Positions 1 to 64,000 of a stretch of DNA of 64,000 nucleotides are shown in pieces. This DNA comes from Acidobacteriota bacterium (GTDB lineage: Bacteria > Acidobacteriota > Vicinamibacteria > Vicinamibacterales > JAKQTR01). The translations under genes were made by a program, and so were the position numbers. Within the stretch, counting starts at the first letter, position 1; each line of letters opens with the position of its first letter. A model generated the notes under the pieces. The model worked only from the letters and a program-made list of their open reading frames with translations, was not told the origin of the DNA and did not search any database. The stretch lies in assembly GCA_029562975.1 (NCBI GenBank), contig JAKQTR010000043.1, positions 72,491-136,490 of the forward strand, in the 5' to 3' direction.

Positions 1-47
1 AGAAGATCCCGTCGAAGTGCAACGAGTGCCACACGATCAAGGGCTAG
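1..47 (+). CDS. 3' end of a c-type cytochrome gene (partial, runs off the window start)
   Basis: Frame 3 reads ...KIPSKCNECHTIKG followed by TAG at 45-47. CNECH is a CxxCH haem c attachment motif. Only 15 codons are visible. Confidence 0.35.
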   Translation, partial: KIPSKCNECHTIKG

Positions 48-80
48 GCGCGTAGCGATCCGACGCCCCTCGCGCGATGC

Positions 81-102
81 GGCCGGGACGAGCGTCCCGG
101 CC
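81..102 (+). terminator. GC-rich hairpin downstream of the partial cytochrome gene
   Basis: GGCCGGGAC-GAGC-GTCCCGGCC forms a 9-bp perfect stem with a 4-nt loop, 34 nt after the stop. There is no clear U-tract. Confidence 0.4.
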
Positions 103-223
103 GCCCCGTTCGCGCACACGCCAGGCCCCTGGCCCGCCGCACGAGCAGCAGCCGGCCGCCATCCTGCCCGGCCAGAAGGCGCCCCGCGACTCTTCCCACG
201 TTCTTGGGAAACCGCACATGCGA

Positions 224-245
224 AGGGCCCCGTCGACGGGGCCCT
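224..245. terminator. Perfect palindrome, candidate terminator for the CGNR gene
   Basis: GGGCCCCGTCGACGGGGCCC (225-244) is a 20-nt perfect palindrome about 47 nt downstream of the minus-strand stop at 292. Confidence 0.35.
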
Positions 246-291
246 CGGCCGTCTGGATGGCACGTGGTGCGCCCTGAAGAAAGCGATTCCT

Positions 292-996
292 TCATTGCAG
301 GGGTCCGGTCAACTCCAACGCCTCCAACGCGCCGGACCTGGCACGGAAACGACGGGCCTTGGCGCGATTGCCGCAGACCGACATGTCGCACCAGCGCCGG
401 GACCCGTTCTTGCTCGAGTCGATGAACAGCCAGGCGCACCCCGCCCCCTCGCACTGCCGCACGCGGCGCACGGTGTCAGAGGTCACGAGATCCATCGCCG
501 ACAGGACGGCGGCCCAGAGCGGGCGGTCGAGATCCGGGGTGTCGCTGCGGCGCCACTCCCACGCCAACGGGCCGGTCCCGCCGCTCAGTCCGCGCCTGGA
601 GGCGGCCGTTCGGATCAAGACATCGAGCGCCGCCAGTGCGGCGGCTGGCACGGCTTTGCCGCGGGCGATCGCAGAGAAGGTCTCGAAAACCGTCTCGCGT
701 CCCTTCCGGAGGCGGTGAAGCGCCTTCTCCGCCTCCGCCGGGAGGGCCTTCGATCGCCTGACCAGCGCGCGATACTCCGGCGGCGAGAGCGCCCCCGCCT
801 GCAGGCCCCAGTCGCATGCGGACTTGTAGTCCCGCAGCAACTCCCGAGGCCGCTCTCGAAGGCGCTCGTCGAGCGTGTTGGCGAGGTCCAGGCAGAGGCT
901 GCCCCCCGTCAGCTCAAAGAGATAACCGTCTGGCGTATCGAGGCCGCCGAAACGGGGCGACTGCGCACGGAGTCGGGGCGTGGGGTCCCTAGGCAT
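292..996 (-). CDS. CGNR zinc-finger domain protein (ABATE-like N-terminal domain), putative regulator
   Basis: The C-terminus WCDMSVCGNRAKARRFR carries the CGNR signature. ATG at 994-996 overlaps the upstream gene's stop (TGATG), so the start is set at 996 rather than the ORF-track start at 1020. Confidence 0.8.
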   Translation of the reverse strand: MPRDPTPRLRAQSPRFGGLDTPDGYLFELTGGSLCLDLANTLDERLRERPRELLRDYKSACDWGLQAGALSPPEYRALVRRSKALPAEAEKALHRLRKGRETVFETFSAIARGKAVPAAALAALDVLIRTAASRRGLSGGTGPLAWEWRRSDTPDLDRPLWAAVLSAMDLVTSDTVRRVRQCEGAGCAWLFIDSSKNGSRRWCDMSVCGNRAKARRFRARSGALEALELTGPLQ

Positions 997-1985
997 CAGG
1001 CAGATCCGCAGGCGCCGCACATTGTACCTGCTGCAGGATCGACGCGATCCGCTGACAACGCCCGCAGGTTGCGGCCGATCACCTCTTCCTGGCAGGGCTG
1101 GCCAAGCAGATCCAGCTTGCGCCCGATCGCCTCCCGGACGCAGCCGGTTCGGCTTCGTCCGTCAAGGAGCGCGCGCGTCTCGGCTTCACTGAACTCGACG
1201 CCGCTCTCCACCACGGGCAACTCGGGGTTGGCCGGGCAGTCTCGCTGACAGGACAGGCAGCCGATGAGGCAGTGGTGCACCCCTGAAGGCACGTGCGACG
1301 GCCACGGGCCCAGCGTTTCGTTGGCGAGGGTCAGGCACAGCTCCGCTCGGAGAAGGACGCGTTCCGAGCTGATTGCGCCGGTCGGGCACCTAGCCTCGCA
1401 GATGCGGCACCCGTCGCATTCGTCAAGGAGCCGGGGGACGCAAGGCCGCCAGTCGGGAGGCACGCGCAGCCGCGCGTTCGTGACGTAGCCGAGCAACTGC
1501 AGGTAGCTGCCCATCCCGGCGGCGTACGTCAGGTTGTTCCGGCCGTACTGGACGAGGCCGAGCAGCGACGCTGCCGTCTTGAGCGGGGCCGCCGCGACGG
1601 CCAGCTCGCACCCCTTGAGCGGCCCCTCGGCGAGGTCGCACCGAACGTCCTCGAAGGTGCGCAGGTACCGTTCGTAGGTCGGCGGGAAGAGGGCCTGGAT
1701 GCGGCGGCCGGACGTCACGAAGCCCACCGAGTGCGCGGGGCGAGGCATCGCCACGACCAGGGCCTGCCACCCGCGCGGCGGACGGCCGCGGGCGAATGAC
1801 AGATGCCTGGAGGCGAATCGCTCGTCGATCTTCCCCGTTCGCCTCTGCCGCTGCACGACCCGCCTCGCCAGCGGCAGCACGCTGGCCGGCCCCCATGCCA
1901 CGGCGAACCCCCTGCGTCGCGCCCAGCCCCGCAGCTCGGCTTCCACCGTCCACCTCCTCGCTTGACGGTCGAGAGTAACTAGCAT
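996..1985 (-). CDS. 4Fe-4S double-cluster protein, epoxyqueuosine reductase (QueG)-like / reductive-dehalogenase superfamily
   Basis: 329-aa ORF. The ferredoxin-type motifs CDGCRICEARCPTGA and CLIGCLSCQRDCPANP are spaced as in QueG. The stop overlaps the CGNR start, suggesting translational coupling. Confidence 0.65.
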   Translation of the reverse strand: MLVTLDRQARRWTVEAELRGWARRRGFAVAWGPASVLPLARRVVQRQRRTGKIDERFASRHLSFARGRPPRGWQALVVAMPRPAHSVGFVTSGRRIQALFPPTYERYLRTFEDVRCDLAEGPLKGCELAVAAAPLKTAASLLGLVQYGRNNLTYAAGMGSYLQLLGYVTNARLRVPPDWRPCVPRLLDECDGCRICEARCPTGAISSERVLLRAELCLTLANETLGPWPSHVPSGVHHCLIGCLSCQRDCPANPELPVVESGVEFSEAETRALLDGRSRTGCVREAIGRKLDLLGQPCQEEVIGRNLRALSADRVDPAAGTMCGACGSA

Positions 1986-2006
1986 AACATGTATAGCTAG
2001 TTACTC
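1973..2006. promoter_or_regulatory. AT-rich 34-bp palindromic operator-like site
   Basis: GAGTAACTAGC-ATAACATGTATA-GCTAGTTACTC has perfect 11-bp inverted arms and a central ACATGT. It overlaps the ATG (1983-1985) of the QueG-like gene and sits in the divergent region toward 2128. It is conspicuously AT-rich against the GC-rich background. Confidence 0.5.
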
Positions 2007-2127
2007 GCTCCCGGAGTGTCCCGGAGGCGCACCGAGGTCGGCCTGGATCTTCGGCTGCCGCCGCCAGGCCCCTTGCCGGACACCCGTTCGCTCGAGCGCG
2101 CTTGCCCGGGTTCCTGGGGAGAGGCAG

Positions 2128-2706
2128 GTGATTTCCTTGCTGGTAGAGTTCTTGCGGAAGCGGGGCAGGAGGTATCTCCTGTACCTTGGCGTGGCCGTGC
2201 CGGCCGCCCTGTGCCACAACCTGCTGCACGAAGCCGTGCACTACATCGGCGCGATCGTGTTCGGCGAAGGCGTGACGGCCTTCCGGTTCCTGACCAATGG
2301 CTGGGGAACCAGCCAGGTGGTGTTCAGCATGCCCGTCGAGCAGCGCGTGGGCGGACATTGGCTGGTGGTGGCGTGGGCTCCCAGCATCGTAACGACCCTG
2401 CTCGGGTACGGCCTCTACGCGGCCCGCAGCGTGGCTGGGCGACACCCGGTGTCCCGGTACGCGTGGCTGTACGCCGGGTTCTTCTTCCTGCTCCTCGATC
2501 CCTTCTACATGTCGCTGCTTTCGCTGGCTGTCGGGGGCGACGTGGAAGCAGCCGCCGCGGTCGGCCTGCCGGTGTGGCCAGTGCAGGCTGTAGCAGCGGC
2601 GGTTCTGCTGTTCAACGTGAGACTGTTCACCCGCTGGCAGAAGGAGGTGCAAGAGGCTCGGGTCGCGACGGAAGAGATGCAGCCAGGCGCGCATGGCGGC
2701 GGTTGA
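2128..2706 (+). CDS. Polytopic membrane protein with HExxH motif (DUF3267-like putative zincin peptidase)
   Basis: GTG start preceded by GGGGAGAGG. It has a HEAVH motif near the first hydrophobic segment and 4-5 hydrophobic helices. Confidence 0.6.
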   Translation: MISLLVEFLRKRGRRYLLYLGVAVPAALCHNLLHEAVHYIGAIVFGEGVTAFRFLTNGWGTSQVVFSMPVEQRVGGHWLVVAWAPSIVTTLLGYGLYAARSVAGRHPVSRYAWLYAGFFFLLLDPFYMSLLSLAVGGDVEAAAAVGLPVWPVQAVAAAVLLFNVRLFTRWQKEVQEARVATEEMQPGAHGGG

Positions 2707-3286
2707 CAAGCGCACAGGACGATTGCGAACGCGAGACAGGCTGGAGTGCGGCTTCGCCGCGCGCGCTGCTCGAGCCTCTGGGCTACGTGCTTCCGGCGGC
2801 GGACGAAGCGCGCGACGATGAGCTGGCCACCGTGGTCGGATTCACGCCAACCGTCCTCCGATGAAGCCGGTACGGTTCCTCGCTCTCTCGCAGGCGGGAT
2901 TCCCGCACGGACTGCTGACAGGACTCGTCAGACCGAACTCACCGAGGCCCGCCCGCCGGCACAACGCTGGTGCCGTACAGCCGACAGGCCGGACGCAGGG
3001 CTTGCCGGCCATCGCGCTTCGCGTTACAACGTTCGCACCTGTTCCCGAAGGCCTGCGATGGCGTGCTCGGCCCTCTCGTCTCGGCGTGCGGCGCGGGCCG
3101 GCGCGTGGATCCGCGTCGCGGCATCTGCGCCCGCGCGGGCGTCTGGCCCCGCCAGGGTGATCGAGGGGCTCGATCGCCGCCCTTTGACGGGCAGGGTGGC
3201 CGAAGGCCGGGCCCCCAGTTGTCAGGGCCCCTCTTTTCTTCGATCCGTTCGCCGCGGGACGGCGACCTGCCGGGAGGGCGAGCGCT

Positions 3287-3964
3287 GTGGACGCCGAAGC
3301 CTACGATCGGTGGTATGAGACGCCGTACGGCCGGTGGGTCGGCCAGCGCGAGGTGGCGCTGCTCCTCGAGGAACTCGCCCCCCGCCCGGGGGAGACGGTG
3401 CTCGATGTTGGCTGCGGCACGGGTTTCTTCACGCGCGCCCTGGCCGCCGCAACCGGAGGGCCGGTCACCGGCGTCGACCTGGACACGGACTGGCTGGCGT
3501 ACGCCCGGCGCCGGAGTGCGGCCGGTGTGACCTACGAAGCCGCCGACGCGCGGAGTCTTCCGTACGGGCCCGCGAGCTTCGATCTGGTCGTGTCGATCAC
3601 CGCGCTCTGCTTCATCGAGGAAGAGCGCGCCGCCGTCGGCGAGCTGCTCCGCGTCGCGCGCCGCCGGGTCGCCATCGGCCTGCTGAACCGCCGCAGCCTC
3701 CTGTGGCTCCAGAAGGGCCGGCGCGGCGGCCGCAACGGTTACCGCGGCGCGCGCTGGCACACGGTGCGCGAGGCCGCGGGCCTGCTGGCCGGGTTGCACG
3801 CCGGGCGCACGCGGGTGCGCACGGCGCTGCACCTGCCCGGCGGCGGACGACTCGCGCGGGCCATGGACCGCCTCTGGCCGCGCTGGCTCCACACCGGCGC
3901 GTTCATCCTGCTGGTGGCAGACCTCCCTGGAGCTGCGGCAGCATCCTCCGGCGGCGACGAATAG
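3287..3964 (+). CDS. Class I SAM-dependent methyltransferase
   Basis: Motif I VLDVGCGTGFF, followed by VDLD and DLVVS motifs typical of Methyltransf_11/25. GTG start. Confidence 0.85.
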   Translation: MDAEAYDRWYETPYGRWVGQREVALLLEELAPRPGETVLDVGCGTGFFTRALAAATGGPVTGVDLDTDWLAYARRRSAAGVTYEAADARSLPYGPASFDLVVSITALCFIEEERAAVGELLRVARRRVAIGLLNRRSLLWLQKGRRGGRNGYRGARWHTVREAAGLLAGLHAGRTRVRTALHLPGGGRLARAMDRLWPRWLHTGAFILLVADLPGAAAASSGGDE

Positions 3965-4076
3965 GGCACGGCGCCGCGTGCTGTCCCGGGTGTCGCGCGG
4001 GGGCACGGGCCGCGTCCCGCAGCATTCCGTTAACGGGGGAGGGCCGCTCGTGTCGGTTCCGGGATCGCGATGCCGC
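3948..4076 (+). repeat. 129-nt intergenic repeat, copy A (partner at 14809-14937)
   Basis: The core 3963-4076 matches 14824-14937 at 107 of 114 positions in the same orientation, and the 15 nt upstream match at 12 of 15. It starts within the last codons of the methyltransferase gene. Confidence 0.9.
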
Positions 4077-4348
4077 ACCGACGCTCGACGTGGCCTCGCT
4101 CGAAGACAATCTCGACGCGGCAAGCGCCGCGGGACTGATCCGGCTGGAGACGATCGATCCCCGGCCCCGACGTCAGCGCCGCACCGCCCGCGCAGCTGGA
4201 TCGCCGGATGGATCGCGGCCGAGACGAACGGATCGCGTGACCGGGCTGAACCTCGCCGTCCCGGCACGGAGGTCGCGCCGCGGCGCCGGCGGTCCACTCC
4301 AGCCGGCGCCCGCCCGGTCGCGGCGATGCGGCGCAGGCGCGCGCGAAG

Positions 4349-5647
4349 CTACCGGTTGCCGGCGGCAGTCGATACCCGCGCGTTCCGGCGCAGCTCCTGC
4401 GCCATGTCGGCGATCTGGGTGACGTCGCGCTTCAGCTCGCTCCAGCCGTACCACAGCGCGTAGTCAGGGCTTGCGTGGAACGTGCCCTGGAACGCGCGCA
4501 TCCGGTGCTCCAGGAACATGACGAACAGCTTCTGCTCGATCTGCGTCGGCGCGTCGTGGAACTCGAGCAGGTCCGGATACGGCGAGGCGTTCGCCGACGG
4601 CTTCTTCAGGATGCCGTCCGCGTAGAGCGCGGCGACGGTGCGGATGGCTTTGGCCATGAGGCGATCGGCCTGCCGGATCATGTCGTCGCCCTTGGCGAGC
4701 TCGGCCTTCGCAAACGACTGCACGTGACACGAGGCGCACGCCTTCTGCATGGCGTCGCGCTCCTGCTGCCAGCTCTCCTGCGTCAGCCTGGCGAGGTCGG
4801 CCGCCTTCACCGTATCGAGCCGCGCCGTCGGCTTCCCCGACGCGTCGAGCACGCCGAGCGCCTGCAGGATCACGGTCCGATCCTCGGCCCACTGCTTGTC
4901 CTCGGGCATCGGCAGCCGCACGGCCAGGAAGCCCCATGCGGTGCGGACCCCATGGTCGCCGCCGGGCATGTGGCAGGTCTGGCACGTGGGCGCGGCCGCC
5001 TCCTCCGGCAGCACCTTCATCTGCCTGAGCTGCTGGCGCACGCCGTGCTTCGACGAGGAGTACATCTCCCACTGCGCGTGATCGAAGCCCATGTGGCACG
5101 TCTTGCACGCCTCGGGCTGCCGCGCCTCGGCCACCGAGAAGGTATGGCGCGTGTGGCACGCATCGCACGAGGCGACGCCGTAGCCGACACCGGTCTTCCG
5201 CAGCTCGCGAATCTCGGCGTCGGTCTTGGTCCCGATCTTGTGGCAGCCGCCGCAGCCCTTCATGCCGTCCGACAGCGTGGCGGGCAGCATGTGCGCGGTG
5301 GGCATCGCCTTCATCGCCGTCCAGGCCATCGCGTGCTTGCCCTTCTTGAACTGCTCGACGCGATCGGCGTGGCACTGGGCGCAGAGCTCGGGCGTCGGCA
5401 GGGCGTTGCCGCGCTTGACGAGCACGCCCTTGTCGGCGTCGGCGATGTGCTCGGCGGGATGGCACGTCTCGCAGCCAATCCCGGCTTCGAAGTGCTTGCT
5501 CGCGCGCCAGTCGGCGACGAGCTGCGGGCTGTTCTTGAGGTGGCAATCTACGCACTGCTGGCCCTTGGGCGGCGCCGGCTGCTGGCCCGATAGCAGCGCC
5601 GGCACTTCCATGACAACGAGGAGAAGAAAGGCGGCAAGAGGAAACAT
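4349..5647 (-). CDS. Octahaem c-type cytochrome, hydroxylamine oxidoreductase (HAO)-like family, secreted
   Basis: Eight CxxCH motifs: CVDCH, CETCH, CAQCH, CGGCH, CDACH, CKTCH, CQTCH, CASCH. It has an N-terminal signal peptide ([12 protein letters not shown]) and a helical C-terminal part ([13 protein letters not shown]) reminiscent of the HAO family. GGGAGG lies 5 nt before ATG 5647, so that start is preferred over GTG 5662. Confidence 0.7.
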
Positions 5648-5751
5648 GATGGCCTCCCGCACGACAGCTTACACCCGCCGCGCGCGCGGACAACCGCGGC
5701 AGCCGCGACCCGGACCCGACGCGCCCGTGCAGGCCCGTCCGTGGAGCGCCG

Positions 5752-6160
5752 CTCCGCTCGCAGCTCGCGGGCCTGTGCCGCGCCAACCCCACCGGCGCGA
5801 AGTGGGCCGTCGTGCCCGCGCACGCCATCGGCCTCACGCTGGGCGAGCGGCTCGCGCGCTGGCTCACGCTGGAGCAGCCCGCGTTACGGGCCGTGGTGCC
5901 CGAGGCGGTCGTCGAACTGGTCGAGGCCGTTACGCGGGCGCCGTTCTGGGCCGAGGCGAGGGCCGGTGGCGAGGTGCACGTCGAGGTGCCGTTTGCGGTG
6001 AGGGTGGAGCCGGGCACGTCGATCCCGGGCGTTGCCGTGATGGAGAGACCGACGGTCCTGCGCGGCGTCATCGGCCTCGTGTATCGGGCGGCCGATGGCT
6101 GGCGCATCCTCGACTACAAGACCGATCGGCTGGAGGGCGCGGAGGATCGGCTGGCCGGCC
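5752..6160 (+). pseudogene. Internally deleted, 3'-truncated remnant of a PD-(D/E)XK (RecB/AddB-type) nuclease gene
   Basis: The frame reads [36 protein letters not shown] (N-terminal-like). It is then fused to ...EVPFAV...[24 protein letters not shown], the RecB-nuclease GxID...DYKT motif. After that the frame degenerates into an Arg-rich tail. Confidence 0.5.
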
Positions 6161-6166
6161 GGCGGC

Positions 6167-6238
6167 GAGGTCGAGCGGCATCATCCAGATCGACGCGTTC
6201 TGTTGGAAGACGACGTGGCGGCCGTCGGGCGACCAGCT
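6167..6238 (-). pseudogene. About 24-codon remnant of a TolB-like / WD40-like beta-propeller repeat
   Basis: The minus-strand frame reads [24 protein letters not shown], a typical PD40 repeat signature. It has no start and no credible flanking coding sequence. Confidence 0.35.
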
Positions 6239-6302
6239 GGCGCCGGCGTGCGCGCTTGCCTCGGAGGCCGCGGGTGCGGTCTTCGTGAGAGAATTGCTGG
6301 AA

Positions 6303-9300
6303 ATGGCATTCGACGGGTTCGACGGCGCCCGCGAGTCGGGCGAGGGCGCCGAACTGCTTGGCCTCGAGCGGCTCGAGGAGCATGCCCGGCGGCTGGCCGC
6401 GCTGCTGACGCCCGAGCGCCGCCGCCGGTCGGGCCGACCCGAGCACTTGAAGCGGCTGGGAGAGGACTCGCGCGCGCTGCGCCGCATCTACACCGCCCTC
6501 GAGGAGGACGCGCGCGCTGGCGAGGCGACGCCGCCCGCCGCCGAGTGGCTGCTCGACAACTTCCACGTGATCGCGGCCGCCATCAGGGACGTCCGCAGCG
6601 ACCTGCCGCCCTCGTTCTACCGCCGCCTGCCGTCGCTCACCGCCGACGAGTTCGCCGGCCTGCCGCGCGTGTCGGCCATGGCGCGCGAGCTGATCCGCTC
6701 GAGCGCCGGCCGCCTCGACGCGCACCGCATCCAGCGCTTCATGACCGCGTTCCAGTCGGTGACGCCGCTGACGATCGGCGAGATCTGGGCGTGGCCGAGC
6801 GCGCTCAAGCTCGCGCTGGTCGAGCAGCTGCGCGCCCGGGCCGAGGTCATCTTCGCGGCCCGGTCGCAGCGCCTCGACGCCGACCGGCTGGCCGGGACCC
6901 TCGACTCCCCCCGAGCGGAGCCGCGGGCCTGGCCCGACCCGTTCCACCCGGCCTTCGTCATCCGCGTGCTGCAGCGGTCGCGCGAGCACGGGGCGGCGGC
7001 CGCCGCCCTCCGCCAGGAGCTGGGGGCCGAGCTGGACGCGCGCGGCCAGACGATCGAGGAGGTGATCCGCGCCGAGGCGCAGTACCAGGCCGCCAGCCAG
7101 GCCGCGATGGCCAACCTCGTCGAGAGCCTGCGCCTGGTCTCCACCTTCGACTGGAGCGAGTTCTTCGAGAGCGTCAGCCTGGTCGAGCAGGTGCTGCTCC
7201 GCGACCCGTCGGCCGTCTACGGGCGGATGGACTTCCGCAGCCGCGACCGCTACCGACACGCCGTGGAAGAGCTGGCCGAGCCGACCGGCGAGGGGCAGGT
7301 GCGGGTGGCGCTCAAGGCGGTCGAGCGCGCGCGGCAGGTGGCCGAGCGCGATCGCGAGGCGCGCGAGGCCCACGTCGGCTACTACCTCATCGGGGGCGGC
7401 CGCCCGAAGTTCGAGCAAGGGATCGGCTACACCCCCGGCCCGTGGCAGCGCCTTCGCCGCCGCGCGTTCCGCCACGCCACCCCGCTCTACCTCGGGGCGA
7501 TCGCGCTCGTCACCGTGTCGATCCTCGCGGCGCTTGCCGCCTACTCCCAGCGGCATGGCTGGGGCGCCGCCGGCGCGGTGATGGTCATGCTGCTCGCGCT
7601 CGTCCCGGCGAGCGAGCTGGCCGTGCAGATCGTGCAGCAGGCCCTCGGGCGCCTGATCCCGCCGCGCCGGCTCCCGCGCCTCGACCTGCAGCAGGTGCCC
7701 GACTCGGCGTGCACGATGGTCATCGTGCCCACGCTGCTCGACAGCGTGGATGCGGTGCGCGACCTGCTGTCGCACCTCGAGGTGCAAGCGCTCGGCAACG
7801 TCGATCCCAACGTCCACTTCGCCATCCTCAGCGATTTTCGCGACGCCCCCACCGAGTGCCTGCCCCGCGACGCCGAGCTGCTGGAGGCGGCGCGCTCGGG
7901 GATCGAGGAGCTGAACGCGCAATACGCGCCCGAGGCCAACGACCGGTTCTTCCTGTTCCACCGCGTGCGCCAGTGGAACCCCCAAGAGAACATCTGGATG
8001 GGCTGGGAGCGGAAACGGGGGAAGATCGAGGAGTTCAACCGGCTCCTGCGAGGCGCCACCGACACGAGCTTCGTGCTCCATGTCGGCAACCTCGCCGTGC
8101 TGCCGAAGGTCCGCTACTGCATCACGCTCGACTCGGACACGCGCCTGCCGCGCGGCGCGGCCCGCGAGCTGATCGGCATCGTCAGCCACCCCCTGAACCG
8201 CCCGCGCTTCGACCCGGAGGCCCGCCGGGTGGTGGACGGCTACGGCATCCTGCAGCCGCGCGTCAGCGTCACGTTCGCGAGCGCCGAGGGGTCGCTCTTC
8301 GCCCGGTTGTTCGCCGGGCACACCGGCGTCGATCCCTACACGACGGCGGTCTCGGACACCTACCAGGACCTGTTCGGCGAGGGCATCTTCACCGGCAAGG
8401 GGCTGTACGACGTGGACGCGTTCACCTCGGCGCTCGAGGACGTCGTCCCCGAGAACGCGCTGCTGTCGCACGACCTGTTCGAGGGGCTGCACGCGCGCGT
8501 GGCGCTGGTGTCGGACGTCGAGGTGGTGGACGACTACCCGTCCACGGTGCTCTCCCACGCCCGGCGCCAGCACCGCTGGGTGCGCGGCGACTGGCAGATC
8601 CTCCTCTGGCTGTTCCCCTTCGTCCCCTCGCGCCGCGGCCTCGTGCGGAACACGCTGCCGCTCATCGGCCGCTGGAAGATCCTCGACAACCTGCGGCGCA
8701 GCCTCGTCCGGCCGACGCTGATGGCGCTGCTGCTCGCCGGCTGGACGGTGCTGCCCGGCAGCCACTGGCTGTGGGCCGGCGTCGTCTTCGCGGTCGTCGC
8801 GGCGCAGCTGCTGCCGCTCGTCGCCCGCCTCGTCACCGGGCCCCGCCGCGCGCAGTCGCTCCCGGTGTTCCTCCGCAACCTGCGCAACGACATCGCCCTC
8901 GCGCTCGCGCGGGCCACACTCGGGATCTCCCTGCTCGCCTACCACGCGTTCCTCTCGGCACACGCCATCGGGCTGACGCTGGTGCGCCTGGCCTTCACCC
9001 GGAAGCGGCTCCTCGAGTGGGAGACCGCGGCCGCGGTCGCCGCGCGGACCGCCGGGCTCACCACCGGCAAGGCGCTCCGCCGCTACCACGTCGAGATGGC
9101 GTCGAGCCCGATTGCCGCGGTGGCCTCGGCCTTCGTGGTGGCCGCCGTCAACCCGTCCGCGCTGCCCGCGGCCTTGCCCTTCCTGACGCTCTGGCTGCTC
9201 GCGCCGGGCATCGGGTACTGGATCGGCCTTCCGGCTGCCGCCCGCGTGGAGCCGCTCTCGGCCGCCGAGCGCCTCGCGCTGCGGCGCGTGGCCCGCAAGA

Positions 9301-12300
9301 CCTGGCGGTTCTTCGAGACGTTCGTCACCCAGGACGATGCCTGGCTGCCGCCGGACAACTTCCAGGTGGACGGCGCCGGGCCGAAGCTGGCACGGCGCAC
9401 CTCGCCCACCAACATCGGGCTGGGGCTGCTCTCGACGCTTGCCGCCTACGACCTGGGCTACATCGCGGCCGGCGAGCTGGCCGAGCGCATCGATCGCACG
9501 CTGACCACGCTCGAGGGGCTCGAGCAGCACGAGGGGCATTTCCTCAACTGGTACGACACCGCCACCCTGGCGCCGCTCCATCCGCATTACGTCTCGACGG
9601 TGGACAGCGGCAACCTCGCCGCGTCGCTGATCGCGCTCGTGCAGGGCCTCCGACAGGCGGCCGACGAGCCGCAGACGCCGGCCCAGCGCCTGGAGGGCCT
9701 TGCCGATACGGCCGACCTGCTGTGCGAGGCGTCGGGGCTGCAGGGGAACGTGAACCAGGTGGCCCGCGCGATCGCCGGGGCCGCCCGCGCCGGGACGCCC
9801 GCCGCCGACACTGCCCGGCTGCGCGCGCTCGCCGCCGGCCTGGCAGCCGCGTCGGCCGCGGCCGTGCCGGCCGACCCGCGCGGGCCGGAGGGAGACCTGG
9901 CCTTCTGGGTGCGCGCCGTAATCGACGCGATCGAGCGCCTCGAGGAGCCTGCCTCGCACCCCGGCGAACGGCTGCACGCGCTGGCCGGGCGGGCCGCGCG
10001 TCTTGCCGACGACATGCGGTTCGACTTCCTGTACGACCGCCGGAGGCGCATCTTCGCGATCGGCTACCGCCTGGCCGACGCCGAGGGGCCTGGACGGCTC
10101 GACGCGTCGTTCTACGACCTGCTGGCCTCCGAGGCGCGGCTGGCCAGCTTCGTCGCCATCGCGAAGGGCGACGTGCCTCAGCATCACTGGTTCCACCTCG
10201 GGCGCATGGTGACCAACGTCAAGGGGCGCGCGGTGCTCGTGTCGTGGGGCGGCACCATGTTCGAATACCTGATGCCGCTGCTGCTGATGCGCGGCTTCCG
10301 GGGGACGCTGCTCGATCGTTCCTGCCGCGCCAGCGTGTGGAGGCAGATCGAGTACGGGCGGCAGCACGGCATCCCCTGGGGGATCTCTGAGTCGGCGTAC
10401 TCGCTCACCGACCGCGACGGGACCTATCAGTACAAGGCCTTCGGCGTCCCGGGCCTCGGCCTCAAGCGCGGCCTCTCCGACGAGCTGGTGGTGTCGCCGT
10501 ACTCCACCGCGCTCGCCAGCCTGCTGAACGCCCCGGCCGCCACCGCGAACCTCGAGCTGCTCCGGCGGGTCGGCCTCGACGGCCGCTTTGGCTTCTACGA
10601 GGCGGTGGACTACCGGCCGCGGACGAAGGTCGATCCCGAAGCGCCCGACGCCCCGGCCAAGGCGTCGCCGGTCATCGTCCGGGCGTACTTCGCCCACCAC
10701 CAGGGCATGTCGCTTGTGGCGCTCGCCAACACCGTCCGCGACGGCGTCTTCGTCGAGCGGTTCCACGCCGACCCGCGCATCCGGGCCACCGAGCTGCTGC
10801 TGCAGGAGCGGGTGCCGCGCGAGGCGATCCTCTCCGAGCCTCGGCCGGCGAAGGCCGCGGCCGCCGCGGCCCCCGTCCCGGTGCTCGCGTCGCGCCGATT
10901 CAAGTCGGCGCACACGGTGAGCCCGCACGCGCACGCCCTGTCGAACGGGCGCTACACGACGATGCTGACACACGCGGGCGGCGGCTGGAGCGCGTGGCAC
11001 GACCTGGCCGTGACCAGGCGCCGCGAGGACCGCACCTCCGACTTCGGCGCCCACTTCATCTACTTCCGCGACCCGTGGTCGGGGAAGGTCTGGTCGCCCA
11101 CCTACCTGCCCACCTGCGTGGAGCCCGAGAGCTACGAGGTGACGTTCGCGCACGACAAGGCGACCTACCGCCGGCGCGACGACGACCTCGAGAGCCAGAT
11201 GCAAGTAGCCGTCTCGCCCGAAGACGACGTCGAGGTGAGGCGCGTGACGATCACCAACCGCGGCGACCGGCCGCGCGAGGTGGAGATCACGAGCTACGCC
11301 GAGATCGTGCTCGGGCGCCCCGAGGACGACCTGGCCCACCCGGCGTTCGGGAAGCTGTTCATCGAGACCGAGTACGACGCGCAGAGCGCGGGCCTGCTCT
11401 TCAGCAGGCGCCCCCGCGCCTCGGACGACCCGGCCGCCTGGGCCTTCCACGTGCTCGGGGTGGACGGCCGCTTCGGCGGCGCCGTGGAATGGGAGACCGA
11501 CCGCGCCCGGTTCCTGGGCCGCGGCCGCAACCTTGCCCGGCCGGCCGCCATCGACGGCCCGCTGTCGGGAACCACCGGGGCCGTGCTCGACCCGGTCGCC
11601 TCGCTGCGCGAGCGCGTGCGCCTCGCCCCCGGGGCTTTCGTCCGGCTCACCTTCGCCACCGGCGCCGCGCCGGCCCGCGCCGCCGCGCTGACCCTCGTCC
11701 AGAAGTACCGCGATGCGAGCGCCGCCTCGCGCGTCTTCTCGATGGCGTTCACGCACGCGCACATCACGCTGCAGCACCTCGGCCTGACCGACAGCCAGGC
11801 GATGCTCTTCGACCGCCTCGGGTCGCGCGTCTTCGGCGCCGACGCCACCTGCATCAGCCCCACCGACCTCGCGGGCAACACGCTCGGCCAGCCCTCGCTG
11901 TGGGCCTACGGCATCTCGGGCGACCTCCCCATCGTGCTCCTGCGGGTCATCGACCCGGCGGGCGTTGCGCTGGCCCGCCAGCTGCTGCACGCGCAGGAGT
12001 ACTGGCGCGTCAAGAGCCTGCGCGCAGACCTGGTCATCCTCAACGAGCAGCCGGTGGACTACCTCGACGACCTGCAGGGATCGCTCGCCGCGCTGGTGCG
12101 CGAGCCGCGCTTCGCGGGGTGGCACGACAAGCCGGGAGGCGTCTTTCTCCTGCGGACCGACGGGATGCCGGAACCCGACCGCCGCCTGCTGGCCGCCGCG
12201 GCCCGCGTGGTCCTCCGCAGCGACCTCGGCGAACTGGAGCCGCAGCTGGATCGCCCGGCGCCCTGGCTCTACCCGGCGCAGCCGCCCGCGGGGCTTCTCG

Positions 12301-14783
12301 CGCCCGGCCGCGCCACCCCTGCGGCCGAGCCGGTGCCGGTGCCGCCGCTCGCGATGGAGAACGGCGTCGGCGGGTTCACGCCCGACGGGCGCGAGTATGT
12401 CATCGTGCTCGAAGACGGGCGCGACACCCCGCTCCCCTGGTCGAACGTGCTCGCCAACCCGGAGTTCGGGACCATTGCCAGCGAGTCGGGCGCGGCCTTC
12501 ACCTGGGCGGTCAACAGCCGCGAGAACCGACTGACCCCGTTCGCCAACGACCCGGTGTCAGACCCGACCTCCGAGGCGGTCTACATCAGGGACGACGACG
12601 CGCACGTCGCCTGGGGCGCGACGCCGTCGCCGCTGCCGCGCGTGGAGGGGAGCCGCTGGGTCGTGCGGCACCGCGCGGGGGCGACCCGATATCAGCACGC
12701 GGTCGAAGGCCTCGAGCAGGAGTTCGAGGTCTTCGTGCCGCCCGACGACCCGGTGAAAGTGTCGGTGCTGACGCTCAGGAACACCTCTGGAACCGCGCGC
12801 CGGCTGAGCGTGTTCGGATATGCCGAGTGGCGCCTTGGGCCGCCGCGCCAGGGCGAGCGCCGCTTCGTCATCACCGAGGCGGACGAACGAGCCGGCGCGA
12901 TCTTCGCGCGCAACCCGTACAACAGCGAGTTCGCCGGCCGCGTTGCCTTCCTGCGCGCCACCGCGGCGCCCGCCTCGTACACGTGCGATCGCGGCGACTT
13001 CATCGGCCGCCAGCGCACGCCGGCCAACCCGGCGGGGCTTGGCCGCGGCCGCCTCGCCAGCCGGAGCGGCGCCGGGCTCGATCCCTGCGCCGCGCTGCAC
13101 GTGCCGATCGTGATCCCGCCCGGCGAGACGCGGCGGCTGGCGTTCGTCCTCGGCCAGGGGCGCGACGCCGCCGAGGCCGCCGACCTGGCCGCGCGCTACG
13201 CGTCGATCGAGTCGGTCGAGGCGGCCGGGGAGCGCTGCAACCGCTTCTGGGACGAGACGCTCGGCGCGATCCAGGTGAAGACGCCGGACGACTCGTTCGA
13301 CCTGATCGTGAACAGGTGGCTGCTGTACCAGTCGCTGAGCTGCCGGATGTGGGCGAGGAGCGGGCCCTACCAGCCCGGCGGCGCGTGGGGATTCCGCGAC
13401 CAGCTGCAGGACGCGCTGGCGCTGGTCTACACGCGGCCCGATATCTGCCGCGCGCACCTGCTCGAGGCGGCCTCGCGCCAGTTCGTCGAGGGCGACGTGC
13501 AGCACTGGTGGCACCCGCCTACCGGCCGCGGGACGCGCACCCGGTGCTCGGACGACCTGCTCTGGCTGCCCTACGCGGTGGCGGCGTATGTCTCGCGGAC
13601 CGGCGACGAGGGAGTGCTCGACGAGGCCGTCAGGTTCCTCGAGGCGCCGCCGCTGGCGCCCGACCAGCAGGAGGCCTACTTCCAGCCGTCCGTGTCGGCG
13701 CAGTCGGCCTCGCTCTTCGAGCACTGCTGCCGCGCCGTCGATCGCTCGCTCGTCTACTACGGCGCGCACGGCCTCCCGCTCATGGGATCGGGCGACTGGA
13801 ACGACGGCATGAACCGCGTCGGCCACGAGGGTCGGGGCCAGAGCGTCTGGCTCGCCTGGTTCCTCATCGTCGTGTTGAACGAGATGGCGGGGCTGGCCGA
13901 TCGCCGCGAGCTCCCCGACGTGGCGCAGCGCTACCGGAGCCAGGCCGAGTGGCTGGCCGGCATGGCCGAACTCGCCTGGGACGGCGACTGGTACCGCCGC
14001 GCGTACTTCGACGACGGGACGCCGCTCGGGTCGGCGCAGAACGATGAGTGCCGGATCGACTCGCTGACCCAGTCGTGGGCCGTGCTCTCGGGCGCAGCCC
14101 AGCTGCGGCGCGCCGCGCGGGCGATGGAAGCGGTGCGCGCGCACCTCGTCCGACGCGACGCGCAGCTCGTGCTGCTGCTGACGCCCCCCTTCGACCGCAC
14201 GCCGCTCGACCCCGGCTACATCAAGGGGTACCTGCCGGGCCTGCGCGAGAACGGCGGGCAGTACACGCACGCGGCGCTGTGGGCCGTGATCGCGCTCGCC
14301 CGCCTCGGGCAGGGCGACGAGGCGATGGAGCTGTTCCACATGGTCAACCCGATCAACCACACCCGCACGCGCGACGAGGTCGACCGCTACAAGACCGAGC
14401 CCTACGTGGTGGCGGCCGACGTGTACGCGCACCCCCAGCACGCGGGGCGCGGCGGGTGGAGCTGGTACACAGGGTCGGCCGGGTGGATGTACCAGGCCGC
14501 CGTCGAGGCGTTACTCGGTCTGCGGCGGTACGGCCAGTCGTTCGCGCTCGATCCGTGCATCCCGGCGCGCTGGGAAGGCTTCTCCCTGGAGTGGCGCGTC
14601 GGCCGGACGACCTACCGGATTGAGGTCGCCAGCCCCGAGCAGCGCGGCCGCGGCGTGGGCCAGGTCCACCTCGACGGCGTCCCCGTCGATCCCCGGAAGA
14701 TCCCGTTGGTGGACGACGGCAGGCTCCACGAGGTGAGGGCCGTCCTCGGCGAGGTCGGGACCACCGATAGCGCAGCCGTGTAG
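6303..14783 (+). CDS. cgs: Cyclic beta-1,2-glucan synthase (GT84 glycosyltransferase + GH94 phosphorylase-like domains), 2826 aa
   Basis: N-terminal [13 protein letters not shown], six or more TM segments and a GT84 core ([31 protein letters not shown]). The GH94 region includes [19 protein letters not shown] and [10 protein letters not shown]. The frame is open from 5226, but upstream of 6303 it overlaps the cytochrome gene and gene remnants. An alternative GTG start lies at 6285. Confidence 0.9.
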
Positions 14784-14808
14784 GGCTGCGGGGCAGCGGC
14801 GGCGTCCA

Positions 14809-14937
14809 CCGGCGGCAACGAGCAGGGCACGGCGCCGCGTGCTGTCCCGGGTGTCGGGCGAGGGCGCGGGCCGCGTCCCGCAGCATTCCGTTAGCAGGGG
14901 AGGTCCGCTCGTGTCGGTTCCGGGATGGCGATGCCGC
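14809..14937 (+). repeat. 129-nt intergenic repeat, copy B (partner at 3948-4076)
   Basis: See copy A. This copy begins 26 nt after the cgs stop and ends 192 nt before tRNA-Arg. Confidence 0.9.
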
Positions 14938-15129
14938 GGGCGGCTGCACCGGTTCCGCCCTGACGCGCCGTCGTCGGCCGCCGCCCGTCCGCGGGGCCGT
15001 TCGAGCTGCACCGCCACGGCGATGAACGCGCGGGCCTGGTCGGATCGATCCGCCCAGCCTGCGCGCGACATGCGAGGGGATGCGCGACCCGCGGCGAACG
15101 CGCGGGCACGCTCAGGGTGTCGAGAGCAA

Positions 15130-15206
15130 TGGTGCGCCCTGCAGGACTCGAACCTGCGGCCTCCTGGTTCGTAGCCAGACGCTCTATCCAGCTGAGCTAA
15201 GGGCGC
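15130..15206 (-). tRNA. tRNA-Arg (anticodon ACG)
   Basis: The reverse complement GCGCCCTTAGCTCAGCTGGATAGAGCGTCTGGCTACGAACCAGGAGGCCGCAGGTTCGAGTCCTGCAGGGCGCACCA folds as a cloverleaf. It has a 7-bp acceptor stem, a GTTCGAGTC T-loop, a CTACGAA anticodon loop and an encoded CCA. Confidence 0.95.
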
Positions 15207-15333
15207 ACGGGCCGTTGCCCGGCGGCAACGAGTACATCCGCCGGAACAATCGAATATACCACGACGGCGCCAGGGGTGAAGACCCGGGGCTTCGCCGGGT
15301 TCCGCGGCGCCTCCCCGGTCATTTCTCGCCGGA

Positions 15334-15352
15334 CGCCCGGGATGCCCGGGCG
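15334..15352 (-). terminator. Hairpin downstream of the GH3 gene
   Basis: CGCCCGGG-ATG-CCCGGGCG forms an 8-bp stem 49 nt past the TAA at 15401-15403. Confidence 0.35.
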
Positions 15353-15400
15353 CCGCCGCCAGGCGGCTGTCTCGCGCCCCGTTCCGATTTCGTCAATCCC

Positions 15401-17290
15401 TTACTCCCCCGCTCCCGGCCGCGCCGCCCGCGCCAGCCCGTGGCCGATCGGGAACATCCCGGGCAGCGAGATCGGCAGCCTGCCCCGAACCGCGATCTCC
15501 CCGGCCAGCGCCTTCACGGCCGCCCGCTCGGTGAAGTCCGAGAACTCGTAGCCGAGGAGCACCGCCGGCAGCTTCGGCAGGAACGTGGCGGTGTAGGGAT
15601 TCCCGAAGCACACGGTGACGAACGGCTTGTCCTGGGCGGCAATCGAATCGAGCAGCGCGATCTGCGGCTGGCTCAGGTCCATCCGGCCGCTGAACGACGC
15701 GATGCGCACGAACACGCCCGCGACGACGACGCCCGCGCGGCGCGAGAGGGCCCGGATGAGCTCGTACTCAGACGCGGTCGTGCGATCCGTGATCTCGATG
15801 GACGTCAGGTTCGGCCACCGCCTCTTCAGCTCCGGCACGATCGTCCTGCCCGGCACGCCCTCGCGCCAGCCCGACGCGTAGTCGAGCACCGACAAGTAAA
15901 GCAGGTCCGCGTCGCGCGGCACGGACAGCGGCACCTGGTTCCGCTCGTCCCTGATGAGGGTGATGCCCCGGTCGTTGATCTCCTGCGCGACGGCCGCATG
16001 CGCGCGCGTGCCGAACCTCCCGGCAATCGCCTCGAGGTCCACCGTCCGCTTCACGTGCAGCCCCAGCCGGGCCTTGGCCCGCAGGATGCGCCCGACCGAC
16101 GCGTCGACCTGCGCCATCGGGATCTCCCCCGCCGCCACCGCCGCCACGATCCCCCTGAACGCCGCGTCATCGTCCGGCGAGTGCAGCACGAAGTCCGCCC
16201 CGGCCCGCACCGCCATCGCGGCGGCCTTGTCGTGCGGAAACATCTTCGAAATCGCGTCCATCGTCATCGAGTCGGTGAAGACGAGGCCCGAGAACTTCAG
16301 CTCGTCGCGCAGCAGGCCCGTGAGGATCGGGCGGCTCAGCGTGGCCGGGATGCCGGGCGACGGGTCGAGGGCCGGCAGGATGATGTGCGTGGACATCACC
16401 GCGTCGACGCCCGCCGCGATGGCGGCCCTGAAGGGCACCAGCTCGACCTCGTCCAGGTGCGCGCGGGGGTGGTTGATGACGGCGAGCCCGAGGTGCGTGT
16501 CGACGTTCGTGTCGCCGTGGCCCGGGAAGTGCTTCGCGGTGGCGAAGGCGCCGGTGGACTGGATGCCCCTGATGTAGGCCACCGCCATCTTCGACACGAA
16601 CGCGGGGTCCTCGCCGAACGAGCGCAGGTTGATGATCGGGTTGCGCGGGTTGTTGTTGACGTCGACGAGCGGATAGAAGTCGATGTTGACGCCGACGGCG
16701 CGCGCCTCGGTCGCGCCGACCACGCCCGCGTTGAAGGCCATCTGCTCGTCGCCGGTCGCCGCGATGACCATGGCGCGCGGCAGCCGCGTGGCGCCGTTCA
16801 GGATGTAGGCCGCGCCGCCCTCGAAATCGCCCGACGTGAGGAGCGGGACCGCCGACTCGGCCTGCAGGCGGTTCAGGACCGCCGCGGCCGCGTACGGATC
16901 GCCCTTGCGGGAGGCCGGCCCGGCGCCCCACACGGGATTGAGCATCACCTGCGGAAACGCCTCCGCGCTGCCGAACACGTGGATGCCGCCGACTCTCACG
17001 TCCCGCACGAGGTGCAGCAGGCGGTCGAACTCCGCGCTGTCGGTGCTCATGTAGCCCGCGTTGAACGAGGTGAAGATCAGCTGGCCGATCTTCTCGTCCA
17101 GCGTCATCTTCGCCATCGTGCGCGCGACCCACAGATCGGCTTCCTTCTGCCGCCTTTCGGCCGCCTGCTTCTCGATCCTCGCCTGCTTCGCCGAGAGGGG
17201 CTGGGCGGCGGGGACGCCCTGGCCGGCCGAACCGGCGACCACGGTGACGAGCGCGGCTGCGAGAACGGGCGCGAGCATCGGTCTCTTCAT
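15401..17290 (-). CDS. Secreted glycoside hydrolase family 3 (NagZ-like beta-N-acetylhexosaminidase / beta-glucosidase)
   Basis: Signal peptide, KIGQL, KHFPGHGDTNVDTH (GH3/NagZ D-[ST]-H motif), and GLVFTDSMTMDAI with the catalytic Asp region. Confidence 0.85.
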   Translation of the reverse strand: MKRPMLAPVLAAALVTVVAGSAGQGVPAAQPLSAKQARIEKQAAERRQKEADLWVARTMAKMTLDEKIGQLIFTSFNAGYMSTDSAEFDRLLHLVRDVRVGGIHVFGSAEAFPQVMLNPVWGAGPASRKGDPYAAAAVLNRLQAESAVPLLTSGDFEGGAAYILNGATRLPRAMVIAATGDEQMAFNAGVVGATEARAVGVNIDFYPLVDVNNNPRNPIINLRSFGEDPAFVSKMAVAYIRGIQSTGAFATAKHFPGHGDTNVDTHLGLAVINHPRAHLDEVELVPFRAAIAAGVDAVMSTHIILPALDPSPGIPATLSRPILTGLLRDELKFSGLVFTDSMTMDAISKMFPHDKAAAMAVRAGADFVLHSPDDDAAFRGIVAAVAAGEIPMAQVDASVGRILRAKARLGLHVKRTVDLEAIAGRFGTRAHAAVAQEINDRGITLIRDERNQVPLSVPRDADLLYLSVLDYASGWREGVPGRTIVPELKRRWPNLTSIEITDRTTASEYELIRALSRRAGVVVAGVFVRIASFSGRMDLSQPQIALLDSIAAQDKPFVTVCFGNPYTATFLPKLPAVLLGYEFSDFTERAAVKALAGEIAVRGRLPISLPGMFPIGHGLARAARPGAGE

Positions 17291-17353
17291 GGGTGCCTCA
17301 GGTGGGTACGGCGGAAGCGTACCACGGCCGGACTGCGGGGAATGACCTCGGCA

Positions 17354-17482
17354 CTCGAGATTCGGGCCTCGGGGCTCGGGATTCGGACCTCGGGATTCGG
17401 CGGGGACCCGGGGCTGGGCGTTGGGGACTGAGGATTGGGGACTCGGAGATTCTGGATTCTGACTTCTGGATGCTGGATTCTG
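17354..17482. repeat. Composite short tandem repeats in the GH3/moaB divergent spacer
   Basis: CTCG(A/G)GATTCGG occurs three times (17354, 17375, 17389). GGGGACT(C)G(A)GGATT occurs twice (17423, 17437). (T)CTGGATTCTG occurs about three times (17451-17482). Confidence 0.8.
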
Positions 17483-17495
17483 TCTCGTCCTTGCC

Positions 17496-17516
17496 CCTTG
17501 TCCCTTGTCCCTGTCT
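17496..17516 (+). repeat. 21-nt pyrimidine-rich motif CCTTGTCCCTTGYCCCTGTCT, copy 1
   Basis: Matches 35427-35447 at 20 of 21 positions. A reverse-complement variant lies at 26907-26924. It sits 40 nt upstream of the moaB ATG. Confidence 0.75.
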
Positions 17517-17555
17517 GACTAGCGCCCGGCCCCTAGCGCCTGAGATAATCCCCCC

Positions 17556-18059
17556 ATGAGCCACATCGAGCACAAGCAGGCCTCGCCCGCCGTCGCGCAC
17601 TGCTACATCCTGACGATCAGCGACACGCGCACCCTGGCCACCGACTCGAGCGGCCAGGCCATCTGCGATCTGCTCTGGGCCGAGGGCCACCAGGTGACGG
17701 GACGGAAGATCGTGCCCGACGAGCCCGACCAGGTGCGCGAGGCCGTTGCGGCGCAGCTCGCGAACCCTGACGTGCAGGTCGTGATCACGGCCGGCGGCAC
17801 CGGCATCACGTCGCGCGACACGACCTACGAGGCCATCTCGGCCCTCCTCGACAAGAAGCTCGACGGGTTCGGCGAGCTGTTCCGCATGCTGAGCTACCAG
17901 GAGATCGGCTCGGCCGCGATGCTCAGCCGCGCCATCGGCGGACTCGCGAAGGGCAAGATCGTCCTGTCGCTGCCAGGGTCGCAGGGCGCGGTGCAACTGG
18001 CGATGACGAAGCTCATCCTGCCCGAGCTGGGGCACCTGGTGCGGGAAGCGTCGCGGTAG
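17556..18059 (+). CDS. moaB: Molybdenum cofactor biosynthesis protein B (MoaB/Mog family)
   Basis: ILTISDTR, VITAGGTGITSRD and LPGSQGAV motifs typical of the MoaB/MogA fold. Confidence 0.85.
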   Translation: MSHIEHKQASPAVAHCYILTISDTRTLATDSSGQAICDLLWAEGHQVTGRKIVPDEPDQVREAVAAQLANPDVQVVITAGGTGITSRDTTYEAISALLDKKLDGFGELFRMLSYQEIGSAAMLSRAIGGLAKGKIVLSLPGSQGAVQLAMTKLILPELGHLVREASR

Positions 18060-18182
18060 GGACTGGGGGCTGGGCGCTGGGCGCTGCTCCGACGCGCCTC
18101 TCGCCGCGTTGGTGCTGTGCCAGCGAGACCGTCCGACAGACCAGCGCCTAGCACCCAGTCGCCAGCGCCTGAGGCACACACG

Positions 18183-19400
18183 ATGACCCACATGCGCCCG
18201 ATCAGGGAGACGATCACGCTCGAGGCGGCGCGCGAGATCATCGACCGCGTCATCAAGCCCATGGAGCGCACCGAACGTGTCCGTGCGGACCTGGCCAGCG
18301 GCCGCGTCGTCTCGCGCGCCGTTGAGGCGCAGGCCGACGTGCCTCCGTTCACGCGCGCGGCGATGGACGGATATGCCGTCCGCGCCGCCGATACGGTTGG
18401 CGCGTCAACGCACGAGCCGCGCACGCTCGCCAGGGTGGAAACGGTCTACACCGGGCAGGTGCCAACGAAGGTCGTCGGCCAGGGGCAGTGCACCGAGATC
18501 GCCACCGGCGCCCCGGTGCCGGACGGCGCGGACGCGGTCGTGATGGTCGAGGAGACCGACAAGGACGCGGGCGGGGCGGTTCGCGTGTTCAGCCCGGTCT
18601 ACCCCGGCCAGAACGTGACGAAGCAGGGCGCCGACATCCGCGCGGGCCAGCTGGTGCTGGCCCCGGGCGACGTCCTGAACCCCAGCCGCATCGGCGCCAT
18701 CGCGGCGCTCGGCGTCATCGACGTCGAGGTCTACGCCCGGCCCCGCGTCGCGATCCTCTCGACCGGCAACGAGGTGGCCGAGCCGGGCGCCCCGCTCGCG
18801 CCCGGGCACATCTACGACATCAACAGGTTCACCCTCAGCGCGGTGCTTCGCGACCACGGCGCCGTCCCGGTGCCCTATCCCACGGCCCCGGACACGATCC
18901 CGGAACTCGAACGCGCCATCGAGGCCTGCTCCGCCGAGGACCTCATCCTCTTCTCCGGCGGCAGCTCGGTCGGCGAGCGCGATCTCATCCTCGACGTCGT
19001 CGAGCGCATGGGCGAGGTGCTCTTCCACGGCATCGCGGTCAAGCCCGGCAAGCCGACGCTCTTCGGCACGGTCGCCGGCAAACCCGTCTTCGGCATGCCC
19101 GGCTACCCCACCTCCTGCCTGTCGAACGCCTACATGCTGCTAGTCGCACCCGTCCGGCGCATGGCGCGGCTGCCCGAGTGGACGCCTCGCGTGATCCGCC
19201 TGCCGCTCGGCCAGCGCATCGTCTCGACGACGGGGCGGCACCAGTTCTACACCGTGCGGGTCGTGGACGGGCAGGCGATGCCCGCGTTCAAGGCGTCCGG
19301 CGACATCACGAGCATGTCGCAGGCCGACGGCTACATCGAAATCCCGGCGCAGGTGGACGTCGTCGAGAAGGGCGAGGTCGTCGCCCTCACGCTCTTCTGA
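18183..19400 (+). CDS. moeA: Molybdopterin molybdenumtransferase MoeA
   Basis: PPFTRAAMDGYAV, SGGSSVGERD and GMPGYPTSC motifs. ATG at 18183 was chosen inside the longer ORF that starts at 18117. Confidence 0.85.
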   Translation: MTHMRPIRETITLEAAREIIDRVIKPMERTERVRADLASGRVVSRAVEAQADVPPFTRAAMDGYAVRAADTVGASTHEPRTLARVETVYTGQVPTKVVGQGQCTEIATGAPVPDGADAVVMVEETDKDAGGAVRVFSPVYPGQNVTKQGADIRAGQLVLAPGDVLNPSRIGAIAALGVIDVEVYARPRVAILSTGNEVAEPGAPLAPGHIYDINRFTLSAVLRDHGAVPVPYPTAPDTIPELERAIEACSAEDLILFSGGSSVGERDLILDVVERMGEVLFHGIAVKPGKPTLFGTVAGKPVFGMPGYPTSCLSNAYMLLVAPVRRMARLPEWTPRVIRLPLGQRIVSTTGRHQFYTVRVVDGQAMPAFKASGDITSMSQADGYIEIPAQVDVVEKGEVVALTLF

Positions 19401-19488
19401 GAAGGGGTCGGGTCTAATTATGCAGACGGCCGATCTCTGCTAACGATTCTGTCGCACGCACCGGGATTCGTCCGAATGGAGAGCCGAC

Positions 19489-19980
19489 ATGCCGCGTGAC
19501 CAGAGCACAACACTCGAGGCTGGCGACCGCGCGCCGCTCTTCACGCTCCCCAACCAGAAAGGCGTGCCCGTGTCGCTGGCCGAAGCGCTGGCGAAAGGCC
19601 CGGTCGTCCTCGGCTTCCACCGGGGTACCTGGTGACCGAACTGCCGTCGCCGGTTCGGCGACCTGGCGCGGAACGCAGGACACTACCGGGCGCTCGGCGC
19701 GACGGTGATGGCCGTCGTCGCGCAACGCTCCGAGAAGGTGAAACGCCACATCGAGGACACGGGGCTGCCCCTCGATCTGCTCATCGATGACACGCGCGAG
19801 GTGGTGAAGGCCTACGGCGTGTGGCACCAGATCGGCTTCGACGCCTGGAACATCTCGAGGCCGGCGCTGTTCATCATCGATCGCGGCGGGATCGTTCGTT
19901 ACGCGTTCGTGGCAGATTGGCAGGCGGAGTTCCCGGAGCACGAAGTCATCGTCGCGGAGTTGGCGAAAGCGGGGGGATAG
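19489..19980 (+). CDS. Peroxiredoxin-like (AhpC/TSA, PRX_like2-type) protein with in-frame UGA, predicted selenoprotein (163 aa)
   Basis: GGAGAG lies 6 nt before ATG 19489. The frame reads ...VVLGFHRGTW-[TGA 19633-19635]-PNCRRRF... and stays open and homologous-looking to TAG 19978-19980. The TGA replaces the first Cys of the WCPxC redox motif. The ORF track shows only the 3' fragment starting at 19705. Confidence 0.65.
19643..19667 (+). promoter_or_regulatory. Candidate bacterial SECIS hairpin
   Basis: GUCGCC-GGUUC-GGCGAC (19646-19662) is a 17-nt stem-loop starting 11 nt after the UGA, with GGU in its loop. GCC/GGC extends the stem across a 2-nt bulge. Confidence 0.5.
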
Positions 19981-19984
19981 AACT

Positions 19985-20164
19985 CAGAATCCGGAATTCA
20001 GAATCACGACTCGGAGACCAGAAACCAGGAGCCTGAACCTGGAGAGCGGCCGCCGTCGAGCGTAACCGTCTCAAAGCCGCAAGGGGCGACGACTCGCGTG
20101 GCACGTGTCGCCGCCCCTGCAGCTGTTCGTCTTCCAGATTCTGAATTCCGGCTTCTGGATTCTG
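19985..20164. repeat. MITE-like element with terminal inverted repeats in a convergent spacer
   Basis: The left arm CAGAATCCGGAATTCAGAATC (19985-20005) pairs with the right arm GATTCTGAATTCCGG(CTTCTG)GATTCTG (20137-20164). There is an internal hairpin GGGGCGAC...GTCGCCGCCCC. It lies between the selenoprotein gene and the sodA stop. Confidence 0.6.
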
Positions 20165-20180
20165 CCTCGAGCGCGAAGCG

Positions 20181-20783
<603 letters not shown>

Positions 20784-20994
20784 CTCGTGATCTCCTTTTC
20801 GCCGAAGCTCGCTCGGAGCGGCTGGACGGTTCGCCAGACGCGGATCGCGGCAAATCCGACCTGCCGCGACCTGTTTAAGAGACGCAGCCCGGGCTGGTTT
20901 GGTGACACGCGGCCTCGGCAGCCCGGCCCGGCAGGTTCGCGTCACGGCACCGGCGGCGTCAGGAATCCGCAACAGCAGGATCCGCGACGGTGGT

Positions 20995-21023
20995 TTGACA
21001 CCCTTTTCCCTGCCGCGTAGGAT
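20995..21023 (+). promoter_or_regulatory. Sigma-70-like promoter for the oxidoreductase gene
   Basis: TTGACA (20995-21000), a 17-nt spacer, then TAGGAT (21018-21023). GGGGAGG lies ahead of ATG 21067. Confidence 0.45.
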
Positions 21024-21066
21024 GCGCGACGAAGCGGGCCGGCGTGGTTGTCCCGCGGGGAGGCGC

Positions 21067-22425
21067 ATGATGTCGGGCGACAACTCCATGAACCGCAGGC
21101 AGTTCCTTCGGAAGACGGCCCTGGCGGCCGCGGCGGCGTCCGCCGCAAGCGCGCCGCGCAAGACGGCCGCCCAGATCAACAACGCGGCCGGCGTTTCGCT
21201 CCGGCAGGTCAACCTCGGCTTCATCGGCATCGGCATCCGCGGCACGCAGCTGATGGAAGCAGCCTCCGGCATCGCCGGCGTCCAAGTGCGGGCCGCGGCC
21301 GACTGCTACAAGGGCCATCTCGACCGCGCGGCGGAACTCATCACGCCGCCCCCGGCCGTCACGGGCGACTACACGGAGATCCTCGCGCGCCCGGACATCG
21401 ACGCCATCGTCATCGCCACGCCCGACCACTGGCACCTCAGGATCCTCCAGGAGGCCCTCGCCGCCGGGAAGCACGTGTACGTGGAGAAGCCGATGACGCA
21501 CGCGTGGGAGGAAGGCGAGGCCTTCATCTCGGCCGTCGAGAAGAGCGGCAAGGTCGTCCAGGTCGGCAGCCAATACATGAGCATGGCCGGCGCGAAGCGG
21601 GCGGCGGAAATCATCAAGAGCGGCCGGCTCGGCCAGATCGCCCTCGTCGAGGGCAGGATCCACCGGAACGCGCCCACGGGCGCCTGGTACTATCCGATTC
21701 CGCCGGATGCCTCCCCCTCGACGGTGGACTTCAAGCGGTTCCTCGGGCCCGCGCCGGCGCGGGAGTTCGACCTCCGGCGCTTCTTCCAGTGGCGGCTGTT
21801 CTGGGACTACTCGGGCGGCCTGCCCACGGACCTGTTCACGCACCTGATCACGGCGACGCACCAGTTGATGGGCGTCCAGGAACCCGACACGGTCTTCGCC
21901 TTCGCCGACGTCTACCACTGGAAGAACTACCGCGAGGTGCCCGATCAGATGACCGCGATGGCCAGGTACGCGGAGGGCTTCGTCCTTCGGCTCACGAGCA
22001 CGGCCTTCAACGGCCACCCGGGCCCGCTCCTCACCTTCTACGGCAGCGAAGGAACGATGGAGTACGACGGCGACTCGTTCAAGCTCTTCCACGAGCCCCG
22101 TTCGGAGAGCTTCGGCTACTCGACGCACTCGTGGCCGAAGGCGACGACGGCGAGGTTCAGGGACCTGATGAACCTGAACGACCGCCTGGTTCCCCTCGAC
22201 GCGCCGGACGCCGCCGACCCGGTCGAGTACCGCTCGCCAGGCGAGGAGGACTCCACGCGGGCGCACATGAGGAACTGGATCGAAGCCATCCGGACCGGCG
22301 GGAAGCCCATCGAGGACGTTCGGTTCGGCCACCACGCGGCGCTCGTCGGCCACATGTGCAACCTGTCGTTCAAGGCCGGGAAGCCCGCGCGGTGGAACAA
22401 GGCGACGAGGAAAGTCGAAGTCTGA
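21067..22425 (+). CDS. Gfo/Idh/MocA family oxidoreductase with twin-arginine (TAT) signal
   Basis: [18 protein letters not shown] is a TAT motif. It has the Rossmann motif GFIGIGIRG and the EKP motif (YVEKPM). Confidence 0.85.
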
Positions 22426-22439
22426 GGCTCCGGGGACTC

Positions 22440-22459
22440 CGGGGTCAGATCTGGCCCCG
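22440..22459 (+). terminator. 20-nt near-perfect palindrome after the oxidoreductase gene
   Basis: CGGGGTCAGATCTGGCCCCG lies 15 nt after the stop and carries the GGGGTCAGATC core shared with the elements at 27862 and 40727. Confidence 0.45.
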
Positions 22460-22489
22460 GTTCCCCGGTTGGTGTACACTCAAGCCAGT

Positions 22490-22670
22490 CAGCCCGGTCG
22501 GTTGATCAGGGAAGCTGGGTGCAAAGCCCACACGGTCCCGCCACTGTAAGCGGGGAGCGCGCGCGATTGCGGCGGCCGCACGACGGCTGCCCGTCACGGT
22601 GCCGGAAGGCGCTGGAAGACGAAACGCGCGCGTGACGATCCGCGAGTCAGGAGACCTGTCGATCCGGCCG
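22490..22670 (+). promoter_or_regulatory. Cobalamin (B12) riboswitch
   Basis: The conserved core GGGAAGCTGGGTGCAAAGCCCACACGGTCCCGCCACTGT is at 22508-22547. It also has GGTGCCGGAAGGCG and the B12-box AGTCAGGAGACCTGTC (22645-22660). It sits directly upstream of a TonB receptor and an ABC uptake operon. Confidence 0.85.
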
Positions 22671-22752
22671 CCACACTCACTCCTCCGCAGGGCCCCGCCC
22701 CACGGGTCCCGGGCGGAACCATCGGTGCGAGGTCACACCGAGAGGAGGTCGC

Positions 22753-25050
22753 GTGCGCCCGGTTTCTGCATTCTCTCTCATCTGCTCCGTCCTTCTCCTT
22801 CTTACGGCCGGCGTGTCGCCGGCCAGCGCGCTGTCCCCGGCTGCGCCCGCGGACGGCGAGCCGTCCCTCCACGGACGCGTCCTCGACCCGTCGGGTCAGC
22901 CCGTCGCCGCCGCGCGGGTCAGCCTGCGTTCGGCGTCGGGCACGCTGCGCCACACCCTCAGCCTGGCAGACGGGTCGTTCGCCTTCGACGGGCTCGGCCC
23001 GGGCGCGTACGACCTGACGGCGGCTGTTGACGGCTTCTCGGCCGGCATCGTCCCCGCGGTCGTCGAGCCTGGCGCGGCGCTCCGCATCGACATCCCGCTT
23101 CGCCTCGCCGCCCTGACGGACACGATCCTGGTCACGGCATCCGTCATCGAGGTGCCGCGCGCGGAAGCGCCGGCGGGCGTGGTGGCCCTGACGCGCCGCG
23201 ATCTCGAGGACCGGCAACTGGACACCGTCGCCGACGCCCTTCGCCTCGTGCCCGGACTGGCGGTCGTGCCGACGGGCGGGCTCGGCAGCGTGACGTCTGT
23301 CTTCCCGCGCGGCGGCGAGTCCGACTTCACGCTCGTGCTGGCGGACGGCGCCAAGCTGAACGCCTTCGGCGGAGGAATCGACTTCGGCCACCTGACGACG
23401 TTCGGCATCGACCAGATCGAAGTCGTCCGGGGTCCGCAGAGCGCGGTGTTCGGCGCCGACGCGGTGGGCGGCGTGATTCACCTGCGGTCGAAGGTGGGCG
23501 GCCCTCCAGCCTGGAACACTCTCCTCGAGGCCGGATCGCGCGGGACGACGCGCGCCGCTATCGGATCGACGGGCTCCGTGGGCGCGCTCGACTGGGGCGT
23601 GAGCGCCGAGCGGGTCGAGAGCGACGGCTGGACGGGCGCGGCCCCGAACGTCGCGCTGGGCAGGGTGACGAACGACGACTACCAGGCAAGAATGCTCTCG
23701 GCAGCCGCGGCGTGGCGGGCCGGCTCCGGCTCGGTCGTCCGCGCCTCGGGGCGCTTCGGCAGGAACGAGCGAGGCTACCCGGGGCCATTTGGCGCGGATC
23801 CGATCGGCGCCTACGGCGGCATCGACGCCGTCTCGCGAGGCACGAACACGTTCAAGGCGGGCTCGCTGGAGTTCACCCGCGAGTGGGGCCCGGCAACGGC
23901 CGTGCGGCTTCACGCCAGCGCCGGCGACGAGGAGTCGATCTTCGCCAGCCCGTACGGCGAGTCCGCGTCGCGGACGCGCCGGTACGCCGCCCGCGGCCAG
24001 TTCGATCGCGCCCTCTCCGCGGCGCTCAGCGCATCGGCAGGCGCGGCCGTCGAGTTCGAGCGCGCCGACAGCACGTTCATCACCGGCGTGGACGCGCAGC
24101 AGGTTCCGGTGAAGCGGCGGGTGGAGGGCTACTTCGCCGAACTGCGCTGGCGCTCGGCCTCCCGCCTGTTCGTGACAGCCGGCCTGCGCGTCGAGCACAT
24201 CGTGCGCAGCGCGCTCGAAGCGGACCCGTGGGCGTGGGAGCCGCGCCCGGCCATGAAGACGGACGGCCTCGTCTCGGCCAACCCCCGCGCCGCATTCAGC
24301 TACTACCTGCGGACCTCGAACGAGAGCGCGGGCAACTGGACGCGCCTCCACGCCAGCGCCGGCACGGGCATCAGGCCGCCGGCCGCCCTGGAGATCGCCT
24401 TCACCGACAACCCGGGCCTCAGGCCCGAGCGCAGCCGGAGCGCCGAGGCCGGCGTCGAGCAGGCGCTGGCCGGTGGCCTGATCGTGGCGGACGCCACGGT
24501 GTTCGGCAACCGCTACGACGACCTCATCGTGGCCGTCGGCCGCGCGCTCCAGGACTACAGCCAGTTCCGCAGCGACAACATCTCGAACGCCCGGGCGGGC
24601 GGCGTCGAGGCGTCACTGGCCCTGCGCACGAAGCTCGGCCTCGAGTTCCGCGCGGCCTATTCCTTCGTGGACACGGCCATCCTGGCGGTGGACCGCTCGA
24701 CCGGCACGGCGCCGGCGCCCTTCGCGGTCGGCGACTGGCTCGTCCGCCGGCCTCGCCACCAGGCGAGCGCGGACATCGTGTGGCGCCACGCCCTCGCCAC
24801 GCTGTACGTGCGCGCGGGCGGGCGCTCGCGCGTCCTCGACGTCGAGCCGAACTGGGGCGCGTCGGGGGGCCTCTTCCACTCGCCGGGCTTCGCGGTGGCC
24901 AACGCCGGCGCCGCGATCCGCCTGACGCGCCACGCGGACCTCGTCGTCCGCGCCGACAACCTGTTCGACAAGCGCTACGAGTCGGCACTCGGCTACCCCG
25001 CTCCTCGCCGCGCCCTCTCAGCCGGAGTGCGCCTTGCTGCGCGCCGTTGA
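22753..25050 (+). CDS. TonB-dependent receptor with N-terminal carboxypeptidase-regulatory-like domain (BtuB-like by context)
   Basis: GTG start after GAGGAGG. It has a signal peptide, a CarboxypepD_reg-like segment (GRVLDPSGQPVAAARVSL) and a plug domain (IEVVRGPQSAVFGADAVGGVI). The C-terminus is a beta-barrel. Confidence 0.85.
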   Translation: MRPVSAFSLICSVLLLLTAGVSPASALSPAAPADGEPSLHGRVLDPSGQPVAAARVSLRSASGTLRHTLSLADGSFAFDGLGPGAYDLTAAVDGFSAGIVPAVVEPGAALRIDIPLRLAALTDTILVTASVIEVPRAEAPAGVVALTRRDLEDRQLDTVADALRLVPGLAVVPTGGLGSVTSVFPRGGESDFTLVLADGAKLNAFGGGIDFGHLTTFGIDQIEVVRGPQSAVFGADAVGGVIHLRSKVGGPPAWNTLLEAGSRGTTRAAIGSTGSVGALDWGVSAERVESDGWTGAAPNVALGRVTNDDYQARMLSAAAAWRAGSGSVVRASGRFGRNERGYPGPFGADPIGAYGGIDAVSRGTNTFKAGSLEFTREWGPATAVRLHASAGDEESIFASPYGESASRTRRYAARGQFDRALSAALSASAGAAVEFERADSTFITGVDAQQVPVKRRVEGYFAELRWRSASRLFVTAGLRVEHIVRSALEADPWAWEPRPAMKTDGLVSANPRAAFSYYLRTSNESAGNWTRLHASAGTGIRPPAALEIAFTDNPGLRPERSRSAEAGVEQALAGGLIVADATVFGNRYDDLIVAVGRALQDYSQFRSDNISNARAGGVEASLALRTKLGLEFRAAYSFVDTAILAVDRSTGTAPAPFAVGDWLVRRPRHQASADIVWRHALATLYVRAGGRSRVLDVEPNWGASGGLFHSPGFAVANAGAAIRLTRHADLVVRADNLFDKRYESALGYPAPRRALSAGVRLAARR

Positions 25051-25903
25051 CGCCACCTACGTCCACGGCCGAAACCTGGCCGCCGGGGCCGGCGGCCGCC
25101 GTGCGTCGCCGCCGCCGGCGGCTGGGGCGGCCGGCCCTGCGCCGCCTGCGCCCGCCCTGCCTGGCGTCCAGGGCGTCACAATGGCCATCGACCGCGGCCG
25201 CATCGTCGGCATCCTCGGCCCCAACGGGTCCGGCAAGACGACGCTGCTGCGGCTGCTGGCGGGGATGCTCAAGCCGGACGCGGGAACGGTCACGCTGGAA
25301 GGCAGGAGCCTGGCGTCCATCCCGCGCGCCGCGCTGGCGCGTTCGATCGCGGTCGTGCCGCAGGAGACGCATCTCGCCTTCGACTACTCGGTGCTCGAGA
25401 TCGCCCTCATGGGGCGCTACCCGCACCTCGGCACCTTTCAGCTCGAAGGGCCGCGTGATCTGGCCGTCGCGCGGGAGGCGCTGGTTGCGACGGGCACGGC
25501 CTCGCTCGAGCGCCGCCGCTTCTCCACCCTCTCCGGCGGCGAAAAGCAGCGCGTCGTCATCGCGAGCGCCCTGGCGCAGGAGGCCGAGATCCTGCTGCTC
25601 GACGAGCCGACCGCGTCGCTGGACGTCGGCTCGCAGTTCGACGTCTCGGCGCTGCTCGCGCGGCTCAACCGCGATCGCGGCCTGACCATCGTCGTTGCCA
25701 CGCACGACCTGAACTTCGCCGCCGCGCTCTGCGGGTCGCTCGTTATGCTGTCGGCCGGGCGCCTCATCGCGTCGGGCCCCACCGGCGAGACGCTCACGAG
25801 CCTGTCCATCCAGGCGTTGTACGGCGTCGTGGCCGACGTGTACCCGCACCGCGCCGCGGGCCACCTGACGGTCGTGCCGCTCCGGAGGATCCGCCGTGAC
25901 TGA
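25034..25903 (+). CDS. ABC transporter ATP-binding protein (FecE/BtuD-like)
   Basis: Walker A GPNGSGKTT, signature LSGGEKQRV and Walker B ILLLDEP. It has a low-complexity Ala/Pro/Gly insert near the N-terminus. The TTG start overlaps the receptor stop. Confidence 0.85.
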   Translation: MLRAVDATYVHGRNLAAGAGGRRASPPPAAGAAGPAPPAPALPGVQGVTMAIDRGRIVGILGPNGSGKTTLLRLLAGMLKPDAGTVTLEGRSLASIPRAALARSIAVVPQETHLAFDYSVLEIALMGRYPHLGTFQLEGPRDLAVAREALVATGTASLERRRFSTLSGGEKQRVVIASALAQEAEILLLDEPTASLDVGSQFDVSALLARLNRDRGLTIVVATHDLNFAAALCGSLVMLSAGRLIASGPTGETLTSLSIQALYGVVADVYPHRAAGHLTVVPLRRIRRD

Positions 25904-26900
25904 CGTGCGCCGCCGGCTCGCCGCGGCGGTTGCCGCCTTCGGCGCGCTGGCGGCGGCCGCCGTCCTCGCGGCGCCGCTGGCCGGCTCCACGCCCATCCGG
26001 CTGGATCGCGTGTTCGACCGCTCGGTCCCGTTCGCCGACAACGTGGACGCGCAGATCTTCTTCATCGCCCGCCTGCCCCGGGCGCTCGCCGGCGCGCTGG
26101 TCGGCGCGTCGCTGGCAGCGGCGGGCGTGGTCTTCCAGGCGCTGCTGCGCAACCCGCTCGCCACCCCGTTCACGCTGGGCGTCTCGGCGGGATCCGCCCT
26201 GGGCGCCATGCTGGCGATCACGCTGCGCCTGCACCTGTCGCTCTGGGGCGTGTCGGCCGTCACCGCCGCGAGCTTCGCCGGCGCCGTGTGCGCGGTGGCC
26301 ATCGTCTACGGCATGGCCCGGGCGCGGCACAGCGGGTTCTCGACCAACGTGCTGCTGCTCGCCGGCGTCACGCTGAACGCGTTCTTCTCGGCGCTGATCC
26401 TGTTCGTGCAGTACGTCGCCGATTCCGCCGAGGCGCTGCGGACCGTGCGGTGGCTGATGGGCAACCTCGACGTCGCCGGCTACCGGCCCATCCTGGCGGC
26501 CCTGCCGCTTTGCGCGCTTTCCTTCGCCGCCTTCGCGTGGCTCCCGCGGGCGCTGAACCTCCTCAGCCTCGACGCCGACGCCGCCGCCTCGCGCGGCATC
26601 GACGTGCTGCGCGCGCAGCGCGTGGCGTTCTTCAGCGCGTCGATGGCCACCGGCGCCGCCGTCTCCCTCGGCGGCCCCATCGGGTTCATCGGCATCATCG
26701 TCCCCCACCTGGTTCGCCTGATCGTCGGCGCGGACCACCGCGTGACCCTTCCGGCATCCGCTCTGTTCGGAGCGGCGTTCCTCGTCGGCGCCGACGTCGC
26801 GGCCCGCACCGTGATGGCGCCCGTCGAGCTGCCTGTCGGCATCATCACCGCCCTCGTCGGCGGGCCGTTCTTCCTTTGGCTGCTCGTGAGGGCGCGCTAG
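25896..26900 (+). CDS. FecCD-family ABC permease (BtuC-like)
   Basis: About 9 TM segments with typical FecCD motifs (LAGALVGASLAAAGVVFQALLRNPLA, IGFIGIIVPHLVR). It overlaps the ATPase stop. Confidence 0.85.
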   Translation: MTDVRRRLAAAVAAFGALAAAAVLAAPLAGSTPIRLDRVFDRSVPFADNVDAQIFFIARLPRALAGALVGASLAAAGVVFQALLRNPLATPFTLGVSAGSALGAMLAITLRLHLSLWGVSAVTAASFAGAVCAVAIVYGMARARHSGFSTNVLLLAGVTLNAFFSALILFVQYVADSAEALRTVRWLMGNLDVAGYRPILAALPLCALSFAAFAWLPRALNLLSLDADAAASRGIDVLRAQRVAFFSASMATGAAVSLGGPIGFIGIIVPHLVRLIVGADHRVTLPASALFGAAFLVGADVAARTVMAPVELPVGIITALVGGPFFLWLLVRAR

Positions 26901-26906
26901 TGACAG

Positions 26907-26924
26907 CGACAGAGGGCAAGGGAC
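26907..26924 (-). repeat. Reverse-complement variant of the pyrimidine-rich 21-nt motif
   Basis: The reverse complement GGTCCCTTGCCCTCTGTC resembles TGTCCCTTGCCCCTGTCT (copies at 17496 and 35427). Confidence 0.45.
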
Positions 26925-26950
26925 CGGGGGTTGGGGGCTGGGGACCGGGG
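26925..26950 (+). other. G-quadruplex-forming motif
   Basis: G5-TT-G5-CT-G4-ACC-G5 gives four G-tracts of at least 4 with loops of 2-3 nt, in the permease/binding-protein junction. Confidence 0.5.
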
Positions 26951-26971
26951 GCCGGGCGCCGGGCGCTTGGC

Positions 26972-27943
26972 GTGAGGGGCCGGGCGCGCACGCCGGCGCG
27001 GGGCGTCTTCGCCGCGGCTTGTCTCGTGGCCGTCGCCGTCCTGCTTCAGCTTCCGGGTGGAGCCCGGGGCCCTCAGGCCCCGGGGCGGGTTCCCCAGCGC
27101 ATCGTCTCGATCGTTCCTTCCGCGACCGAAGTGCTGTTCGCCATCGGCGCCGGGCCGCGCGTGGCGGCGGTGGGCAGCTTCGAACGATTCCCGCCGGAGG
27201 TCGAGCGGCTCCCGCGCGTGGGCGCGCTGCTGGACCCGGACGTCGAGCGGATCCTGTCGCTGCGGCCGGATCTCGTCGTGGTGTACGCCAGCCAGACGGA
27301 CTTGCGGGCGCAGCTCGGCCGGGCCGGCATCCCCGTGTACGTCTACACGCACGGCTCGCTTGCGGACATCACGGCCGGGATGCGGGACCTCGGCGCGCGG
27401 CTTGGTCTCGCCGCGCAGGCCGAGTCGGCGGCGGCGGCGGTAGAGCGCGATCTCGCCGCTGTTCGCGCCAGCGTCGCGGGCCTGCCGCGGCCGCGCGCGC
27501 TGCTGGTCATCGGGCGGGAGCCGCGGGCGCTGCGAGCCATCACGGTGAGCGGGGGGGTCGGCTTCCTTCACGACCTGCTCGATCTCGCGGGCGCCGACAA
27601 CGCGTTCGGGGACGTGCCGCGCGAGTCGACGATGGCGGCGACCGAGGCAATCCTGGCCAGGCGGCCGGACGTCATCATCGAGCTGCACTACGACGAGCGC
27701 GCCACGGAGCGCGACGCCGACCTCGAGCGGCTCGCCTGGAAGGCGCTCCCGGGCGTGCCGGCCGTGAAGAACGGCCGCGTTCACGTCCTGTACGGGGGAG
27801 CGTTCGTGGTCCCCGGCCCGAGGGTGGTGCTGACGGCGCGCGCCTTCGCCCGACTCCTGCATGGGGTCAGATCCGGAATTCCGTCGTCAGGCACCGCGTC
27901 CGCGCCAGGCGCCGGAATTCCAGATCTGACCCCAGTCACTTGA
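26972..27943 (+). CDS. Periplasmic ABC substrate-binding protein (BtuF/FhuD-like, cluster A)
   Basis: RIVSIVPSATEVLFAIG and RPDLVV motifs. The GTG 26972 start gives a signal peptide, MRGRARTPARGVFAAACLVAVAVLL. The alternative GTG 26900 would add a Gly-rich low-complexity head. The last 26 or so codons read through a palindromic repeat. Confidence 0.75.
   Translation: MRGRARTPARGVFAAACLVAVAVLLQLPGGARGPQAPGRVPQRIVSIVPSATEVLFAIGAGPRVAAVGSFERFPPEVERLPRVGALLDPDVERILSLRPDLVVVYASQTDLRAQLGRAGIPVYVYTHGSLADITAGMRDLGARLGLAAQAESAAAAVERDLAAVRASVAGLPRPRALLVIGREPRALRAITVSGGVGFLHDLLDLAGADNAFGDVPRESTMAATEAILARRPDVIIELHYDERATERDADLERLAWKALPGVPAVKNGRVHVLYGGAFVVPGPRVVLTARAFARLLHGVRSGIPSSGTASAPGAGIPDLTPVT
27862..27934. 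repeat. REP-like palindromic element (GGGGTCAGATC core)
   Basis: TGGGGTCAGATCCGGAATTCC (27862-27882) pairs with GGAATTCCAGATCTGACCCCA (27914-27934). The arms are 21 nt with 1 mismatch, around a 31-nt loop. Confidence 0.8.
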
Positions 27944-28529
27944 CGACGATGCTGTTCTTGAGCTGCGCCTGGCGGTCGCGCTCGGCCTGGAGGGCCTTGC
28001 GCCGATCCTCCTCCGCGCGCCTGGCCCGGGAGCGCTGCGCGGAGCGATCCAGGATCATCCTGGTGCCGCTCCTGGTCGCCCTGTTGAGCCACACGACCGG
28101 TGCGCGGAACTCAGCGGGCGTCAGCACGTTCCGCATGTCGGAGTAGCTGGGCGCGCTGTACGGGATGCGGCCGGTGTCCATGTCGTACATCTCGAACAGC
28201 GAGAAGGGCGGCGCGAGACCCAGCACCTCGACGTAGTACTCGAGCTTCAGCGGCGCCCGGGACGAGGGCGGCGGCGGGGCCTGGCTGAGCCCTCGCTTGA
28301 TCCGCTCGAGCGACACCGCCGACACGGCGGCCTCGGCGGGTGACCGCGGCGCGTCGGCCGGCGCCTGGGTCGAGATCCCCGCCTGCGGCTGTTCCGGGGC
28401 CCGGGCGGGCGATGCGGACGTGGGCCGGGGCTTTTCGGTTGGCGCGGCAGCCGGCTCCGGCTGGGCGTCCGACGCAACGGGCGAGAGGCCGCACGCGAGG
28501 GCAAGCGCGCAAATCGCAACGGCCCGCAT
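27936..28529 (-). CDS. Hypothetical lipoprotein, Pro/Ala-rich N-terminal region
   Basis: Signal peptide with a lipobox (LALACG). High GC3. It lies 71 nt downstream of iscX on the same strand. Its 3' end overlaps the convergent btuF-like gene by 8 nt. Confidence 0.6.
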   Translation of the reverse strand: MRAVAICALALACGLSPVASDAQPEPAAAPTEKPRPTSASPARAPEQPQAGISTQAPADAPRSPAEAAVSAVSLERIKRGLSQAPPPPSSRAPLKLEYYVEVLGLAPPFSLFEMYDMDTGRIPYSAPSYSDMRNVLTPAEFRAPVVWLNRATRSGTRMILDRSAQRSRARRAEEDRRKALQAERDRQAQLKNSIVVK

Positions 28530-28600
28530 CGGTCTCCTGGCGCCTCCGGGCCCGCCGGGAAGCCGCCTGTCACGCTCCGCGCCGGGCCCCCACGCAGATT

Positions 28601-28810
28601 CTACTCCCCCAGGCGCGACTTCCGCTCCTCCAGCCAGGCCAGCAGGATGGCCTCGAGCCTGGACTCGTTCGACGCCTGGGGATCATCGTCGAACCCCTCG
28701 AGGCCGAGCACGCGCCCGCGCAGGTCGGCGAAGCGCACGGCCAGCGGATCGTCGTCCGGATACTGCTCGTCCAGCGCGATGCCGATCTCCTCCGCGTCGG
28801 TCCACTTCAT
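28601..28810 (-). CDS. iscX: Fe-S assembly protein IscX (YfhJ)
   Basis: [22 protein letters not shown]...[20 protein letters not shown] closely follows the IscX pattern. Confidence 0.9.
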
Positions 28811-29250
28811 GGCAGCCTCTCGCGCTTCGCCCCGTCAGAACCCGGCTCGGCGGCCGGCGCCGCCTCGGAGGCTCCGGCGCGCCTTCCGAGGCGGATCCCG
28901 CCCCCTTCCTGGACGTAGTTGCGCGTGTACATCGGGATCTCGCACACGACGTCGCCGTGCACGACGGCCTGGCAGCCGAGGCGCGACTGCGGGGTCAGGT
29001 CCCACGCCGTGTCGAGGCGGTCGGCCTCGTCATCCTGCATGTCGCTGAGGTTCCCGGCTCCCTCGCGCACGATGACGTGGCAGGTCGTGCACGCGCAGCT
29101 GCCGCCGCAGGCGTGCTCGAGCGGCACGTCGAGGTTCTTGGCGATGTCCAGCAGCGACCCCTGCAGGCCGTGGTGGGAGTACGGAAGCGACGGGAGATCC
29201 ACGTCGAAGGTGCGCTCCTGCCCCTCGACGATGAACGTGACTGTCGGCAT
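28807..29250 (-). CDS. fdx: ISC-type [2Fe-2S] ferredoxin
   Basis: The cysteine pattern [12 protein letters not shown]...C is of the adrenodoxin/Fdx type. It has a C-terminal tail of about 35 aa. Its start abuts the hscA stop. Confidence 0.9.
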
Positions 29251-31119
29251 CTAGCGCCCCTCGGCGGCGACGTCTGCGGCGGCCCGGCCGGCCAGCGCCG
29301 CCTGGACGGTCCGGTTCATCATCACTTCGGCCAGGTGCCGCGTCACCTGGTTGAGGGCGGCCGCCTTCACCTGGATGGCGTAGCGGTCGCCGCCGCCCAT
29401 CGACTGTTTGAGATCGGCGAGCGCCGCGTGGATGAGCACCAGTTCCTTCGGGTCGAGGTCGGCGGCGGCGATCGCCCCGAACTCCGGCCGCCTGAGCGCC
29501 TTCTCCGTCGCGGCGATGATCGTCTCGGCCTCGTTCCTGGCGTCGATGAGCATCCGCGCCTCGACGTCCTCCTGGGCGTGCTCGAACGACTCGATGAGCA
29601 TCCGCTCGACTTCCTCGTCGGTGAGCCCGTAGGAGGGCTTGACCTCGATGGTCTGCGCGATCCCCGTGCGCAGCTCGCGGGCGGAGACGCTCAGGATGCC
29701 GTTCGCGTCGATCTGGAACCGCACCTGGATGCGCGGCAGGCCCGCGGGCATGGGCGGAATGCCGCGCAGCTTGAACCGGCCCAGCGACCGGTTGTCGGAG
29801 GCCATTTCGCGCTCGCCCTGCAGGATGTGGATGTCCACGGCCGTCTGGTTGTCCACGAACGTCGTGAACATCTCGCCGCCGCTCGCCGGGATGGTGGAGT
29901 TGCGCAGGATGATCTTCGACACCACTCCGCCCATCGTCTCGATGCCGAGCGAGAGCGGCGTCACGTCGAGCAGCAGCATCTCGCGGCGGCCGCTGACGAG
30001 GATGTCCGCCTGGACCGCCGCGCCGATCGCGACGACTTCGTCCGGGTTGAGATCCGTGTGCGGCGCTCGGCCGAACAGCCGCTCCACTTCGCGGCGCACC
30101 AGAGGCACGCGGGTCGAGCCGCCGACCAGGACCGCCTCGTCCACCTGGCCCGGATCCAGCCCCGCGTCGGCCAGCGCCTTGCGGCACGGCTCGAGCGTCC
30201 TGGCCACGACCGGCCCGATGATTGCCTCGAATTCGTCGCGCGTCAGGCGCCGGCTGTACGGCCCGGCCCGCCCGGGCAGGCTGTCGATCTCGATGCGGGT
30301 CTCCTCGAACTCGGACAGGTCCAGCTTCGCCTGGATGACGGCCTTCCGGATCGCCTGCACGGCTTCCGGGGCCGCAGCCGGATCAATCCCGGTGTCGCGC
30401 GCCACCATCTCGACGAGCAGGCGGTCGAAGTCGTCGCCGCCGAGGTGCGTGTTGCCGTTCGTCGCCAGCACCTGGAACACGCCGTCCTCGATCCTGAGGA
30501 TCGAGATGTCGAAGGTCCCGCCGCCCAGGTCGTAGACGGCCACGACGCCCTGCCGCCGCCTGTCCAGGCCGTAGGCCAGGCACGCGGCGGTCGGCTCATT
30601 GACGATGCGAAGGACCTCGAGGCCCGCCAGCCGCCCGGCGTCGCGCGTGGCGGTGCGCTGGGCGTCGTTGAAGTACGCCGGCACCGTGATGACGGCGGCG
30701 GAGACCTCCGGGTCGATGTCGCCCTCCCTGGCGAAGAAGGCCTCGGCGCGGCGCTTCAGCTCGCGGAGGATGAAGCTCGAGATCTCGGGCGGCGTGAACG
30801 TCCGCTCGCCCAGGCGGACGCGGATGACGCTCCCGGGATCGCCGCCCAGCTTGAAGGGCAGCCACTGCTCCTCGCCCCTGGCGTCCTCGATGCCCCGGCC
30901 CATGAACCGCTTGACCGAGTACACGGAGCGCGCCGCGTCGGAGAGCAGCCGCCGCTGCGCCTCGCGGCCGACGTGGATCGCGCCGGACTCCCCGATGGAC
31001 ACGACCGACGGGAGCAGCCGGTCGCCGGACTCGTCGGGGATGACCGTGGTGGCGCCGTCGCGGCGGACGGCAACGAGGCTGTTCGTGGTGCCGAGATCGA
31101 TGCCGACGACCCTGCTCAT
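29251..31119 (-). CDS. hscA: Fe-S cluster assembly chaperone HscA (Hsp70 family)
   Basis: [17 protein letters not shown] and VGGSTR motifs. The start at ATG 31119 overlaps the hscB stop by 4 nt. Confidence 0.9.
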
Positions 31120-31826
31120 GTTCGCGCGCTCCCGGCGCCGGCCTCGTGGCGCCTGACGGCCGCGAGGAGGTTCGTGAGGTAGGTCCGCTCGAGCAGCAGC
31201 GTTTCCAGCAGCCCGAGCGTCTCCCGCCGGCCCTCGGCGTCGCCCGACTCCAGGCTGGCGTCGTGGGCCTGCGCCAGCTCGAGGAGCCGCCGCTCGTGGG
31301 CCTCGAGCGTCGCCTCGACCGGCCGACGCGCCTCGTCGAGGCGCGCCGCGACGGCCTCCGCCGGCACGCCCGACTCCCGCAGCTCCTCCACCGCCTCCAG
31401 CTCCTCGTTCAGCGCGAACACCTCCTCGAGCAGGCCCTGCGGCACGGCTGAGGCTGCCTCGCGCGACTGCTTCGGCGCGAACCCTTCCAGCTTCAGCAGG
31501 TACTCCAGGCGCGCGGCCGGATCGCGCAGCGTGCGGTGCGCGTCGTTCAGGTACGACGCGCGCTCGAGGCTCGCCAGGCGCTCGGCGGGGGGCGCGTTGT
31601 GGAAGTAGTCGGGGTGGAACAGCCGGCTGAGCGCGCGGTAGCGCTGGTCGAGCTCCTGGACGTCCAGGACGAGGCGCCGGCGGAGCCCGAAGAAGGTGAA
31701 GTAGTCGCCAAGGCGGCCGAGCGTCATGAGGCGGTCGCAGCGCGGGCAGACGTGGACGTCCACCGGCGCCTCGCTGCCGCAGTGCCTGCACTTGTCGATG
31801 GGAACGGCTTTGGTGTCCGGCTGCAT
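31116..31826 (-). CDS. hscB: Co-chaperone HscB with N-terminal Cys4 zinc-finger
   Basis: J-domain with an HPD motif (LFHPDYF). The N-terminus reads CRHCGS-x11-CPRCD. Confidence 0.85.
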   Translation of the reverse strand: MQPDTKAVPIDKCRHCGSEAPVDVHVCPRCDRLMTLGRLGDYFTFFGLRRRLVLDVQELDQRYRALSRLFHPDYFHNAPPAERLASLERASYLNDAHRTLRDPAARLEYLLKLEGFAPKQSREAASAVPQGLLEEVFALNEELEAVEELRESGVPAEAVAARLDEARRPVEATLEAHERRLLELAQAHDASLESGDAEGRRETLGLLETLLLERTYLTNLLAAVRRHEAGAGSART

Positions 31827-31841
31827 AGTCAGGATCGAAGA

Positions 31842-31871
31842 GAAGCCCCGCCGGCTGCCCGGCGGGGCTTC
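31842..31871 (-). terminator. Strong intra-operon hairpin between iscA and hscB (attenuator/terminator-like)
   Basis: GAAGCCCCGCCGG-CTGC-CCGGCGGGGCTTC forms a perfect 13-bp stem. On the minus-strand RNA it is followed by UCUUCGAUCC, and it ends 15 nt before the hscB ATG. Confidence 0.5.
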
Positions 31872-31955
31872 ATGCCGCCCGGGCCGGCGTGGGGGCCGCG
31901 CTGACCCGGTCCGGGCGCGCCTGCGAGCCGGCGAACGCCCGCCGGCGTGAACCGC

Positions 31956-32282
31956 TCAGACGGTGAAGGAGCTGCCGCAGCCGCACGAGGCCTTGGCGTT
32001 CGGGTTGACGAAGTGCAGCCCTTTGCCCATCAGCGCCGAGTCGTACTCGAGCGTCGTCCCCGTCAGGTAGATGAGGCTCTTCTTGTCGACGAAGAGGCGC
32101 GTCCCCCCCGCGCCCTCGATCACCTCGTCGCCGAGGCGCGCTTCCTTTTCCCAGCTGAACGTGTAGCTGAGGCCCGAGCAGCCGCCGCCCTTGATGCCCA
32201 CGCGCAGCCCGCCGTCGGTGATGCCCTGCTTCGCCATCAGCTTCCGGATGTGCGACGCCGCCTTCTCGGTGACGGCGATCAT
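31956..32282 (-). CDS. iscA: Iron-sulfur cluster insertion protein IscA (HesB family)
   Basis: GGGCSG and the C-terminal CGCGSSF motif. The ATGA overlaps the iscU stop. Confidence 0.9.
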   Translation of the reverse strand: MIAVTEKAASHIRKLMAKQGITDGGLRVGIKGGGCSGLSYTFSWEKEARLGDEVIEGAGGTRLFVDKKSLIYLTGTTLEYDSALMGKGLHFVNPNAKASCGCGSSFTV

Positions 32283-32677
32283 GACGACGGCCCCGCCTGC
32301 TGCTTCTGCTGGTAGTCCGCGATCGCCGCCTTGATGGCGTCCTCCGCCAGCACCGAGCAGTGGACCTTCACCGGCGGCAGCGACAGCTCGGCCACGATGT
32401 CCGTGTTCTTGATCGTCAGCGCCTCGTCCACCGTCTTGCCCTTCAGCCATTCCGTCGCCAGGCTCGAGCTCGCAATCGCCGAGCCGCAGCCGAAGGTCTT
32501 GAACTTGGCCTCGTCTATCACGCCCGTCTCCGGGTTGACCCGGACCTGCAGCTTCATCACGTCGCCGCACTCGGGCGCGCCGACCAGCCCCGTGCCCACC
32601 GTCGGGTCCTGCTTCGGCAGCGATCCCACGTTGCGCGGGTTGTTGAAGTGATCCACGACCTTGTCCGAATACGCCAT
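32279..32677 (-). CDS. iscU: Fe-S cluster scaffold IscU
   Basis: MAYSDKVVDHFNNPRNVG, GAPECGD, FGCGSAIASSS and LPPVKVHCS motifs. Confidence 0.95.
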   Translation of the reverse strand: MAYSDKVVDHFNNPRNVGSLPKQDPTVGTGLVGAPECGDVMKLQVRVNPETGVIDEAKFKTFGCGSAIASSSLATEWLKGKTVDEALTIKNTDIVAELSLPPVKVHCSVLAEDAIKAAIADYQQKQQAGPSS

Positions 32678-32769
32678 CCGCCCATCTCCACCGCGGCGCC
32701 AGGCCCCGCGGCCCGGCTGGTTTCGTCCCGCCGACGCCGGGGCCCGCCCTCCGGCCCCCGGCTTCGTCC

Positions 32770-33987
32770 CTAGTGCTCCCGCCACTCCATCTTCGCGAGG
32801 TCCACGCCGTCCTTCGCCATTTCGTACAGCGGCGACATCTCCCGCAGCTTGCGCACGACCGCCACGACCTTGCCGGCCACGTAGTCCACTTCATCCTCGG
32901 TGTTGAAGCGGCCGAGGCCGAAGCGGATCGAGGAGTGCGCCAGGTCGTCGCCCGTTCCGAGGGCCTTCAGCACGTAGGACGGCTCCAGGCTCGCCGACGT
33001 GCAGGCCGAGCCCGACGACACCGCCACGTCGTTGATGCCCATGAGCAGCGACTCGCCCTCGACGTAGGCGAAGCTGATGTTCAGGTTGCCGGGCAGGCGG
33101 TGCTCCATCGATCCGTTGACGTGCAGCTCGTCGAGGCCCGCGTGCAGCTTCGCGTTCAGCCGGTCGCGAAGCGCCCTGATCCTGGCGCTCTCCTGCGCCA
33201 TCTCGAGGCGGCACAGCTCCGCGGCCTTCCCGAAACCGACGATGCCCGGGACGTTGAGCGTGCCCGAGCGCATGCCCCGCTCGTGCCCGCCGCCGTCGAT
33301 GATGGGCGACAGCAGCACGCGCGGCTGGCGCCGGCGGACGTACAGGGCGCCCACGCCCTTCGGGCCGTACATCTTGTGCGCGCTGATCGACGCCAGATGC
33401 GCGTTGCACGCGTTCACGTCGAAGGGCACCTTGCCCGCCGCCTGCACCGCGTCGGTATGGAAGAGGACGCCTCGCTCCTTCGCCATCGCCCCGATCTCGG
33501 CGACGGGCTGCAGCACCCCGATCTCGTTGTTCGCCGCCATGATCGTGATGAGGACCGTCTTCGCCGTGATGGCGTCGCGGAGCGCGTCGAGATCGACGAG
33601 GCCGTCCGGCTTCACCGGCAGGTACGTCACCCGGAAGCCTTCCTTCTCCAGGCGCTTGCAGGTGTCGATGACGGCCTTGTGCTCGGTCAGCGCCGTGATG
33701 ACGTGATCGCCCTTCTCGCGATACATGTAGACGGCGCCCTTGATGGCGAGATTGTCCGACTCGGTGGCGCCGCTCGTGAAGACGATCTCCTTCGGGTTCG
33801 CGCCGATGAGATCGGCCACCTGCTTGCGCGCGGCCTCGACCGCCTCTTCCGCCTCCCACCCGTACCGGTGGTTGCGGCTCGCCGCGTTGCCGAAGCGCTC
33901 CGTGAAGTAGGGCAGCATCGCCTCGAGGACCCGTGGATCCACCGGAGTCGTCGCCTGGTTGTCGAAGTAAATCGGGAACTTCAGCAT
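32770..33987 (-). CDS. iscS: Cysteine desulfurase IscS
   Basis: SGATESDN, the PLP Lys in [10 protein letters not shown], and the active-site loop SSGSACTS. Confidence 0.95.
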
Positions 33988-33998
33988 ATGGGTTTCGT

Positions 33999-34466
33999 TT
34001 ACGCTCGAATGGCAGCCTGCGCGAGCCGGGCCGGCTCGCGAGGGTCGGCTCCAGGCGCGCTGTCGGCCAGGTCGCCGGCCAGCTCGGACACCGACGTGCC
34101 CGCCAGGGCGGAGAGGATGATGCTCGAAATGCGCCAGAGCGGGTCACGCACGTTGCACTTCTCGTACTGGCCGCAGCAGTCCGCGTCCGAGGAACACGCC
34201 GTCACCGAGACGGGGCCGTCAATCGCCTGGATCACGTCCGCCAGCGAGATGCTCTCCGCCGCCTGCGACAGCCTGTAGCCTCCCCGCGCGCCCTGCTGCG
34301 ACGCGAGCAGGCCCCGTCGCACCAGCCGCTGAAGCACCTTGGCCATGAGCTCCATGGGAATGTCGTAGGTCTCGGCGATCTCCCGGGCGCTCGCCGAGCC
34401 AGGCTGCTGGGCTAGGTGCGCCATGGCGATCAGCGCGTAGTCGGCTTTCTTCGACAGTCTAAGCAT
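33999..34466 (-). CDS. iscR: Rrf2-family Fe-S regulator IscR
   Basis: Rrf2 wHTH ([16 protein letters not shown]...[13 protein letters not shown]) with a Cys cluster C-x6-CC-x5-C. It is the first gene of the isc operon. Confidence 0.85.
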
Positions 34467-34499
34467 AGGTTCCCGCCGATATGCGACCCCTACAGTCCC

Positions 34500-34528
34500 A
34501 GATTAACGCTGAATACAAGACCGGTCAA
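34500..34528 (-). promoter_or_regulatory. Sigma-70-like iscR promoter
   Basis: On the minus strand: TTGACC (34523-34528), a 17-nt spacer, TAATCT (34500-34505). It lies about 30 nt upstream of the iscR ATG. Confidence 0.45.
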
Positions 34529-34537
34529 GTCGGGATT
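34513..34537 (-). promoter_or_regulatory. Candidate type-1 IscR binding site overlapping the -35
   Basis: The minus strand AATCCCGACTTGACCGGTCTTGTAT matches 17 of 25 positions of ATASYYGACTRWWWYAGTCRRSTAT, including the CCCGACT and GTCnnGTAT halves. Confidence 0.35.
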
Positions 34538-34567
34538 TGTGGTGGCGAGGAGGCGCCTGGCCTGGCA

Positions 34568-34625
34568 CCTCCTGCATCTCCTGGATCCCCCTCTCCTGGA
34601 TCCCCATCTCCTGTATCCTCTCCCC
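34568..34625 (+). repeat. Tandem 15-nt pyrimidine repeats abutting the moeB start
   Basis: CTCCTGGATCCCC occurs twice exactly (34578, 34593). Degenerate units CCTCCTGCAT and CTCCTGTATCCTCTCCCC flank them, and the array ends at the ATG (34626). Confidence 0.8.
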
Positions 34626-35411
34626 ATGCAGCCTGGTTCCGGCTTTTCCGGAGAAGAGCTGGAGCGGTACGCCCGCCAGCTCGTGCTGCCGGGCGTCGGC
34701 GTCGAAGGGCAGCGGCGGCTGAAGGCGGCCCGCGTCCTCTGCGTCGGCGCCGGCGGCCTGGGCTCTCCCGCGAGCCTCTACCTCGCCGCGGCGGGGGTCG
34801 GCACGATCGGCCTCGTGGACAGCGACCGGGTATCGTTGAGCAACCTGCAGCGCCAGGTGCTGTACGGCACGCCCGAGATCGGCGCGCCGAAGACCGCGCC
34901 GGCCCGCGTCCGCCTGGAGACGCTCAATCCCCACGTCTCGGTCGAACCCCACCAGGTCGCGCTGGCGGCCGGAAACGCGGTGGATCTCCTGGGGCGATAC
35001 GACATCGTCCTCGACTGCTCGGACAACTTCCCGACGCGCTACCTGATCAACGACACGTGCGTGCTCCTGGACAAGCCGGACGTCTTCGGGGCGGTCTTCA
35101 TGTTCGAGGGGCAGGTGTCGGTGCTCGGCCGGCGCGGCGGTCCGTGCTATCGGTGCGTCTTTCCCGAGCCTCCGCCCCCGGAAATCGAACCTTCCTGCGC
35201 CGACTCCGGCATTCTTGGCGCCCTGCCGGGGATCATCGGCGCAATCCAGGCGGCGGAGGCGATCAAGCTCATCACGGGCGTCGGCGAGCCGCTCGTCGGC
35301 CGGATGATCGTTTGCGACGCGCTCGCGATGACGTTCCGGGAGCTGGGCCTGCCCAGGAACCCCCGTTGCGCCGCGTGCGGCGAACGGCCGGCTGGCCGCG
35401 CGCTTCCCTGA
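34626..35411 (+). CDS. moeB: Molybdopterin-synthase adenylyltransferase MoeB / ThiF-family E1-like enzyme
   Basis: RYARQLVLPGVG, GAGGLGSP and two CxxC pairs (CYRC, CAAC). Confidence 0.8.
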   Translation: MQPGSGFSGEELERYARQLVLPGVGVEGQRRLKAARVLCVGAGGLGSPASLYLAAAGVGTIGLVDSDRVSLSNLQRQVLYGTPEIGAPKTAPARVRLETLNPHVSVEPHQVALAAGNAVDLLGRYDIVLDCSDNFPTRYLINDTCVLLDKPDVFGAVFMFEGQVSVLGRRGGPCYRCVFPEPPPPEIEPSCADSGILGALPGIIGAIQAAEAIKLITGVGEPLVGRMIVCDALAMTFRELGLPRNPRCAACGERPAGRALP

Positions 35412-35426
35412 CCGGGGCGTCTTGCT

Positions 35427-35447
35427 CCTTGTCCCTTGCCCCTGTCT
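35427..35447 (+). repeat. 21-nt pyrimidine-rich motif, copy 2
   Basis: CCTTGTCCCTTGCCCCTGTCT matches 17496-17516 at 20 of 21 positions. It lies 23 nt upstream of the aminotransferase ATG. Confidence 0.75.
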
Positions 35448-35470
35448 CTCGCCCCCGGTACACTGCCGCC

Positions 35471-36610
35471 ATGCGCCTTCCTCTCTTCGCCATGGAGCGG
35501 ATGCAGTCCACGTGGGAGAACCTCGTGGACTACAACCTCTCTGAGAGCGGCGTCCGCCCGATGCGCGTCGAGGAGCTGCTCGACAGCGACGCCGATCGCG
35601 CCGCCTTTTTCGCCCAGGAGCTCGCCTACAACCAGTCGAACGGCACGATCGCGCTTCGCGAGCGCATCGCGGCGATGTATCCGGGCGCCACGATCGAGCA
35701 CGTGGAGGTCACCAACGGCGGCTCGGAGGCGAACTTCGTCTCGATGTGGCACCTCGTCCGGCCGGGTGACGAGGTGGTGAGCATGGTCCCGAACTACGGC
35801 CAGACGCTGGGCCTCGCCGAGGGCTTCGGCGGCGCGCTCAAGCCGTGGCCGCTCCGGCTGTCGGAGGACGGCCGCCGCTGGCTGGCCGATCTCGACGGCC
35901 TCCGGGGCCTGGTGACGCCGAAGACGCGTTTGATCGTCCTGTGCAATCCGAACAATCCAACCGGCGCCCGCGTGCCGGCGGGCGACCTCGACGAGATCTG
36001 CCGGATCGCGGGGCGCGTCGGCGCGTGGGTGCTGTCGGACGAGATCTACCGCGGCGCCGAGCTGGACGGCGCCGAGACGCCGTCGGTCTGGGGGCGGTAC
36101 GAACGCGTCGTCGTCACGAGCGGCCTGTCGAAGGCGTACGGCCTGCCCGGCCTGCGGGTGGGCTGGATCGTGAGCGCGCCCGAGGTCGTGGCCTCGACGT
36201 GGTCGCGCCACGACTACACGACCATCGCCCCGGGCACGCTGAGCGACCGCCTGGCGCGCGTCGCGCTCGAACCCCCGACGCGCGCGAAGATCCTCGCCCG
36301 CACGCGCCGCATTCTTCACGCCAATCTGCCCGTCATCGCGGGCTGGCTCGACGCCCGCAAGGACCGTTTCAGCTACGTTCCGCCCGAGGCCGGCGCGATC
36401 GTCTACACGCGCTATCGGGGCGGGATGAACTCCACGGGACTCGTGGAACGGCTGCGCGTGGAGAAGAGCGTGCTCATCGTGCCGGGCGATCACTTCGGCA
36501 TGGACGGGCACCTGCGGATCGGGTTCGGCGGCGAGACGCGCGGCTTGCGCGAAGGCCTGGACCGCCTGGCGGATCTCCTCCAGTCGCTGCCGCTGGCCGG
36601 GGGCGCCTGA
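35471..36610 (+). CDS. Class I/II pyridoxal-phosphate aminotransferase
   Basis: NPNNPTG and SGLSKAYGLPGLRVGW (PLP lysine) motifs. Confidence 0.85.
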   Translation: MRLPLFAMERMQSTWENLVDYNLSESGVRPMRVEELLDSDADRAAFFAQELAYNQSNGTIALRERIAAMYPGATIEHVEVTNGGSEANFVSMWHLVRPGDEVVSMVPNYGQTLGLAEGFGGALKPWPLRLSEDGRRWLADLDGLRGLVTPKTRLIVLCNPNNPTGARVPAGDLDEICRIAGRVGAWVLSDEIYRGAELDGAETPSVWGRYERVVVTSGLSKAYGLPGLRVGWIVSAPEVVASTWSRHDYTTIAPGTLSDRLARVALEPPTRAKILARTRRILHANLPVIAGWLDARKDRFSYVPPEAGAIVYTRYRGGMNSTGLVERLRVEKSVLIVPGDHFGMDGHLRIGFGGETRGLREGLDRLADLLQSLPLAGGA

Positions 36611-36627
36611 AGGCGGCAGGCCGGACC

Positions 36628-37740
36628 ATGGTGTACCTGGACCTCCTGCTCGTCGGGTTCGGCCGCGTGGGCCGCCGCTTCACCGAGCTCCTCGAGGAGC
36701 AGTCGGTCCGCCTGCGAGGCGAGTACGACCTCTCCTGGCGCGTTGTCGGCATCGCGACCAGGCGCCACGGCACGGCGTACGACGCGCGCGGGCTCGACCT
36801 GGTCAAGGCGCGGCGCCTCGCCGGGGCGGGCGCTTCGCTGGCAAGCCTGACGGGTGCCGAGAGCGGGCGCACGATCGCCGCCGAGGCCTCGGGCCTCGCG
36901 CTCATCCGGCACGCGACGGCGGAATCGGCCGCCCGGCGCATGCCGCAGCTCGTGGTCGTCGAGACCACGACGCTCGACGTCGAGCGCGGACAGCCGGCGA
37001 CGGACCACGTCATGGCCGCCCTGCGCGGGGGCGCCCACGTCGTGACAGCCAACAAGGGGCCCGTGGCCTTCGCGTACCGCGAGATCGCGTCGGCGGCCGG
37101 GGTGGCGCGCCGGCGGTTCCTCTTCGAGGGGACGGTGATGGACGGCGCCCCCCTCTTCAGCCTCGTGCGCGAGACGCTTCCAGGCGTCCGGGTGCTTGGC
37201 TTCCGCGGCATCCTGAACGCCACGACGAACTACGTGCTCACGGCGATGGAAGAGGGCCGCAGCTTCGAGCGGGCCTTGTCCGACATGCAGGAGGCGGGCA
37301 TCGCCGAGGCCGACGCATCGCTCGACATCGACGGCTGGGACGCCGCCGCGAAGACGGCGGCCATCGCCAACGTGCTCATGCGCGGCAGCGTGACGCCGCG
37401 CGGGATCGAGCGAACGGGCATCCGGGACATCAGCAGCAAACGGGTGCTCGACGCCGTCTCGCGCGGCCGGCGGGTCCGGCTCGTGGCCAGCGCGGAGTGG
37501 GTGGACGACCGGCTCGCCGGCCGGGTCGCGCCCGTGGAGCTGGACGAGGCGGATCCGCTCGCGCGCCTCGCCGGGCTGCAGAACGAGGTCGTGCTGAAGA
37601 CGGACCTGCTCGGCCCGATCGGCATTCTGCAGCTCGACGGCGGCCTTGCGCAGACGGCGTACGCGCTGCTGGCCGATCTCGTGACGATCGCCAAGGGGCT
37701 TTCCCGCGGCGAGACCTCGGCCGCGCCGCCGCTCCGCTGA
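36628..37740 (+). CDS. Homoserine dehydrogenase family protein
   Basis: NAD-binding motif VGFGRVGRR, plus ANKGPVA, GILNATTNYVL and EADASLDIDGWDAAAK motifs. Confidence 0.75.
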   Translation: MVYLDLLLVGFGRVGRRFTELLEEQSVRLRGEYDLSWRVVGIATRRHGTAYDARGLDLVKARRLAGAGASLASLTGAESGRTIAAEASGLALIRHATAESAARRMPQLVVVETTTLDVERGQPATDHVMAALRGGAHVVTANKGPVAFAYREIASAAGVARRRFLFEGTVMDGAPLFSLVRETLPGVRVLGFRGILNATTNYVLTAMEEGRSFERALSDMQEAGIAEADASLDIDGWDAAAKTAAIANVLMRGSVTPRGIERTGIRDISSKRVLDAVSRGRRVRLVASAEWVDDRLAGRVAPVELDEADPLARLAGLQNEVVLKTDLLGPIGILQLDGGLAQTAYALLADLVTIAKGLSRGETSAAPPLR

Positions 37741-37821
37741 CGGGGCGGCCGGCGCCGTCGCCAAACGGCATCCGGCCGGCCCCGCGCGGGCGCCGGCGAT
37801 CGGGGGCCCGGAGCCACGCCC

Positions 37822-38256
37822 ATGTCGCTGGAACTCGCGCAGATTCGCCGCCGCGTCCAGACGCGCCTCGCCGACGTGAAGCGGGCGGCCGCCGCCAGGC
37901 GCGACCGGGCCGATGCCGCCGGGCGCGCGTACGGCACGTTCCTGTCGGCCGTCGCCATCCCCACCTTCAGCGCCGTGGCCCAGAGCCTCTCGGCCGAGGG
38001 CTACCCGTTCACGGTGACCACGCCCGGCCGCGCGGTCCGCATGACGTCGGACCGCTCGCGCCTGACCTACGTCGAGATCGGCCTCGACACGTCCGGCCCG
38101 GAGCCGCAGATCATCGCGGAGGTCGGCTGGGAGCGCGGCAGCCGCGTGTTCACCGACGAGCGGCCGGTGGCCGAGGGCACGCCGGTCGATGCGATCACCG
38201 ACGAGCACGTCCTCGCGCGGCTGCTGGAGCTCTTGCCCGAGCTGGTCGAACGCTGA
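37822..38256 (+). CDS. Hypothetical protein
   Basis: 144-aa ORF with strong GC3 bias and an ATG start. I recognise no motif. Confidence 0.55.
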   Translation: MSLELAQIRRRVQTRLADVKRAAAARRDRADAAGRAYGTFLSAVAIPTFSAVAQSLSAEGYPFTVTTPGRAVRMTSDRSRLTYVEIGLDTSGPEPQIIAEVGWERGSRVFTDERPVAEGTPVDAITDEHVLARLLELLPELVER

Positions 38257-38286
38257 GGGGAACGCGCCGCCGCCCGGCGCGGGGGA

Positions 38287-40230
38287 TCAGGCGAGGCGCT
38301 CGACGAACGACGTGTCAATGCCGTCGCGCTTCATGAGATCGAGGAACGCCGCGCGGTCGTACGCCTTGCGGTAGGCCTCGCGCGGATCGACGGCGCCGCT
38401 CTGGACGAAGGCGAGCAGGACGTCGTTCATCGGGACCATCCCGTACTTGCGGCCCGAGTCGATGGCGAGCGGCAGCTGGCCGATCTTGCCCTCCGCGATG
38501 AGCGCCCCGACCGACGGCATGTTGAAGAGCAGCTCGCGCGCGGCCACGCGGCCGCCGCCGGCCTTGCGCAGCAGGACCTGCGCCACCGCCCCGCGAAGGG
38601 CCTCCGACAGCGACAGCGCGACCTGCGTCTGCCGCTCGTAGGCCGCCGTCTCGATGAGGCGCCCGATGGCCGCGCTGGTCGTGTGAGCCGTGACGGCGCC
38701 GATGACGAGGTGGCCCGACTCGGCCGCGTCGAGGGCGACGGCCACGAGGTCCGGCGTCTTCAGGTCGTCGATCACCAGGACGTCCGGGTTCTCGCGCAGC
38801 GCCGCCCGGGCGCCGTGCAGCATCGCATCCGGATCGCTCCGCGCCTCCCGCTGGCTGACCATCGCGCGCCGGTTCTCGTGCACGAACTTGATCTCGGTCT
38901 CGATGGTGACGATGTAGTCGGAGCGCGTGCGGTTGATGAGATCGACGAAAGCCGAAATGAGCGTCGATTTGCCGCTGAGCCGCGGGCCGGCCACGATGAC
39001 CAGCCCCTCCCGCTCGCCGCACAGGGCCTGGATGTCCCGGGACAGCCCGAGCTGGTCCGCCGAGATGAGCCGCGTCGGGATCAGTCGGAAGACGGCCCCG
39101 GGGCCGCGCTGGTCGCGGAAGCTCACGCAGCGCACGCGCCCGACGTCCTGAAGCTCGTAGACCCACTCCGCCGCCGTGCCGCCGGCGAAGGCCTCGCGGC
39201 TCGCGCCTGGCGCCAGCTCGAGGATCAGCGCCTCCACCTCGGCCTTGCCGAGCGGCGGCTCGGTCTCGAGCGGCAGGATCTCGTCGTCCACGCGGATGGA
39301 CGGGCGGGCGTTGGCGGTCAGAAAGAGCGACGATGCGCCGCGCGCTGACGCGATGCGGAGCAGGCGGCCGATGCCGAGATACCGCGGCGTCGGCGAGGAC
39401 GAGGAGCGGGGCGCGTCGGCGCGAATCGGCGTGCGTGACAGCGGCAGCACGACGCCAGGAGCCGGCTCCCGAACCGCCCCGGTCCGCCGGGCGGACGGAG
39501 GCTGAACGGCCGGCTCGTCTGTCCGGGCCGACGGCGGACCGGACAGGCCGTATCTGACCGAGTGCGAAGGCGGCAGAGACGCGGACGGCGGCGGGTGGCT
39601 GGGTGCCATGCGCGGCCGCGGCGCGCTCTCGGGCGTCGGCGGCGGAGCCGGTCTAGCTGGAGGGGCCTGGGGCGCCTGGGTGTCGGCAGCCGGTGCGGCT
39701 CGATCGGCCAGAGCAGCCGGTTCCGGCTGGGCGGGCGCCGCTGCGGGCGGCGCCTCCGACGGCGCCACGGCCGCCTGCGCCGCCGCGGGAGGCGCCTCCG
39801 ACGGGTCCGTCACCGCTCGCGGCTCGGCCTTGGCTGCCGGCGCCTGGGCCGGCAGCGGCTCCTCCGACACCGCCGCGCCTGCCAGCCCGGGACGTGCCTG
39901 GCGAGTCACCGCGCGCTGGCGCCGCAGTTCGATCCAGATGTCGTCGCCGCCCCGCGCGGCTACCAGCACGAACGTGTCGCCCGTCTGGTCCCCCGGCCGG
40001 ATCTCGCGCTCGACCGCGCCAACCTCGCTCAGCGTCCGCTGATCCTCGGGAGCAAGCAGGTCGGCGAGCGCGCCTTTCATGGCGTCCACCGTCAGTGGGC
40101 GCTCCGAAAGGTTGACGGAACCGGTCGGCGCCAGCACGTAGGGACGCTCGCCCACGTGCATGACGAGGCCGTCCCCGTTGGCCTTCAGGACGGCGGCGAC
40201 GAGCGATTCAATGGGCGACACGTACCTCAT
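38287..40230 (-). CDS. PilT/PilU-like secretion-family ATPase with extra N-terminal domain, Pro/Ala-rich linker and degenerate catalytic motifs
   Basis: The C-terminal half aligns by eye to PilT. Its Walker A is GPRLSGKST. The Walker B region is DVLVIDDLKT (canonical DVILVGEMRD). The His box is GHLVIGAVTAHT. ATG at 40230 was chosen inside the ORF that extends to 40524. Confidence 0.7.
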   Translation of the reverse strand: MRYVSPIESLVAAVLKANGDGLVMHVGERPYVLAPTGSVNLSERPLTVDAMKGALADLLAPEDQRTLSEVGAVEREIRPGDQTGDTFVLVAARGGDDIWIELRRQRAVTRQARPGLAGAAVSEEPLPAQAPAAKAEPRAVTDPSEAPPAAAQAAVAPSEAPPAAAPAQPEPAALADRAAPAADTQAPQAPPARPAPPPTPESAPRPRMAPSHPPPSASLPPSHSVRYGLSGPPSARTDEPAVQPPSARRTGAVREPAPGVVLPLSRTPIRADAPRSSSSPTPRYLGIGRLLRIASARGASSLFLTANARPSIRVDDEILPLETEPPLGKAEVEALILELAPGASREAFAGGTAAEWVYELQDVGRVRCVSFRDQRGPGAVFRLIPTRLISADQLGLSRDIQALCGEREGLVIVAGPRLSGKSTLISAFVDLINRTRSDYIVTIETEIKFVHENRRAMVSQREARSDPDAMLHGARAALRENPDVLVIDDLKTPDLVAVALDAAESGHLVIGAVTAHTTSAAIGRLIETAAYERQTQVALSLSEALRGAVAQVLLRKAGGGRVAARELLFNMPSVGALIAEGKIGQLPLAIDSGRKYGMVPMNDVLLAFVQSGAVDPREAYRKAYDRAAFLDLMKRDGIDTSFVERLA

Positions 40231-40289
40231 CCGGCCCTGGCGGCCTGCTCCCTTCAGATGTCGGCCGAAAAGGCCGGATTCATTAGGTT

Positions 40290-40715
40290 TCAGGCCCGTG
40301 GCGGCGCGCCGGCCTCGTAGATGCGCACCAACTCGACAAGCTTGATGCCGCGCGTCTGATAGGGCGCGGTAATGCGCTCGGTTCGCAGGTACTGCAGCAG
40401 GCCGTCGTCGGCGTAATCCGGCTCGCCCACGTCGGGGAGCCGGCTGAGCCGTGCTGCCAGAGCAGCCAGAGCGGAGCCGCTGGCGGTGGCGGGGCCGGGG
40501 TCGGGCCGCAAGAGCCGCGTCCACCGCCGGCGGGCGGGCGGGCGCGTGAACTTCACGTAGATCTCGTTGCTGATGAACGCGTATCCGGACTCGGCCCGGC
40601 TGGCTGGCGCATCCTCGACGCGGATGAACTCGATGCCGCCGTCGCCTTTCAGGGCCTCCAGGACGAGACGCGTGAACGCGCCGTCCCCGCTCCAGCCTCT
40701 GTCGTCCAGCCGCAC
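40290..40715 (-). CDS. Hypothetical protein upstream of the PilT-like gene
   Basis: 141-aa ORF with a GTG start and very high GC3. It ends 59 nt before the PilT-like ATG. I recognise no motif. Confidence 0.5.
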   Translation of the reverse strand: MRLDDRGWSGDGAFTRLVLEALKGDGGIEFIRVEDAPASRAESGYAFISNEIYVKFTRPPARRRWTRLLRPDPGPATASGSALAALAARLSRLPDVGEPDYADDGLLQYLRTERITAPYQTRGIKLVELVRIYEAGAPPRA

Positions 40716-40726
40716 CCCTTCATGAT

Positions 40727-40825
40727 ATTGGGGTCAGATCCAGGATTACGGGGTCAGATCCAGAATTCCTGTAGTTCTTCAGGAATTTCCAGACCTGGCC
40801 CCGTAATCCTGGATCTGACCCCAAT
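40727..40825. repeat. 99-nt REP-like long palindrome (two GGGGTCAGATCC units per arm)
   Basis: The left arm ATTGGGGTCAGATCCAGGATTACGGGGTCAGATCCAGAATTCCTG pairs with the right arm CAGGAATTTCCAGACCTGGCCCCGTAATCCTGGATCTGACCCCAAT. The outer 27 nt and inner 8 nt pair perfectly. It abuts the HAD gene stop. Confidence 0.85.
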
Positions 40826-40826
40826 C

Positions 40827-41474
40827 TCACTGCGGGAGGAGGGTGAGGAGGTCCGATGGTTGATCCAGGTACCAGTCGTCGCTGCGCTGCATCGACTCGT
40901 CCACCCGCACGAAGCCGAACCCGTACCGCGCCAGGCACAGGCGCACGCCCCCGTTCCGGGCCGTCCGGACGTCCACGTCGGAATCGCCGATGAGCAGCGT
41001 CCTGCCTGCCGTGGCGCCGCAGCGCTCCATCAGCCACTGCAGCCCCGCCGGATCGGGCTTCGGCGCGAACCGCCCGTCACCGAACACGGCGTGCGGGAAG
41101 TACGGCTCCAGGCCGAGCCGGGCCAGGATCCTCCGCCCCGAGTCCTCGGGCTTGTTCGTCAGCAGCGCCAGGGCGTGGGTGGCGGCCAGCGCCTGCAGCG
41201 TTTCGATGGTGCCCGGATACGGCCTCGTCGTCTCGAACATCCGCTGGTCGTACAGGGCCAGGAACTCCTGGAGGGCCACGGCCGGCGGCGCTGCCTGCGC
41301 GGCTTGGGCCATCACGCGCTCGACCAGCACGGCCGCTCCCTCTCCGACCATCCAGCACGCGGCCTCGTCGTCAATTGGCGGTCCGCCGTACCGCGCGGAC
41401 AGCTCCGATGCGGCCGAGGCGAGATCGTGGATCGAGTCAACAAGGGTGCCGTCGAGATCAAAAACGAGAAGCAT
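40827..41474 (-). CDS. HAD-superfamily hydrolase (phosphoglycolate phosphatase-like)
   Basis: DLDGTLVDS (motif I), LTNK (motif II) and GDSDVD (motif IV). Confidence 0.8.
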   Translation of the reverse strand: MLLVFDLDGTLVDSIHDLASAASELSARYGGPPIDDEAACWMVGEGAAVLVERVMAQAAQAAPPAVALQEFLALYDQRMFETTRPYPGTIETLQALAATHALALLTNKPEDSGRRILARLGLEPYFPHAVFGDGRFAPKPDPAGLQWLMERCGATAGRTLLIGDSDVDVRTARNGGVRLCLARYGFGFVRVDESMQRSDDWYLDQPSDLLTLLPQ

Positions 41475-41492
41475 GAGAGTCCTGCGGCGGCG

Positions 41493-41897
41493 TCAGTCGC
41501 CGTGGAAGGTGGCGTGCGAGGTCGGTGTCTCCCAGACGCGGACGGATTCGACGGCGAAGCCCTGCGAGCAGGCGTAGTCGAAGATGAGCTTCGCGATGCT
41601 CTCGGCCGTGGGGTTGTCGTCCACCACGAAGACGGGCTCGCCCAGCTCCTGCAGCGGCTTCACCAGGGGGTCGTCCCGGCGGAGGATCATCTTGTGATCG
41701 ATGGTCTGGTCTATCCAGGCCTTGACCACGCGCTTGATGTCGCCGAAGTCGCACACCATGCAGCGGCCGTCGAGCTCGCCGCTGCGCAGCGTGACCTCGG
41801 CGACGGCGTTGTGCCCGTGGGGGTGCTTGCACACGCCGTCGTAGTCGAGCAGGCGGTGCCCGTAGCAGAAGTCAATGCGCTTCGCCACCGAGTACAT
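41493..41897 (-). CDS. queD: 6-carboxy-5,6,7,8-tetrahydropterin synthase QueD
   Basis: FCYGHRL, HPHGHN and the CxxxHGH-type zinc/catalytic signature of the PTPS/QueD family. Confidence 0.85.
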   Translation of the reverse strand: MYSVAKRIDFCYGHRLLDYDGVCKHPHGHNAVAEVTLRSGELDGRCMVCDFGDIKRVVKAWIDQTIDHKMILRRDDPLVKPLQELGEPVFVVDDNPTAESIAKLIFDYACSQGFAVESVRVWETPTSHATFHGD

Positions 41898-41915
41898 GGG
41901 TTTATTCTACAGCCG

Positions 41916-42629
41916 ATGACGGGATGCCCCGAAACCGCCGCCGTGCTCTGCTCGGCCGGACTGGACAGCGTCGTGCTGGCCGCCCACGAGGCGACGGCCC
42001 GCGACGTCCAGCCGGTTTACGTGTCGTCCGGCCTCGCGTGGGAACCGGCCGAGCTGGCGCGCCTCGAACGCCTCGGCCGGTCGTGGGCGGGCGCGGGCCG
42101 CATTCGCCCGCCCGTGGTTCTGGACCTGACGATGAGGGATGTGTACCCCGCGTCGCACTGGGCCATCCGCGGCGCGCCGCCCGCGTACGACACGCCGGAC
42201 GAGGACGTGTATCTCGCCGGGCGGAACATCGTGCTGCTCTCGAAGGCCGCCGTGTACTGCGCGGGCGCGCGCATCCACCGGCTGGCCATCGGCCTCCTGG
42301 CGGGCAACCCGTTTCCGGACGCCACCCCCGCGTTCTTCGGCGCGATGTCCGGCGCGCTCTCGCTCGGCCTCGCGCACCGCATCGACGTGGTCGCGCCCTT
42401 CGCCTCGCTCCGCAAGGCCGACGTGATCCGGCTCGGGGCGGCCCTTGGCGCCCCTCTCGACCTGTCGCTGTCCTGCATGAGCCCGCAGGACGGGCTGCAC
42501 TGCGGCGCGTGCAGCAAGTGCCGCGAGCGCCGCGACGCCTTCGACGAGGCGGGGCTGGCCGACCCTGCGCGCTACGCCGCGCCCTCTCCGCGGCGGACGC
42601 AGGCCGTTCCTCCGGGCCGGCGGCCGTGA
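41916..42629 (+). CDS. queC: QueC-like 7-cyano-7-deazaguanine synthase (divergent PP-loop)
   Basis: The PP-loop reads SAGLDS where the canonical motif is SGGLDS. It has a C-terminal zinc motif (C-x8-C-x2-C-x2-C in SCMSPQDGLHCGACSKC). ATG at 41916 lies inside the long ORF that starts at 40722. Confidence 0.7.
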   Translation: MTGCPETAAVLCSAGLDSVVLAAHEATARDVQPVYVSSGLAWEPAELARLERLGRSWAGAGRIRPPVVLDLTMRDVYPASHWAIRGAPPAYDTPDEDVYLAGRNIVLLSKAAVYCAGARIHRLAIGLLAGNPFPDATPAFFGAMSGALSLGLAHRIDVVAPFASLRKADVIRLGAALGAPLDLSLSCMSPQDGLHCGACSKCRERRDAFDEAGLADPARYAAPSPRRTQAVPPGRRP

Positions 42630-42733
42630 TCGCCGCGGAGCCGGCCAGCCGGCTCCCGCGCGGCCCCTGTGGCGCAGGGGGACGCAGAATGCCGTTCCGC
42701 TGGTAAAATCGCTGCTCGAGCCGCAGTCCTGAC

Positions 42734-44698
42734 ATGCGCGTGCCTTCAATCGGCCCATCGGTGCTGCTTGCCGTCGTGGCCTTCGTAGCCGCCCTTGCGG
42801 CAGAGGCGTCGCTCCGGCCGTCCGCCCCGATGCTGGTCACGCCCCTGGCCGCGTCGGCGCTGGCGCTCGGCTTCGCCTATCGCGCCTATCGCCGGGAGGA
42901 GGCGGCCCGCCGCGCGCACGACGAGCAGATCGAGCGATCGACGGCCTTGCAGTTCGCCACCATCGAAGCGCTCGCTCTCGCCATCGACGCGCGCGACCAC
43001 TCGTCGCCTTCGCAGCTGCTCCGCGAGCAGCGCCACGCGGCGGCGCTCGCCAAGGCCCTCGGCATGCCGCCCGACGCCGTCGAGGGCGTCCGGACGGCGG
43101 CCCTGCTCCACGACATCGGCAAGCTGGCCGTCCCCGATCACATCCTCTCGAAGTCGGCTCCGCTCACCGACGACGAGCGCAGCAAGATGCGCACGCACGC
43201 GGCTGTCGGCGCGGCGCTCATCGCCGACGTCCCGTTCCCGTACCCCGTGGCCGAGATCGTCGCCGCCCACCACGAACGCTGGGACGGAACGGGCTACCCG
43301 AACGGGTTGCGCGGCGCCGACATCCCGCTGGGGGCGCGCGTGCTCGCGGCGGTGGACCACTTCGCCGCCGTCACGTCGGAGCGGTCCCTGGGCGGGGCCC
43401 TGCCGGTCGAGGAGGCCATCAACGTGCTGTGGCAGGAGGCCGGCAACGCCCTCGACCCGGGCGTGGTGGCCCGCTACGCTGAGCTGCTTCCGGCGCTCGG
43501 CAAGGAGGATCTCGAAGCGCGCCTGGCCGCCTCGGCGCCAGCCGGCTCCCGGCGCGCCGGCGAGGCAGCCGCCCGCCGGCCAGGGCCGTCGGAGCTGCTC
43601 GAGCACATCGGCGAGGCGCACCGCGAGATGAGCGGCCTGCTCGAGGTGGCGGCCACGATGGGGACGGGGCTCGGCGTGGCGGAATCGATGTCCGTCCTGG
43701 CGTCGAAGCTGGACCGGCTGGTGCCGTTCAGCACCTGCGCGCTGTTCCTGTACGACGAGCCGAACGGCGTGGCGCGCTGCCGCTTCGCGACGGGCGCCGG
43801 CGAGCAGGTGTTCCCGGGCCTGATGGTGCGCGACGGCCAGGGCCTGGTGGGCAGGGCCATCGCCACCCGCGCGTGCGTCGTCAACGGCGATCCGGCCGCG
43901 GAACTCGACGCCTCGAAGCCGGGCCTGGCCGAAGCCGGGCTCCAGTCGGCGCTCGTCTGCCCGCTCGTGGTCGCCGGCTCGGTCCGGGGCGCGCTGGCGC
44001 TGTACCACACCGACCCGGCCTACTTCACCGACAACCACCGGCGCCTGCTGACGCGCGTCTCCGGCCAGATCGCCGCCGTCGTCAACAACGCCGCCATCTT
44101 CGAGCAGACCCGCGAGGACTCGGTCACCGATCCTCTGACCGGCTTGCCGAACACGCGCTTCCTGTCCTCGCACGCCGCGCGCGAAATCGCGCGCGCCGCG
44201 CGGCTGCGCACGTCGGTCGCGGTGCTGGTGGTCGATCTGGACAACCTGAAGCCGATCAACGACAGCTTCGGCCACCAGGCCGGCAACCGCGCCCTGTGCG
44301 CCGTGGCGGCCGTGCTGCGCAGCACGATCCGGCCCTACGACGTTTGCGCGCGCTACGGAGGCGACGAGTTCATCGTCCTGCTGTCGGACTGCGGCGTCGA
44401 TCAGGCGGAGGCGAAGCGGACGGAGCTGCAGAAGGCCGTCGAGTCGATGTCGTTCAGCGTGGGGGACCTGCTCAAGGTCCGGCTGTCGATCAGCGCGGGC
44501 GCTGCCGTGTTTCCCGTGGACGGCGAGTCGTACGAGGCCCTGCTCCAGGTCGCCGACAGCCGGATGTACGGGGACAAGGCCGCCCGCAAGCGCGCGAAGC
44601 TGCCAAAGACCGGACGCGCCCCCGAAGCCGGGACGGCATCGCCCTCGCCTCCGGCCGACCCGGCTGCCGCCGCGCCGCCGACGCAGCTCGCCCACTGA
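42734..44698 (+). CDS. Membrane-anchored HD-GYP / GAF / GGDEF tri-domain c-di-GMP enzyme
   Basis: Two N-terminal TM segments. The HD-GYP domain has LLHDIGK and HHERWDGTGYP. A GAF-like middle region follows. The GGDEF domain has DPLTGLPNTR and RYGGDEF. Confidence 0.85.
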   Translation: MRVPSIGPSVLLAVVAFVAALAAEASLRPSAPMLVTPLAASALALGFAYRAYRREEAARRAHDEQIERSTALQFATIEALALAIDARDHSSPSQLLREQRHAAALAKALGMPPDAVEGVRTAALLHDIGKLAVPDHILSKSAPLTDDERSKMRTHAAVGAALIADVPFPYPVAEIVAAHHERWDGTGYPNGLRGADIPLGARVLAAVDHFAAVTSERSLGGALPVEEAINVLWQEAGNALDPGVVARYAELLPALGKEDLEARLAASAPAGSRRAGEAAARRPGPSELLEHIGEAHREMSGLLEVAATMGTGLGVAESMSVLASKLDRLVPFSTCALFLYDEPNGVARCRFATGAGEQVFPGLMVRDGQGLVGRAIATRACVVNGDPAAELDASKPGLAEAGLQSALVCPLVVAGSVRGALALYHTDPAYFTDNHRRLLTRVSGQIAAVVNNAAIFEQTREDSVTDPLTGLPNTRFLSSHAAREIARAARLRTSVAVLVVDLDNLKPINDSFGHQAGNRALCAVAAVLRSTIRPYDVCARYGGDEFIVLLSDCGVDQAEAKRTELQKAVESMSFSVGDLLKVRLSISAGAAVFPVDGESYEALLQVADSRMYGDKAARKRAKLPKTGRAPEAGTASPSPPADPAAAAPPTQLAH

Positions 44699-44732
44699 GC
44701 GGCCCGGCGCGCCCCGGCCCGCCCCTTCCGGT

Positions 44733-45506
44733 TCAGATGCCCATGACGTGATAGCCCGAGTCCACCATCAGGACCTGGCCCGTGATGTTCGAGCTTTCCG
44801 GCCCCAGCAGGAACCGCCCGGCTTCGCCCACCTCCTCCAGCTCGGTGTTGCGGCGGAGCGGCGCCCGTTCCCGGTAGGCCTGCAGGATGCCGCCGAACCC
44901 GGAGATGCCCGACGCTGCGAGCGTCTTGATGGGCCCGGCCGAAATGGCGTTCACCCGGATGTGCTGCGGGCCGAGGTTGTCTGCGAGGTATCGAACCGAC
45001 GACTCGAGCGCGGCCTTGGCGACGCCCATCACGTTGTAGCCGGCGAAGACCCGGTCGGAGCCGAGGTAGGTCAGCGTGAGGATGCTCCCGCCCCCTCGCG
45101 CCGCCATCAGGGGCGCCGCCCCTCGGGCCAGGGCGATGAGGGAGTAGACGCTGACGTCCAGCGCGATTCTGAAGCCCTCGCGGCTCGTCTCGAGGAACGG
45201 CCGCGACAGCTCCGCGCGCGGCGCGAAGGCGGTGCCGTGGAGCAGGAAATCCAGGCCCCCGAACTCGCGGCCGACGATCTGGTACAAGTCGGCGATCTGC
45301 TCGTCCATCGTCACGTCGCACGGCTGGACGAGCGGCCCCTCCAGCTCAGCCGCCAGTTCCCGCACGTTGTCGAGCAGGCGTTCGCCTTGGTACGTCAGTG
45401 CGAGCCTGGCGCCGTCGCGCGCCAGAGCCTTGGCGATGGCCCAGGCGATTGACCGCCGGTTGGCGACGCCCGTGACGAGACCGAACCGGCCCGTGAGACT
45501 GCCCAT
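44733..45506 (-). CDS. fabI: Enoyl-[acyl-carrier-protein] reductase (NADH) FabI
   Basis: GVANRRSIAW, YNVMGVAKAALE (Tyr/Lys catalytic region) and SAGPIKT. Confidence 0.9.
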   Translation of the reverse strand: MGSLTGRFGLVTGVANRRSIAWAIAKALARDGARLALTYQGERLLDNVRELAAELEGPLVQPCDVTMDEQIADLYQIVGREFGGLDFLLHGTAFAPRAELSRPFLETSREGFRIALDVSVYSLIALARGAAPLMAARGGGSILTLTYLGSDRVFAGYNVMGVAKAALESSVRYLADNLGPQHIRVNAISAGPIKTLAASGISGFGGILQAYRERAPLRRNTELEEVGEAGRFLLGPESSNITGQVLMVDSGYHVMGI

Positions 45507-45520
45507 TGCGCTCTGGGTGT

Positions 45521-46306
45521 TCAGCGCTTCTTGGGACCGCGGGGAGGCTTGCCTCCGAACCCGTGCCTCGGGCCCCGGCCCGGCGGGTGTCCCTGTCCGC
45601 CGCGTTGACCGTGCGGCGGGCGCGTCGCCCGCCTTCCGCCGGGGGCGCCGGGCGGGCCGAAGAAACCGAAGTGCCCCTGTCCTCCCCGGTAGTGAATGCT
45701 GTTGCCGTCCACCTCGCCCTGGTTCTGGCGCGGTCCGCCCTTGGCGCCCGGCTTGTGGCGGCCGGCCTGCCCGTGGCGAAACGGCTTGCCGCGGCGGTTG
45801 CCAGCCGGCGCGGCCTTGTGCATGGTGAACTCGGGGATCGGCCGCGGCGGCACGTCGCCTTCGACCCGGGGGAGCGTCGCCCGAATCAGGCGGCGGTGCA
45901 GGCTGACCTCGGATTCGGCCGCACGCGCTGCCGGCGCGGCTGGCTGACCACCCGGCGCCGGCGCGTCGTGCTGGGCGCGGGCGAGGACGCTGTCAGCCGT
46001 GTCTTCGGGTCCGGCGGCCGCCGCCTGCACGGCCGGGGCATCCCGACCGGCTTCTCCCCCGCCTGCTCGCGGCTCCTGCGCCGCCGCGCGCGCCGGCGGC
46101 AGCGGAAGAGCGGCGGCGATCGCCGCCTTCTTGCGGGGCGCGGGCAGCCTGCCCCCGCGGTACTCGTGCTCGGCATCGCAGGTCGTGCAGCGAACCTGCC
46201 GGATGTCGTCGCCGACGAGCGCCACGACGGCGTGGTTGCTCAGGCGCCGCTCGCGCGGGCAGTAGTCATCGACAAGGTCACCAACACGAGGCTGGCGCGG
46301 AAGCAT
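45521..46306 (-). CDS. Hypothetical protein: N-terminal Cys/His knuckle, Ala/Pro linker, C-terminal Arg/Gly-rich tail
   Basis: C16, C40-x2-C43 and H47 lie in the first 50 aa. The tail reads RGGQGHFGFFGPPGAPGGRR...GFGGKPPRGPKKR. High GC3. Confidence 0.6.
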   Translation of the reverse strand: MLPRQPRVGDLVDDYCPRERRLSNHAVVALVGDDIRQVRCTTCDAEHEYRGGRLPAPRKKAAIAAALPLPPARAAAQEPRAGGGEAGRDAPAVQAAAAGPEDTADSVLARAQHDAPAPGGQPAAPAARAAESEVSLHRRLIRATLPRVEGDVPPRPIPEFTMHKAAPAGNRRGKPFRHGQAGRHKPGAKGGPRQNQGEVDGNSIHYRGGQGHFGFFGPPGAPGGRRATRPPHGQRGGQGHPPGRGPRHGFGGKPPRGPKKR

Positions 46307-46457
46307 GCACGGTCCCTCGAGAACGGCAGGTGGGAAGTTCAGTTGTCGCAGGACGTTCGATTCCAGCGATGCGCCGACGTGAGGGGCAACCGCCGCCTGC
46401 GAACGTCAATCGGAGCCCACGCTCCCGGCGGAAGCCGGTGCGCTAACGGCACGGCTT

Positions 46458-46486
46458 ATCATACAGCGCCCGGGTTCAAGACCCAA
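46458..46486 (-). promoter_or_regulatory. Sigma-70-like promoter upstream of the Zn-knuckle/RGG gene
   Basis: On the minus strand: TTGGGT (46481-46486), a 17-nt spacer, TATGAT (46458-46463). This would give a leader of about 145 nt. Confidence 0.3.
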
Positions 46487-46495
46487 GCGCGCTTT

Positions 46496-47896
46496 TCACC
46501 GGCCCCCGCCCAGCCATGCCCTGAGCTCATCCAGGGCCGCCCGGACGGCTTCGGGATTGGTGGACTGGGGCGTCCGCTTGGCGGCCACCGACGCGGCGGC
46601 CGAGATGGCCCCGGCGACATCCGGCTCGAACCGGTCGCTGAAGGCCCGCCACTCGTCAGGGCCGAGCGAGGCGAAATCCCGGCCCTGCGCGGAGAGCGTC
46701 CTCACCATGCCGCCCACGATGGCGTGCGCGTCGCGGAACGCCACGCCGCGCGCCACGAGGTAGTCGGCGACGTCGGTCGCCAGCAGTAGCCCTGATGCGG
46801 CCCTCCCGGTCCGTTCCGCGTTCAGCTCCAGGCCGGCGACGACGGCCGCGCTCGCGTCGAGCGAGGCCGACACGGTGTCTTCGGCCTCGAACACGGCTTC
46901 CTTGTCCTCCTGCAGGTCCCGGTTGTACCCGCTCGGCAGCCCCTTCATCGTCGCCAGCCACCCGGCGAGGCGGCCGAGCACCCGGCCGGACTTGCCGCGG
47001 GCGAGCTCCAGAGGATCCGGGTTCTTCTTCTGCGGCATCAGGCTGCTGCCGGTGGCGAAGCGGTCTGGCAGGTCGAAGAACCCGAATTCCTCCGACGTGA
47101 AGAGGATCACGTCCTCGGCGAGGCGGCTGAGGTGCACCATGGCCACCGAGCACGCGAACAGGAAGGCGGCCGCGAAGTCGCGATCGGAGGACGCGTCGAG
47201 GCTGTTCGAGACGACGCGCGAGAAGCCCAGGCGCCTCGCCAGGAACGCCGTGTCGACGGCGCAAGTCGCGCCGGCGATGGCGCCGGATCCGAGGGGCATT
47301 TCGTCGGCCTCGTCGGCGGCCCGCTCGAACCGCCCGGCGTCGCGACGGAACGCTGCGGCGTGGGCGAGGAAGAAGTGCGCCGCCAGGATGGGCTGCGCTC
47401 GTCTGAGATGCGTGTAGGACGGCATGAGCGCGCCGCCGCACGCCTCGGCGCGCGACGCCAGCGCCCCGGCCAGCCGCTTCAGCCGTGCGACGATCCCGGG
47501 AATGCGGCGCTTGAGGTAGAGGCGCAGGTCGAGCGACACCTGCTCGTTGCGCGAGCGCCCGGTGTGCAGGCGCTTGCCTGCCTCGCCAATCCGCTCCACG
47601 AGCTGCCGCTCGACAAACGCGTGGATGTCCTCGTCCGGGCCGCTCACGAACGCCGCGTCGGCGCGGCCGGCGGCGAGTATGGCCTGCAGCCCCCCGGCCA
47701 TCGCATCCGCATCGCCCTGGCTGATGACCCCGGCGCGGGCGAGCGCCTCGGCCCAGGCCAGGCTGCCTTCCACGTCCTCCTCGAAGAGCCGCCGGTCGAA
47801 TGGCAGCGACACGCCGAAGGAAAACACGCCGGCGTCGGGCCCGCCGTCGAAGCGCCCCGACCAGAGGTGCGGCCCCGGGCGGCCCGCGCCGCTCAT
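46496..47896 (-). CDS. argH: Argininosuccinate lyase
   Basis: HTGRSRNEQV and the GSSLMPQKKNPD signature. ATG 47896 overlaps the argR stop (ATGA). Confidence 0.95.
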   Translation of the reverse strand: MSGAGRPGPHLWSGRFDGGPDAGVFSFGVSLPFDRRLFEEDVEGSLAWAEALARAGVISQGDADAMAGGLQAILAAGRADAAFVSGPDEDIHAFVERQLVERIGEAGKRLHTGRSRNEQVSLDLRLYLKRRIPGIVARLKRLAGALASRAEACGGALMPSYTHLRRAQPILAAHFFLAHAAAFRRDAGRFERAADEADEMPLGSGAIAGATCAVDTAFLARRLGFSRVVSNSLDASSDRDFAAAFLFACSVAMVHLSRLAEDVILFTSEEFGFFDLPDRFATGSSLMPQKKNPDPLELARGKSGRVLGRLAGWLATMKGLPSGYNRDLQEDKEAVFEAEDTVSASLDASAAVVAGLELNAERTGRAASGLLLATDVADYLVARGVAFRDAHAIVGGMVRTLSAQGRDFASLGPDEWRAFSDRFEPDVAGAISAAASVAAKRTPQSTNPEAVRAALDELRAWLGGGR

Positions 47897-48345
47897 GTCC
47901 TCGCCATCCTGTCGAAGCGGGCCGCGACCGACGCGGCGGCCGGCGCGTTGCGGCAGATCACTAGGACGGTGTCCTCGCCGCCAATCGTGCCGATCACGCC
48001 GGACATCCTGGCGGCGTCGACGGCGCTCGCGAGCGGCTGCGCCTGCGCGAGGCCGGTCTTCAGCACGACGAGCTGCCCTGAGCGCTCGAGGCCCGTCAGG
48101 TACTCGGCGATTGCGCGCCGCAGCCGCGACGTGGCGACGGCGGGGTCCGCGCTCTCGGTCCCGGGCCGGTGGTACGCACCGTCGCCGCTCGCCTTGACCA
48201 GGCCGAGATCGCGGATGTCGCGGGAGAGCGTGGCCTGGGTCACCGAGAACCCCAGCGCCTTGAGGCGCCGCCTGAGTCCTTCCTGGCTCGACAGCGGCAC
48301 GCGATCGACGAGATCGAGGATGGCGGCCTGCCTGCGCGTCTTCAT
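47893..48345 (-). CDS. argR: Arginine repressor ArgR
   Basis: SQEGLRRRLKALGFSVTQATLSRDIRDLGLVK (wHTH) and the C-terminal GTIGGEDTVLVI oligomerisation/arginine-binding motif. Confidence 0.9.
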   Translation of the reverse strand: MKTRRQAAILDLVDRVPLSSQEGLRRRLKALGFSVTQATLSRDIRDLGLVKASGDGAYHRPGTESADPAVATSRLRRAIAEYLTGLERSGQLVVLKTGLAQAQPLASAVDAARMSGVIGTIGGEDTVLVICRNAPAAASVAARFDRMART

Positions 48346-48356
48346 CGGGATGGGTC

Positions 48357-49490
48357 CTACCCCATGGCCCCTTCGGGGTAGTACAGCGCGAGGCGCAGCT
48401 CCTTGGCCAGCGCCTCCACGGAGGACCCCTTGCTCCACGCGCCCTGGGTCTCGAAGCGAAGGTCGCCGATGCGGTGGCCCCACGGCGCGATGACGCGGCC
48501 GATGGCCCTGAAGTCGGCGCGGTCGGCGTGCTCCTCGTCCAGCCGCCGCACGACCTCCGGCGACACGCGCAGGAAGGCGCGAAGGGCCGACGACGACTTG
48601 ATGCTGTACTTCCGCCCGTTCCACGCCGCGCCGAAGACCAGCGCGACCTGCTTGAAGTAGTTGACGAAGAAACGCGTGGCCTCGTCATGGAACTCGCGGG
48701 TCCGGCGCGGCCCGCCGAAGGCGTCGCCCTGGAAGAGACGCTTGAGCTCCTGCGCGAGCGGCGCCTGCGCCACGCTGCCATGGCCCACGCCGAGCAGCTT
48801 GATGTCCATGTGGAGCGGCGAGTCGTCGCGATCGTTCAGGGCCCGGACGATGTCGTGCGCGAGCGCGAGGTTGGCGTCCCGGTACAGCTGGCGGCCGGAC
48901 AGGCTTACCAGGTGCGACGAGTTCAGCCGCGTGTGCTTCGCGTTGATCGTCACGAACATCTGGACGATGTGGTCCTCGGGCAGCTGGTCGAAGATCACGG
49001 CCGGCACCGAGAACGCCTCCTCGCCGAACCGCTCGATGTCCGCGTGCATCGCGAGAAGGCGGTGCTGGCCGTCGATGGCCCGCAGGATGCCCTCGCGCTC
49101 GGGCACCTTCAGGACGCCCAGGCTCGAGCCTTCCTCGACGGGAGAGAAGCCGAGCTTCTCGTCGGACGAGATGATGACCGCGCCCGGGATCGAGGGCAGG
49201 TCGCGCGCCTGGCGGCACTGCTCGTAGTAGCCGACGAGCTCGTCGATCTTCCGGCGGATGATCTGCCGCTGGTACGCCTGCTCGCTGGCGGCGATCCGAC
49301 GCTCGAGCAGGTCCCAGTTCACCTTGGAGGCGACAGCGCCCCGCTTCTTCCCGCGCACGGGGGGCTGATGCGGCTGCCCGTAGCTCAGCACCTCGAAGCG
49401 CACGAGCCTGTCGATGTCCCTGGCGGTCAGCGAGGCCTGGTAGAACCGAACCCCGAATTGCTGCATCTGGATGGCGGACACGTTGATCAT
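48357..49490 (-). CDS. DGQHR-domain protein (DndB-like, ParB/Srx-fold superfamily), orphan
   Basis: A literal DGQHR motif occurs in LRAIDGQHRLLAMH. Its 377-aa length is typical of the DndB family. It ends 11 nt before the argR ATG on the same strand. Confidence 0.8.
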   Translation of the reverse strand: MINVSAIQMQQFGVRFYQASLTARDIDRLVRFEVLSYGQPHQPPVRGKKRGAVASKVNWDLLERRIAASEQAYQRQIIRRKIDELVGYYEQCRQARDLPSIPGAVIISSDEKLGFSPVEEGSSLGVLKVPEREGILRAIDGQHRLLAMHADIERFGEEAFSVPAVIFDQLPEDHIVQMFVTINAKHTRLNSSHLVSLSGRQLYRDANLALAHDIVRALNDRDDSPLHMDIKLLGVGHGSVAQAPLAQELKRLFQGDAFGGPRRTREFHDEATRFFVNYFKQVALVFGAAWNGRKYSIKSSSALRAFLRVSPEVVRRLDEEHADRADFRAIGRVIAPWGHRIGDLRFETQGAWSKGSSVEALAKELRLALYYPEGAMG

Positions 49491-49507
49491 GGCTGAATCC
49501 TGCGGTA

Positions 49508-49535
49508 TTCTTACCCGCTTTTTCGGGGATTTCAG
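49508..49535 (-). promoter_or_regulatory. Possible promoter of the DGQHR gene
   Basis: On the minus strand: CTGAAA (49530-49535), a 16-nt spacer, TAAGAA (49508-49513), in a locally AT-rich patch. AGGA lies 8 nt before the ATG. Confidence 0.25.
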
Positions 49536-49639
49536 CCGTTATCTGCACGGTTCCAGGCCCCGGTGAGTCTGCCGCTCCCCGGAGCGCCGCCCGCCTCCGC
49601 GCGAACGGTTCCTCTAACCCTTTGACAGGCTGTAACTTG

Positions 49640-50533
49640 CTAGGCTCGAGGCGGCGCTCCCTCGCGCTCCAGCGCGGCCCGGCATATCCGGAGCTCCCTC
49701 TTCCGGGCCGGGGAAAGCGTCGGAAACGCCAGGTCGAGGCCCTCCAGGGCCTCGACGATGGCCGACGCCACCACGATGCGGGCGAACCGCTTGCTGTCGG
49801 AGGGCACGACGATCCAGGGCGCGTGCAGGGTGGCGGTGTGCCGGATGGTGTCCTCGTAGGCCGCCATGTAGTCGTCCCAGCGCTCCCGCTCCTTCACGTC
49901 GGCCGCCGAGAACTTCCAGTTCTTCTCCGGCCGGGCAATCCGGTCGAGGAACCGCTCCTTCTGCTCCTCTTTCGACACGTGGAGGAAGAACTTGCGGATG
50001 AGGTAGCCGTTGCGCGCCAGGTAGCGCTCGAACGCGTTGATGTCCTCGAAGCGGTCGCGCCAGATGGTCTTCGTCCTGGCGGCTGCGGGGAGCTTCGCGC
50101 GGTCGAGGATCTCGGGATGCACGCGCACCACGAGGGTCTCCTCGTAGTAGGACCGGTTGAAGATGCCGATGCGGCCGCGCTCGGGCAGGGCCTTCGTCGT
50201 CCGCCACATGAAGTCGTGGTCGAGTTCCTCGGCCGACGGCGTCTTGAACGAGCAGACCTGGCATCCCTGCGGGTTGACGCCCGACATGACGTGGGCGATG
50301 ACGCTGTCCTTCCCGGCCGCGTCCATGCCCTGGAAGATCAGCAGGACGCCCCAGGTGTCCTGGGCGTAAAGCCTCTCCTGGAGCGCCGCGAGCCGCTCCA
50401 CTCCCTGCTCGAGGAGCTTGCGGGTGTCCTTCTTCGATTGCTTCCACGACCCGCTGCCGGTCGGATGGTCCTTCAGGGAGAACCGGCTGCCGTCGGTGAC
50501 GAGGAACGGGGCGACAAGGTCCTGAGGCTTCAT
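49640..50533 (-). CDS. ppk2: Polyphosphate kinase 2 (PPK2) family protein
   Basis: The Walker A-like GMDAAGKD plus FNRSYYEE and the lid region typical of single-domain PPK2. GGAGGA lies ahead of the ATG. Confidence 0.85.
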   Translation of the reverse strand: MKPQDLVAPFLVTDGSRFSLKDHPTGSGSWKQSKKDTRKLLEQGVERLAALQERLYAQDTWGVLLIFQGMDAAGKDSVIAHVMSGVNPQGCQVCSFKTPSAEELDHDFMWRTTKALPERGRIGIFNRSYYEETLVVRVHPEILDRAKLPAAARTKTIWRDRFEDINAFERYLARNGYLIRKFFLHVSKEEQKERFLDRIARPEKNWKFSAADVKERERWDDYMAAYEDTIRHTATLHAPWIVVPSDSKRFARIVVASAIVEALEGLDLAFPTLSPARKRELRICRAALEREGAPPRA

Positions 50534-50664
50534 GGTCTTCCTCCGGCTTCGGCCGGGTGCGCCGCCAGCGTCTCACGATGCGCGGCCCGAGGGGCGGGAT
50601 TCCGCCCGCCAGCGCGTCGAAGGGGCCGGGCGTCCCGGCGGCGGACGCGGCGCCCGGCCGCGGC

Positions 50665-51096
50665 TCAACTCGCCTCGCTGCGGGGGCGGGCCCGGACCAC
50701 GGTCGTCTCGAGCTCGATGTCCTGGCGCATCGAATGCCACACCGAGCAGTACTTCTCGCGCGAGAGCGCGATCGCGCGGTCGATGTGCTCCTGCGGGGCG
50801 TTCGTGTCCAGGATGATGCGCATCTCGACCCGCACGAACCGCCTCGGCTCGGTGTCGGCGCGGTGGCCCCTCAGGTTCACCTCGAGCGCCACAACATCGA
50901 AGCGCCCGCGCGCAAGGATGTGGACGATGTCGATGGCGATGCACCCGGCAAGGCTCGACGCCAGGGCCACGACCGGCGTCGGGCCGGCCTGGTTCCGGCC
51001 GTCCAGCACCCATTCGTGGACGCCGTCGTGCGCCGTGAAGGCCTGGTCGCCGTCCCACTCGAGGTTCACGATGACCGGCGGTCTCGCGTCAGCCAT
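50665..51096 (-). CDS. OsmC/Ohr family peroxiredoxin-like protein
   Basis: 143 aa with the two conserved Cys contexts (LAGCIAID and KYCSV) of the OsmC fold. Confidence 0.75.
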   Translation of the reverse strand: MADARPPVIVNLEWDGDQAFTAHDGVHEWVLDGRNQAGPTPVVALASSLAGCIAIDIVHILARGRFDVVALEVNLRGHRADTEPRRFVRVEMRIILDTNAPQEHIDRAIALSREKYCSVWHSMRQDIELETTVVRARPRSEAS

Positions 51097-51392
51097 GCTC
51101 TCGGCAGCTCCTCCGGCCTGCCCTCTGCCTCCGGAATCAAACGGCGCACGCCCTCTCGAGGCTGCGGGCCTCCAGGCCGCGCCGGCGCGGCTCGACTCCC
51201 GGGCGATTCACCCGGCCGGCCCCCTGGAGCGCCGTGCCACGTCAGGCAGCCTCTTCGTGTCCCGGGGCGGCGGCGCCCCGCCGGTCCGCGGGCGCCGGGG
51301 CGGCCCATGGACTTCGCGCCCGCATCATTGTAGCCCCTGGGCGCGCCGTTCCCCGGGTTGTCTGCCTCGCCGCGGCTTGCTAGGCTGGGTCC

Positions 51393-52352
51393 ATGAGCCG
51401 CACCCGGCGATTTCTGGCGGCGGCAGCCGCCGCGACGCTGGCGGCCGCTGCCGCAGGGCGCGGGCCCGAGGCCGCTGGCGCCGCCGCGCCGCGCCCCGAG
51501 GCCAGGCAGGGCGGAGTGTTCCGCAGCGGCGCGCGGATGGTCCCGATCTACGCGACGGTCACCGACGCGCGCGGCGCGCTGGTGCCGGATCTGACGCGCG
51601 CGGAGTTCGAGGTTCTCGACAACGGCGTCCGCCAGGACCTCCTCGTCTTCGAGAACCAGACGCAGCCCTTCACCGCGGTCGTCATGCTCGACAGCAGCGG
51701 CAGCATGACCTCGTCGCTCAAGCTCGTGAAGGCCGCCGCCGAGCAGTTCCTGATCCGCCTGCTGCCGCAGGACAAGGCCCAGGTCGGCGCGTTCAACGAC
51801 AAGATCCAGTTCAGCGGCGAGTTCACCTCGGACCGGGACGCCCTGATCGCCGCCCTCGGCGATCTGGATTTCGGCAACCCCACCCGCCTCTACGACGCCC
51901 TCGACGAATCCCTCGATCGGCTCGCCCCGACCGAGGGCCGGCGCGTGATCGTGGTGCTGACAGACGGGGAGGACACGGCCAGCCGGCGCGGCCGGGGCGA
52001 CGTGCTCGCCCGGGCCGTGGCCGGCGAGGTCATGATCTACGGCATTGGACTCGAGTCCGACTACTTCAACGGGGTCCGCCGCGTCCGTACGAGCCCCGAC
52101 CGCGTGGTCCGGAGGCTCGCGGAGGAGACCGGCGGAGGCTACTTCCTGCTCAGGGAGACCTCGAACCTGAGCAGCACGTTCACGCGCATCGCCCAGGAGC
52201 TGCACAGCCAGTACGTGCTGGGCTTCACGCCGGCCGTGCTCGACGGCAGGGTGCATCAGCTGACCGTGAACGTGAAGCGCCCGGGCATGAAGGCCCGGGC
52301 GCGCAAAACGTACGTCGCCGCGTCGGAGGCTGGCACAGGCCCGCCGAAGTGA
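51393..52352 (+). CDS. VWA domain-containing secreted protein (acidobacterial VWFA-related type)
   Basis: Signal peptide, the MIDAS motif DSSGSM, and VVLTDGEDT. Confidence 0.8.
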   Translation: MSRTRRFLAAAAAATLAAAAAGRGPEAAGAAAPRPEARQGGVFRSGARMVPIYATVTDARGALVPDLTRAEFEVLDNGVRQDLLVFENQTQPFTAVVMLDSSGSMTSSLKLVKAAAEQFLIRLLPQDKAQVGAFNDKIQFSGEFTSDRDALIAALGDLDFGNPTRLYDALDESLDRLAPTEGRRVIVVLTDGEDTASRRGRGDVLARAVAGEVMIYGIGLESDYFNGVRRVRTSPDRVVRRLAEETGGGYFLLRETSNLSSTFTRIAQELHSQYVLGFTPAVLDGRVHQLTVNVKRPGMKARARKTYVAASEAGTGPPK

Positions 52353-52397
52353 GCGCGCCCGCCCGCCGCAGGCGCGAGGGCGAGCCGGAAGGCCCGC

Positions 52398-52481
52398 TCA
52401 GGCCAGGGCGGCAATGACGGCCACGATGAGCAGCACGGCCACGAGCCAGTCCGCGTTGCTCGACACGTTCCACTCGAACAT
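52398..52481 (-). CDS. 27-codon hydrophobic peptide (candidate small membrane protein)
   Basis: MFEWNVSSNADWLVAVLLIVAVIAALA. A strong GAGGAGG lies 5 nt upstream of the ATG. It is embedded in the 73-aa track ORF 52398-52619. Confidence 0.4.
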   Translation of the reverse strand: MFEWNVSSNADWLVAVLLIVAVIAALA

Positions 52482-52713
52482 GACGTCCTCCTCTCGTGCG
52501 AGTCGAATGGCTCTACTGACCCCCGGCGGACGCCGACGGCAGACAGCTCGCGCCCGAGATCGGCGCCATCCGCGCCTGACCTTGGCCGAGCGCCGTTCAG
52601 CCTGGAACCCCGGGGGCATTCGAGCCCACCTGGATCAGTAGACGCGGAACGAGGCGCTCTGGTTCGGCTCGGCGCCGGGCCGCGGCGCCGCGCCCGTCTG
52701 CTATCATCGACCC

Positions 52714-53037
52714 ATGCCGGACGGCTTGACCGACCATGAGTTCGCGGCGAAAGCCGAATCGGCCATCGAGGCGCTGCAGCGCGGCCTGCTCGGCCTCGCC
52801 GACGAGGAGGGGTTCGAGATCGATCTGGAGGGCGGCGTGCTCAAGATCGAATTCGAAGAGCCTTCCAATGCGACCTTCGTCATCAGCCCCAACGCCCCGG
52901 TCCGCCAGATCTGGGTGTCGGCGCTCGTGCAGAGCTACAAGCTGGCCTGGTCGCAGGAAACGGGCGCCTTCGCCCTCGGCGGCGAGACGCTCACGCAGCT
53001 GGTCGAGCGGCTCGTACGCCTGCACCTCGGCCGCTGA
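52714..53037 (+). CDS. cyaY: Frataxin homologue CyaY
   Basis: The FEIDLEGGVLKIEF...FVISPNAPVRQIWVSA pattern of CyaY/frataxin. Confidence 0.85.
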   Translation: MPDGLTDHEFAAKAESAIEALQRGLLGLADEEGFEIDLEGGVLKIEFEEPSNATFVISPNAPVRQIWVSALVQSYKLAWSQETGAFALGGETLTQLVERLVRLHLGR

Positions 53038-53047
53038 CGACAGCGGG

Positions 53048-53136
53048 CTCGCGGCGCCGCGCTGACGGAGAGGCGCGCATCAGGCGGCGGTTTCGGTTCA
53101 ACGGAACACTCGCGGCGCCGCGCTGACGGGGAGGCG
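53048..53136 (+). repeat. Two 28-nt direct repeats 61 nt apart
   Basis: CTCGCGGCGCCGCGCTGACGG(A/G)GAGGCG at 53048-53075 and 53109-53136, matching at 27 of 28 positions. Confidence 0.85.
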
Positions 53137-53200
53137 GGCCGGATACCCGGCCGGCGATGTACAATCCGGGCGGCCGTTCGTCAACACAGGGAGGCGCTAG

Positions 53201-53869
53201 ATGCGGAGATTCGCGATCGTCTGTCTGGCCGGAGTCGTCGCGCTGGCGGCCGCAGGGTGCGGCGGCAAGAAAGAGGCACAGCAGCAGGCGGCCGGCGCCG
53301 CGCGGGAACCTGCCACGCAGGATCAGCGGTCCGCCACGGGGGAACCGGGCGGCGGTGAGGCTGACGTCGCCAAGGGCATGCAGGAGTTCGCCCGGGCGAT
53401 GGAATCCATGCAGAAGTCGCCCGACGGCAAGGCGTACGAGCCGGTGAGCTTCAGAACGCTCATCGAGCTGCTGCCGGACGTCCCGGGCTGGGAGAAGGAG
53501 GAGCCCGAGGGCGAGAGCACGACGGCGCCGGTCCGCTTCTCCCAGGCCAGCGCGGGCTACACCAAGGGCGACGCGCGCATCGAAGTGAAGATCGTCGACA
53601 CCGCGATGTCCAGGCTCCTGACGATGCCCTACCAGATGTTCCTGGCGGCGGGCTACTCGAAGGAGTCGACGAGCGGCTACGAGAAGGCCGTCAAGGTGAA
53701 CGGACAGCCCGGCTGGGAGAAGTGGAACAGCGAGTCGAAGACGGCCGAACTCGGCGTGATCGTCGGAGAGCGGTTCCTCGTCACCGTCGAAGGCTCGGGC
53801 GCGGACATCAAGGACGCGCAGGCCGTTGCCGGCCGGCTCGACATGGCGAAGCTGGCGGCCTTGAAGTAG
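53201..53869 (+). CDS. Hypothetical lipoprotein
   Basis: GGGAGG RBS. Signal peptide with a lipobox (LAAAGC). Confidence 0.65.
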   Translation: MRRFAIVCLAGVVALAAAGCGGKKEAQQQAAGAAREPATQDQRSATGEPGGGEADVAKGMQEFARAMESMQKSPDGKAYEPVSFRTLIELLPDVPGWEKEEPEGESTTAPVRFSQASAGYTKGDARIEVKIVDTAMSRLLTMPYQMFLAAGYSKESTSGYEKAVKVNGQPGWEKWNSESKTAELGVIVGERFLVTVEGSGADIKDAQAVAGRLDMAKLAALK

Positions 53870-53881
53870 CCGCCGGCGCCG

Positions 53882-54904
53882 CTACAGCCTGAACCCGGCG
53901 CGCAGCGGGTCGTCGTCATCGATCAGGAAGACGTGCTCGCCGGTGATCCAGGCCGACCCCTCGATCTCGGGCAGGATCGCGTCGAACCCGCCGACGCGCG
54001 TCCGGCCCGCGACGCGCCCCCGGAACAGCGTCCCGATCACGCTCTCGTGCCCGAAGGCGCGATCCTCCGGCAGGAGCCCCATGTCGGCGAGCACCGCCAT
54101 CACGGCGCACGTCCCGGTGCCGCACGGCGAGCGATCGACCTCGGCATCGGCGAAGATCGTCACGTTGCGCAGGTCGGCGTCCTCGCGCCCCGGCGGGCCG
54201 GTGAAGATCGTGCCGTAGATGCCCTTCAGGCCCTTCTCGAGCGGATGCACCACGGGCACGGCCGCCTCGGCCGCCCGCGCGATCTCCATCCCGAGGCCCC
54301 GCAGGTCCGCCAGCCGCGAACCCGTGATGGGCACTCCGGCCGACTCGGCATCCACGATCGCGTAGAACGCGCCGCCGAACGCGATGTCCGCGCGGAGGCT
54401 TCGTCCCCGGGCCTTCAGCTCCAGGCCCGGCGCGAGCACGAACGACGGCACGTTGTCGAACGCGACGTGCGCAACCCGGACGGCGCCGTCCCCGCGCGCC
54501 TCCGCCGCCGCCCTGGCCCGCACGGGCCCGGCCGGCGTGTCGAACACGATCTCCCCGGCCCGCCGCGGATGGATCAGCCCCCGCTCGAGCGCGATGGTCG
54601 TCGCGGCGATGATGCCGTGGCCGCACATGGTGCTGTAGCCCTCGTTGTGCATGAAGAGCACGCCGGCGTCCGACGCGCCGGTGACGGGCTCGGTGAGGAC
54701 CGCGCCGTACATGTCCGCGTGCCCCCGGGGCTCGAGCATCAGCGCCCGCCGGACGTGGTCGGCGTGGCGCGCCGCCCAGGCGCGCTTCTCGAGCATTGTG
54801 CGGCCGGCCGGCGCGGAGTAGCCTTCGACAATCAGGCGGAGGGGCTCGCCGGCGGCGTGGGCGTCGATGGTCCGGTAGCGGCGCGGCGCGGGTCTTCGGG
54901 ACAT
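53882..54904 (-). CDS. Proline racemase / 4-hydroxyproline epimerase family protein (Cys/Cys type)
   Basis: STMCGHG and DRSPCGTGT catalytic motifs. Both catalytic positions are Cys, which indicates a racemase/epimerase rather than a dehydratase. Confidence 0.8.
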   Translation of the reverse strand: MSRRPAPRRYRTIDAHAAGEPLRLIVEGYSAPAGRTMLEKRAWAARHADHVRRALMLEPRGHADMYGAVLTEPVTGASDAGVLFMHNEGYSTMCGHGIIAATTIALERGLIHPRRAGEIVFDTPAGPVRARAAAEARGDGAVRVAHVAFDNVPSFVLAPGLELKARGRSLRADIAFGGAFYAIVDAESAGVPITGSRLADLRGLGMEIARAAEAAVPVVHPLEKGLKGIYGTIFTGPPGREDADLRNVTIFADAEVDRSPCGTGTCAVMAVLADMGLLPEDRAFGHESVIGTLFRGRVAGRTRVGGFDAILPEIEGSAWITGEHVFLIDDDDPLRAGFRL

Positions 54905-55083
54905 GACACCTCGCGTGAGTCGCGCGGACCGCGATTATACGCGAGCGGCGCGCTGATTCCGGGCCTGGGGAACCGCGGCTGAGGCCGCCGGGGGCTGGCG
55001 CCGATACGAAGTGCGCACGAGGCCCGCCGCGGGCGCGACTCACGGCTGCGGCGGCTGGCGACCCCGGAGGCGACGTCGCGCAA

Positions 55084-55629
55084 GTGACCGGGCGGGGAAC
55101 ATACGCCCGCCGCGAGCGTCAGTACCAGCAGATGGCGAAGAAGACTCCCTGGCCCGTCATCGTCCTCGGGATCGGCGCCTTCGCGCTGATCATGGGGGCG
55201 GCTCTGATCGCCGTCGCCGGCTACTTCGTCTACCAGCAGTTCGCCATCCAGGCGACCGCGGCCACCGAGGAGGACGCCGCGCAGGAGTTCGCGCTGGCCG
55301 CGAGCCGGTTCCAAGGCCAGAAGCCCTACCTGGCCATCAAGGACGGGGAGCCGATCGTGAGCAACGATCGGCCCGCGAAGCCGGGCGAGCCCATCGACGC
55401 CATTCACATCCTCGTGTGGGATCCTGACCAGGGCCGGGTCGTCCGGTTCAACGTCCCGCTCTGGCTGCTCCGGATGTCGAAGGGGCACCCGATCAAGATC
55501 CAGCACGACGGCGACGAGGCTCCCGTCAGGCTGAAGCTCACGGCCGCGGACCTCGAGAAGCGGGGGCCTGGCCTTATTCTGGACCACAAGGACGCCGGCG
55601 GCCAGCGCATCCTCGTCTGGGCGCAGTAG
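55084..55629 (+). CDS. Hypothetical membrane-anchored protein
   Basis: Single N-terminal TM segment (WPVIVLGIGAFALIMGAALIAVAGYF). The start is ambiguous between GTG 55084 and in-frame ATG 55132. Confidence 0.55.
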   Translation: MTGRGTYARRERQYQQMAKKTPWPVIVLGIGAFALIMGAALIAVAGYFVYQQFAIQATAATEEDAAQEFALAASRFQGQKPYLAIKDGEPIVSNDRPAKPGEPIDAIHILVWDPDQGRVVRFNVPLWLLRMSKGHPIKIQHDGDEAPVRLKLTAADLEKRGPGLILDHKDAGGQRILVWAQ

Positions 55630-55645
55630 CCACCGGCGTTCGCGC

Positions 55646-57532
55646 CTAGGGGACGCAGGTTCCGCCTGCCGCGGGAGCGAGGGCGAGGCGCGTCAGCACG
55701 CGCGTCGCCGGGTCGAGGGCGAGTGACAGGTCGAGGTCGCCCTTCGCGCACGCGAGGCGGATCGTGGCGGCGCGCTCGCCGTCGCTGGCGAGCAGCTCGC
55801 CCACGCGGCAGGCTCCCCACGCCGCTGCGCTGTCCAGGAGGCGGCGCGCCTCCTCCGGCGCGACTCCGGCGCCGAGCTTGATCGAGAGCGGGCCGCGGCG
55901 TTGCGCCGAGACGGCGCGCGCGATGGCCGCCGCCGCCGCGTCGAGGCCCGGCGCCAGCGGCCGAACGGGCACGACGACCCACTCCTGCACGAGCGGCGGC
56001 TCGGTCGGCGCGAGCGTGATTCCCACCCGCAGCCAGCCCCGGTCGCATGTCTCGGTCCACGTCCCGCGCAAGGCATTTTCGACGTTGAAGCCCAGGTTCG
56101 CCCGGCACGCGCCCTGCGCGGCCCGGATCGACTCGAGCTGCGCCCGGCGCCTGTCGGCCGGCTCGTCGAGAAACAGGTTGTCGGCCGCGACCGCCGCGGC
56201 TTCGCGCTCATCCCACCGATCGATCAGCCGGATCACGCGGGCCCTGGCGTCGAGGAGCGCGGCCGACGGCTGCGCCACCCTCGGCTGGAGCCCTCCCGTC
56301 CTGGCGAGGGCCTCGATGGCATCGTCGGCGGCGAGCCCCCAGTTCGTGTACGTGAGGTTGCCCATGGCGAAGAGCGCCACGCCGTACTCGGGCAGCCAGC
56401 GCATGTGCGATCCGAACCCGGGGAGGCCCCCGCTGTGCGCCACCAGATGCCCGAATCCGCAGCTCTGCCAGACGCGCAGCCCGAATCCGTACCCGCCCGC
56501 GCTGAGCTGCAGCGGCCCGTCGACGGAGCTGCGGCGCGCGGCCGATGGCGACGGGCGCCACACCTGCTGCATCTCGCGCAGCGACGCGCGCCTGACAGGG
56601 CCGATGTCGGGATCGTCGCGCGGAGGCCAGGCCGACGACAGGAACGCCACGTAGGCCGCCAGGTCGCGCGCCGACGTCAGCATGCCGCCCATAGCGCCGA
56701 ACGCGCCGTGAGGCAGCAGCGGTTCGTCCACCCAGCCGCCCTCCTCCAGCCGGTAGCCGCGCGCCAGGCGCGACGGGGGCACGCTGGCGGCCTCCAGCGT
56801 CGTCGCGGTCATGCCGAGCGGCTTCAGGATGGCATCCGCGACGTAGACCTCGTACGGCATGCCGGCCGCGCGCGAGACCACCCGGCCGAGGATCGCGAAC
56901 CCGTAGTTCGAGTACTCGTAGGCCGTTCCCGTGGCCGTCGAGAACGGGATGCCTCGCTCCAGCATCCGCGCCATCCCGTCGTCGGTCGCGGCGAGCTGGC
57001 GATCGCCCCAGGGGTTGTCTTCAGGAAAGCCCGCGGCGTGCGAGAGGAGGTGCCGGATCGTGACGCGGGGAGAATCGGCGGTCGGCGGCGCGAGACCGGC
57101 GAGTTCCGGGACGTATCGATCCGCCGGGTCGTCGAGCCCGAGCTTCCCTTCGTCGCGCAGCCGCATGATGCACAGCGCCGTGAAGCTCTTCGTCATCGAC
57201 GCGATGCGGAACACCGTGTCCAGATCGACCGGATCCTTCGTTCGGACGTCGCGGACGCCTGCCGCGCCGGCGTGGGCGAGCCGTCCGTCGATCACGATCC
57301 CGTAGGCGATCCCCGGCACGCGCTCGCGCTCGGCGAAAGCCTTGAACAGCCGGTCGATCTCGGGAAACGCCCGCTCGAGCCTGGCGACGCGGTCGGGGTC
57401 GGCGAACGCCGGCGGGGGAAGCCGTCCGCGGGCCTGCGGGTCGGGCTCGGCCCAGGGCGCGGCCGCCGCGCTCATCAGGATCATCAACGCGATCGCAGCC
57501 GGTTGCCGGGGAATGCTCATGGATCGCTCCAC
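55646..57532 (-). CDS. Secreted serine hydrolase, beta-lactamase/PBP (class C-like) family with C-terminal extension
   Basis: Signal peptide, the SxxK motif (ASMTKSF) and a YSN-type motif (YEYSNYGF). Confidence 0.8.
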   Translation of the reverse strand: MERSMSIPRQPAAIALMILMSAAAAPWAEPDPQARGRLPPPAFADPDRVARLERAFPEIDRLFKAFAERERVPGIAYGIVIDGRLAHAGAAGVRDVRTKDPVDLDTVFRIASMTKSFTALCIMRLRDEGKLGLDDPADRYVPELAGLAPPTADSPRVTIRHLLSHAAGFPEDNPWGDRQLAATDDGMARMLERGIPFSTATGTAYEYSNYGFAILGRVVSRAAGMPYEVYVADAILKPLGMTATTLEAASVPPSRLARGYRLEEGGWVDEPLLPHGAFGAMGGMLTSARDLAAYVAFLSSAWPPRDDPDIGPVRRASLREMQQVWRPSPSAARRSSVDGPLQLSAGGYGFGLRVWQSCGFGHLVAHSGGLPGFGSHMRWLPEYGVALFAMGNLTYTNWGLAADDAIEALARTGGLQPRVAQPSAALLDARARVIRLIDRWDEREAAAVAADNLFLDEPADRRRAQLESIRAAQGACRANLGFNVENALRGTWTETCDRGWLRVGITLAPTEPPLVQEWVVVPVRPLAPGLDAAAAAIARAVSAQRRGPLSIKLGAGVAPEEARRLLDSAAAWGACRVGELLASDGERAATIRLACAKGDLDLSLALDPATRVLTRLALAPAAGGTCVP

Positions 57533-57570
57533 GCTCGTCGGGTCGGATCCGTTCGCGGCCGACGGGGCCG

Positions 57571-59031
57571 CTAGTCGCCAATCAGGGCCGGCAGGCGCAG
57601 GAACGCCTGGATGCGCGAGAGCAGCGACCGCGAGGCCTCGGCGGCAACCGGGCGTCCCGGAGCGCCCTCGGCCTTCTGCCGTTCGAGGTCGGCCTGGCGC
57701 GCGGCCACGACGTCGCTGATGCGCCTGAGGACGTCCGGGTTGACGAGGGCGACTTCCCGCAGCGACTCAGCCGTCAGCTCGACGACGTCCGAGTCCTCGA
57801 CGGCCTGGACCGACGCCGTCCTCGGCTGCCCGGTCAGCATCGACATCTCGCCGAAGTACCCGCCGGCCGAAAAGACGGCGAGTTCCCGGCCCGATGCCTC
57901 GATCACGCGGACGCGGCCCCGGCGGACGACGTACATCGACCCGCCGGTCTCGCCCTGGCGGACGATCGTCTCGCCCTGGCCGAAGAGGCGTTCGCCGGCC
58001 CGCGCGGCCAGGGCGTACCGCTCGTCGATCGACAGGGGCTGGAAGAGATCGACCTGCTGCAGCGCCTCGTTGACCCGGTCGTTCCTCGCCGATTCCGGCT
58101 CGAACTCCGGCTCCCTGTGGATCTCGGTCTGGATCGGGAACGGGATCTCGAGCCCGTGCCGCCTCAACGCGTAGTAGACGGCCGTCCGGACCTGGTCGCG
58201 GGCCAGGCTGTCGCGGGAGAAGTCATTCGTCCAGAACCGGACGCGGTAGATCACGGCGGACGCCCCGAAGTCGGCGACGATGACGTCGGGCGGGGGGTCC
58301 TTCAGCGCGAGGGGCGCGTTCGGGATCGCCTCGAGGAGCGCCTGCTTCACCTGATTCGGCGGCGAACCGTAGCTCACGCCGACCTCCACGTCGAGCCGCG
58401 TGAGCGCGGACGGCTCCGAGTAGTTGGTGATGGCCTCCTTGGCCATGAAGGCGTTCGGCAGGATGACGAGGTTCCCGGCCTTCGTCTTGAGCTTCGTCGC
58501 CCGCCAGGTCACCTCCGCCACGAGCCCGACGTGCGGCCCGACGGCCACCCAGTGCCCGACGCGGAAGGGCTTCTCCACCTGGATCGCCAGGCCGGCGAAC
58601 ATGTTGCCCAGGGTGTCCTGCAGCGCGAAGCCGATGATGACGGCGCTCACGGCCGTCGTCGTCAGGAACTTCTCGCGCATCACGACGGTGCCGACGAGCA
58701 GGAACAGCCCGATGACGATCGTGTCCTGCACGATCGCCGGGAATCGCTCCGGCACGCGGTCGGCGCGCAGCGGGTTGAAGGCTGTCACGACGGCCAGATT
58801 GATGAGCGCGAGCGCCAGGCAGAGCTGCGCCACCGAGAGCACGCGCGCGTCCATGGCGGCCGACAGCCCGTAGCGGCCGAGCACGACGACGGCCGCGGTG
58901 TAGACGAAGGCCAGCAGCAGTGTCAGGCGCAGCTTGCGGCGGACGAGGCGGTTGACGCTCGCGGCGCGGACGACGAGCGTTGCGGCGAGGATGACGGCGC
59001 CGATGGCGATGCGGAGGGCCGGCGCGCTCAC
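57571..59031 (-). CDS. MscS-family mechanosensitive channel with C-terminal cyclic-nucleotide-binding domain (bCNG-type)
   Basis: The MscS core has NMFAGLAIQVEKPFRVGHWV and ILPN. The cNMP domain has GGYFGEMSMLTGQPRTASV. The start overlaps the M48 stop by 4 nt. Confidence 0.85.
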   Translation of the reverse strand: MSAPALRIAIGAVILAATLVVRAASVNRLVRRKLRLTLLLAFVYTAAVVVLGRYGLSAAMDARVLSVAQLCLALALINLAVVTAFNPLRADRVPERFPAIVQDTIVIGLFLLVGTVVMREKFLTTTAVSAVIIGFALQDTLGNMFAGLAIQVEKPFRVGHWVAVGPHVGLVAEVTWRATKLKTKAGNLVILPNAFMAKEAITNYSEPSALTRLDVEVGVSYGSPPNQVKQALLEAIPNAPLALKDPPPDVIVADFGASAVIYRVRFWTNDFSRDSLARDQVRTAVYYALRRHGLEIPFPIQTEIHREPEFEPESARNDRVNEALQQVDLFQPLSIDERYALAARAGERLFGQGETIVRQGETGGSMYVVRRGRVRVIEASGRELAVFSAGGYFGEMSMLTGQPRTASVQAVEDSDVVELTAESLREVALVNPDVLRRISDVVAARQADLERQKAEGAPGRPVAAEASRSLLSRIQAFLRLPALIGD

Positions 59032-60203
59032 GACAGGAGGTTCCCCTGCGCCCGGAACGCCTCGAGTTCGGCCGGAGTGATCGTCACCGAAACCAGCGTC
59101 TTGACCGGGCCGCCTTTGGCGTCGCGCTCGGTGTCCACCCCGCGCGAGGCGCCCGACCCGACGACCTCGGCCGATTTCTTCTCGGCCCCTCCCGGCTTGA
59201 CGAGGCTGCCGAGGCCGAACCCCTTCTTCTTCGGCCTGCCGCCGCCGGCGAGCCCCGCCGCACCGTCCTCCACCGCCGCGATGTCGGCCGCCGCCGCCGC
59301 GGCGGTGAAGGGAATCGCCGCCCTGTAGCGGTTCCCGAGCACGGCCGCGGACGCGAGCTTCCGCGATCCGATCTCCCGCTCGATCCGGTCGAGGCGCTCC
59401 TTCATCTCGGGGTGCGACGCGAAGAGGCCCTGCCTGCCGGAACTCGTCCGGTTGCGGGCCTCGAGGCGCTTGAGGAAGCCGCCGAGGCCCGCGGGCGCGT
59501 AGCCGGCGGCATTGGCCACCAGGAGGCCCTTCTCGTCCGCCTCCAGCTCCTCGCCGCGCCCGAACCCGGCGAGCACCATTTCCGAGGTGACGTCCACCAG
59601 CTTGTTCCAGAGCGCCTTGTTCGACTTGATGCTCTCCTCGGCGGTCATCTGGATCGCCTTGTTCTTCTGGATGGCCCGGATCGTGTGCTTCTCCGTGACG
59701 TGCACGATCTCGTGGGCCAGCACGCCGGCCAGCTCCGCCTCGGAGGACATCAGGCCGAGCGCGCCGCGGGTGACGTGGATGTAGCCGCCGGGCGCGGCGA
59801 AGGCGTTGACGCCGTCGGTGTCGAGGACGACGAAGGTGAAGTGGAGGCCGGGGCGATCGCTCTTCTGCGCCAGGAGCGTGCCGACCAGCGTGACGTAGCG
59901 GTGGACCGTGGCGTTCTGGACCACGCCGTAGCGCTCGCGCACGCGCTCGCTCACGCCGGCGCCGAGCTGGCGCTCCTCCTCGTCGGTGACCTGCAGCTCG
60001 CGCAGTTGCTCGACGCGCTTGATGACGGTGTCGAGCTTCGGCTTCTTGGGGATCTTGATCAGTTGATTCGCGGCCGGCGCCGCCAGGGCCGCGCCGGGCA
60101 CGACGAGCGCCCAGGCGGCGAGCGGGGCGGCGAGCCGACGCAGGAGGCGCAGGCGCCGGCTGCGGGCGGACTGCAGGCGCTGGGGGGCGTGAACGGGTCG
60201 CAT
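59028..60203 (-). CDS. Secreted M48-family zinc metalloprotease
   Basis: Signal peptide. HEIVH (HExxH) lies in an M48 context (VLAHEIVHVTEKH), with a downstream ELEADEKG. Confidence 0.8.
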   Translation of the reverse strand: MRPVHAPQRLQSARSRRLRLLRRLAAPLAAWALVVPGAALAAPAANQLIKIPKKPKLDTVIKRVEQLRELQVTDEEERQLGAGVSERVRERYGVVQNATVHRYVTLVGTLLAQKSDRPGLHFTFVVLDTDGVNAFAAPGGYIHVTRGALGLMSSEAELAGVLAHEIVHVTEKHTIRAIQKNKAIQMTAEESIKSNKALWNKLVDVTSEMVLAGFGRGEELEADEKGLLVANAAGYAPAGLGGFLKRLEARNRTSSGRQGLFASHPEMKERLDRIEREIGSRKLASAAVLGNRYRAAIPFTAAAAAADIAAVEDGAAGLAGGGRPKKKGFGLGSLVKPGGAEKKSAEVVGSGASRGVDTERDAKGGPVKTLVSVTITPAELEAFRAQGNLLS

Positions 60204-60221
60204 GGCATGCGTTCTCCCGGG

Positions 60222-62219
60222 CTACGACGAGGGCAGCACCGCGAAGATGGCTACTTCCTCCGACTTCCCTTTGACCGTCACCGAGCCGAGGGGCCGCAGG
60301 TCGTACCGGCCCTTGAGCCGGGCGCGCGTCGCGTCGCTGACGATGAGGCGGGTCCCGTACTCCTTGTTCAGCGACTCGAGGCGCGCGCCGAGGTTTACCG
60401 CGTCCCCGATGACGGTGTAGCTCATGATGGTATCGGATCCGATGTTGCCCGCCAGCATGTCACCGCTGTTGACGCCGATGCCGATGTCCAGGGCCGGCCT
60501 CCCTTCGGCGGCCCACTTCGCGTTCAGCCCGCCGAGGGCCGCGAGCATCCCGAGCGCCGCCTTCACCGCGTTGTCGGCGTGATCCTCGTCCGGCACTGGC
60601 GCCCCGAAGAGCGCCATCACCATGTCGCCGACGAACTTGTCGATCGTGCCGCGGTGGCGGAACACGACGTCCACCATCGCCGAGAAGTACTCGTTGAGCT
60701 GCGCGACCACCGCTTCGGGCTGGCCGCGCTCGGTGAGCGCCGTGAACCCCCGGATGTCCGCGAAGAGCACGCTCATCTCGCGCCGGGCGCCCCCGATCCG
60801 GGCCCCGGCCGGGTCGGCCAGCAGCTGCTCGTACACGTCCCGGGAGACGAAGCGCGAGAACAGCTTCTTGACGCGCCGCTTCTCGCGGCCCTCTGCGAAG
60901 TAGTGGTACGCCGTCCCGCCGAACGCCGCGAAGGCGGCGCCGAGCACGGGCTCGGCCACGCCGATCCACACGCCCTGGCCCATGAGCAGGTACGACGCCC
61001 AGGCGAGCCCCGCGATCATCAGCGCCGCCGTCGCAAGCGTCGGCCCCACCGCCGTCAGCGCGCCGGCGATGCCGACGGCGAGCGCGCACGCCAGCAGCAC
61101 GCCCAGGTTTCCCGCGCGGCCGAGGGGCCGCATGAACCGCCCCGACAGCAGGTTGTCGATGACGTTGGCGTGCACCTGCATGCCGGGCATGCTGCCTTCG
61201 GCGAACGGGACCGTGAACAGATCCCGCAGCCCGGCGGCCGTCGTGCCGACGACGACGATCTTGTCGCGGAAGACGGCCGGATCGACGGCCGGGGCCTGCC
61301 CCGCCAGGAGCTGCTGCTCGGAGTAGAACAGGTCGTAGAACGAGTAGTCCGCGTAGGTCGGCCTGCCGTCCTTGAGGACCGGGCCCGTGAACCGGATGAG
61401 CAGCCGCCTGGCGTCGGCCGCGGGGCCGTAGAAGCTCGGGATGCGCGCGGCGACCAGCGGCGCGGCCGCGCGGCCCACCTCGAGCGTGTCGCCCTTGCGC
61501 CGGATCGACTCGCGCGCCACGGGCCCCGCCACCATGACGGCGGCCACGGCAATCGACGGCACGCCCACCGTGCCGACGCGCACGAACGGCGCCGTCCGGC
61601 GCACGGGGCCGTCGGCGTCGTAGATGGTGAGCGAATGGCCGACGGCGGCCGCGGCCTCGGTCAGCTCGGCGTAGGGCAGGGTCACGCCTGGCCTGGATTC
61701 GAAAGCCGGATCCGCCTCGAAGAACCGGTCCCGGCGCAACGCGCTGAGCCCCCGGACGTCTTCGAGCGCGGCCTCGTCGGCCGTCACGTCCGCCGCGAAC
61801 ACCACGTTCCCGGCGCGCGACGCGGAGGCGGCAAGGGCCAGGTCCGATTCCTCGCCGGTCCACGTGTCTTCGCCGGCCTGGAACGTCCGCCGGTCGCGCT
61901 CGGTGAACAGGACGTCGTACACGATGGCCCTTGCCGGCGCGCGGCGCAGGTAGTCGATGAGCGAGGCGTGCACCAGGCGCGGCCACGGCCACCGGCCGAC
62001 CTGCGGCTCGAGCCGCCTGATGCTGCTGTCGTCGATGCTCACGAGGACGAGGTCGCGGCGAGCCGACGCGGGGTCGGCGGCCAGCCTGACGCGGTAGTCG
62101 TACGTCTTCAGCTCGACCGTGCGGAGGAAGGCGGTCTGGCCGAGGGCCCAGGCGAGCGCCGCCGCCGCCGCGCCCAGCGCGCAGCCGATGGCGAGTGTCG
62201 CGCACAGGGACCGCCTCAT
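60222..62219 (-). CDS. CHASE2 sensor-domain class III adenylate/guanylate cyclase
   Basis: The N-terminal CHASE2 region has VLVSIDDSS and RWPWPR. Three or four TM segments follow. The cyclase core has VLFADIRGFT, KFVGDMVMALFG and YTVIGDAVNLGARLES. Confidence 0.85.
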   Translation of the reverse strand: MRRSLCATLAIGCALGAAAAALAWALGQTAFLRTVELKTYDYRVRLAADPASARRDLVLVSIDDSSIRRLEPQVGRWPWPRLVHASLIDYLRRAPARAIVYDVLFTERDRRTFQAGEDTWTGEESDLALAASASRAGNVVFAADVTADEAALEDVRGLSALRRDRFFEADPAFESRPGVTLPYAELTEAAAAVGHSLTIYDADGPVRRTAPFVRVGTVGVPSIAVAAVMVAGPVARESIRRKGDTLEVGRAAAPLVAARIPSFYGPAADARRLLIRFTGPVLKDGRPTYADYSFYDLFYSEQQLLAGQAPAVDPAVFRDKIVVVGTTAAGLRDLFTVPFAEGSMPGMQVHANVIDNLLSGRFMRPLGRAGNLGVLLACALAVGIAGALTAVGPTLATAALMIAGLAWASYLLMGQGVWIGVAEPVLGAAFAAFGGTAYHYFAEGREKRRVKKLFSRFVSRDVYEQLLADPAGARIGGARREMSVLFADIRGFTALTERGQPEAVVAQLNEYFSAMVDVVFRHRGTIDKFVGDMVMALFGAPVPDEDHADNAVKAALGMLAALGGLNAKWAAEGRPALDIGIGVNSGDMLAGNIGSDTIMSYTVIGDAVNLGARLESLNKEYGTRLIVSDATRARLKGRYDLRPLGSVTVKGKSEEVAIFAVLPSS

Positions 62220-62321
62220 GCCGGCCGCTCTGTTCCTCTATCAGTCCCGGTCCGCGCACCGCGCCGGTCGGCGGCCGGAGCGCGCGCCTGGAGCAGGGGC
62301 GTCGCCGGATTGTATGATGGA

Positions 62322-62396
62322 TGGTACCGGTACGGGGATTCGAACCCCGGTCCCGTGGCTGAGAACCACGTGTCCTGACCCCTAGACGATACCGGC
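62322..62396 (-). tRNA. tRNA-Glu (anticodon CUC)
   Basis: The reverse complement GCCGGTATCGTCTAGGGGTCAGGACACGTGGTTCTCAGCCACGGGACCGGGGTTCGAATCCCCGTACCGGTACCA has a Glu-type D-arm, a TTCTCAG anticodon loop, a GGTTCGAATCC T-arm and an encoded CCA. Pair 1-72 is G-U. Confidence 0.9.
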
Positions 62397-62461
62397 ACCC
62401 GTCGGGCTGGAACCTCTGATTTTACGGCCTCGCGCGTCCGGGGTCAAGCTTCTCACGCCTT

Positions 62462-63862
62462 ATGCCCACACGGCCGCTGCTCGTCATCGCCCTCGTCCTG
62501 CTGCTCCTCGGCGCCGCCGCCGCCTTCTATTTCGCGGGCCAGGAGCCTGGCCCGCTTGTCCGGATCGAGAAGCCCGCGGCCATCGGCGGCGGCTCCGTCG
62601 AACTCGACCTGATCGTGGACGCCATCGGCGGCGGGCTGACGCGCCTCGACGCCGCGGTCGAACAGGAAGGACGCACCCTTCCGCTGTTCTCGCTCGCCTC
62701 GTCCGGGTCAGCGACGTTCACGCAGGAGACGGCGGACCGGATGCGCGTGAAGCAGACCACGCCGGCCGGGTCGCTGGCGGGGCTGCGCGACGGCCCCGCG
62801 CGCGTCGTGGTGACGGCGGCCCGCAGCGTCCTCTTCGGCCTGCGGACGGCCGAGTCGGTCACGGCGCGGGACGTTGCCGTGCGCATGACGCCGCCGTCGC
62901 TGGCCGTTGTGTCCACGCACCACTACGTCAACCTGGGCGGATCGGAAATGGTCGTCTACCGCGTGACGCCGTCCGACGCGTCGTCCGGCGTGCAGGTGGG
63001 CGATCGGTTCTATCCGGGCTTCGCCGCGGCCGGCGCCGCCGCCGCCGGGGCCAGCCCGGCCGACCCGTCGCTTCGCGTGGCGTTCTTCGCCCTGCTGCAC
63101 GATCAGGACGTCACGACGCCCATTCGCCTCGTCGCAACGGACCCCGCGGGCAACGCGGCCGGCGCCGCCCTCGACCGGCGGGCGTTTCCGTCCGGGTTCA
63201 GGCGCCGCCGCCTCGAGATCACCGACCGCTTCCTGCAGCAGGTCGTCCCGGGCATCCTGGCCGCCACGCCTGGCCTGCAGGCCTCGGCCGAGTCGCCCGA
63301 GGCCAGGCTCGACGCGTATCTCAAGATCAACCGCGAGCTGAGGCAGGCCAACGACGCCCAGATCGAGTCGATCTCGCGTGGAACGGCGCCGGAGCGGCTG
63401 TGGAGCGGGCCGTTCCTGCGCATGGGCCGGGCGCAGGCGGAAGCGGCCTTCGCCGACCACCGGACCTACGTGTACGGCGGGCGCGAGGTGGACCAGCAGG
63501 TGCACCTCGGAACGGACCTGGCCTCGACCCGCGGCGCGCCGATCGTCGCCGCGAACACCGGCCGCGTCGTCTTCGCCGCGTATCTTGGCATCTATGGCAA
63601 CTGCGTGATCCTCGATCACGGCATGGGCGTCCAGACGCTGTACGGCCACTTGTCGAGCATCACCGTGGAGGTCGGAGACCGGGTGGGCCGGGGGGAGCCC
63701 ATCGGCCGGAGCGGCATGACCGGCCTTGCCGGCGGCGACCACCTGCACTTCGCGGTGCTGGTCGCGGGGCGGCCGGTGAATCCGGTCGAGTGGTGGGACC
63801 CGCACTGGATTGCGGACCGCATCGACCGCAAGCTCGCCGCGTCGGGCCTCTCGACCAGGTGA
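62462..63862 (+). CDS. M23 family metallopeptidase (LytM/peptidoglycan endopeptidase-like), N-terminal TM anchor
   Basis: HLGTDL, the DHGMGVQTLYGHL motif and GDHLHF (the HxH of M23). Confidence 0.85.
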   Translation: MPTRPLLVIALVLLLLGAAAAFYFAGQEPGPLVRIEKPAAIGGGSVELDLIVDAIGGGLTRLDAAVEQEGRTLPLFSLASSGSATFTQETADRMRVKQTTPAGSLAGLRDGPARVVVTAARSVLFGLRTAESVTARDVAVRMTPPSLAVVSTHHYVNLGGSEMVVYRVTPSDASSGVQVGDRFYPGFAAAGAAAAGASPADPSLRVAFFALLHDQDVTTPIRLVATDPAGNAAGAALDRRAFPSGFRRRRLEITDRFLQQVVPGILAATPGLQASAESPEARLDAYLKINRELRQANDAQIESISRGTAPERLWSGPFLRMGRAQAEAAFADHRTYVYGGREVDQQVHLGTDLASTRGAPIVAANTGRVVFAAYLGIYGNCVILDHGMGVQTLYGHLSSITVEVGDRVGRGEPIGRSGMTGLAGGDHLHFAVLVAGRPVNPVEWWDPHWIADRIDRKLAASGLSTR

Positions 63863-64000
63863 CGGGCGCGCCTTCCGCGGATTCCCGGGAACCGGCGCTG
63901 CCGCCCGATCGCCGTCAGCGGTACCGCAGGTACTTCGCGCGCAGCAGGCGCCAGGCCGCTTCCGCCCTGCCCCATGACGCGACGATGGCCGCCGGGTCCT

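Follow-up and report, generated by a model that had tools for sequence, protein, structure and literature searches.

The reading frame at positions 19489 to 19980 of the window (the whole stretch of 64,000 nucleotides analysed here) is interrupted by a TGA, and we asked whether it is one gene or two and how its TGA is read. The earlier note had called it a gene for a peroxiredoxin (Prx)-like selenoprotein. Our analysis supports this prediction: the locus is almost certainly a single intact gene whose in-frame TGA is predicted to encode selenocysteine (Sec), as judged from a Sec/Cys column among orthologues, a hairpin linked to the UGA, intact flanks and the use of TGA as a normal stop elsewhere. 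The gene and its surroundings comprise the following features.

18117-19400, forward strand: moeA, molybdopterin molybdenumtransferase, upstream, with an ordinary TGA stop (Pfam MoeA_N, MoCF_biosynth and MoeA_C).
19478-19483, forward strand: ribosome-binding site GGAGAG (read from the sequence).
19489-19980, forward strand: coding sequence of the predicted Prx-like selenoprotein, 163 residues with Sec at residue 49 (frame, Pfam, Cys homologues, selection).
19633-19635, forward strand: in-frame TGA, predicted Sec codon U49 (alignment to the Cys column, orthologues, ResA Cys74).
19633-19644, forward strand: U-P-N-C redox motif, a thioredoxin-like UxxC (alignments with the PDB sequences 2cx3 and ResA; structure model).
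20181-20783, reverse strand: Fe/Mn superoxide dismutase, convergent with the selenoprotein gene (Pfam Sod_Fe_N and Sod_Fe_C).

As had been noticed before, the frame opens behind a good ribosome-binding site, with 7 nt between the GGAG and the ATG (19489-19491). It runs for 48 codons to the TGA and then, as can be read directly, for another 114 codons without a change of frame to a TAG (19978-19980). The translation is MPRDQ...LGFHRGTW, TGA, PNCRRRFGDL..., and the N-terminus of the predicted 163-residue protein agrees with that of full-length Cys homologues. One homologue, P0018, has an odd start that reads 'VTNC...'.

When the TGA is translated as Cys, the product matches Pfam AhpC-TSA (PF00578) over residues 12-138 with an E-value of 2.4e-29 (102 bits compared to a cut-off of 26) and Redoxin with 5e-21, which bears out the AhpC/TSA style recognized earlier. 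The score for AhpC-TSA_2 was under the threshold for this translation. U49 aligns with Cys74 of ResA, and C52 with ResA Cys77, the position of the peroxidatic Cys in BCP/PrxQ. Relative to the T/SxxC motif of peroxiredoxins, U49 occupies the Thr/Ser position and C52 the peroxidatic position, and the centre is therefore a thioredoxin-like UxxC and not a PrxU-like TxxU. In the alignment with A. pernix BCP, F-H-R-G-T-W-U-P-N-C stands against F-F-P-A-A-F-S-P-V-C, with His/Arg at the Pro position. Moreover, an AlphaFold model of P0001, a Cys orthologue with 71% identity (pLDDT 80, pTM 0.80), puts residue 49 just before a helix that spans residues 50-68, and Foldseek searches with this model matched PrxQ/BCP and ResA about equally.

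Assignment to the canonical peroxiredoxins (BCP/PrxQ, PrxU) was rejected, since Sec takes the Thr/Ser position of their PxxxT/SxxC(U) motif; the NCBIfam scores were 58.5 bits for BCP (cut-off 140) and 20.5 bits for PrxU (cut-off 270). The ResA/TlpA/DsbE family was rejected as well, with 47 bits against 170 for ResA, 26 against 359 for DsbE and a hydrophilic N-terminus, MPRDQSTTLEAGDRAPLF. What is found, a PF00578 domain with UxxC in place of TxxU/TxxC, is the combination that characterizes the Prx-like thiol:disulfide oxidoreductases. Prx-like UxxC proteins are an established family of predicted selenoproteins (PMC1088965, PMC1794560, PMC13188914), and the earlier note was right to call Prx-like selenoproteins a known class. 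Judged by its sequence, the window protein appears to be a genuine predicted selenoprotein of this class, whose reference WP_010940744.1 was compared by description.

To place the TGA we relied on 73 orthologues, namely 72 loci from Vicinamibacterales/Acidobacteriota MAGs and the window itself. They were collected with two search patterns, one of which could match Cys forms only, and the count of TGA versus Cys codons is therefore without bias towards Sec. The codon at the position of U49 is TGA in 59 of the 73 and TGC/TGT in the other 14, and the surrounding FHRGTW_PNC is invariant save for two variants, PSC and PQC. The TGA column coincides with the first Cys of GTWCPNC in full-length Cys homologues and with ResA Cys74, confirming the proposal that the UGA stands for the catalytic first Cys. 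Alternation of a column between TGA and TGC/TGT, and nothing else, is what marks Sec/Cys pairs, and it is found here together with coding conservation on both sides, another mark by which bacterial selenoproteins are recognized. The Sec form is present in about 80% of the sampled species, and a neighbour-joining tree combined with parsimony indicates that Sec is ancestral and was switched to Cys at least four times. That the orthologues might be contaminating copies of one sequence is excluded by their divergence.

Downstream of the TGA the coding sequence can fold into a hairpin, for which the following elements were defined, counting the U of UGA as nucleotide 1.

19636-19671, forward strand: full SECIS-like hairpin, nt 4-39 (MFE and centroid folds).
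19646-19662, forward strand: upper stem-loop, register A, GUCGCCG-GUU-CGGCGAC (sequence, fold, pairing in the clade).
19649-19667, forward strand: alternative hairpin, register B, GCCGGUUC-GGC-GACCUGGC, with 7 of 8 pairs in the window (pairing across Sec sequences).

The full hairpin consists, in this order, of a 3-bp base, an internal loop, a 4-bp stem, a 2-nt bulge, a 7-bp upper stem and a GUU loop. The stem-loop that had been written as GUCGCC-GGUUC-GGCGAC does lie at 19646-19662, 10 nt past the TGA, and the suggested GCC/GGC extension across the 2-nt bulge (C31 U32) is part of the MFE fold of nt 1-42 (-19.1 kcal/mol). In register A the distance from the UGA to the apical loop is 17 nt, a rare CGT codon pairs with GAC, and all seven pairs are formed in eight out of eight members of the window's clade. 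Compared to shuffled sequences the fold reaches a z of -0.43 in a 76-nt context, -1.9 for 42 nt (12 of 200 shuffles fold equally well) and -2.7 for 26 nt (4 of 200 shuffles), and resampling of synonymous codons gives a p of 0.03 for the stability of the window hairpin. Taken as a single sequence in DNA with 71.5% G+C, the hairpin is only modestly beyond chance, and the weight of the case lies in the comparison with the 72 other genomes, not in the window sequence by itself. Three mutually exclusive pairings are possible for the GUUCGG segment, and the folds given here are therefore candidates for the SelB-binding structure. Rfam searches of the window at gathering thresholds, and of 19560-19760 at permissive settings, returned no bacterial SECIS model, only chance-level matches to mir-935 and P13.

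Register B is the dominant form in the other Sec-carrying relatives, where it reads GCC(A/G)GUUC-GGU-GAACUGGC with an 8-bp stem and a distance of 21 nt from the UGA to the apical loop. Over 53 Sec sequences its pairing holds in 94.6% of the cells, compared to 17-45% when the partners are slid. Perfect pairing in either register is seen in 45 of 55 distinct Sec sequences but in only 1 of 13 Cys sequences, and the mean fold energy of nt 10-42 is -12.7 kcal/mol in Sec versus -7.6 kcal/mol in Cys forms (Mann-Whitney p = 3e-7, kinship ignored). The hairpin, which lies 10-13 nt past the UGA, thus tracks this codon: Sec forms retain it and most Cys forms do not; recently switched Cys forms still show a relic of it and an older Cys clade has lost it. 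Conservation of the hairpin with the UGA, a check suggested in the earlier note, holds in this sense, but the exact 17-nt form is confined to the window's clade, and in most relatives the hairpin lies 3-4 nt further downstream. Bacterial SECIS elements have been reported to place the apical loop 16-37 nt from the UGA (PMC10778597) and to have a small apical loop that contains G (PMC1088965). Both registers, with 17 and 21 nt and small G-containing loops, conform to this geometry.

The codons that build the hairpin are nearly fixed in Sec forms (CGC for Arg+5 in 52/52, CGG for Arg+6 in 44/44 and TTC for Phe+7 in 56/57), and the control codons Arg-4 and Arg+4 show free synonymous variation. For Gly+8, 44 of the 59 Sec forms use the rare codon GGT, which places GGU in the loop; GGT accounts for 3.4% of the Gly codons in the window genes and for 1-6 of about 57 at the other Gly sites of this gene. 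Majority-type hairpins are no more stable than synonymous resamplings (p ~0.33). As resampling is significant for the window type only, sheer stability was rejected as the selected property. Covariation was not significant in either register, with one double-sided change each and 151 and 39 of 500 shuffles reaching the observed score. The support for the hairpin is its conservation and the contrast between Sec and Cys forms, not covariation.

The hairpin is centred on nt 22 in the window's clade, enabled by the rare CGT codon and a Glu-to-Asp change, and on nt 26 in most other Vicinamibacterales, where the GGU loop is kept through the rare GGT. It is conceivable, though we think it rather unlikely, that the SECIS of one selenoprotein gene slid along its coding sequence during evolution. 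If both registers are functional, they would form a natural series in which a SelB-binding hairpin migrates by 3-4 nt within a nearly fixed protein, and they would also document the decay of the element after Sec was replaced by Cys. Another possibility is that the mutually exclusive pairings work as a switch that decides whether Sec is inserted or translation terminates.

We then turned to the Sec machinery. Searches by tblastn with E. coli SelA, SelB and SelD (queries validated against PDB 8uzw, 5lzb and 3u0o) covered the window and 76 loci; the 64-kb window and the 10-kb flanks of the gene in the 72 genomes yielded no selA, selB, selD or tRNA-Sec. ARAGORN detected no tRNA-Sec in the window or in 60+9 loci, and Pfam no selenium-related genes among 37 window ORFs. 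A GC-biased scan of metagenomes for a SelA DNA motif yielded 120 SelA loci, two of which, L194 and L195, were singled out by their tetranucleotide distance to the Vicinamibacterales loci. Used as protein queries, their SelA sequences led to P0177, a SelA which NCBI names as coming from a Vicinamibacterales MAG. Another SelA is encoded on the same 1,582,398-bp contig as the orthologue L055; this is the only same-contig link between selA and the gene family, and it involves a Cys form, not a Sec form. None of five other large-contig SelA matches was shared with the 72 orthologue loci. Thus, SelA is encoded in the order Vicinamibacterales and in its class.

These results bear on the possibility that the UGA is read through without Sec, the decoder being either SelB with Cys-tRNA(Sec) or a suppressor or near-cognate tRNA for Trp, Cys or Gly, while the hairpin does no more than delay the ribosome or obstruct release factor 2. 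Such read-through would be compatible with the weak covariation of the hairpin and with the fact that the machinery seen in the lineage is SelA, its same-contig case being a Cys form. However, that SelA is encoded in the lineage at all speaks against it, and so does the position of the UGA, exactly on a redox Cys column that alternates with no codons other than TGC/TGT. Moreover, a scan of the window and of the flanks in the 72 genomes revealed no other in-frame-TGA gene with a coding signal on both sides, only ordinary stops. Finally, the GGU/GUU apical loop is conserved by means of rare codons, which argues for a sequence-specific binder and not for a mere roadblock. We consider read-through of this kind very improbable.

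The neighbourhood of the gene is conserved. Among the loci that leave room to look, 68 of 71 encode MoeA upstream and 47 of 69 the convergent superoxide dismutase downstream. In the window 88 nt separate moeA from the predicted selenoprotein gene, and the two may share an operon. The stop of moeA, behind which the selenoprotein gene follows in the same frame, is an example of the ordinary stops met in the scan for in-frame TGA codons. TGA is the commonest ordinary stop in the window, where it ends 21 of 37 gene-like ORFs, moeA included.

Standard ORF calling splits the gene, as had been foreseen, the callers giving pieces of 48 aa and 90-91 aa. Of the 120 best protein clusters in the databases, about 105 are post-TGA fragments of 89-123 aa without the active site, the product to be expected when ORF callers meet a TGA-split gene. 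NCBI, too, lists the window's own gene as one of these C-terminal fragments. This treatment by ORF callers and public databases, like the normal use of TGA as a stop in this genome, would agree with true termination, which would yield a 48-residue peptide and a separate 90-residue fragment from an internal start at about 19705, or else a functional truncated product. Termination would, however, divide one thioredoxin-fold domain right at its active site, and the 23 codons from the TGA to 19705 would go untranslated, yet they are conserved as coding. The Cys-form orthologues, moreover, are single polypeptides, and the database fragments differ in their starts. The probability that the TGA terminates translation is, in our view, minimal.

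The sequence on both sides of the TGA is intact. Over 34 codons upstream there are no stops, and downstream the frame is open for 109-158 codons, in each case in 73 out of 73 orthologues. Raw pN/pS in this set is 0.47 upstream and 0.42 downstream of the TGA, and the window differs from its closest relatives with a pN of 0.05-0.14 and a pS of 0.34-0.56. Both flanks are under purifying selection, and the gene, with its TGA kept in most orthologues, does not decay, a point that the earlier note had singled out for checking. The window's own sequence has been assembled four times independently with the same split, which is therefore no sequencing error. Although a lone in-frame stop is the commonest sign of a pseudogene as well as of a sequencing or assembly error, and some long-read MAG copies (L014, P0069) have frameshifts, both readings are effectively refuted by the two intact flanks with pN/pS below 0.5, the identical split and a TGA shared by 59 species-level genomes in which about every second synonymous site differs.

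We conclude that the locus 19489-19980 very probably encodes a 163-residue cytoplasmic thioredoxin-fold redox protein related to BCP/PrxQ, with U49-P-N-C52 as its motif and the UGA read as Sec. In the mechanism that we propose, the bacterial Sec pathway would decode the UGA at 19633-19635, and the hairpin within the coding sequence 3' of it would present its small G/U-containing apical loop outside the mRNA entrance of the ribosome. SelB with Sec-tRNA(Sec) would bind this loop and compete with release factor 2 in bringing Sec to the A site. Within the protein, the selenolate of U49 would lie at the N-terminal end of helix 1, where thioredoxin and ResA have their nucleophilic Cys. It would attack an oxidised substrate, which may be a disulfide or a sulfenic acid and possibly also a peroxide, C52 would resolve the intermediate as a selenenylsulfide, and a thioredoxin-type reductant would recycle the protein. 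An antioxidant role fits the conserved convergent Fe/Mn superoxide dismutase neighbour.

Vicinamibacterales are abundant soil Acidobacteriota and mostly aerobic. The selenoprotein class as such has already been described; what is found here is its wide occurrence in soil Vicinamibacterales and its routine mis-annotation there. A Sec form in about four fifths of the sampled species, next to a superoxide dismutase, is predicted to imply the use of selenium for redox defence and would extend the known range of the Sec-decoding trait by one lineage. Our literature search found no paper linking Vicinamibacteria with selenoproteins. The known working of selenoproteins is unchanged by the finding. 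The gene family does offer a natural experiment, with at least four replacements of Sec by Cys, a SECIS hairpin lost by degrees and two registers.

Among known systems, the closest counterpart is the Prx-like thiol:disulfide oxidoreductase family of Zhang and Gladyshev (WP_010940744.1, Geobacter sulfurreducens). Both have the AhpC/TSA (PF00578) domain, a distant homology to peroxiredoxins with a UxxC centre instead of TxxU, Sec/Cys pairs and a SECIS-like hairpin right past the UGA. That family was described in Deltaproteobacteria, Clostridia and marine samples, whereas the window gene belongs to aerobic-soil Vicinamibacterales and differs in its W-U-P-N-C motif and its conserved moeA-prx/sod neighbourhood. 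PrxU of Eubacterium acidaminophilum and other TxxU peroxiredoxins share with the window protein the Pfam family, the fold and the placement of Sec in the loop of the active site, ahead of helix 1. In PrxU, however, Sec replaces the peroxidatic Cys of PxxxTxxC, whereas in the window protein it is predicted to lie three residues earlier and the Cys stays at the peroxidatic position. The active site resembles that of ResA/TlpA proteins (B. subtilis ResA, PDB 1st9/1su9), in which GTWC(E/P)(P/H)CKKEF corresponds column for column to GTW-U-PNCRRRF, and the model of the Cys orthologue gives Foldseek TM-scores of 0.65-0.84. ResA is a membrane-anchored, extracytoplasmic Cys protein, whereas the window protein lacks an N-terminal hydrophobic segment and is overall closer to BCP (2e-18) than to ResA (4e-11). 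Finally, the hairpin is comparable to the E. coli fdhF SECIS: it comprises about 36 nt and begins right past the UGA, its upper stem-loop starts about 10 nt downstream, it is bulged on the 3' side, and its small apical loop, which contains G-U, lies at a distance from the UGA within the range of 16-37 nt. It has no sequence similarity to the fdhF element, its loop being GUU or GGUUC compared to GGUC in fdhF, its bulge comprises 2 nt (CU) and its register varies between clades.

The UGA at codon 49 of the Prx-like gene is very probably read as selenocysteine (Sec, U49) by way of SelB and Sec-tRNA(Sec), which we predict to be recruited by a hairpin. The earlier note, made from the sequence alone, had described an ORF with a good ribosome-binding site (RBS), a TGA and a same-frame continuation to 19980, and this is confirmed on the sequence:

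19478-19483, plus strand: RBS GGAGAG, preceding the ATG at 19489
19489-19980, plus strand: predicted Prx-like selenoprotein gene, one continuous frame
19633-19635, plus strand: in-frame TGA, after 48 codons ending ...LGFHRGTW
19978-19980, plus strand: TAG stop, after 114 post-TGA codons (PNCRRRFGDL...)

With Cys in place of the TGA, the protein has 163 residues and matches Pfam AhpC-TSA (2.4e-29), in line with the AhpC/TSA-style sequence noted earlier, and Redoxin (5e-21), while its AhpC-TSA_2 score is under the Pfam threshold. The expected splitting by standard ORF calling is also seen: a mechanical ORF list gives a 48-aa and a 91-aa ORF, and the window's own 90-aa fragment results from an identical split in four independent assemblies.

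A protein search recovered about 13 full-length homologues as opposed to about 105 fragments (89-123 aa) that span the post-TGA part alone. The full-length homologues carry Cys in the UGA column, within an invariant GTWCPNC, which agrees with the claim that the UGA occupies the catalytic Cys column. A one-genome-per-species scan yielded 72 loci, to which the window was added (73 orthologues). Since one of the two search patterns demanded Cys, TGA forms are not favored in this sample. All but two of the 72 loci are labeled Acidobacteriota, Vicinamibacterales or Vicinamibacteria; the other two look like binning oddities. Codon 49 is TGA in 59 orthologues (Sec forms) and TGC or TGT in 14 (Cys forms), and FHRGTW_PNC is invariant except for PSC and PQC variants. 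Moreover, in all 73 the frame is free of stops over 34 codons upstream of codon 49 and 109-158 codons downstream. Pairwise comparison gives a mean pN/pS of 0.47 for the part before the TGA and 0.42 for the part after it, at synonymous differences near 0.5; for the closest relatives, the values are pN 0.05-0.14 and pS 0.34-0.56. Purifying selection is thus found on both TGA flanks, which answers the suspicion of pseudogene decay. Some long-read MAG copies are frameshifted in the N-terminal part of the gene, e.g., locus L014 (near 10001-10145; upstream pN 0.42) and protein match P0069 (out of frame from residues ~30 to 65), probably through assembly indels rather than biology.

Taken together, the rival explanations, namely that UGA-49 is read through without Sec, that it truly terminates translation, or that the gene is a pseudogene or contains an error, appear quite unlikely. 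TGA is an ordinary stop that is not reassigned in the window genome: it terminates 21 of the 37 gene-like window ORFs, among them moeA, 88 nt upstream of the Prx-like gene. No further genes with an in-frame TGA and coding signal on both sides were found in the window or in the 10-kb flanks from 72 genomes. Sequencing error and pseudogene decay are ruled out by the recurrence of the TGA, the open flanks and the pN/pS values across the 73 orthologues, together with the four assemblies. At 71.5% G+C, ORF length alone is no guide to real genes in the window, where spurious ORFs of great length (up to 783 aa) are antisense to real ones or overlap them, such as 15080-17431 (plus strand), which is opposite a GH3 glycosidase gene at 15401-17290; G+C at the three codon positions separated the two kinds well.

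The 17-nt stem-loop claimed to lie ten nt after the TGA is present, as is its GCC/GGC extension across a 2-nt bulge, which is CU in the fold. Counting from the U of UGA, the following pairings are seen:

19646-19662, plus strand: hairpin GUCGCC-GGUUC-GGCGAC, starting 10 nt past the TGA
nt 14-30, plus strand: register A, GUCGCCG-GUU-CGGCGAC
nt 17-35, plus strand: register B, GCC(A/G)GUUC-GGU-GAACUGGC
nt 4-27, plus strand: third pairing, CCGAACUG with CAGUUCGG, in some folds

The fold of nt 1-42 has -19.1 kcal/mol, and in it the hairpin is lengthened across the bulge and further to the UGA base. By itself, the window hairpin is only mildly unusual for DNA of this composition (stability z of -0.43, -1.9 and -2.7 for 76, 42 and 26 nt; synonymous-codon resampling, p = 0.03). 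Registers A and B are mutually exclusive. Register A is perfectly paired in the window (7/7) and likewise in each of the seven members of its clade; it needs a rare CGT codon, used for 3.6% of Arg in window genes, and GAC, i.e., Asp where most relatives have Glu. For SelB binding in this clade, the upper stem-loop 19646-19662 is the strongest candidate. Of 55 distinct Sec sequences, 38 have a perfect register B, which forms 7/8 pairs in the window; over 53 Sec sequences 94.6% of cells are paired, versus 17-45% with slid partners. With the UGA positioned in the A site, the third pairing would be covered by the ribosome, given its mRNA footprint. No Rfam model matches the hairpin. The apical loop lies 17 nt (register A) or 21 nt (register B) from the UGA, and both geometries fit the published bacterial SECIS criteria of 16-37 nt spacing (PMC10778597) and a small apical loop containing G (PMC1088965).

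The importance that we ascribe to the hairpin derives from its conservation and the contrast between Sec and Cys forms, not from covariation, for which there is one double-sided change per register and shuffle controls are unimpressive. Asked whether the hairpin is conserved alongside the UGA, the orthologues show perfect pairing in A or B in 45/55 Sec sequences versus 1/13 Cys sequences, with mean fold energies of -12.7 versus -7.6 kcal/mol (p = 3e-7, uncorrected for phylogeny). In Sec forms, counted from the TGA codon, Arg+5 is CGC in 52/52, Arg+6 CGG in 44/44 and Phe+7 TTC in 56/57, while four to six codons occur at Arg-4 and Arg+4. Gly+8 is GGT in 44/59, which places GGU in the loop of register B; window genes use this codon for 3.4% of their Gly residues, and the remaining Gly sites of the Prx-like gene seldom have it. 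In Cys forms, the residue at +8 is mostly Ala, Ser, Thr or Val. Stability does not set the majority-type hairpin apart from its synonymous resamplings (p about 0.33); it is therefore a particular structure and loop that are conserved, and not stability. Fitch parsimony on a neighbor-joining tree makes Sec the root state, from which Cys arose at least four times. L023 and L035, which switched to Cys recently, retain 8/8 and 7/8 register-B pairs, the older Cys clade 4-5/8.

The only tRNAs of the window are tRNA-Arg and tRNA-Glu; tRNA-Sec was found neither there nor in 60 flanking loci. Tblastn with E. coli SelA, SelB and SelD (identical over full length to PDB 8uzw, 5lzb and 3u0o) gave no match in the window or 76 loci, and Pfam found no selenium genes among the 37 window ORFs. 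A metagenome scan with a GC-biased SelA motif yielded 120 SelA loci, of which L194 and L195 are nearest to the Vicinamibacterales loci in tetranucleotide composition. Searching with L194 SelA retrieved P0177 (80% identity, contig DASUWB010000235.1), named 'L-seryl-tRNA(Sec) selenium transferase [Vicinamibacterales bacterium]' by NCBI. Searching with L195 SelA retrieved P0330 on ENA contig_11325 (1,582,398 bp), the contig of orthologue L055 (CAWCNI010000002.1, a Vicinamibacteria MAG), where the gene (L204 10001-11401) lies at about 1.489-1.491 Mb. Judged by these sequence matches, SelA exists in the order Vicinamibacterales and the class Vicinamibacteria, the same-contig link being to a Cys form. 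L055 (motif CPSC, codon at L055 10133-10135) is nested beside the Sec-form genomes L048, L052 and L069 in the tree, and since selA is on its contig, loss of the Sec trait does not account for Sec-to-Cys replacement there. In Vicinamibacterales/Vicinamibacteria (L197-L206) selA is solitary, in a conserved order purH, csp (cold-shock protein), two small ORFs, selA, with no selB, selD or tRNA-Sec within 10 kb, unlike most other loci among the 120, which are selAB operons.

The gene has the following neighbors:

17556-18059, strand not given: mogA/moaB-like gene, upstream of moeA
18117-19400, plus strand: moeA, directly upstream of the Prx-like gene
20181-20783, minus strand: Fe/Mn superoxide dismutase gene (sod), convergent, downstream

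Among orthologue loci with room to look, moeA is upstream in 68/71 and a convergent SOD gene downstream in 47/69. The latter fits an antioxidant role; no functional reason is apparent for a constant linkage of a Prx-like redox protein to molybdenum cofactor genes. The region in which the Prx-like gene and sod converge on their stops contains a 27-nt, comparatively AT-rich inverted repeat (AGAACUCAGAAUCCGGAAUUCAGAAUC; 19979-20005 and 20137-20163, 89% complementary; matched in 0/100 shuffles). Its arms enclose 131 nt, which include a GC-rich hairpin (20082-20118), and a third, weaker copy is at 17455-17474. Such an arrangement may represent a REP/MITE-like intergenic element or else act as a bidirectional terminator. 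In the homologues P0033, P0041 and P0098, repeats of a similar GAATC/CAGAA type seem to have been translated into C-terminal extensions (QKTEDRRQKTE). Further window features are:

5226-14783, plus strand: 3185-residue ORF with Glycoamylase, two GH94 supersandwich stretches and a GH94 catalytic domain
22482-22677, strand not given: cobalamin riboswitch (Rfam RF00174, 70 bits)
22753-26900, strand not given: TonB-dependent receptor, ABC ATPase and FecCD permease, downstream of the riboswitch
28807-34466, minus strand: ISC cluster (Rrf2/IscR, class-V aminotransferase IscS, NifU/IscU, 2Fe-2S ferredoxin)
48357-49490, minus strand: ORF with a DndB (DNA-sulfur modification-associated) domain (4.7e-13)
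52714-53037, plus strand: frataxin/CyaY gene, 18 kb from the ISC cluster

The first looks like a cyclic beta-1,2-glucan synthase (Cgs/NdvB-type), and the riboswitch and the genes behind it form a btu-like cluster for B12 uptake of the ordinary kind. Selenocysteine, too, can be a substrate of IscS-type enzymes; nothing connects the window IscS to selenium. No other dnd genes were recognized among the scanned window ORFs.

The best PDB sequence match of the protein is Aeropyrum pernix BCP/PrxQ (2cx3; 2e-18). In an ungapped alignment of its FFPAAF-S-PVC with FHRGTW-U-PNC, C52 is aligned with the peroxidatic Cys and U49 with the T/SxxC Ser/Thr. The GTWC(E/P)(P/H)CKKEF of Bacillus subtilis ResA aligns column for column with GTW-U-PNCRRRF, so that U49 matches the first CxxC cysteine, namely Cys74, the ResA nucleophile. 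All NCBIfam scores are below their cut-offs (bits: BCP 58.5/140, ResA 47/170, SelL-related 45.9/120, PrxU 20.5/270). The 71% identical Cys orthologue P0001 was modeled with AlphaFold (pLDDT 80, pTM 0.80): strand 39-44 is followed by a loop and helix 50-68, with residue 49 at the helix N-terminus and residue 52 in the first turn, the classic CxxC position. Foldseek matched PrxQ/BCP/1-Cys Prx and ResA/DsbE-type oxidoreductases about equally (TM-scores 0.65-0.82). In the mechanism we propose, the hairpin would bring SelB with Sec-tRNA(Sec) to UGA-49, the U49 selenolate would be the attacking residue of the UxxC center, and C52 would resolve the intermediate formed at U49; the substrate reduced might be a peroxide, a sulfenic acid or a disulfide.

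A full-text literature search combining Vicinamibacter* with selenocysteine terms returned nothing relevant. It appears that no report has yet dealt with the membership of Vicinamibacterales, the prevalence there (about 80% of the species sampled) or the systematic mis-annotation. The two registers and the graded hairpin decay after Sec-to-Cys switches are a modest extra. The selenoprotein class itself is already known. A 'Prx-like' family with distant Prx homology, in which a thioredoxin-like UxxC replaces TxxU, has been described (PMC1088965) and counted (PMC1794560, PMC5029168), and a 'Prx-like thiol:disulfide oxidoreductase' with PF00578 and UxxC/UxxU was 'predicted with high confidence' (PMC13188914). 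With its UxxC center and PF00578 match, the predicted window protein belongs to this published family.

Follow-up and report, generated by a model that had tools for sequence, protein, structure and literature searches.

The window, by which we mean the whole 64,000-nucleotide stretch of DNA that was analysed, comes from a Vicinamibacterales MAG of the phylum Acidobacteriota (3.76 Mb in 60 contigs, estimated completeness 97.65%). It contains a solitary gene whose 377-aa product carries the motif AIDGQHRLLAMH. This DGQHR gene is followed on the same strand by argR and argH and preceded by a gene for a PPK2-family kinase (Table 1). The stop codon of the DGQHR gene (TAG, 48357-48359) is separated by 11 nt from the ATG of argR at 48345, and the TGA of argR overlaps the ATG of argH in the sequence ATGA at 47893-47896. 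The PPK2 gene ends 149 nt upstream; it is a syntenic upstream neighbour of the DGQHR gene in the genus of the window only. The 11-nt spacing, the overlap and the distance and strand of the PPK2 gene had all been given in a preliminary description of this DNA and were confirmed on the sequence. The genes queC and queD lie approximately 6 kb from the DGQHR gene.

Table 1. Features at the DGQHR locus, in coordinates of the window.
Feature	Coordinates	Strand	Basis or properties
argH, argininosuccinate lyase, 466 aa	46496..47896	-	Pfam Lyase_1 and ASL_C2
argR, arginine repressor, 150 aa	47893..48345	-	Pfam Arg_repressor and Arg_repressor_C; NCBIfam
11-nt spacer, junction of the 7.2-kb lineage-specific deletion	48346..48356	-	blastn colinearity with G005; junction sequences; contigs L147-L150
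DGQHR-domain (ParB/Srx-fold) gene, solitary	48357..49490	-	377 aa, pI 9.3
Promoter-like element, CTGAAA-N16/17-TAAGAAT	49507..49535	-	Position homologous to the conserved promoter of orthologues
PPK2-family polyphosphate kinase	49640..50533	-	TIGR03709, 378 bits

The assignment to the DGQHR family had been made from the motif, and the profile search that was then called for bore it out. The NCBIfam model TIGR03187 matched with a score of 118.3 bits against a cut-off of 58.85, and residues 6-313 aligned with profile positions 1-275 of 276. The QR pair, DGQHR and FxxxN have been listed as the motifs that define the domain (PMC4619093). All three were found, as Q74-R75, D140-R144 and F179-N183, and they are invariant in a 55-sequence alignment that spans both clades of the family described below. 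The DGQHR motif occupies the position of the nucleotide-binding motif in the ParB/Srx fold (PMC4619093). The DGQHR domain extends over about residues 1-200 and is followed by a helical C-terminal half (about 200-377), in which no Pfam family, searched to E = 10, and no recognisable DNA-binding domain were found. The gene encodes an intact protein that belongs to the DGQHR-domain branch within the ParB/sulfiredoxin-fold superfamily and is neither DndB nor DpdB.

Proteins of the DGQHR/DndB type are usually treated as parts of DNA-modification or defence systems. DndB is the regulator of the dndBCDE operon for DNA phosphorothioation, and DpdB, an ATPase, works with the transglycosylase DpdA in the dpd system, which modifies DNA with 7-deazaguanine. 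The window protein resembles DndB in having a DGQHR domain with the same three motifs and a similar size, about 360-380 aa. However, the Pfam DndB model (PF14072), which scored 49.4 bits against a cut-off of 29.1, matched the N-terminal half only, the C-terminal half being unrelated to the model, and the DndB equivalog TIGR03233 reached 17.5 bits against a cut-off of 328. DpdB was the best-scoring specific subfamily, with 46.4 bits for the NCBIfam equivalog NF041060 and 47.4 bits in PADLOC; the match covers most of the length of the protein, and the presumed nucleotide-binding motif is the same, but the equivalog score is far below its cut-off of 300. PADLOC gave weak matches only, to its DpdB and DndB models.

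The genes that accompany DndB and DpdB were sought in the whole genome. Neither DndC (TIGR03183) nor DndD (TIGR03185) was found, the dpdC-K genes were missing as well, and within the window there was no dnd or dpd partner. The one TGT-family gene of the genome lies on another contig and scored 494 bits with PF01702, in the range of housekeeping enzymes; a second, DpdA-like TGT was not found genome-wide. The low equivalog scores, the absence of DndC and DndD and the single TGT together set the protein apart from DndB and DpdB. Likewise, Cas1 and the type I-G Cas7 (Cas_GSU0053) were not found in the genome, which contains a single TIGR03187 gene. DNA-modification, restriction or CRISPR partners are absent across the genome. 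The gene is thus an orphan, as the preliminary description had stated. The alternative raised there, that a dnd or dpd cluster elsewhere in the genome acts with the gene in trans, is unsupported because DndC and DndD are missing and there is one TGT and one DGQHR gene.

An AlphaFold2 model, built with the 55-sequence alignment, had a pLDDT of 79.7 and a pTM of 0.72; its N-terminal domain is mixed alpha/beta and its C-terminal half is helical. The PDB, when searched with Foldseek, offered no mechanistic template: all matches were above E = 0.1, and the weak ones obtained were to pNOB8 ParB-N and PadC (E 0.16-0.36). When BFVD was searched, viral DndB-like, GmrSD_N and ParB/Srx proteins were matched at E values of 7e-10 to 1e-3, with low TM-scores. 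A sequence search of the PDB returned a chance 14-bit match only. The fold resemblance to ParB/Noc/KorB clamps and to GmrS/DUF262 is weak. A ParB-type CTPase clamp combines a ParBc domain bearing a GERRxR box with an HTH, whereas the window protein gave no ParBc Pfam match even at E = 10, has neither the box nor a recognisable HTH and is not encoded near a partition ATPase gene. The PHROG 'ParB-like' family scored 23.5 bits across 66 residues. GmrSD/DUF262 proteins are characterised by a DGQQR motif and a C-terminal HNH nuclease domain, DUF1524; here GmrSD_N reached 14 bits, below its cut-off of 33.2, the motif reads DGQHR, and the C-terminal half belongs to no family and contains no such nuclease. 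Sulfiredoxin-like repair of the nearby OsmC peroxiredoxin was also considered and was rejected: at the position of the catalytic Cys in the Srx motif, FGGCHR, the window protein has Gln, and the distance to OsmC is variable.

The relatives of the organism were surveyed for the gene. An orthologue was present as a single copy in 50 of 61 relatives, sampled from 19 families, with 74-89% identity to the window protein. Identity was 84-89% within the genus, 81-85% within the family and 74-81% within the order, compared with 88-93%, 84-89% and 76-87% for RecA and 79-84%, 68-79% and 60-70% for ArgH in the same genomes. In the most distant families, the identity of the DGQHR protein equals that of RecA. 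By comparison, VWA, CyaY, proline racemase and OsmC, which the syntenic neighbours encode, reach only 42-66% identity at most loci of other families. Across 81 orthologues, 187 of the 377 residues are invariant, and pairwise dN/dS was 0.10-0.23. Upstream, the genes ProRac-CyaY-VWA-(OsmC) retain this arrangement throughout the Vicinamibacterales. An alignment of about 45 orthologous loci revealed a conserved promoter, TTGAGA-N17-TACAAT/TAGAAT, upstream of the orthologues. DndB binds palindromes in its own promoter; among the orthologues, an inverted repeat occurs upstream in some subclades and is not conserved order-wide.

These data define a single-copy, vertically inherited, syntenic clade in most Vicinamibacterales families, on which purifying selection is strong and whose conservation approaches that of RecA. 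The clade has limits. In a phylum-wide sample, the gene was not found in three families of the order (f7, f10 and f18), closed genomes included, nor in the sister order of the same class; one other family has homologues of 52-53% identity, and homologues of 32-36% identity are scattered elsewhere. The matching records are mostly soil and groundwater metagenome bins. The single copy, the synteny, the promoter and the RecA-like conservation indicate a vertically inherited core gene, in contrast to DndB, which resides within a mobile defence or modification island. The quantified conservation is a new point of the present work. It had escaped the preliminary description and is more striking than the adjacency to the arginine genes on which that description dwelt.

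The gene had been described as hard-wired upstream of argR-argH, and the conservation of the DGQHR-argR-argH arrangement in related genomes was checked as had been proposed. Outside one narrow lineage, the comparison did not support such a tie to arginine regulation. Neither argR nor argH lay beside the orthologue at any of 31 loci from relatives, and argR adjoined the DGQHR gene at none of 80 loci from further species, one of which has argR 5 kb away. Within 6 kb of the gene, PPK2 was found, upstream, at 6 of these 80 loci, and OsmC at 26. In five genomes of the same family (G005, G003, G002, G019 and G014), argR is on the same strand as the DGQHR gene and 7-9 kb downstream of it. By blastn, the window was colinear with G005, the closest species representative, save for two gaps in the window. 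The first corresponds to 7.2 kb of G005 that contains DUF2339, argJ, a GNAT gene, argD and argB on the opposite strand, as identified with Pfam, and also an AT-rich region upstream of argR. The second corresponds to 1.1 kb that contains argG (Pfam). At both junctions the flanking ORFs are intact, and the native upstream region of argR is gone.

The possibility was considered that the DGQHR-argR junction is an assembly artefact, given that the MAG consists of 60 contigs and, at 3.76 Mb, is smaller than its genus relatives (4.2-5.5 Mb). However, both junctions, with cores identical base for base, were found in four JGI contigs (L147-L150) from four other metagenome samples, although the DNA of these contigs is only about 81.5% identical to the window over 5.8 kb. 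The contigs have the same gene run of PPK2, DGQHR, 11-nt gap, argR, ATGA overlap and argH, followed by a 253-aa gene, fabI, an HD-GYP/GGDEF gene and queC, and differ from the window upstream, where they have two additional genes. Furthermore, the ORFs at the junctions are intact, and argJ and argB are absent not just from the arginine locus, but from the whole assembly. An artefact is accordingly considered exceedingly improbable. None of the seven other species representatives of the genus has the fusion, nor does anything more distant. It is real, common to at least two species-level lineages and confined to a lineage below the rank of genus. According to the preliminary description, an adjacency unique to this genome would signify chance juxtaposition; the distribution comes close to this, in that the lineage is narrow, but the adjacency is not literally unique, being present in L147-L150 as well.

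As judged from the colinearity and the junction sequences, the contact of the DGQHR gene with argR-argH is a derived state that arose through the 7.2-kb and 1.1-kb deletions in the ancestor of this lineage. The ancestral deletions removed the intervening genes, so that argR now begins 11 nt behind the DGQHR stop codon; the ATGA overlap of argR and argH lies at the junction of the second deletion, which took out argG. This deletion origin of the fusion is new. In this genome, argR and argH are very probably co-transcribed with the DGQHR gene, since the gap is 11 nt, no terminator-like site was found between the DGQHR gene and argH, and the native argR promoter region is deleted. With that region lost, argR and argH in this lineage must presumably rely on transcription from upstream. 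A consensus promoter scan called nothing upstream of the DGQHR gene in the window. We infer the promoter-like element at 49507..49535, which is below the threshold of the scan, from its position only, which is homologous to that of the conserved promoter. The DGQHR promoter would now drive argR-argH, a case of promoter capture that would represent an accident of deletion rather than a functional partnership.

On the opposite interpretation, the protein works together with ArgR as a sensor or DNA-binding co-regulator within an arginine operon; a DNA-binding co-regulator was among the roles suggested in the preliminary description. The three genes are indeed contiguous in the lineage, with an 11-nt gap and then the ATGA overlap, and the arrangement has persisted across lineages whose DNA has diverged by about 18%. 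Additionally, arginine genes lie 4-9 kb from the DGQHR gene in many relatives, argJ at 36 and argF at 24 of the 80 loci. However, argR does not adjoin the gene in any of the 80 other species or at the 31 loci from relatives, and the fusion came from the loss of biosynthetic arginine genes and of the argR promoter. The DGQHR gene is equally conserved where it stands alone, and families f7, f10 and f18 retain argH with no DGQHR match. Moreover, a scan of the 64 kb with the E. coli consensus found no E. coli-type ARG box with three or fewer mismatches, and thus no sign of ArgR control over the fused operon. A functional partnership with ArgR is very improbable on this evidence, and the adjacency is very probably deletion-derived and non-functional.

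The wider family was examined by a search of 1.84 billion cluster representatives, in which 863 relatives were found with E < 0.001. In a maximum-likelihood tree, 48 sequences fell into two deep clades, A and B. Clade A is a trichotomy, with branching order not resolved, of the Vicinamibacterales orthologues (support 97/94, very short branches), a small Acidobacteriota group of 52-56% identity and a Myxococcota group (support 100/100) that is separate from the group of the window. Clade B is made up of solitary proteins, about 370 aa long, from Nitrospirota, Thermoplasmatota and other Acidobacteriota, and includes W02_33800 of Nitrospira sp. KM1. The genomic contexts in clade B are housekeeping and not conserved, and no conserved neighbours common to the distant Acidobacteriota homologues were found.

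The Myxococcota context is different. The DGQHR gene heads a type I-G CRISPR-Cas operon in four of five contexts, the fifth contig being too short to tell. A WYL regulator is nearby in three of these four operons, and none is annotated in the other, P0500. Downstream, an ORF of 158-201 aa in three operons and of 672 aa in one overlaps the DGQHR gene and is followed by Cas3, the large subunit (cas8u) and Cas_GSU0053, with Cas4-Cas1 and Cas2 where the locus is complete. This group is the closest sequence relative outside the Acidobacteriota, with 43-46% identity over the full length and the same two-domain length, and the two form one well-supported clade; on the tree, the CRISPR-linked Myxococcota proteins appear as a sister clade of the Vicinamibacterales gene. 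The window gene is not part of such an operon: these cas genes and the partner ORF, which accompany the Myxococcota genes, are absent from its genome. By branch length, the Myxococcota genes have evolved several-fold faster. A full-text search of the literature yielded no paper that deals with solitary DGQHR proteins or with DGQHR proteins in CRISPR loci.

The kinship with the Myxococcota clade, which the tree groups with that of the window, and the weak PADLOC matches to DpdB and DndB raise the question of whether the protein is a stand-alone or trans-acting defence component, either an anti-phage nucleotide-dependent sensor or nuclease or an isolated component of a dnd, dpd or CRISPR I-G system. 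However, the genome lacks Cas1, I-G Cas7, DndC, DndD and an extra TGT, and the partner ORF of the Myxococcota operons had no tblastn match in it. Among the 61 relatives, I-G Cas7 was found in 11 and the DGQHR gene in 50, with no correlation between the two; both sampled f10 genomes have I-G Cas7 and no DGQHR match. Defence genes typically show the opposite of the pattern seen here, where the gene is single-copy and syntenic, with RecA-like conservation and short branches. A defence function is therefore considered quite unlikely.

In other members of the order, an element of approximately 120 nt occurs near the DGQHR gene, at 76 loci detected with nhmmer. It has the features of a small RNA: a promoter-like TTGC box, an 8-bp outer helix, an ACGGC/GCCGU hairpin, a conserved GCUGGGGGAGCC strand and a terminator. 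RNAalifold predicted 23 pairs, 13 of which show compensatory changes, and Rfam contains no family for it. At most loci outside family f1 the element usually lies 100-350 nt downstream of the gene; at others it is about 2.7 kb away, past rfb genes, and its orientation relative to the DGQHR gene varies. As positive controls, four genomes (G046, G029, G025 and G055) were searched with covariance model R1, and in each the best genome-wide match adjoins the DGQHR gene. The same model did not find the RNA in the genome of the window, in the window itself when filters were switched off, or in five further f1 genomes. Since the controls worked, strict dependence of the gene on the RNA was rejected.

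An RNA-linked function, involving either this adjoining structured RNA or tRNA modification, was weighed more broadly. It would accord with the presence of the RNA near the gene in many Vicinamibacterales families and with its 13 compensatory pairs, and a partner as conserved as an RNA would suit the RecA-level conservation of the protein. QueG and ThiI flank the Nitrospira homologue, and queC and queD are in the vicinity in the window. However, the neighbours involved in tRNA modification are not conserved across the 80 loci, and a link of the gene to tRNA modification through QueG/ThiI or queC/queD was rejected for this reason. The RNA is missing from the f1 genomes searched. Furthermore, one genome (G037) has the DGQHR gene without the RNA, while another (G038) has two tandem copies of the RNA and no DGQHR match. 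An RNA-linked function is thus unlikely. Each being found alone, the gene and the RNA are old neighbours that are not mutually dependent, and the RNA has no role in the window. That the gene is decoupled from both the small RNA and CRISPR-Cas is a further new point.

Taken as a whole, the observations are probably best explained by a core DGQHR housekeeping factor whose contact with the arginine genes is derived by deletion and has led to promoter capture. Our best guess for the factor itself is an NTP-dependent, nucleic-acid-binding housekeeping protein. The DGQHR pocket would bind and hydrolyse a nucleotide triphosphate, as in the relatives DpdB, GmrS/DUF262 and ParB, and the NTP cycle would gate the binding of nucleic acid by this basic protein (pI 9.3). 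Both activities, NTP binding and DNA binding, are predicted solely from the resemblance to the family. That the molecular mechanism is that of an NTP-dependent, nucleic-acid-binding regulator or switch is plausible, at slightly less than an even chance.

The most likely form of such a factor would be a chromosomal DNA-binding regulator or a nucleoid-associated switch with a housekeeping role. To our knowledge, DndB is the only characterised regulator of this domain family. It binds its own promoter and autoregulates, repressing its own operon (PMC4507180). This autorepression fits a DNA-binding regulatory role for the window protein. Conservation at the level of RecA is unusual for a transcription factor, and could point to a conserved machine or an RNA partner. 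More tentatively, the protein may be a housekeeping NTP switch of the ParB/Srx fold that is under RecA-like constraint and shares its ancestry with the accessory protein of CRISPR I-G loci. Its target would be the chromosome, or else a conserved RNA or protein machine, and its function would lie apart from DNA modification and defence; in the lineage of the window, its promoter would also have been co-opted for argR-argH.

The link to the arginine genes has little general meaning, other than as a clean example of promoter capture after the deletion of biosynthetic genes. The wider significance lies in a clade of DGQHR proteins that behaves like an essential housekeeping gene in the Vicinamibacterales. 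Its function, once worked out, would add to the roles known for the ParB/Srx nucleotide switch and could explain an unannotated CRISPR-associated gene.

In four Myxococcota loci, the DGQHR homologue (43-46% identical) stands at the head of a type I-G CRISPR-Cas operon, an association for which no paper was found in the literature. A WYL regulator gene lies near the DGQHR gene in three of these loci, and in all four an overlapping ORF follows directly on its 3' side. No Pfam family was found for this ORF in any of them. It encodes 672 residues in L145 and 158-201 in the other three, where an acidic low-complexity linker joins a conserved helix at the N-terminus to a conserved domain of approximately 55 residues at the C-terminus.

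Among the solitary DGQHR proteins of clade B, those of Thermoplasmatota archaea share approximately 50% identity with those of Nitrospirota bacteria. In the two loci tabulated, the neighboring genes include tRNA-related ones (QueG and ThiI; an RNase Z-like metallo-beta-lactamase) and one for an XPD-type helicase. This neighborhood may be a coincidence, since the neighbors differ between the phyla.

Positions of the features in the window, in the fetched loci (L) and on a contig of the same genome (C14)
Feature	Position	Strand	Remark
Type I-G CRISPR-Cas locus headed by DGQHR	L133:7854-15539
Type I-G CRISPR-Cas locus headed by DGQHR	L134:5207-18000
Type I-G CRISPR-Cas locus headed by DGQHR	L135:7878-18434
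Type I-G CRISPR-Cas locus headed by DGQHR	L145:9001-18309
Clade-B DGQHR locus	L126:6549-10855		Nitrospira sp. KM1
Clade-B DGQHR locus	L128:5999-11709		Thermoplasmata
sRNA-like element	L072:7245-7363	+	one of 76 loci, outside window
sRNA-like element	L078:7157-7277	-	one of 76 loci, outside window
Inverted repeat	~60-110 nt upstream of DGQHR start		L053, L056, L068-L072, L076
argR, argH with 11-nt spacer	window 46496-48356		retained
ArgH N-terminal extension	window 47872-47896
ArgF-like and ArgD-like pair	C14:60150-64311

In most Vicinamibacterales outside the window's family, the DGQHR gene is adjoined by a structured, sRNA-like element of approximately 120 nt, counted in L072, L078 and 74 further loci, the window not among them. 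The element combines a promoter box of its own with an 8-bp outer helix and an ACGGC/GCCGU hairpin; it also contains a conserved GCUGGGGGAGCC strand and a terminator, and compensatory changes are seen in 13 base pairs. Rfam holds no family for it, and it was not found in the window's genome. The relative G038, in which no DGQHR match was found, carries two tandem copies. In one orthologue subclade, the inverted repeat ATCTATCTAAC-N13-GTTATATAGAT lies directly 5' of the -10 box and is a candidate operator; it is absent from the window and from other families.

Of the ancestral arg supercluster, the window's lineage retains argR and argH, but argJ, argB, argD, argG and a GNAT gene have been lost. 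No ArgJ or ArgB homologue was found in the whole 97.65%-complete genome, and the only other arg-type genes are the ArgF-like and ArgD-like pair and an ArgG-like gene, 26% identical, on contig C37. This pattern suggests either an alternative route to arginine or auxotrophy with the regulator and lyase retained. Compared with ArgH of the closest species representative (MPHLWSGRF...), the window's ArgH has acquired eight additional residues at its N-terminus, MSGAGRPG, which originate at the argG deletion junction and also occur, in diverged form, in the independent metagenome contig L147.

The genome, at 3.76 Mb, is clearly below the 4.2-5.5 Mb of reasonably complete relatives in the genus, and the terminal branch of the window's DGQHR protein is longer than those of its tree neighbors. 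Both are compatible with a lineage that is losing genes, and the two arg deletions would fit as instances of such loss.
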